A stretch of DNA of 24,000 nt from positions 16,324-40,323 of the forward strand of contig CAYHEX010000005.1 in the NCBI GenBank assembly GCA_964355365.1. The letters run 5' to 3'. The DNA is from an uncultured Solibacteraceae bacterium. Lineage in GTDB: Bacteria > Acidobacteriota > Vicinamibacteria > Vicinamibacterales > SCN-69-37. This document shows positions 1 through 24,000 of the stretch, in pieces. The notes beneath the pieces are model-generated. The model ran no database searches, was not told where the DNA came from, and saw only the letters and a program-made list of their open reading frames with translations. The stretch's first letter is position 1. Every line of letters starts with the position of its first letter. The translations under genes and the position numbers were made by a program.

Positions 1-419
1 CGCTCTATCCGTCCAGCGGCACCATTCAGCAAGGCATCATGGAAGTGGGGCAAGTGCGCATGGGCGCCGGCGTCACGCCGTGGTCGGCGCACGCGCTCTA
101 CGAGAGCCAGTCGCCGCTGCACAACGCGACCAACATCAAGACGCCGTTCATGATCCTGCACGGCACGGCCGACACGGCCGTCGACTGGAGCCAGGGCCTC
201 GAGTTCTACGCCGCAGCACGCCGCCTCGGCAAGTCGGCGATCTTGCTGTCGTATCCCGACGAGCCCCACCACCTGGCGAAGCACGAGAATCAGAAGGACT
301 TTCAAATTCGCATGAAGCAGTTCTTCGATCACTACCTCAAGGGCACGGCGGCGCCGCTGTGGATCACCGAGGGCGTGACGCAGGTCAAGAAGGGTCAGGA
401 CCCGGCGATCATCAAGTGA
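1..419 (+). CDS. S9 family serine peptidase (prolyl oligopeptidase / acylaminoacyl-peptidase type), C-terminal fragment; 5' end lies upstream of the window
   Basis: The reading frame is open from base 3. It carries C-terminal alpha/beta-hydrolase signatures: TPFMILHGTADTAVDW (catalytic Asp region) and SYPDEPHHL (catalytic His region). Stop TGA at 417-419. Confidence 0.8.
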   Translation, partial: LYPSSGTIQQGIMEVGQVRMGAGVTPWSAHALYESQSPLHNATNIKTPFMILHGTADTAVDWSQGLEFYAAARRLGKSAILLSYPDEPHHLAKHENQKDFQIRMKQFFDHYLKGTAAPLWITEGVTQVKKGQDPAIIK

Positions 420-486
420 AATGGGGAGTTTTCCGCGACGTTGGGAAATTATCCGGCGCGGCGTGGACGTCCCTGTCTCTGTATCG

Positions 487-2043
487 ATGATTCTTCGACA
501 CGGACGCACGGCACGCGTCTTGCTCATAAATGAACTTATCGTGAATCGGCCAACTCAATTCTCCTCGGTGACGCTGGCGGTGTGCTTGTTCGTATTGGGA
601 CTGTTGGCATCGCCTAACGAGGCGGGTGCACAACAGCCGCCCCCTGCGACATCAACGAGCAAGTCGCCGCAGTGGCTGCTCACCACGCGAGACACCGCGC
701 GTGCCGAGGTGTGGCGGTTCTTTCAGCCGAACCCTGGCGGCGGCAACCCCGACTACGAGTTCCTCGCCAATCGGCTGAACATCGACGCCAAGCGGACGAC
801 GGCCAGGACTGAAGTTACCGTCGGCCTTCAGCATGTCGGCTTCGTTGGGCTGCCAACTGCTGCCGTTGGCCCGGGCCCGCTGGGAACAGGCGCGCTGTAC
901 TTCGATCAAGGCGGCCGCAGCCAGCATCCGTCCCGCCTCTTTGTGCGTTACGCGAACCTCAAGGTGAAAGACGTGCTGCCGGGCTTCGACCTCCAGGCAG
1001 GGCGCATGGCGTACGGCAGCGGCGCTGAGTCAGTCACAACTGACGCCAAGCTCGAACTCGTTCGGCGTCAACGCGTGAGCGCCCGACTCGTCGGCGAGTT
1101 TGACTGGTCGCTCTACCAGCGCAGTTTCGATGGCGTGCGCGTGGACCTTCGACGCCCGCGCTGGCAATTGACCTCGATGGTGATGCAGCCCACGCACGGT
1201 GGCTTCTCCAGCAGCGCCGGGCAGATGATGCCGCATGTGCTCCTGGCCGGGGCCGTCGTGACGGCGCGTCCGGCCAAGATCCGCGCGAGTTGGCAGGTCT
1301 TCGCCATTCACTACGCCGACTCGCGACGCATGGCCTCGCGGCCCGACAATTCTGGAGCGACCGCTGCACGCGTGGATGTTGATGTGACGTCGAGCGGCGG
1401 CGCCTGGATCGGCACGCACAAGACCACGGGCGCCGGCGGAGGAGAGTTTGACGGCGTGGTGTGGCTGGCCGGCCAGACCGGGTCCTGGTATGGACAGCGC
1501 CATCGCGCGTGGTCGCTGACGGCGGAGGGCGGCTATCAACTCAACACCGCCCGATGGAAGCCCTGGCTACGCGCCGGCCTGCTGTCATCGAGCGGAGATG
1601 CCGACGGCCAGGACGCGCGCCACGGCACGTTCTTCCCCGTCCTGCCCACAATGCGGAAGTTCTCGCAGACGACGATGTACAGCACGATGAATCTGCACGA
1701 CGCCTTTGTGCAGTTGCAGCTTCGTCCATCGGCGTCGGTGAACGCCCGGATCGACGTCCATCGGCTGGCGCTCGCGTCAGCCGCGGACCTCTGGTACACC
1801 GGCAGCGGCGCGACGCTCGCCAGCGGCACGAACTTCGGTTTTGCGGGACGCCGTTCGAACGGCTCAACAAATCTGGGCACGTCGCTCGAGGGATCGATCG
1901 ACTACGCTGTAACTCCACAGTGGTCGGTGAACGCATTTGCCGCGCGAATGAACGGCGGTCCGGTGGTGAGCGGGACCTTCGCGGGCCGGCGATTGTGGTT
2001 TGTCTACCTCGAGAGCGTGTTGCGGTTTGACTGGAGGCGGTGA
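487..2043 (+). CDS. Putative outer-membrane beta-barrel porin, possibly of the alginate-export (AlgE-like) family; first gene of the nap operon
   Basis: Signal-peptide-like segment VTLAVCLFVLGLLASPNEAGA/QQ. There are no cofactor motifs. Many amphipathic strand-like stretches are present (FVRYANLKVKD, WSLTAEGGYQL, WSVNAFAARMNG, LWFVYLESVLRF). The N-terminal region (ARAEVWRFF...DYEFLANRLNIDAK...VGLQHVGF) resembles AlgE-like porins by eye. Its stop TGA (2041-2043) overlaps the napD start. The start is uncertain: the ORF opens at 421, with ATG at 487 and GTG at 541. CDS confidence is high; the family assignment is only about 0.4. Confidence 0.65.
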   Translation: MILRHGRTARVLLINELIVNRPTQFSSVTLAVCLFVLGLLASPNEAGAQQPPPATSTSKSPQWLLTTRDTARAEVWRFFQPNPGGGNPDYEFLANRLNIDAKRTTARTEVTVGLQHVGFVGLPTAAVGPGPLGTGALYFDQGGRSQHPSRLFVRYANLKVKDVLPGFDLQAGRMAYGSGAESVTTDAKLELVRRQRVSARLVGEFDWSLYQRSFDGVRVDLRRPRWQLTSMVMQPTHGGFSSSAGQMMPHVLLAGAVVTARPAKIRASWQVFAIHYADSRRMASRPDNSGATAARVDVDVTSSGGAWIGTHKTTGAGGGEFDGVVWLAGQTGSWYGQRHRAWSLTAEGGYQLNTARWKPWLRAGLLSSSGDADGQDARHGTFFPVLPTMRKFSQTTMYSTMNLHDAFVQLQLRPSASVNARIDVHRLALASAADLWYTGSGATLASGTNFGFAGRRSNGSTNLGTSLEGSIDYAVTPQWSVNAFAARMNGGPVVSGTFAGRRLWFVYLESVLRFDWRR

Positions 2044-2267
2044 TGTCGGTCCGTAGCTACTTGGTTTATCCCGCACCTGGTCAACGCGACGCGGTCATGG
2101 CGTCACTCAAGGCCACCGGCGATGTCTTCCCCGCCGAACAGCACGATGTGCTCGTGCTTGTGGCCGAGCAGGATGACGATCCCGAGGCGGATCGCGCGTT
2201 TGACGAACGTCTGCACACCATTCCCGGCGTCATGTCGGTCGCGTTTGTGGCCGGGTTCTCGGAGTAA
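2040..2267 (+). CDS. napD: NapD, chaperone for the NapA Tat signal peptide
   Basis: A 75-aa protein directly upstream of napA. It shows the NapD-like pattern SYLVY...(V)LVLVAE...ERLHTIPGVMSVAFVAGF, matching E. coli NapD SLVV...IVVVEAE...VEGVLAVSLVY. The start is GTG 2040 or ATG 2043, overlapping the porin stop. Confidence 0.85.
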   Translation: MMSVRSYLVYPAPGQRDAVMASLKATGDVFPAEQHDVLVLVAEQDDDPEADRAFDERLHTIPGVMSVAFVAGFSE

Positions 2268-2270
2268 CTC

Positions 2271-4607
2271 ATGGAAGGCACAGTAGATCGCCGCACCGCG
2301 CTCAAGCAGTTGGCCGCGCTCTCGGCATTTGTCGTGGCTGAGCAACTCATGCCCGGCATCGTGTTTGCGGCATCACCAATCGATCTGGCTCCGCCGATCG
2401 ATCAGCAACTGGTGGACCTCACGTGGAAGAAGACGCCCTGCCGATTCTGCGGCGTGGGGTGCGGCCTGCTGGTCGGCGTGAAGGACGGACGAGCGGCGGC
2501 CGTCAAGGGCGATCCCGACTCGTCGGTGAACAAAGGACTCGCGTGCGTCAAGGGCTACCATTCGATTCTCGCGTTGTATGGCGCGGATCGTCTGAAGACC
2601 GCGCTCGTGCGCAAGAACGGCGTCTTGACACCCACACCGATCGGGGAGGCACTCGATCTGGTGGCCCGCACGATGCAGGACACGATCGCGAAGAACGGCA
2701 AAGACTCGGTCGCGATGTACGGCTCGGGTCAGTGGACGATACCGGACGGCTACGCGGCATCGAAGTTCATGCGCGCCGGCATTGGCACCAACAACATCGA
2801 AGCGAACGCGCGTCTCTGCATGTCGAGCGCGGTCACCGGATTTATGACGTCGTTCGGCCAGGACGAGCCGATGGGCTGCTATGAAGACATCGACCACGCC
2901 GATGTCTTCGTGCTGTGGGGCAACAACATGGCCGAGATGCATCCGGTCCTGTTCTCGCGGCTGCTCGATCGACGACTGAAGAAGCCGGGCACGCTCATCA
3001 TCGATCTGGCGACGCGCACGACCCGCACGAGCCAGGCCGCCGACCGGTCGATTCTCTTCAAGCCGCAGTCCGATCTGGCCGTGGCCAATGCCATCGCGCT
3101 CGAAATCGTGCGGAAAGGATGGGTCGACAAGGTCTTTGTCGAACGCCACGTGTCGTGCCACACCGGCACCACCGGCATCGGCTACGGCACCGAGGACAAG
3201 TTCGCGTTCACCGATCAGCCCAAACCAGCGACGTTCGAGCAGTACGTGAAACTGCTCGAAGACTACACGCCTGAAAAGGCCGAGGCCATCTCCGGCGTGT
3301 CGGCGCGCGATATCCGCTATCTGGCGTCGCTCTACGGCGACCCCAGGCGCAAGGTCATGAGCGTGTGGTGCATGGGTTTCAACCAGCACACGCGCGGCAC
3401 GTGGATCAACAACCTCGTCTACAACATCCACTTGCTCGTCGGAAAGATCTCGACACCCGGCAACAGCCCGTTCTCGCTGACGGGCCAGCCGAGCGCGTGC
3501 GGTACCGTGCGCGAGGTCGGCACGTTGACCAATCGCCTGCCGCACGGCGAGGTCACCAACGAACACGACCGGCAGAAAGCCGCCGAGATCTGGAAGGTGC
3601 CCGTCGAGAAGATTCCGGCCAAGCCCACGTACCACACCGTCGAGATGTTTCGCGCACTCGATCGAGGCGACATCAAGTTCATGTGGATTCAGGTCACCAA
3701 TCCGATGGTGACCATGCCGAAGCTCAAGCGCTATCGAGACGGGACAAAGAAGGAAGGCCGCTTCATCGTGGTGTCGGACGTGTACCCGACGCCGACGACC
3801 GACATCGCGGACGTCGTGCTGCCGTCGGCGATGTGGATCGAGCGCGAAGGCATGTTCGGCAACTCAGAACGCCGAACGCAGCATTTCCACAAACTCGTTG
3901 AGCCTCCGGGCGAGGCGATGAGCGACACTTGGCAGATCATCGAAGTGGCGCGACGCATGGGGCACGGCCAGCTGTTTCCCTGGAGTCAGGCCGACCATAT
4001 CGAGCAGATCTACAAGGAGTACGGACGTTTTCATGAAGGGCCCGATCACCAGATGGCCCCGTACGAAGAACTGCAGCGGCGGCCCGGCGTGATGTGGCCG
4101 TTCGTCAACGGCAAAGAAACCAAGTGGCGCTACCATGCAGCCACCGACCCGGCCGCAAAAGGCACCGGCTTCGATTTCTACGGCAAACCCGACCACAAAG
4201 CGTGGATCTGGTTTCGACCGTATGAGCCGGCCGCCGAATCGCCCGATGCCGACTACCCGTTCTGGCTCTGCACGGGCCGCGTGCTCGAACACTGGCATTC
4301 CGGTTCACTCACGCGGCGCATCCCGATCCTGCACCAGGCGGTGCCGCACGCGTATGTGGAACTGCATCCCTCCGACGCGACGCGACTTGGCGTCAAGACG
4401 GGCGATCGGATTCGGCTGACGTCGCGGCGCGGATCGCTGGTGCTGCCCGCGCTGATCGATGGCCGTGGTCGACCGGCCGAACGGCAGGTCTTTGTGCCGT
4501 TCTTCGATGAGTCACTGCTCATCAATGAACTCACGCTCGATGCGTTCTGTCCGATCTCGAAGCAGCCCGACTACAAGAAGTGCGCCGTCAAGGTCGAGCG
4601 CGCATGA
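2271..4607 (+). CDS. napA: Periplasmic nitrate reductase catalytic subunit NapA (Mo-bisPGD, 4Fe-4S)
   Basis: Twin-arginine signal DRRTALKQLAALSAF. N-terminal 4Fe-4S motif CRFCGVGCGLLV...C(V)KG. Mo-ligand region ARLCMSSAVTGF. The 778-aa length is typical of NapA. GGAG lies 6 nt upstream of the ATG. Confidence 0.95.
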   Translation: MEGTVDRRTALKQLAALSAFVVAEQLMPGIVFAASPIDLAPPIDQQLVDLTWKKTPCRFCGVGCGLLVGVKDGRAAAVKGDPDSSVNKGLACVKGYHSILALYGADRLKTALVRKNGVLTPTPIGEALDLVARTMQDTIAKNGKDSVAMYGSGQWTIPDGYAASKFMRAGIGTNNIEANARLCMSSAVTGFMTSFGQDEPMGCYEDIDHADVFVLWGNNMAEMHPVLFSRLLDRRLKKPGTLIIDLATRTTRTSQAADRSILFKPQSDLAVANAIALEIVRKGWVDKVFVERHVSCHTGTTGIGYGTEDKFAFTDQPKPATFEQYVKLLEDYTPEKAEAISGVSARDIRYLASLYGDPRRKVMSVWCMGFNQHTRGTWINNLVYNIHLLVGKISTPGNSPFSLTGQPSACGTVREVGTLTNRLPHGEVTNEHDRQKAAEIWKVPVEKIPAKPTYHTVEMFRALDRGDIKFMWIQVTNPMVTMPKLKRYRDGTKKEGRFIVVSDVYPTPTTDIADVVLPSAMWIEREGMFGNSERRTQHFHKLVEPPGEAMSDTWQIIEVARRMGHGQLFPWSQADHIEQIYKEYGRFHEGPDHQMAPYEELQRRPGVMWPFVNGKETKWRYHAATDPAAKGTGFDFYGKPDHKAWIWFRPYEPAAESPDADYPFWLCTGRVLEHWHSGSLTRRIPILHQAVPHAYVELHPSDATRLGVKTGDRIRLTSRRGSLVLPALIDGRGRPAERQVFVPFFDESLLINELTLDAFCPISKQPDYKKCAVKVERA

Positions 4608-5308
4608 TCGAGAACCGCAGTCGTTACCGCTATGTGCGCATCGGCATCGCCGCGGCGCTCATGGTGTCGACCGTCTTCGTGGTCGGACGCAGTATGCGAT
4701 CAGCGACGACGCCGGCCGTCATCCCCCTGACAGGCGCAGGCGAGGCTCCGCCGATTCGCACCGAGTCTGGCGTGTTCGAGCGATCGGAGCTCGCCCTCGA
4801 CTACCGGACAGCACCCGACGGAGCCACAGGCACGCGGACGCTCGCGACGTTTGTCTCACGACGCGCGTATCCAGGTGCGCCACCGATCATTCCGCACCCG
4901 CTGGCTGACCCGACGACATTCGGCGGCCGCGCCTGCCTCGAGTGTCACGGCGACGGTGGTTGGGTACAGAAGTTCTCAGCCTTTGCGCCAGTAACGCCGC
5001 ACCCGGAACTGATCAACTGTGTTCAGTGCCACGTGCCCAGAACGGTCACGTCGCTGATGCGGGGATCCACCTTTGTTCCCGCAGTCGAACCGCCCATCCA
5101 TCAGGCGGCGCTCAAGGGCAGTCCGCCTGCAATTCCGCATGACCTGCAGATGCGAGACAACTGCCTGACATGTCATGCCGGCCCGGCCGCGGTGCGTGAG
5201 ATCCGCGTGACCCATCCCGAGCGCAGCAACTGCCGGCAATGCCACGCGCTCGGCGCGTTCCGTTCGCTGCCCTTCAGCCGTTCGGCGGCCCTGGACGGAA
5301 AGCAGTGA
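4604..5308 (+). CDS. napB: Tetrahaem NapB-like cytochrome c: two tandem NapB dihaem units behind an N-terminal membrane anchor
   Basis: ATG 4604 overlaps the napA stop (ATGA). Hydrophobic anchor: VRIGIAAALMVSTVFVVG. Unit 1 is GAPPIIPH...CLECHG...APVTPHPE...CVQCHVP...GSTF, which matches E. coli NapB QPPMIPH...CLQCHG...APRISPTH...CLQCHVP...GNTF. Unit 2 is GSPPAIPH...CLTCH...RVTHPE...CRQCH. There are four CxxCH motifs in total. Confidence 0.85.
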   Translation: MIENRSRYRYVRIGIAAALMVSTVFVVGRSMRSATTPAVIPLTGAGEAPPIRTESGVFERSELALDYRTAPDGATGTRTLATFVSRRAYPGAPPIIPHPLADPTTFGGRACLECHGDGGWVQKFSAFAPVTPHPELINCVQCHVPRTVTSLMRGSTFVPAVEPPIHQAALKGSPPAIPHDLQMRDNCLTCHAGPAAVREIRVTHPERSNCRQCHALGAFRSLPFSRSAALDGKQ

Positions 5309-5946
5309 CGGTGCGGCGTGTCGCGAAGGCGTGCGCGTGGTTGGGACTGACAGCCGTCGTGGCATGCGGCCGCATGAGCCAGCCGCACGCCACGCCGAAG
5401 GTCGCCTCGATCATCGAAGAGGCCGAGGCCCCTGGACCGGGGCCAACGGTGTCATCAGCACCGTTCCTGAAGAACCGGCGCCTCGTTGATGTCGAGGCGT
5501 TGCCGATCGCCACCGACGGCGCGCCCTTTCAATTGCTGTCACGCGAGACGCAGTTGCAGAAAGCGCCCTGCGCCAATTGCCACACGCAGCCGCTCGAGCA
5601 ACTGCAACGCGCGCGTCCGAAGGGCAAAGCGCTGGCGCACTGGGCCGTCACGATGCAGCACGCCGCCGCGCCGGTGATGTCGTGCGCGACCTGTCATCAG
5701 CGCGACTCCCCGACGCTGCTCCACACGCTATCGGGCCAGACAGTGGCGATTGACCACGCCTATCAGATGTGCGCCCAGTGCCACGCGACGCAGGCCGCCG
5801 ACTGGGCGGGGGGCGCGCACGGCAAGCGCGCCGGCGGATGGGCGCCGCCGCGCGTGCGCTACAACTGCACCGAGTGCCACAACCCGCATCGGCCCAAGTT
5901 CGAGTCGCGCTGGCCGGCGGGACCGGGACGGACGCAGACCCCATGA
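5305..5946 (+). CDS. Tetrahaem c-type cytochrome, probable lipoprotein (NrfB / cytochrome c3-class electron shuttle)
   Basis: Four CxxCH motifs: CANCH, CATCH, CAQCH, CTECH. Signal plus lipobox-like sequence RRVAKACAWLGLTAVVAC. GTG 5305 overlaps the napB stop (GTGA). GTG 5311 has better spacing from GGAAAG. The ATG 5239 in the track would overlap napB by 70 nt and is less likely. Confidence 0.85.
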   Translation: MTVRRVAKACAWLGLTAVVACGRMSQPHATPKVASIIEEAEAPGPGPTVSSAPFLKNRRLVDVEALPIATDGAPFQLLSRETQLQKAPCANCHTQPLEQLQRARPKGKALAHWAVTMQHAAAPVMSCATCHQRDSPTLLHTLSGQTVAIDHAYQMCAQCHATQAADWAGGAHGKRAGGWAPPRVRYNCTECHNPHRPKFESRWPAGPGRTQTP

Positions 5947-5974
5947 CCACTCACCAGACGCGACGGAGACTGCA

Positions 5975-7003
5975 ATGAGCACGATGCGACGGATTTTTGG
6001 ACTGCGTCCCGTGCCTGTCGACGCGCCGGCCGAATCCGCCGAGGCCGCGGCCAAGCCCACCGGGACGGACGTTCAGGCAGTGCTGGATCGGCCGCTGGAT
6101 CGACGCGAAGCCCTCTCGCGTTTCGCGACGGGGTTGATCGCCGGCATGGGCGCGACCCAGGCCGCGTGCAGCCCGTTTGCCACAGGCGAAGCCAAGGAAC
6201 TCTCCGAACTGAACTGGCAGGAGTATCTGCAGAAGAACTTCCGCCTGATGACCGACGACGAGAAAGACGCGACGGTCGAGCGCCTGCAACGCCTGCACGC
6301 ACTGCGCACGGGACAGCACATCACGGTGAGCGCCGCAGAGGCGCAAGACAACGTGCTGTACGGATACGCATTCAACATCTCGAAGTGCCAGGGCTATATG
6401 GACTGCGTCCAGGCGTGCAAGAAAGAGAACAACCAGGACCGCGCGTCCGACATGGCGTACATCCGGATTCACGAGCTGAAGAAGGGCAGCATGGATTTCG
6501 CCGAGGCCGACGACGCCTTCGTGCATCAAGTGCCGGCCGCGGGCCACTTCTACCTCGGCACGCAGTGTTTCCATTGCCAGAATCCGCCGTGCGTCGACGT
6601 GTGCCCGACCAAGGCTACCTGGATGGAAAAAGACGGCATCGTCGTCGTCGACTACAACTGGTGCATCGGTTGCCGGTACTGCATCGCCGCGTGCCCGTAC
6701 GACGCCCGCCGGTTCAACTGGAGCGAGCCGGTCGTGCCGAAGGATGAAGTGAATCCGAACCAGCACTACCTGGGCAATCGCCTGCGTCAGAAAGGTGTTG
6801 TCGAGAAGTGCACGTTCTGCATTCAGCGCAGTCGCGCAGGACAGAACCCGGCTTGCGTGGAAGCGTGCCCCACCGGCGCGCGCATCTTCGGCAACCTGCT
6901 GGATCCTGACAGCGAAATTCGATGGGTGCTCAAGCACAAGAAAGTGTTCCGGCTGAAAGAGGACCTGGGAACGGATCCCAAGTTCTGGTACTTCATGGAT
7001 TGA
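5975..7003 (+). CDS. Tat-exported iron-sulfur subunit of NrfC/PsrB/HybA (ActB/QrcC-like) type, four cluster-binding groups
   Basis: ATG 5975 is preceded by GGAGAC. Twin-arginine region LDRREALSRFATGLIAGMGA. Cys groups: CQGYMDCVQAC (second Cys replaced by Tyr), CFHCQNPPCVDVCP, CIGCRYCIAACP, CTFC...CVEACP. The track start at 5750 would overlap the preceding cytochrome gene and adds a Pro/Arg-rich non-homologous extension. Confidence 0.9.
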   Translation: MSTMRRIFGLRPVPVDAPAESAEAAAKPTGTDVQAVLDRPLDRREALSRFATGLIAGMGATQAACSPFATGEAKELSELNWQEYLQKNFRLMTDDEKDATVERLQRLHALRTGQHITVSAAEAQDNVLYGYAFNISKCQGYMDCVQACKKENNQDRASDMAYIRIHELKKGSMDFAEADDAFVHQVPAAGHFYLGTQCFHCQNPPCVDVCPTKATWMEKDGIVVVDYNWCIGCRYCIAACPYDARRFNWSEPVVPKDEVNPNQHYLGNRLRQKGVVEKCTFCIQRSRAGQNPACVEACPTGARIFGNLLDPDSEIRWVLKHKKVFRLKEDLGTDPKFWYFMD

Positions 7004-7022
7004 CCGTGAGACGAGCACACCG

Positions 7023-8246
7023 ATGATGCGGGCACTGGCAGGGTTCATACGCGACGGATTGCGCGAGGCCACGACGGGTGGGCGGGCCTACCACCTGTGG
7101 ATGGCCGCGCTGACGCTGTTGATGTGTGTGGGCGCGTGGGCGTATTCCGTGCAGCTCGATGAGGGTCTGAAGGTCACCGGCATGAACAACTCGGTGAGCT
7201 GGGGACTCTACATCTCGAACTTCGCGTTCCTGGTCGGCGTGGCGGCCGCGGCCGTCATCCTCGTGTTGCCGACCTACATCTTCAAAGATGTTGATTTCGC
7301 CCGCGCGGTGTTGGTGGGTGAAGCGCTCGCGGTCGCCGCCGTAGTCATGGCGATCAGCTTCGTCGTGGTCGATGTCGGCGGCCCGGCACGTCTGTGGCAC
7401 CTCATTCCGATGGTGGGCATTCTCAACTGGCCGGCGTCGCTGCTCAGCTGGGACATCCTGGTGCTGAACGGTTATCTCGCGCTGAATCTGATGATTCCGT
7501 TCTACATCCTGTTCAGCCACTATCAGGGACACAAACCGAATCCGCGGCTCTACGTGCCGTTTGTGATCCTGTCGATCCTGTGGGCCGTGTCGTTGCATCT
7601 GGTCACCGCGTTTCTGTTCGCCGGTTTGCCGGCGCGGCCGTTCTGGAACAGCGCGCTGCTCGGCCCGCGGTTTCTGGCCACAGCATTCACCGCCGGGCCG
7701 GCGCTGATCATCATCGTGCTGGCCCTGATTCGACGGTTCAGCGAGATGACGGTGGAGGATGACACCATCCACAAGCTCGCGCTCGTGGTGACGGTCGCCG
7801 CGCAAGTCACGCTGGTGATGCTGCTTTCGGAGCTGTTCACGGAGTTCTATCGCGACACCCACCACGGCCAGAGCGCGCGGTACTTGTACTTTGGCCTTGA
7901 TGGACACTACCGGCTGGTCCCATGGATCTGGACGTCGATTGGCCTCAATGTCGCGGCCACCGTCGCGCGCAGCCTGCATCGGGTGCGCCGGCACCTGCCG
8001 TCGCTCTATGTCGCCTGCGCCGCGCTGTTCGTCGCGATCGAAATCGAAAAGGGCATGGGCACCATCATTCCGGGTTTCATTCCGGAGCCCTGGGGCAACA
8101 TCGTCGAGTACTCGCCGACCTGGGTCGAGTGGACCGTGTCGCTGGGCATTCTGGCCGTCGGTTGCTTTGTCTTCACGGTGCTGGCCAAGGTGGCCACGCC
8201 CATCGAATCGGGCCGTCTCCGGTGGCGCGGCGGCAGCCGCGGCTGA
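7023..8246 (+). CDS. NrfD/PsrC-family integral membrane quinol-interacting subunit
   Basis: A 407-aa polytopic hydrophobic protein. Its N-terminal region (GGRAYHLWMAALTLLMCVGAWAYSVQLDEGLKVTGMNNSVSWGLYISNFAFLVGVAAAA) is typical of the NrfD/PsrC/ActC family. It directly follows the FeS subunit gene. Confidence 0.9.
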   Translation: MMRALAGFIRDGLREATTGGRAYHLWMAALTLLMCVGAWAYSVQLDEGLKVTGMNNSVSWGLYISNFAFLVGVAAAAVILVLPTYIFKDVDFARAVLVGEALAVAAVVMAISFVVVDVGGPARLWHLIPMVGILNWPASLLSWDILVLNGYLALNLMIPFYILFSHYQGHKPNPRLYVPFVILSILWAVSLHLVTAFLFAGLPARPFWNSALLGPRFLATAFTAGPALIIIVLALIRRFSEMTVEDDTIHKLALVVTVAAQVTLVMLLSELFTEFYRDTHHGQSARYLYFGLDGHYRLVPWIWTSIGLNVAATVARSLHRVRRHLPSLYVACAALFVAIEIEKGMGTIIPGFIPEPWGNIVEYSPTWVEWTVSLGILAVGCFVFTVLAKVATPIESGRLRWRGGSRG

Positions 8247-8261
8247 ACCGAGGCTCGCCGG

Positions 8262-9557
8262 CTACAGCAGCCCCGCGCGTCGCCGCAGATCCGTGAAGCG
8301 CGCGTCATCGCGCAGCGGATCGAGCGCCGGATCCACGTTGAGGTAGATGATCCAGTACGAGCGGTCCACGAGCGCCTTCTCCAGCCACTCGAAGGCGGCG
8401 TCGCGGTCGCCGAGCGCGGCGTGGATGGCCGCCATCTGGTAGGGCGACACGAACGTGTCGCGCGACCGCTCGCTGAGGTCGGCCATCTCGGCCTCCGCCT
8501 GCGCGCGGTCGCCCATCATCGCGTGCACGAGACCGAGCGCGGCCACCACGTCGCGATCGTTCGAGAGCCCCTTCGAAATCAGCAACTCCTCGATCGCCTG
8601 CGCGTGCCGACCTTGCTGCGCCAGCGCCAGCCCCATGCGGAAGTGCGCCATGGAGAATCCGGGATCGATCGCCACCACCCGCCGGTACTGGCGCACAGCG
8701 GCGTCGAAGTCGCGCGCGTAGTAGAACGGGTAGCCCGCAATGGTCGCGATGATGCGCGACAAAGGATCGAGCGCCTGCGCGCGGTCGAGCGCGGCGTGCG
8801 CTTCGGCAAACCGCCCCATGGCCGTGAGGTAGATGCCGTGGCGCTGGTGCGCGTCGCCGTATTCGGGATTCAGTTCGATCGCGCGGCGGAACGCGCGCTC
8901 GGCGGCGGGCCAGTTCCATTCGTAGAAGAGCTCGACGACGCCCAGCGAGTTGTGGGCCTCGGCCAGCGCCGGATCGAGCTTCAGCGCGGTCATCGCCGCG
9001 GCCTTGGACTTGGGAAACACGTCGCGCGGCATCGAGGCGCCGTAGAGGCTCAGGAGCGCATACGCATCCGCCAGGCCCACCCATGCGGGCGCGAACGTCG
9101 GATCCGCATCCGTCGACTGCAGAAACAGCGTAATCGCTTCGCCCAGCGTCTTGGTCAAGCGCTTGTTCAGGAAATGGCGGCCATTGAGAAACAGCTGATA
9201 GGCCTGCGAGTTCTCGCCGGCGGCCGGCAGCGGCTCACGGACCTCGGCCGAGAAGCGGTAGCCCCGGCCGGGAATCGTGATGATGGACTTGTGCTCCTGT
9301 GGCAGTTCGCCGAGCGCCCGGCGAATCACCGACACGTTCTGCGTGAGATTGGCCTCCTCCACGAATGTGTCGGGCCAGATTGCCTTGAGCAGTTCGGCCT
9401 TGGTGACGACCCGGTCGCGGTGCTCGACGAGGAACAGGAGGATGTCGAAGGCCTTTGGGACCAGGGGCACAGGCTGCCCGGCACGAAACAGCAGCCGTTT
9501 GGCCGCGTCGATGCGGAAGTCGTGGAACTCAAAGACCCGAACGTTCGCTGCCGCCAT
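8262..9557 (-). CDS. Transcriptional regulator: OmpR/CadC-type winged-helix DNA-binding domain fused to TPR repeats (no receiver domain, no TM segment seen)
   Basis: N-terminal segment FEFHDFRIDAAKRLLFRAGQPVPLVPKAFDILLFLVEHRDRVVTKAELLKAIWP...IRRALGE...ITIPGRGYRF is a Trans_reg_C-type winged helix. The C-terminal roughly 300 aa contains repeated A..AF.RA(IL)ELDP TPR-like units. Confidence 0.85.
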   Translation of the reverse strand: MAAANVRVFEFHDFRIDAAKRLLFRAGQPVPLVPKAFDILLFLVEHRDRVVTKAELLKAIWPDTFVEEANLTQNVSVIRRALGELPQEHKSIITIPGRGYRFSAEVREPLPAAGENSQAYQLFLNGRHFLNKRLTKTLGEAITLFLQSTDADPTFAPAWVGLADAYALLSLYGASMPRDVFPKSKAAAMTALKLDPALAEAHNSLGVVELFYEWNWPAAERAFRRAIELNPEYGDAHQRHGIYLTAMGRFAEAHAALDRAQALDPLSRIIATIAGYPFYYARDFDAAVRQYRRVVAIDPGFSMAHFRMGLALAQQGRHAQAIEELLISKGLSNDRDVVAALGLVHAMMGDRAQAEAEMADLSERSRDTFVSPYQMAAIHAALGDRDAAFEWLEKALVDRSYWIIYLNVDPALDPLRDDARFTDLRRRAGLL

Positions 9558-9578
9558 GTGGTTTTTACATTTTCTTAG

Positions 9579-9604
9579 AAGTCCTGAGGCCCTGTGAAGG
9601 ACTT
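9579..9604. promoter_or_regulatory. Perfect 7-bp inverted repeat AAGTCCT-N12-AGGACTT in the divergent regulator/lipoprotein intergenic region; candidate operator or 5'-UTR hairpin
   Basis: Arms at 9579-9585 and 9598-9604 are exact reverse complements. They lie in the AT-richer 94-bp gap between the regulator start (9557, minus) and the lipoprotein-1 start (9652, plus). Confidence 0.3.
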
Positions 9605-9651
9605 TCGGCGATGCCGATCCTTATAGTCAGCCCTTGTCAGGAGACATCCTC

Positions 9652-10467
9652 ATGAATCGAACGGCAGCCATCATCGTGTGGTCGGTGCTCGGCCTCGGCA
9701 CTTTCGGGTGCGGGGGCGGCGGCTCGTCGCCGACCAGCCCGTCAACATCAACGACCACCACCACGACGACCACGCCAACCACGCCGGCCACCACGCCGGT
9801 GACGTGGAACTTCAACGGATCCGTCTGGACGGCGTCCAGCACGGCGCCGGCCTGCCCGAGCCCGCTGAATCTGAGCTTGCCGATCGATCTGTCCAGGGTG
9901 ACGTCCATCCTGTATCCGGGCCAGACTCGCGGGGAGTACAAGCCTCACGGCGGCTTCCGATTCGATCAGCCGGGGCAGGCAAACGACGTCGCGGTGACGG
10001 TCCCGATGGCGTCCACGATCTTTCGCGGGGCCCGCTACCTGGTGGGCGGCGAAATCCAGTATGAGTTCGACTTCATCAATGAATGCGGACTGATGCATCG
10101 CATCGGTCACCTGCGCGAGTTGAGCACGCGCTTCGCGGCGCTGGCGGCGACGCTGCCGGCAGCCGTTGAGGGGGACTCGCGCACCACGAACTTTTCGGCC
10201 GGGCTGACGGCCGCGGCCGGTGAAGCGCTCGGCACCGCTGTCGGCCTGCGAACCACCAACAACGTGTTCTTCGACTGGGGCGTGTATGACTTGCGCCAGC
10301 GCAACAGCGCGAGCACCAACGCCACCTGGTTTGCAGCGCATCCGGGCGAACTGGCGCCATACGCCATCTGCTGGCTCGACGCCCTCACCTCGGCGAACTC
10401 CGCGGCCGTCAGGGCGCTTCCGGCCGCTGATCCGACCGCCGGTCGCACCAGCGATCTCTGCAGGTAG
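9652..10467 (+). CDS. Secreted lipoprotein 1: Cys-GGGGS-Thr/Pro linker plus a roughly 220-aa four-Cys domain with an M23/LytM-like core (canonical HxxxD and HxH motifs not conserved)
   Basis: ATG 9652 is preceded by CAGGAGAC. Signal peptide MNRTAAIIVWSVLGLGTFG/C. Linker CGGGGSSPTSPSTSTTTTTTTTPTTPATTP. Core segments: YKPHGGFRF...VTVPMASTIF...GLMHRIGHL...AAAGEALGTAVG...FFDWGVYD. It is roughly 50 percent identical by eye to lipoprotein 2. Confidence 0.8.
   Translation: MNRTAAIIVWSVLGLGTFGCGGGGSSPTSPSTSTTTTTTTTPTTPATTPVTWNFNGSVWTASSTAPACPSPLNLSLPIDLSRVTSILYPGQTRGEYKPHGGFRFDQPGQANDVAVTVPMASTIFRGARYLVGGEIQYEFDFINECGLMHRIGHLRELSTRFAALAATLPAAVEGDSRTTNFSAGLTAAAGEALGTAVGLRTTNNVFFDWGVYDLRQRNSASTNATWFAAHPGELAPYAICWLDALTSANSAAVRALPAADPTAGRTSDLCR
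9709..9798 (+). repeat. Copy 1 of the shared lipobox-Cys/GGGGS/poly-Thr-Pro linker coding module (ACC/ACG-rich)
   Basis: It shares near-identical runs with copy 2, for example cgaccaccaccacNacgaccacgccaaccacgccg. Downstream of the module, copies 1 and 2 also share acgtggaNcttcaacggatccg. The antisense reads as poly-Val pseudo-ORFs. Confidence 0.8.
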
Positions 10468-10479
10468 ACAGAAGGCCCA

Positions 10480-11292
10480 ATGCCGCGCAGAACCTGTCGT
10501 GCGATCGTCATCCTGCTCGTTGGTGTCAGCGCCGCGTGTGGCGGCGGCGGAAGCTCCCCCATCTCGCCGTCAACCACCACGACCACCACCACAACGACCA
10601 CGCCAACCACGCCGACGGCGACCTCGGTCACGTGGAGCTTCAACGGATCCGCGTGGGCGGCCTCCGGCACCGCACCGGCTTGTCCGAGTCCGCTCGTGTT
10701 CTCGGCGCCGGCCGACGTGACCAAAGCCACCGCCGTGCTCTATCCAGGGCAGACCCGCGGCGGCAACTACAAGGCGCACGGCGGACTGCTCTTCGCGAAC
10801 GGCACGAACACCACCATCCAGGTCACCGCCCCGATGGCCGGCTACGTGTACCGCGGGGTCCGGTACATCGAATCCGGCGAAGTGCAGTACCTGTTCGACA
10901 TCATCAACACCTGCGGCGTGATGCATCGCTTCGACCACCTGCTCACGCTGAGCTCGCGGTTCCAGGCGATCGCCGACACGTTCCCGCCGGCCGGCGCGAG
11001 TTCGGCGACGACGAACGTCGCGGCCGGCCAGAACGTGACCGAGGGCGAAGTGATCGCCACTGCCGTCGGGTTTCGCGTCAGCGGCAACACCTCATTCGAC
11101 TGGGGCGCGTACGATCTGCGCCAGAAGAACGCCGCCAGCGCCGACCCGGCGTGGCTCGCGGGCCATTCCGGCGAACAGGCGCCGTACGCCCTCTGCTGGC
11201 TCAACAACCTGTCGACGTCGAGCGCCGCGCTGTTGAGGGCGCTGCCCGGCGGAGACTTCATCGCGGGGAGAACCAGTGACTACTGCAAATAA
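10480..11292 (+). CDS. Secreted lipoprotein 2, paralogue of lipoprotein 1
   Basis: Signal peptide MPRRTCRAIVILLVGVSAA/C. Linker CGGGGSSPISPSTTTTTTTTTTPTTPTATS. Core segments: YKAHGGLLF...VTAPMAGYVY...GVMHRFDHL...VTEGEVIATAVG...SFDWGAYD. The four Cys residues are conserved with lipoprotein 1 (PACPSPL, IN.CG.MH, YA.CWL, SD.C). Confidence 0.8.
   Translation: MPRRTCRAIVILLVGVSAACGGGGSSPISPSTTTTTTTTTTPTTPTATSVTWSFNGSAWAASGTAPACPSPLVFSAPADVTKATAVLYPGQTRGGNYKAHGGLLFANGTNTTIQVTAPMAGYVYRGVRYIESGEVQYLFDIINTCGVMHRFDHLLTLSSRFQAIADTFPPAGASSATTNVAAGQNVTEGEVIATAVGFRVSGNTSFDWGAYDLRQKNAASADPAWLAGHSGEQAPYALCWLNNLSTSSAALLRALPGGDFIAGRTSDYCK
10537..10626 (+). repeat. Copy 2 of the linker coding module
   Basis: The protein register is the same as copy 1: Cys at residue 20, Trp of VTW at residue 52. 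Confidence 0.8.
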
Positions 11293-12049
11293 GGCAACGA
11301 CGGCGCTGCTGGCCGTGCTGTGTGCGCTCACGATGGCGTGTGGCGGTGGCGGAAGCGCCCCGACATCGCCGTCGACCACCACGACGACCACGACCACACC
11401 AACGACGACGACACCGACGCCCACAACGCCGAAGGAGATGGTCATCTCCTACTTCGCGGTCGATCTGGCCTCGTCGCCGTTCCTGGCCACGTCGGCCTTC
11501 AACGTCACCGATTGGCCGGCGCGCGTGTATCCAGCCATTCACGTGTTTGGTAAGACCTATCAGGGTCAGGTCGAATCCGCGCTCACCTTCGATCTGCTGC
11601 GGATCGGCACGCCGATCTACGCGCCGTTCGACGGCACGATTCAGGACGTGGTCAACCAACCGACGTCCTGCGACACGGAGATGTACTTCGTCGACGGGAA
11701 TAACGACTCGCAGAATCACCTGTCGTACGACCATGTGATTCCGCTCGACCGATTCCGCACGCGCGGCGCGGCGTTCCGGGCCGGCGAGCAGATTGCGACC
11801 ATCGGCGCGTGGGAGTGCACCGAGCGGTTCGGCCGCGTGGAGATGATGGTGATCAACGCGCCGACGGGCAGCACGACGCCAACGCGTTCGCGGTGCCCGC
11901 TGGTGCTGCTCGACACCACGAAGCGGTCGTCGATGCTGGCGCTGATCTCGAGCGTGATGGACTGGTGGAACAGCCTCGGCCCCGCGAGCGCGTACACCGC
12001 GAGCGAACGCACGAACGGACTCTGCGCTACGGAGTTTGGCCCGCTGTAG
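11276..12049 (+). CDS. Secreted lipoprotein 3: same signal and linker module, different M23-like domain (clear GTPIYAPFDGTI signature, metal ligands substituted)
   Basis: GTG 11276 is preceded by GGGGAG and overlaps the end of lipoprotein 2 by 17 nt. Signal and linker: ALLAVLCALTMA/CGGGGSAPTSPSTTTTTTTTPTTTTPTPTTP. The M23-like order of motifs is LTFDLLRIGTPIYAPFDGTI...LSYDHV...FRAGEQIATIG...GRVEMMV, with VEMM where HxH is expected. Confidence 0.75.
   Translation: MTTANKATTALLAVLCALTMACGGGGSAPTSPSTTTTTTTTPTTTTPTPTTPKEMVISYFAVDLASSPFLATSAFNVTDWPARVYPAIHVFGKTYQGQVESALTFDLLRIGTPIYAPFDGTIQDVVNQPTSCDTEMYFVDGNNDSQNHLSYDHVIPLDRFRTRGAAFRAGEQIATIGAWECTERFGRVEMMVINAPTGSTTPTRSRCPLVLLDTTKRSSMLALISSVMDWWNSLGPASAYTASERTNGLCATEFGPL
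11339..11431 (+). repeat. Copy 3 of the linker coding module
   Basis: tgtggcggtggcggaagcgccccgacatcgccgtcgaccaccacgacgaccacgaccacaccaacgacgacgacaccgacgcc encodes CGGGGSAPTSPSTTTTTTTTPTTTTPTP. Confidence 0.75.
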
Positions 12050-12222
12050 CGATCTGGAAGTCACTGGCGCCTTGGTTGACGATCGCCGGTGCGCTGGGCT
12101 ACGGTCATCGTCGATGTCTCGACCTGCTCGCGCCGTCCCTTACGCTTGGCGGGAGTTGGTGTGGTACATGCGCTACCACCTACACGGAGCTGGAACACAG
12201 CTCCAATGATCGACCGAACCGG

Positions 12223-14727
12223 TCAGGAGTGGGACCCGGCGATGGCGCCGGGCTTGTGGTGCAACGGGATCCTGACGTTCGAGAAGACCGCGGACAGCGT
12301 GTAGACACCACCCGGGGTCGTGTTGAACTCCAGCACGCCCGGTTCCGGACGCGTGACGGTGACAATCGTGCCCGCGGAAGTGACTTGCAGCGGTACCGCC
12401 GACCGCACACGACACTTGCGCCCGAGCGTGGACGTGATCACCGCCCGGTCGAGCGCGCCACCCTTCCACGCAAGGCTGACCTCGAATCCGCCGCGCGCCT
12501 TGAGGCCGGTGATCTCGCCGTCCCTCCACGAGTCCGGCAGCGCCGGCAACAGATTCAGTTCGTTCTCATGCGACTGCAGCAGCATCTCGGCGATGGCCGC
12601 GGTGAATCCAAATGACCCGTCCACCTGCATGGCTTTCGAGCAGATCGAGAACAGGCTGTCGGTCGTGTAGGTCTTGATCGCGAACGCAAAGTTGTCCATC
12701 GCCTTGCGCGCGTTGCCGAGCCGCGCCCACGATGCGGCCTTCCATGCCGAGGCCCACCCGTTGCCTTCGAGACCGCGCTGCTCGAGCACCACCGCGGCCG
12801 CAGCCGCAAACGCCGGCGTGCGCCGCACCGAAATGTCGTTGCCGGGATACAAGCCCCAGAGATTCGAGATGTGACGATGGCTCTTCTCGCGCTGGTCCCA
12901 GTCCTCGAGCCACTCCTGCAGATCGCCCTTCTTGCCGATCTGCATCGGCGCGAGCTTAGCGCGCGCGTCGAGCACCCTGCGACGGAATCCGTCGTCGAGC
13001 CCGAGCACAGCGGCAGCCTCGGCGACTTCGCTGAACAGATCGCGAAGGATCGCCATGTCAATCGTGGATCCCGCCACGAGCGACGTGCCGGAACTCATCG
13101 ACCCGGTCACCTCATCGAAGAAGCGATTGTTGCCGGGCGCGAGCGGAAAGTTCTCCGGCGACGTGGACGGGTTCGTCACGAGCCACCCGTGCTTGGGATC
13201 GACGACCAGGAAATCCAGGAAGAACTGCGCGGCGCCCTTCATCACCGGGTAGTACTCGCGCAGGAACGCGGTGTCGCCTGTGAATTGATAGTGCTCCCAC
13301 AAGTGCGTGGTGAGCCAGGCGCCACCGGTCGTGAAGCCGCCCCAGCTCGGACCGTCCATCGGCGCCGCCACGCGCCAGAGGTCGGTGTTTTGATGAAAGA
13401 CCCAGCCGCCGGCGCCGTAGTTCTCGCGCGCCACGTCTGCGCCCTGGTCGCTCAGTTCTTTGATCATGCCGAACAGCGGCTGGGCGGTCTCACTGAGATT
13501 GGCCACTTCGGCCGGCCAGTAGTTCATCTCGGTGTTGATGTTCGTCGTGTACTTCGAATCCCACATGGGATTCATGTCCTTGTTCCAGATCCCCTGCAGA
13601 TTGGCCGGCTGGGTGCCGGGGCGCGAGGACGACAACAACAGGTAGCGCCCGAACTGAAAGATCAACGCGGCCAGTTCGGGATCGTTCGTGCCGTCAAACG
13701 CCTTCAGCCGTTCGTCGGTCGGCAGCGCCGAATTGGCTGTCGCGCCGAAATGCGCGGACACACGCCGGAACAGCCGCTGGTGCTCGGCGATGTGCGCGGC
13801 CTTGATCGCGTCGAATGACTTCCCCGCCAGCGCGTTCATCGTCTTTGTCACGCGCGCGTCAGGATCGCCGCTCACATCCTTGTGGTTCACGAAGTTGGTC
13901 GCGGCCGCCACGATCAGCATCACTTCGTTCGCGCCGCGGACGATGAGGTTGTCATCGTCCACGCGCATGTCTCCGCCGCGCGGCAGTGCCTTGAGGCGCG
14001 AGAGATAGCGCAGCGCGCCGGGCACGCCGAGGTAGTCGGCCGACTTGCCGCGCACGATCAGGCCGTCGGTGCCGAGTCCCTCCATGCGGAAGTAGTCCGT
14101 GGCGTAGTTCGAGTGCGCCTGGTTGCGCTCGCCGCGCAGTTGGGCCGTGAACGACACCGCGCCGGGCGCGTCGGCGGTGAGGCGAATGATGATGACCTGA
14201 TCGATGGGCGTGACAAAGACTTCGCGATGGAACGTCACGCCGCCGCGTGTGTAGCTCGTGGTGGCGACGGCCGTGTCGAGGTCGAGCTCGTTGCGGTAGT
14301 TCGTGACGGCGCCCGTCGCGTCGAGCTTCAGCATCACGTTGCCGAGCGACTGATACTTCATCTGCTCGACCGGGTAGCCCATGAGGTTCTTGCCGAACAG
14401 GCGATGCGCCTCGATCAGTTTGCCGTCGAAGATGAGCTTGCGGATTTCAGGCAGCGCCTTCGCGCCGCCTTTGACGGTCGTCGAGTACGGTCCGCCCGAC
14501 CAGTAGGTGTCTTCATTGATCTGGATCTGCTCTTCGTCGGTCTTGCCGAAGACCATGGCGCCAAGCCGGCCGTTGCCGACGGGCAACGCGTTCTCCCACC
14601 TGTCGGCGGGGTGCGTGTAGAAGAGGCGTGTGGTCGAATCGCCGGCGGCGGGCGCGCCCTGCCCCGAGGGACCACTCAGAAGAATCAGGCCAAATAGCGT
14701 GACGTATGTCCAGCGGCGCATGCGCAA
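12223..14727 (-). CDS. Glycoside hydrolase family 95 (alpha-L-fucosidase type), secreted
   Basis: N-terminal GH95 signature [38 protein letters not shown]. The roughly 830-aa length is typical. Signal peptide [20 protein letters not shown]. Position 14727 is a TTG; the in-frame ATG at 14721 (MRRWTY...) is the more likely start. Confidence 0.88.
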
Positions 14728-14774
14728 GAGTGTAGATCCAGTCGGCCGGCATTTGGTGATACCGTGCCCCCCGA

Positions 14775-14966
14775 ATGCAACGCGCGCTCCCGCCAGCCGA
14801 ACACTTCACCTGCGGCGAGGTGCGCGGCGGCAACGGCGTGACGGTCTGTTATGCCGGGCATCCCGTCGGCTGGCTCTATCGTGCCGACCGGCATCACTGG
14901 TCGTCCCTCAGTGTCGACACGGCGCCGCCTCCGGGCCACCAGGACCCGCGGTGTGGCATGCGGTGA
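14775..14966 (+). CDS. Hypothetical 63-aa protein (low confidence)
   Basis: An ATG-initiated ORF inside the 346-bp gap upstream of the GH95 gene. About 80 percent of its codons end in G/C, similar to the confirmed genes here. No recognisable SD and no recognisable family ([38 protein letters not shown]...). Confidence 0.25.
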
Positions 14967-15073
14967 AGAACCGGTTACTGCCACGCGCGTTCAGATCCTG
15001 ATCACCATGAATGGGTCGTGATGACGCCCCACGATCTCCATCCCGAACATGCGCTCGGTCCACGCGCCCATGC

Positions 15074-15457
15074 CTACATCACGCCGGCGGTCTGGGGGTG
15101 ACGGTGTCCATCCGCGCGAGCGATCTCCTGCACCGACACGCCGTCGGCGCCGAATGCGTGTCCGAGATCCACGATCGCCGCCAGACTCTTCAGCCGACTC
15201 GAACACGAGAAGATGTCGATATTCACCGTGCCCGTTTCAGGCCACGTGTGCAGCACGGCGTGCGACTCGGCGAGGATCAGGACACAGGTCAGACCCGCGC
15301 CAGGGAAGTCGTGCGACGTAGTCTGCACGATCGTCGCGCCGGCGCGCTCCAGCGTCTGGACGAACGTCGCGATGATGGCCTCCGGGGCCAGCCCCGCGAG
15401 GGCCGAGCACCTGCTGAAGTCGACGGAATAGAGAACGGGCTGCTCGTGGAGGGCCAT
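15074..15457 (-). CDS. speH: Pyruvoyl-dependent S-adenosylmethionine decarboxylase proenzyme family protein (small class 1, SpeH-like); actual substrate not certain
   Basis: Self-processing and active-site motif VLILAESHAVLHTWPETGTVNIDIFSC. This aligns with B. subtilis [27 protein letters not shown]. The N-terminus MALHEQPVLYSVDF aligns with MGRHVISELWGCDF. In-frame alternative starts at 15496 and 15559 exist, but 15559 would place a strong hairpin (15518-15540) inside the coding sequence. Confidence 0.75.
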   Translation of the reverse strand: MALHEQPVLYSVDFSRCSALAGLAPEAIIATFVQTLERAGATIVQTTSHDFPGAGLTCVLILAESHAVLHTWPETGTVNIDIFSCSSRLKSLAAIVDLGHAFGADGVSVQEIARADGHRHPQTAGVM

Positions 15458-15517
15458 CCAGCCATGAACGGTACCAAAACCGCCTGCCGAGCGCATGATC
15501 AAATGCGTACAGCGCCG

Positions 15518-15540
15518 GCCCGAGTGCCTCACACTCGGGC
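15518..15540 (-). other. Perfect 9-bp GC-rich stem-loop in the tnaA/speH-like intercistronic region
   Basis: GCCCGAGTG (15518-15526), loop of 5 nt, CACTCGGGC (15532-15540). No U-tract follows on the minus strand, so it is not a classical intrinsic terminator. Confidence 0.45.
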
Positions 15541-15625
15541 TGCTGGGGATGGGATACATCCGGATGAGGCAACAAACACAACGCAGTTAACGCGAGACGC
15601 CTCGGGGCAACCGACTCCGACCGCC

Positions 15626-16993
15626 CTACGCGGGGAGCGGCTCGAACTGCGCGGTGAAGTGCCGTAACACGGTGGGCGCGTGGGTCATGCGGTAGCCGCG
15701 GAGTTCGTCGCGCCGCTGGCCCACCGCGGCCACGGTCTCGGCGACCAGGTCGATGTGCGACTGCGTGTAGACGCGGCGCGGAATGGCGAGCCGCACGAGG
15801 TCCATGGCGGCCGGCGTTTCCGTGCCGTCGGGATGGCGGCCGAACATCACGGTGCCGATCTCGACGCCGCGGACGCCGCCTTCGAGATACAGCGCGTTGA
15901 CGCACGCGATGCCCGGATACTGCAGCGACGGGATGTGCGGCAGCATCGCGCGGGCGTCGATGTAGATGGCGTGGCCGCCCGGCGGCTGGATGATCGGCAC
16001 ACCGGCGGCGAGCAGTTTCTCGCCCAGGTACGCCGTCGAACGGATGCGATAGTGCAGGTACGGCTCCTCGACCACTTCCTCGAGTCCGCGTGCGATCGCC
16101 TCGAGATCGTAGCCCGCGAGGCCGCCGTAGGTCGGAAATCCCTCCGTCAGAATCAACAGGTTGCGCGCGTTCTCGGCCCAGCGGTCGTCGTTCAAGGCCA
16201 GGAAGCCGCCGATGTTGGCGAGGCCGTCCTTCTTCGCCGACATCGTGCAGCCGTCGGCGAGCGAGAACATCTCCTTCGCGATGTCCTTCGGCGACCGATG
16301 CGACTGCCCCTCTTCGCGCGTTTTGATGAACCACGCGTTCTCCGCAAACCGGCACGCGTCCAGGAACAGCGGCTTGTGGAATTTGTCGCAGAGCGCGCGC
16401 ACACCGCGCAGGTTGTCGAGCGACACCGGTTGACCGCCGCCCGAGTTGTTCGTGATCGTCACCATCACGAGCGGCACATGGTCGCCCCGCTCGGTCAACA
16501 GATGATCGAGCGCCTCGAGATCGACGTTGCCCTTGAACGGATGCACGAGCGACGGAATTCGGCCCTCGGCAATGACGAGATCGAGCGCCTCGGCCTCTTC
16601 CACTTCGATGTTCGCGCGCGTGGTGTCGAAGTGGTTGTTGTTGGGGACGATGTCGCCGGCCTTGAGGATGGTGTGAAAGAGGATGCGTTCGGCGGCGCGG
16701 CCCTGATGCGTGGGGATGATGTGTTTGAACCCCGTCAAGTCCGCCACGACATCGCGGAAGCGGAAGTAGGACCGGCTGCCGGCGTAACTCTCGTCGCCCT
16801 GCATCAGCGCGCCCCACTGCGCCGACGACATCGCGCCGGTGCCCGAGTCGGTGAGCAGATCGATCAGCACGTCCTCGGCGTGCAGCAGGAACACGTTGTA
16901 GCCCGCCTCGCGGAGCCGCAACTCGCGCTGCTCGCGCGTGGTGAACTTGATGGCTTCAACGGACTTGATGCGGAAGGGTTCGATGATCGTCAA
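15626..16993 (-). CDS. tnaA: Tryptophanase (L-tryptophan indole-lyase), beta-eliminating lyase family, PLP-dependent
   Basis: Collinear with TnaA and TPL throughout: EPFRIKSVE, DLLTDSGTGAMS, GDESYAGSRSY, IPTHQGRAAE. The PLP-Lys motif is SAKKDGLANIGG. The three positions that distinguish Trpase from tyrosine phenol-lyase are Trpase-like: FDTT (Asp), VEIG (Ile), LRHFTA (His). The TTG start at 16993 overlaps the upstream stop (TTGA), with GAGG 7 nt upstream. Confidence 0.85.
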   Translation of the reverse strand: MTIIEPFRIKSVEAIKFTTREQRELRLREAGYNVFLLHAEDVLIDLLTDSGTGAMSSAQWGALMQGDESYAGSRSYFRFRDVVADLTGFKHIIPTHQGRAAERILFHTILKAGDIVPNNNHFDTTRANIEVEEAEALDLVIAEGRIPSLVHPFKGNVDLEALDHLLTERGDHVPLVMVTITNNSGGGQPVSLDNLRGVRALCDKFHKPLFLDACRFAENAWFIKTREEGQSHRSPKDIAKEMFSLADGCTMSAKKDGLANIGGFLALNDDRWAENARNLLILTEGFPTYGGLAGYDLEAIARGLEEVVEEPYLHYRIRSTAYLGEKLLAAGVPIIQPPGGHAIYIDARAMLPHIPSLQYPGIACVNALYLEGGVRGVEIGTVMFGRHPDGTETPAAMDLVRLAIPRRVYTQSHIDLVAETVAAVGQRRDELRGYRMTHAPTVLRHFTAQFEPLPA

Positions 16994-18429
16994 CGGGAGA
17001 CCTCAGCTTTCATCGCGTCCCACAGGGCCGCGACGTGTTCGCGTTCGGTGGGCGCGGCGCCGATCGAAATGCGCACCATCCATTGTCCCTCCAATGTGGC
17101 TGGAGTGACATACGCGGCGCCGGACCGATTGAGCCGATCGGCCCAGGCCTGCGTGTGGGCGTCAAGCCGCTCGGCCGCTTCCGCGGCCTCGACATGTCGG
17201 TCGAGCAGGCCGGCCGGTTCGTGCCGCACACACAATGTCTGCAGCACCACCGGCGCCAGCACCGTCCAGCCCGGCGTCGCGCGAATCTCGCCGGCCAGCC
17301 ACTCCGCGTTGTCGAGGTCGCGCCGCAGCCGCGCCTGCAATCCCTCGACGCCTTGCTCGCGAATGAGAAACCACAACTTGAGCGCGCGGAACCGCCGCCC
17401 GAGCGGCAGGCCCCAGTCGCGCAGGTTCTTCACCGTCTCGTCCACGGATGAGCGCAAGTAGCTTGGATTCGTGGACATGACGCGAATCAGATGCTGTGGA
17501 TCGCGCACGTAGTAGAGCGTGCAGTCGAACGCCACGCCGAGCCACTTGTGCGGGTTGATGACGAGCGAGTCCGCGCCCTCGACGCCGGCCCACAGGTAGC
17601 GCATCTCGGGCAGGATCATGGCCGAGCCGGCCATCGCGGCATCGACGTGCAGCCACAGCCCGAACTCCTGCGCAATCGGCGCAATCAGCTCGAGCGGATC
17701 GTACGCCGTCGTCGTCGTCGTCCCCACCGTGCACGCGATCGCACAGGGCACGAATCCCTCCGCCAGATCCTCGGTGATCCGCGCGCGCAGCGCGTCGGGA
17801 CGCATGGCGTACTGATCGTCGTGCGGAATGATGTGGATGTTCTCGCGTCCGAATCCCGCGAGCAGCGCGGCCTTGTCCACCGAGCTGTGCGCGTGCGCCG
17901 TCATGTACACCACCAGCGGCTTCGGCTCCGCCTGGAGACCCGCCCGGCTGAGGCTGTAGCCGGTGGTCTTCTCGCGCGCGCACAGCAGCGCGACCAGCGT
18001 CGCTGACGAAGCGGTGTCGTGAATGACGCCGCTCCACGCCTCGCTGAGGCCGGTCATCTGACGCATCCAATCGGTGACGACTTCTTCGATCTCGGTCAGC
18101 GCCGGACTCGATTGCCACGACAACCCGAGCACGCCGAGGCCCGTGCTGGCGTAGTCGCCGAGCACGCTGGCCAGCAGGCCGTTCGAGGGGAAGTATCCGA
18201 AGAAGCGTGGATGCTGGAAATGCGACAGGCCCGGCAGCACGATCGACTCGAGGTCCTTGAGGACGTCGCCGAACGGCTCCGCCTGCATCGGCGGCGTCTT
18301 CGGTAGCTGCGCCGCGATCTCACCAGGCGCCGAGCGCGCCATCACGGGGCGATCGGCCACGGTGGCGCGATAGTCGGCGATGAAGTCGATCAACTCGTGG
18401 CCGTAGCGGCGGAATTCCTCAGGCGTCAT
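16990..18429 (-). CDS. Aromatic-L-amino-acid decarboxylase (group II PLP decarboxylase; tryptophan/tyrosine/DOPA decarboxylase type)
   Basis: MTPEEFRRYGHELIDFIADY...HFQHPRFFGYFPSNG...SSATLVALLCARE...INPHKWLGVAFDC (PLP Lys). The 479-aa length fits the family. Confidence 0.9.
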   Translation of the reverse strand: MTPEEFRRYGHELIDFIADYRATVADRPVMARSAPGEIAAQLPKTPPMQAEPFGDVLKDLESIVLPGLSHFQHPRFFGYFPSNGLLASVLGDYASTGLGVLGLSWQSSPALTEIEEVVTDWMRQMTGLSEAWSGVIHDTASSATLVALLCAREKTTGYSLSRAGLQAEPKPLVVYMTAHAHSSVDKAALLAGFGRENIHIIPHDDQYAMRPDALRARITEDLAEGFVPCAIACTVGTTTTTAYDPLELIAPIAQEFGLWLHVDAAMAGSAMILPEMRYLWAGVEGADSLVINPHKWLGVAFDCTLYYVRDPQHLIRVMSTNPSYLRSSVDETVKNLRDWGLPLGRRFRALKLWFLIREQGVEGLQARLRRDLDNAEWLAGEIRATPGWTVLAPVVLQTLCVRHEPAGLLDRHVEAAEAAERLDAHTQAWADRLNRSGAAYVTPATLEGQWMVRISIGAAPTEREHVAALWDAMKAEVSR

Positions 18430-18478
18430 ACCGGCTCATGATCTCACCGAACGCCGTGCGCGGAATAGAATCGGGCGT

Positions 18479-19171
18479 ATGGCATTCAACGGATTCGATC
18501 GCGCGTTCTTCACATTTCTGAAGTCGCTCAAGGCGAACAACACGCGCGAGTGGTTCACCGAACACAAAGCGCAGTATCAGCACGACGTGGAAGGCCCCGC
18601 GCTGGCGTTCGTCGCCGAGTTGGCACCGAAGCTGAAGAAGATCAGTCCACGCTTCATCGCCGATCCACGTCGCAGCGGCGGCTCGATGTTCCGCATCTAT
18701 CGCGACACGCGGTTCTCGCACGACAAGACGCCGTACAAGACGCACGTGGGCCTGCACTTCTGGCACGATGGCATGACCGCTGCGGGCGCAGCGACCGATC
18801 TCGAGAGCCCGCCGTCGTTCTATCTGCACCTCTCGCCCGGCGAGATCTTCGGCGGCGGCGGATGCTGGCGCCCGGATCCGGCCACGCTGCGCAAGATCCG
18901 GCTGCACATCAACGACGCGCCGAAAGAGTGGAAAGCCGTGCTCGCGATGAAGATGGAGATCGAGGGCAGCACGCTGAAGCGCGTGCCCGCGGGGTTTCCG
19001 GCCGATCATCCGTGTGCGGTCGACCTGATGCGCAAGGATCACTTCGCATCAGAGCACTACAAGGTCGGCGACGTCGGTTCGGCCGCGTTTCTCGATCGCT
19101 ACATCGAGACCTGCGCGCGGATGGCGCCGCTCATGAAATTCCTGACGGCCGCGCAGGGTCAGCGCTGGTAG
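18479..19171 (+). CDS. DUF2461 / TIGR02453-family conserved hypothetical protein
   Basis: Family signature FFTFLKSLKANNTREWFTEHKAQY...GGSMFRIYRDTRFSHDKTPYKTH. Confidence 0.85.
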   Translation: MAFNGFDRAFFTFLKSLKANNTREWFTEHKAQYQHDVEGPALAFVAELAPKLKKISPRFIADPRRSGGSMFRIYRDTRFSHDKTPYKTHVGLHFWHDGMTAAGAATDLESPPSFYLHLSPGEIFGGGGCWRPDPATLRKIRLHINDAPKEWKAVLAMKMEIEGSTLKRVPAGFPADHPCAVDLMRKDHFASEHYKVGDVGSAAFLDRYIETCARMAPLMKFLTAAQGQRW

Positions 19172-19191
19172 CCGGCGCGTGGGTACAAAAC

Positions 19192-19228
19192 AAAAGGACA
19201 CCCTTCCGCGATGGAAGGATGTCCTTTT
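19192..19228. terminator. Bidirectional intrinsic terminator hairpin (16-bp stem with 1 mismatch, 5-nt loop) with A/T tracts at the stem base
   Basis: AAAAGGACACCCTTCC gcgat GGAAGGATGTCCTTTT. On the minus strand the hairpin is followed by GTTTTGT. On the plus strand the stem ends in TTTT followed by GT. It lies 21 nt after the DUF2461 stop. Confidence 0.75.
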
Positions 19229-19310
19229 GTGACGTCTGAAAGCCCGTTGCCCCGTTGCGCGTTGTGGTCGCCTGAGCGACAACCGCCAGAAGGCGGCAAG
19301 TGCTTGGGGT

Positions 19311-19367
19311 TCAGGAACCGTGACGTCCTTTGTAGTTCGGCGGAGCACCTTCAGCAGAAGCGTTCAT
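19311..19367 (-). CDS. Candidate 18-codon small ORF (MNASAEGAPPNYKGRHGS) with a strong Shine-Dalgarno; may instead be part of a non-coding RNA or 3' UTR
   Basis: On the minus strand: AAAAGGAGG (19385-19377), 9 nt, ATG (19367-19365), 17 further sense codons, then TGA (19313-19311). Only 7 of these 17 codons end in G/C, versus about 80 percent in neighbouring genes, which argues against ordinary coding. Confidence 0.25.
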   Translation of the reverse strand: MNASAEGAPPNYKGRHGS

Positions 19368-19473
19368 CCCTGCTAACCTCCTTTTCCGAATCGATTCACC
19401 CCCAGCGGTGAATCTGTTTACAAGATGCGCCTCGTTCGGAGGCAAGTCAAGGTACTTATTTTTGCGGTGCTCC

Positions 19474-21632
19474 CTACAGCTTTTTCATCGCGGCGACGAT
19501 ACGTGCCCGCGTCATCGGCAGTTGATGCACGCGCGCGCCAACGGCGTCGAACACCGCATTGGCCAGCACCGCGCCCATCGGCACAATCGCCGGCTCACCA
19601 CCGCCCTGCGCCGGCAGATCCGGTGAGTCGAGCAACACAGTCTCGATCTTCGGCAGCCACGAGAAACGGGGCAGTTCGTACGTGTCGAAGTTCGTGTCGA
19701 TGAGCGCGCCGTGCTTGAAGTGCATTTCCTCGGTGAGGGCGTAGCCCAGTCCCATCGTGAGGCAGCCTTCCATCTGCTGCGTCGCGCCTTCGGGATTGAC
19801 GACGACGCCCATGTCCTGCGCGGACAACAGACGGACCACGGTGATCTGGCCGGTGGCTTTGTCCACCTTCACCTGCGCCATGTTCACGGAGTAGGTGCCC
19901 GCGTCGATGCCGCACGCCACGCCAAAGCCACGACCGCTCGGCCCGGGCTTCGCAATCCAGCCAAACGCCTTCACCGCCGCCTCGAGCACGCGCCGCATGC
20001 GCGCATCCGTGAGGTTGTGCAGACGGAACGCCACCGGGTCCATGCCGGCCTTCGCGGCCATCACGTCGATGTGCGATTCGCGCGCCCACGCGTTCGCGTT
20101 CGCGCCAGGCGCGCGCCACGGCCCGACGCCGAAGGGATTCAGGCCCGCCGGATTGCCGCTCCAGCCACCGCGCACGCGCGTGCGATGGTGCGGGATGTCG
20201 TAGATGTGCTCGACGCCGCGCGAGCCGGCGCCGACGACCTCCAGATCCCAGAACACGATCTTCTTCGCGGCATCGATGCCGGAGCGAATCGTGTGCACGG
20301 CTGCCGGATCGAACGTGTCGTAGAAGAACTCCTCCTCGCGGCTCCACACCACGCGCACCGGGACGCCGGCCGCCACCGCGAGGCGCGCGGCTTCCACACC
20401 TTGCTGCGACGCGCTCTTGCCGCCGAAGCCACCACCGATGTACGGCGTGATGACCCGGACCTTGTCGGCCGGCAGCTTCAGCGCCGCGGCCACCTGCGAC
20501 TTGAGCGGAAACGGCGTCTGCGTGCCGGCCCACACGGTGACCTTGCCGTTCTCCACCGCGGCCACCGCGGAGTGCGTCTCCATCGGCGCGTGTGCCACGT
20601 ATCCCTTGCGGTACGTCTCGCTGAACACCGTGGCCGCGACCTTCTCGCCGGCCGCCAGGTCGCCGCCGCTGAACGGGGTGTTTCCCGCCGGCGCCGCCTT
20701 CACGATGTGGTCGAAGATGTTCGCGTCGGTGAGCGTCGATGTGGACGGCGTCCATGTCGCCTTCACGAGATTGAGCGCCGCGTCCGCCTCGTCGCGATGC
20801 GCGTGCAGCACCGCGACCAGATCGCCGTCGCGCACGACGCGCACGCCCGGCACTTTCTCTGCGGCGGAGGTATCGATCGTCGCGAGGGTCGCGCCATGCG
20901 CCGGAGGCCGCACGATCCGCGCATGCAGCGCGCCCACGGGCACGATGTCGCCCGCGTACTTCGCGGCGCCTGTCACTTTCTCGATCGCATCGCGGCGCGG
21001 CGCGGTCTTGCCGACAATCGTGAACGCCGACACCGCGTCGAGCGCCGGTTGCCCGGCCAGTCGGCGTTCGATCCGCTTGCCTTCGGTCAGCTGGCCGTAC
21101 GTGAGGCGCTTCGTGCGATCTGTCTTGTGCAGAACCGCGCCGCCTTCGACGCGCAAATCGGCCACCGGCACCTGCCAGCGCTCCGCCGCGATCTCGAGCA
21201 ACACGCCCTTCGCTTCCGCCGCCGCTCGGCGGAGCACCGGCCCGAACTGTCGCACGCTCAGCGAGCCGAACGTGCCGCCATCAAACGGGCACAGGTCCGT
21301 GTCGCCCATCACGATGTCGACCATGCTGAGCGGCACGTCGAGTTCTTCCGCCGCCAGCTGCGGCAGCGACGTCATCGCGCCCTGGCCCATCTCTACTTTG
21401 CCAACCAGGCAGGTCACGCGCCCGTCAGCGCCGATGTGCAGGAACGCGTTGATGTCGGTCGGCGCGCTCGAGCGGCCGCCCTGCGCGGGACCGAACATCC
21501 CCTTGCCGAGGAGCGGTTCGACGACGAACGCCACGAGGAGTCCGGTGGTCGTGAGCTTGAGGAAGTCGCGGCGGTCGATCGTCTGAGCGAAACCCCAGCC
21601 GTCGGGGATTTCGAGATCCTGATTGCGCGGGT

Positions 21633-21636
<4 letters not shown>
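19474..21636 (-). CDS. Molybdopterin-binding large subunit of a xanthine dehydrogenase / aldehyde oxidase family enzyme (IorB-like), Tat-exported
   Basis: Twin-arginine signal IDRRDFLKLTTTGLLVAF. The 720-aa length and organisation are typical of IorB-type subunits. Its ATG overlaps the stop of the 2Fe-2S subunit (ATGA at 21633-21636). Confidence 0.85.
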
Positions 21637-22109
<473 letters not shown>

Positions 22110-22300
22110 GCGTTCGCTCCGAGAGTCGAATACATGCACAGCCCGTGCCTCGATGGTCTGGCGGATTCAGGCCCAATACCGCCCGACGCATTGTGAGACG
22201 GCGGAAACCTCCGCCGCGCGCGCCAACTCAGCGGGGAGAAACCCGCAGCGCAAGGCTCTCGCAGTTGGCGTCTACGGTCCGACTGACGGATGATTGAGAC

Positions 22301-23539
22301 ATGGACGTCGTCGTCATTGGTGGTGGTGTGGTTGGCGTGTCGTGCGCACTGGAATTAGCCAAACGTGGCGCGTCGGTCACCGTGCTCGAGAAAGACCGGG
22401 TCGGCCACGGATGTTCGTTCGGTAACGCGGGCTGGCTGACACCGTCACAGGCCGTTCCGCTCGCGAACCCCGCTCTGCTGTTCAAGTCCTTCAAGTGGAT
22501 GCTCGATCCGGAAAGCCCGCTCTACATTCAGCCGCGCCTCGATCCGGGATACCTGCGGTGGCTGATCGGCTTCCTGATGTCGTCACGCAAGTCGAAGTTC
22601 GTCCCCGGCGCCATGGCGCTGGTCGAACTCTGCCGCGTCAGCGTGGATATGTGGGAAGCCCTCGAACAGCGCGCGCCCGAGTCGTTTGGCTTCGAGCGGC
22701 ACGGCCTGCTCGCGGTCTACGAGAAAGAGGAATCGTTTGCAGCCGCGCATAAGTCCAACGAGCTGATCGCGCGCGCGGGCGCCAAGGTCGTGCGCTGGAG
22801 CGCTGACGAGGTCCGCGACCGCGAGCCCGCCATCATCGGCAAGACCGTCGGCGGGTACTACTTCCCCGAAGACGCGCACTGCAAGCCCTACGAAGCCGTG
22901 CGCGCACTGGCCGCGGAGGCCACCGCCGCTGGAGTGACGTTCGTTGAGGGTGCGGAAGTGTTCCGCATCTCGGAGCCGTTGGGCACGAAACCGCGCGTGC
23001 TCACGACGACCCACGGCGAGTATTCGGCAGAGAAAATTCTGCTCGCGGCCGGGTCGTGGTCGGAAGACCTCGGCACGATGCTCGACCTGCGCGTGCCGAT
23101 CCTCGGCGCCAAGGGCTACTCGATGCTGCTGCCCAAGGCGGACCCGCATCCGAAGAGCTCGATCTACCTGATCGAGCGCAAGGTGGCCGTCAATCCGCAC
23201 AAAGACGCGCTGCGCATCTCCGGCACACTCGAGCTCGTGAAAAACGACTTCTCGATCAACCAGCGACGCGTGAACGTCATCCTGCGTGGCGCGAAGGGTA
23301 TGCTGAACATCGGCGACGCGCCGGTGATCCACGACCTGTGGCGCGGCCTGCGGCCCTGCACACCAGACGGCATGCCGCTGATCGGAAAAGCGCGCGGCCG
23401 CGGCGACGTGTGGCTCGCGACCGGCCACCAGATGGCGGGTCTCAAAACAGCGCCGGCCACCGGTGTGCTGCTCGCACAACTGATGGCCGGCGAAACACCC
23501 AGCTTCAATCCAGAGCCCTTCAGGGCGGACCGGTTTTAG
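22301..23539 (+). CDS. FAD-dependent oxidoreductase, D-amino-acid dehydrogenase (DadA)-like
   Basis: N-terminal dinucleotide fold MDVVVIGGGVVGVSCALELAKRGASVTVLEK. FGNAGWLTP...FKWMLDPESPLYI parallels E. coli DadA (ANAGQISP...IKWMFQRHAPLAV). C-terminal region GHQMAGLKTAPATG. Confidence 0.8.
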   Translation: MDVVVIGGGVVGVSCALELAKRGASVTVLEKDRVGHGCSFGNAGWLTPSQAVPLANPALLFKSFKWMLDPESPLYIQPRLDPGYLRWLIGFLMSSRKSKFVPGAMALVELCRVSVDMWEALEQRAPESFGFERHGLLAVYEKEESFAAAHKSNELIARAGAKVVRWSADEVRDREPAIIGKTVGGYYFPEDAHCKPYEAVRALAAEATAAGVTFVEGAEVFRISEPLGTKPRVLTTTHGEYSAEKILLAAGSWSEDLGTMLDLRVPILGAKGYSMLLPKADPHPKSSIYLIERKVAVNPHKDALRISGTLELVKNDFSINQRRVNVILRGAKGMLNIGDAPVIHDLWRGLRPCTPDGMPLIGKARGRGDVWLATGHQMAGLKTAPATGVLLAQLMAGETPSFNPEPFRADRF

Positions 23540-23559
23540 AGTCCCGCCTCAACAAATTC

Positions 23560-23597
23560 AAAAAAGGGCGACAGGGTCACGATGGACCCTGCCGCCC
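23560..23597 (-). terminator. Intrinsic terminator of the MCP gene
   Basis: Minus strand: GGGCGGCAGGGTC catcgt GACCCTGTCGCCC followed by TTTTTTGAATTTG. The stem is 13 bp with 1 mismatch (plus-strand arms 23566-23578 and 23585-23597). It lies 19 nt after the MCP stop. Confidence 0.8.
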
Positions 23598-23616
23598 CGT
23601 CCGGGAGGGGACCGGA

Positions 23617-24000
23617 CTAGAACTTACCGAACGTGCCCGTGTCTTCCAACGGCAGGACGTCTTCGGCCTTCTGGGCCGCCGACTTGACCGGCGTCGACTT
23701 CCTGGCCATCGCGAGCACGCGCGCCACAGGCTTTTGGGCCTTGTGCTGCGTCGCCGCCGGGCGCGCCGCCACCGGCGCGTCCGAACTGCCCACCATCGTC
23801 TCGAGCTCGCGCACGGTGCTCATCGACGTCTCGGCCTGCGCGTTGAGTTCCTCGCTCGCCGCCGCGCTCTCCTCGGCCGTGGCGGCCGTCGTCTGCGTGA
23901 CCTTCTCCATCTGCATGATCGCCTGGGTCACCTGATCGATGCCCTGCGTCTGCTGCTGGCTGGCCTCGCGCACTTCCTCCACGATGCCCTTCACCTTGTT
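23617..24000 (-). CDS. Methyl-accepting chemotaxis protein, C-terminal fragment (start beyond the window end)
   Basis: MCP signalling-domain C-terminal half: EEVREASQQQTQGIDQVTQAIMQMEKVTQTTAATAEESAAASEELNAQAE. The frame is open to base 24000. Stop TAG at 23617-23619. Confidence 0.85.
   Translation of the reverse strand, partial: NKVKGIVEEVREASQQQTQGIDQVTQAIMQMEKVTQTTAATAEESAAASEELNAQAETSMSTVRELETMVGSSDAPVAARPAATQHKAQKPVARVLAMARKSTPVKSAAQKAEDVLPLEDTGTFGKF

Follow-up and report, generated by a model that had tools for sequence, protein, structure and literature searches.

Genes 2043-8246 of the 24-kb stretch of DNA analyzed here (the window) likely form one respiratory unit, in which the nitrate reductase Nap is fed from menaquinol through a DsrOP-type module that takes the place of NapC or NapGH. 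The module is a trio made up of a tetrahaem lipoprotein cytochrome, a Tat-exported FeS protein and an NrfD-family membrane subunit, and it is homologous to quinol:cytochrome modules that stand alone in other organisms. In published descriptions, the quinol dehydrogenases of Nap are NapC and NapGH only (PMC12780646; PMC5317091), and no description of a Nap type with a DsrOP-like trio was found in literature searches.

Organization of the operon

Seven co-directional genes are tightly packed between 487 and 8246, in the order Alginate_exp porin, NapD-like protein, NapA, tandem tetrahaem NapB ((NapB)2), tetrahaem lipoprotein cytochrome, FeS protein and NrfD-family protein (Table 1). An independent gene caller finds the identical seven genes on the source contig (518, 74, 778, 234, 213, 342 and 407 aa). 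The original prediction was right about direction and packing but counted eight genes; the gene identities that it proposed were each confirmed by profile HMMs, with the NapD match below the Pfam gathering score, and the overlaps and short gaps are exactly as it described them. The porin and napD meet in GTGATG at 2040-2045; the napD stop codon (2265-2267) is followed after 3 nt by the napA ATG at 2271; napA and (NapB)2 overlap in ATGA at 4604-4607, and (NapB)2 and the lipoprotein cytochrome gene in GTGA at 5305-5308. Gaps of 28 nt (5947-5974) and 19 nt (7004-7022) precede the FeS and NrfD genes, respectively.

Table 1. Genes of the nap operon in the window
Feature	Coordinates	Strand	Basis
Outer-membrane beta-barrel porin, Sec signal peptide, accessory	487..2043	+	Pfam PF13372 Alginate_exp 99.3 bits; 518 aa
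Putative NapD-like chaperone, 74 aa, overlaps porin stop codon	2043..2267	+	Pfam NapD E 9.8e-5
NapA, catalytic Mo-bisMGD/[4Fe-4S] subunit, Tat signal DRRTAL	2271..4607	+	NCBIfam NF010055
Tetrahaem cytochrome, two NapB-like repeats, N-terminal hydrophobic helix	4604..5308	+	Pfam NapB
Tetrahaem c-type cytochrome lipoprotein	5305..5946	+	Four CxxCH, lipobox
Tat-exported periplasmic four-cluster ferredoxin, DsrO-like	5975..7003	+	Fer4_11; NCBIfam DsrO
NrfD-family integral membrane subunit, DsrP-like, ~10 helices	7023..8246	+	Pfam NrfD 128.8 bits

The genome collection contained 401 species with a match, and 80 related loci were examined. The order napD-napA-(NapB)2-cytochrome-FeS-NrfD, whose recurrence the original prediction had proposed to survey, is found in every one of them, and the median gaps are 3, 3, -4, 27.5 and 24.5 nt. 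The operon is confirmed, and its arrangement is far beyond chance. By their labels, the carriers come from six or more phyla; Acidobacteriota, Gemmatimonadota, Calditrichia, Rokubacteria and Bacteroidota are among the labels. Four further loci picked through the NrfD subunit or the second cytochrome, Caldilineaceae and Methylomirabilota MAGs among them, all have the napA-linked order. In a neighbor-joining tree, the nap-linked NrfD proteins group together to the exclusion of all others (73/73). Judged from the sequences, the nap-linked branch is a lineage of its own, marked in two ways: FeS group I has Tyr in place of one Cys, and the cytochrome is a lipoprotein.

Directly downstream of the operon, nrfH-nrfA is present in three Flavobacteriaceae loci, and molybdenum-cofactor genes and Crp/Fnr regulators are found near loci. 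A weak NapH/MauN-like ORF (69.6 bits vs a cut-off of 213) is located upstream in one locus (L079), and an ACIII-like cluster adjoins another (L085). A related Alginate_exp porin is present in 34 of the 80 loci and lies immediately upstream in the same orientation in 23 of these; the subtype seen in the window occurs in only one (L003). This porin may be a nitrate/nitrite channel of the outer membrane. The NapD-like ORF scores 22.8 bits against Pfam NapD, under the gathering score of 28, and a homologous small ORF is found directly upstream of napA in 69/80 loci.

The catalytic subunit NapA

NapA was assigned by its Tat signal, its N-terminal [4Fe-4S] Cys motif, its Mo-ligand Cys and its HMM score. 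It scores 946 bits on NCBIfam NF010055 (cut-off 904), an equivalog-level match, and 929.4 bits on TIGR01706, just under the cut-off of 930.55. Its best matches in the PDB are structures of heterodimeric NapA (3ML1_A, E 8e-244). Identity to C. necator NapA is ~57% and every cofactor ligand is kept: C57/C60/C64/C92 for the [4Fe-4S] cluster and, for Mo, the Cys motif NARLCMSSA, which aligns with the C. necator Mo-Cys motif. Relative to the C. necator enzyme, ~43 residues are deleted at residues 570-580 of the window protein.

It is highly improbable that this homologue is something other than a respiratory nitrate reductase, acting on another oxyanion or serving only redox balancing or nitrate scavenging. 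The shortfall on TIGR01706 and the 43-residue deletion with respect to characterized NapA would fit such a role, as would Fulvivirga kasyanovii, which carries the nap cluster (L060) and for which a comparative table scores nitrate reduction as negative (PMC8489838). Set against these are the NF010055 score, the identity to C. necator NapA and the full set of ligands, and nrfHA next to the operon in some of the loci fits a pathway from nitrate via nitrite to ammonium.

Two tetrahaem cytochromes

The predicted tandem NapB-type tetrahaem protein is borne out. It scores 35.4 bits on Pfam NapB (cut-off 25.1), its family profile matches NapB 1OGY_B (E 4e-5) over both haem motifs, and its two halves align with each other (36% identity, E 3e-9); the dihaem donor domain of NapB is thus present as two tandem repeats. 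Four CxxCH motifs are accompanied by four invariant extra His (H98, H133, H179, H204). A hydrophobic segment spans residues 10-28, and in the AF2 model, although AF2 models of both cytochromes are of poor quality, a helix covers residues 2-34 with block-mean pLDDT of 79-97 over residues 1-30. This N-terminal helix is probably a membrane anchor; it could still be a cleaved signal peptide.

The second cytochrome is a tetrahaem lipoprotein, as had been proposed, with four CxxCH motifs, four invariant extra His (H112, H119, H172, H195) and a lipobox whose Cys21 is invariant in 23 aligned orthologues (alignment A2) and at least 90% conserved in a 29-sequence alignment (A3). Each haem in both proteins therefore has a matching invariant distal His. 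A PDB sequence search with the lipoprotein returned no match. It is proposed to bridge the FeS protein and (NapB)2.

Absence of the usual quinol dehydrogenases

Canonical Nap, consisting of NapAB with NapC, or with NapGH as in Wolinella, shares with this operon NapA, a putative NapD-like chaperone, NapB-type haem domains as the immediate donor, periplasmic location and Tat-dependent export. NapM variants are known from Desulfovibrio and Caldithrix. The operon here differs in that NapC, NapG, NapH, NapF and NapL are missing, NapB is tandem-duplicated with an N-terminal helix, and the tetrahaem lipoprotein, FeS protein and NrfD-family subunit occupy the position of the quinol dehydrogenase. In agreement with the original prediction, a six-frame motif scan of the window revealed no NapC/NirT, NapG, NapH or NapF: CxxCH occurs only in the two cytochromes and CxxCxxCxxxC only in the FeS gene, and the remaining window genes are unrelated. 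Nor was NapC or NapG found in 787 kb of flanks of the 80 loci.

Nap might nonetheless be fed by another route, either with (NapB)2 oxidizing quinol directly as a NapC analogue or through NapC, NapGH, bc or ACIII encoded elsewhere, leaving the trio to act, for example, in reverse as a Qrc-like quinone reductase. (NapB)2 has the gross layout of NapC, an N-terminal helix plus four haems, and a faint match to NrfH (22 bits); the Qcr complex can feed Campylobacter Nap (PMC6195509); and the searches covered the window and the flanks of the loci. This is very unlikely, as the (NapB)2 repeats are NapB-like and not NapC/NirT-like, DsrP-type subunits are now thought to be quinol oxidizers, and three genes that were unrelated or redundant would not stay next to napA in different phyla, separated by junctions of 3 to 28 nt.

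The FeS protein and the NrfD-family subunit

The FeS protein scores 202.5 on NCBIfam DsrO (cut-off 200), above but borderline for this equivalog, compared with 153 on QrcC (cut-off 400) and 132 on NrfC (cut-off 378). PDB matches are PsrB (1e-33), ArrB and ActB. The 5975 ATG is favored as the start, though not proven, because GGAG lies upstream and the gene caller also picks this codon; the Tat motif DRREAL is then at residue 42 of the ORF. The prediction of a Tat-dependent four-cluster protein holds for the Tat motif and for the family, but 15 Cys rather than 16 are conserved, so one cluster, judging by its ligand motif, is probably not a standard [4Fe-4S]. The missing ligand is the second Cys of group I, which is Tyr in 75/75 orthologues; the motif reads C.GYM[DN]C..AC in 74 of the 75 and CRGYLEC in the other. 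Groups II-IV are complete.

The membrane subunit scores 396.4 on NCBIfam DsrP (cut-off 350), far above QrcD (42; cut-off 570), TtrC (27) and NrfD (21; cut-off 348); the Zhouia orthologues of the membrane subunit and the FeS protein score 420 on DsrP and 197.6 on DsrO, respectively. The nearest solved structure is ActC (6F0K_C). Quinol-site residues of the periplasmic side (helices 1-4) and a basic gate residue (helix 8) are in place: invariant D117, S139 and D144 align with H139, S164 and D169 of the ActC quinol site, and invariant K343 aligns with the ActC gate residue R395, whose counterpart in DsrP1 is Lys329. The match does not extend to ActC D253, where the subunit here has Leu. The subunit is proposed as the putative site of menaquinol oxidation. 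The NCBI pipeline (PGAP) already names it DsrP. This name is probably a mis-assignment because dsrM, dsrK, dsrJ, dsrAB and dsrC were found neither in the window nor among the conserved neighbors of the 80 loci.

Proposed electron path

In the favored model, menaquinol would be oxidized at the periplasm-facing site of the NrfD-family subunit, with release of protons outside. Electrons would then traverse the four clusters of the FeS protein, the lipoprotein cytochrome with its four bis-His haems and the membrane-anchored tandem NapB with four more haems, and arrive at NapA, to pass through its [4Fe-4S] cluster to Mo-bisMGD; there nitrate would be reduced to nitrite. NapD would mature NapA, and the upstream porin may admit nitrate across the outer membrane. 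From gene linkage we infer this order of carriers, their association in a physical complex, the type of quinone and the physiological role. The strict synteny supports this wiring, and so do the four reciprocal checks, the flanks free of NapC and NapG, and the quinol-site residues; the assignment of the trio as the quinol dehydrogenase of Nap, made in the original prediction, is strengthened accordingly.

Relation to known systems

The trio had been likened to NrfBCD, Qrc and alternative complex III (ACIII). The general design is indeed common to NrfBCD, QrcABCD, ACIII and the operon here: haem c and four-cluster proteins are combined with an NrfD-family subunit that has no cofactor and contains the quinone site. 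Membership in these families was rejected: the NrfC, NrfD, QrcC and QrcD scores are far under the cut-offs and accessory subunits, pentahaem NrfB included, are absent from the operon, which has a single NrfD-like subunit and lacks a molybdopterin-like QrcB/ActB domain and ActD, ActE and ActF. The incomplete motif of ActB is group III, whereas the Cys missing here is in group I. The nearest named relatives are instead DsrO/DsrP and the 'DsrOhPh-tetrahaem' loci.

A cryo-EM study of DsrMKJOP, a membrane complex of sulfite reduction, concludes that DsrP oxidizes quinol, that the electrons go via DsrO to the haem subunit and that the protons are released into the periplasm (bioRxiv 10.64898/2026.08.25.746951), which is a precedent for the electron direction proposed here. 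The operon here resembles DsrMKJOP in the best scores of its FeS and NrfD subunits (DsrO and DsrP), in the Lys at the gate position as in DsrP1, and in the proposed direction of electrons from quinol via P and O to a haem protein. It differs in having a tetrahaem lipoprotein instead of the trihaem DsrJ, in a first FeS motif short of one Cys, and in its acceptor, which is periplasmic NapAB instead of cytoplasmic DsrC.

The three subunits are homologous to those of the 'DsrOhPh-tetrahaem' locus of cable bacteria and others, with E values of 5e-16 to 6e-135 in comparisons with two such loci. In BLASTP the window proteins are 31% (cytochrome, E 5e-16), 48% (FeS, 7e-102) and 35% (NrfD, 2e-80) identical to those of Ca. 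Electrothrix aestuarii (L090), and 36% (E 2.5e-25), 55% and 48% identical to those of a stand-alone trio (L089). A bis-His tetrahaem cytochrome, a Tat-exported FeS protein and an NrfD subunit are common to both types, but the 'DsrOhPh-tetrahaem' loci stand alone, whereas the trio here is joined to napDA-(NapB)2; in addition, their group I motif has all four Cys and their cytochrome is not a lipoprotein. In cable bacteria the cytochrome comes last and an extra TMH1 gene, lacking here, is present. The cable-bacteria papers call the module a 'candidate alternative complex III' and make no link to nitrate reductase (PMC13047784).

Homologous trios free of nap genes occur in cable bacteria, in a deltaproteobacterial MAG and a second MAG that shares its label, and on an unclassified metagenome contig, so the module in itself is not specific to Nap. 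The trio could accordingly be a general quinol:cytochrome c oxidoreductase, a small ACIII for which NapAB is one of several clients and the operon mere co-location. Such a role is what the cable-bacteria papers propose, one of the stand-alone trios lies beside many multihaem cytochromes, and nrfHA follows the operon in three loci. This seems unlikely for the nap-linked clade, whose trio was never found apart from napA (80/80 plus four reciprocal checks) and which has its own Cys-to-Tyr and lipoprotein signatures; NrfH, moreover, where it is present, is itself a quinol dehydrogenase for NrfA.

Related arrangements have been described in other operons. In the planctomycete Lacipirellula, NapA is reported next to a fusion of an FeS subunit with an NrfD-like membrane subunit (PMC6995999), and in tunnel-biofilm MAGs ACIII-like clusters lie downstream of nap (PMC10732223). 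These architectures, with a fused FeS-NrfD or with ActD/CcoP-containing clusters, differ from the operon here, and neither a tandem NapB nor a tetrahaem lipoprotein is reported for them.

Significance

If the proposed wiring is true, the DsrOP-type module would add a third class to the quinol dehydrogenases of Nap, after NapC and NapGH. Carriers are found in groups that use menaquinone and are dominant in soils and on marine particles (Acidobacteriota, Gemmatimonadota, and Bacteroidota including Flavobacteriaceae), and genome-based reconstructions of the nitrogen cycle that expect napC or napGH would misjudge these carriers. The DsrP label could in turn yield false signals of dissimilatory sulfur metabolism.

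NapC-dependent Nap is regarded as non-electrogenic. The question of direct energy conservation by Nap is reopened because NrfD-type subunits are suspected ion translocators, and the polar network of the NrfD fold here includes the K343 gate and many invariant charged residues. As a speculation with some small chance of being right, the DsrP-like subunit may make Nap energy-conserving, the ~0.5 V drop from menaquinol to nitrate driving proton translocation through this network, and quinol:periplasmic-cytochrome oxidoreductase activity may be the function of the whole orphan 'DsrOhPh-tetrahaem' family, including the complex of cable bacteria. For that orphan module, the link to nap would provide the first concrete functional hypothesis.

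Organization of the nap operon

Positions 487-8246 of the window (GC ~65%) are occupied by seven co-directional genes, on which our own reading and the public gene calls of the 122.7-kb metagenome contig agree. The original prediction spoke of eight genes while listing seven; its junctions stand as listed in the table, and its gene identities were borne out by profile searches for the porin, NapD (weakly), NapA, the NapB repeats and the NrfD-family protein. The preceding gene is unrelated, and others in the window encode a GH95 enzyme, a decarboxylase and an aldehyde-oxidase-type enzyme, among others. A promoter and terminator consensus scan of 1-9700 found sites no more numerous than in shuffled sequence and is thus uninformative on transcription units. 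A regulator gene converges on the operon end; no such Trans_reg_C/TPR regulator was found beside the cluster at any of the 80 other loci described below.

The NapD match to Pfam is weak (22.8 bits, under the cut-off of 28), and napD is found upstream of napA in most of the best 80 loci. An Alginate_exp-family porin accompanies the cluster in 34 of these 80, and porins of differing subtypes take the position before it in about half of the loci. The window porin was missed by an HMM based on porins from Bacteroidota loci; the porin is therefore counted as accessory, not core. It could be a nitrate/nitrite channel.

Coordinates of features in the window and at related loci (L-numbers, genome loci with related clusters or trios)
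Feature	Position	Strand	Length (aa, public gene calls)	Remarks
S9 peptidase gene	ends at 419
Alginate_exp outer-membrane porin	487-2043		518	profile search; overlaps napD at GTGATG (2040-2045)
napD			74	3-nt gap to napA
napA	from ATG 2271		778	ATGA junction 4604-4607
NapA segment lacking ~43 residues	~3980-4010			residues 570-580
Tandem NapB			234	GTGA junction 5305-5308
Tetrahaem lipoprotein cytochrome			213	28-nt gap to FeS gene
FeS protein	from ATG 5975 or GTG 6080		342	19-nt gap to NrfD gene
FeS N-terminal region	5975-6100			Tat motif
First ferredoxin motif	6386-6418			FeS residues 138-148
NrfD-family protein	7023-8246		407	last gene
Regulator	8262-9557	minus		Trans_reg_C (OmpR/CadC-type DNA-binding) and TPR
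Three co-directional ORFs	9634-12049		~271, 270, 203	no Pfam match
nrfH-nrfA, Flavobacteriaceae	L035:14126-16236; L062:12892-15000; L075:12834-14945			directly 3' of NrfD gene
Porin, Fulvivirga kasyanovii	L060:5080-6441			Alginate_exp family
ACIII-like genes	L085:1-5054			3-Mb contig
Long tandem-NapB homologue	L085:7349-8248			~299 aa
Resolvase and Crp/Fnr regulator	L087:3868-4437, 11652-12344			Caldilineaceae MAG
Two stand-alone trios	L089:6474-12621			deltaproteobacterial contig

NapA and tandem NapB

NapA scores 946 bits on NF010055 (cut-off 904), is ~57% identical to C. necator NapA, and retains both the cysteines of the [4Fe-4S] cluster and the motif with the Mo-ligand cysteine. It lacks ~43 residues that are present in the C. 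necator (Cn 550-603), E. coli and R. sphaeroides enzymes; D. desulfuricans NapA aligns in one piece. The 234-aa cytochrome carries four CxxCH motifs and four additional invariant histidines, and consists of two NapB-like repeats: i) the halves match each other with an E of 3e-9; ii) Pfam NapB is over threshold; and iii) the family profile matches NapB 1OGY_B with an E of 4e-5. Its AlphaFold2 model (pLDDT 48.3) is unusable apart from a confident N-terminal helix. Some homologous proteins are longer, ~299 aa (P0028, P0031); by alignment, the extra length of P0028 is a third NapB-like repeat, and this protein is predicted to be hexahaem.

Conservation of the cluster across genomes

Relatives of tandem NapB number 1268 in the protein collection, and 401 species genomes give matches. 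In the best 80 loci of these 401 species, tblastn located napA, tandem NapB, the lipoprotein cytochrome, FeS and NrfD, with order and strand unchanged wherever the contig reaches, with median intergenic gaps of 3, 3, -4, 27.5 and 24.5 nt. The cluster is likewise present at loci picked through the NrfD protein or, in a Caldilineaceae MAG and a Methylomirabilota MAG, the lipoprotein cytochrome. The 80 loci are labeled Acidobacteriota, Gemmatimonadota, Calditrichia, Rokubacteria and many Bacteroidota; cultured carriers occur among Flavobacteriaceae and Cytophagales (Zhouia, Tamlana, Algibacter, Lutibacter, Fulvivirga). No further gene family is conserved in the flanks, where accessory neighbors include divergent molybdenum-cofactor genes (Flavobacteriaceae) and Crp/Fnr regulators. 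At L087 a resolvase flanks the cluster and a Crp/Fnr regulator follows it. These flanks hint that the whole unit moved by horizontal transfer, which would suit its patchy spread over phyla.

NapC, NapG, NapH and NapF are missing from the window, as originally predicted; across all six frames, CxxCH occurs in the two cytochromes only and CxxCxxCxxxC in the FeS gene only. Neither NapC nor NapG was found in 787 kb of flanking DNA, and a weak NapH/MauN-like ORF occurs at one locus (L079). In three Flavobacteriaceae, nrfH-nrfA, encoding an ammonia-forming nitrite reductase, lies directly 3' of the NrfD gene (at L075, NrfA 660 bits vs 595 and NrfH 157 vs 134) and makes, with nap, a compact nitrate-to-ammonium locus. 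Species descriptions combed for phenotype gave one usable datum, a negative: a comparative table (PMC8489838) scores Fulvivirga kasyanovii, which carries the cluster at L060, as negative for nitrate reduction; tests of this kind are usually aerobic.

The putative quinol dehydrogenase module

The module is a trio of lipoprotein cytochrome, FeS protein and NrfD-family membrane protein. The cytochrome has a lipobox cysteine, four CxxCH motifs and four distal histidines invariant across all lineages examined. Sequence and profile searches of the PDB returned nothing meaningful for it, and its AlphaFold2 model (pLDDT 56.9) is unusable. The FeS protein combines four motifs of ferredoxin type with a twin-arginine motif. 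An arginine pair stands at residues 5-6 (MSTMRRIF), and a convincing Tat motif, DRREALSRF with a hydrophobic stretch, lies at residue 42; the start is therefore uncertain between the ATG, which has an upstream GGAG, and the GTG. The first of the ferredoxin motifs is CQGYMDCVQAC. The pattern C.GYM[DN]C..AC is found at this group I site in 74 of 75 nap-linked orthologues, and the second cysteine is tyrosine in all 75, whereas FeS proteins of stand-alone trios keep the full four-cysteine motif; the incomplete motif of ActB is group III. This substitution and the lipoprotein cytochrome are the signatures of the nap-linked branch. In known four-cluster proteins the group I site holds the cluster most distant from the membrane; here it may hold a [3Fe-4S] cluster or one of unusual ligation.

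The NrfD-family protein has about ten helices. When mapped onto R. marinus ActC, using the residue list of Calisto and Pereira (PMC8076601), its invariant D117, S139 and D144 occupy the quinol-site positions H139, S164 and D169, and invariant K343 stands at the gate position (ActC R395; DsrP1 Lys329). ActC D253 has no conserved counterpart. A cryo-EM study of DsrMKJOP (2026 preprint, bioRxiv 10.64898/2026.08.25.746951) concludes that DsrP oxidizes quinol, that the electrons pass on to DsrO and then the haem subunit, and that the periplasm receives the protons. Operon structure, the ActC mapping and this precedent support the predicted chain, in which menaquinol would be oxidized at the NrfD-like subunit and electrons would pass through the FeS protein, the lipoprotein cytochrome and tandem NapB to NapA. 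We infer the order of the two cytochromes, a physical complex and the quinone type. Since nitrate reduction takes up protons in the compartment where quinol oxidation frees them, energy conservation would require pumping by the NrfD-like subunit.

Among NCBI models, the FeS protein scores best on DsrO (202.5, cut-off 200) and the NrfD protein on DsrP (396, cut-off 350). Both fall well short of the cut-offs for NrfC/NrfD, QrcC/QrcD and TtrB/TtrC. On these scores and for want of subunits, we rejected membership of the NrfBCD, Qrc or ACIII systems with which the module had been compared. We likewise rejected classing the pair as DsrOP, as no companion dsr gene is present. The NCBI pipeline names nap-linked NrfD orthologues (P0126, P0191; Vicinamibacterales and Bryobacteraceae MAGs) 'sulfate reduction electron transfer complex DsrMKJOP subunit DsrP'. 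They have no other dsr gene nearby, so the name is probably wrong; this is likely a systematic mis-annotation that could mimic sulfur metabolism in surveys.

Stand-alone relatives of the module

A complete HMMER scan of 1.84 billion representatives delineated a compact family, with 244 members at E < 1e-30. An NJ tree places the 73 nap-linked NrfD proteins together in a clade that includes no others. The closest relatives without nap (46-49% NrfD identity) are stand-alone trios of cytochrome, FeS and NrfD, found in two MAGs that share a deltaproteobacterial label and on one unclassified metagenome contig. At L089, two different trios stand in tandem, with a cytochrome of 12 haems and three integrases of phage type as neighbors. 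Candidatus Electrothrix carries a more distant relative (NrfD 35% identity), its TMH1-FeS-NrfD-tetrahaem locus. Each of the three subunits in the window is homologous to its stand-alone and Electrothrix counterparts (E 5e-16 to 6e-135). The Electrothrix locus has been named "DsrOhPh-tetrahaem" or "candidate alternative complex III" and is also found in organisms without sulfur metabolism; the cable-bacteria papers draw no link to nitrate reductase (PMC13047784; PMC10926707). As relatives work without Nap, the module could also serve other acceptors.

Relation to known Nap systems

The Nap quinol dehydrogenases described in the literature consulted are NapC and NapGH (PMC12780646, PMC5317091), with Qcr as an alternative in Campylobacter (PMC6195509). 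Nitrate reductase goes unmentioned in a review of the NrfD family, which includes no member associated with Nap. The nearest precedents are a one-sentence mention of a fused FeS-NrfD subunit beside a planctomycete NapA (PMC6995999), MAGs with ACIII-like clusters lying downstream of nap (PMC10732223), and quinol oxidase modules described generically as "FeS/membrane-anchor plus multihaem cytochrome". At L085, an ACIII-like arrangement lies just upstream of the nap cluster, with genes for a molybdopterin-like protein, a member of the NrfD family and a small cytochrome; napA there is split, probably by assembly frameshifts. No description of the present operon was found in the open literature, to which the search was confined. 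Judged from sequence, the operon would supply Nap with a quinol dehydrogenase module of a third type; it is widespread and has been mis-annotated consistently. Its linkage to Nap suggests a possible function for the orphan respiratory module DsrOhPh-tetrahaem.
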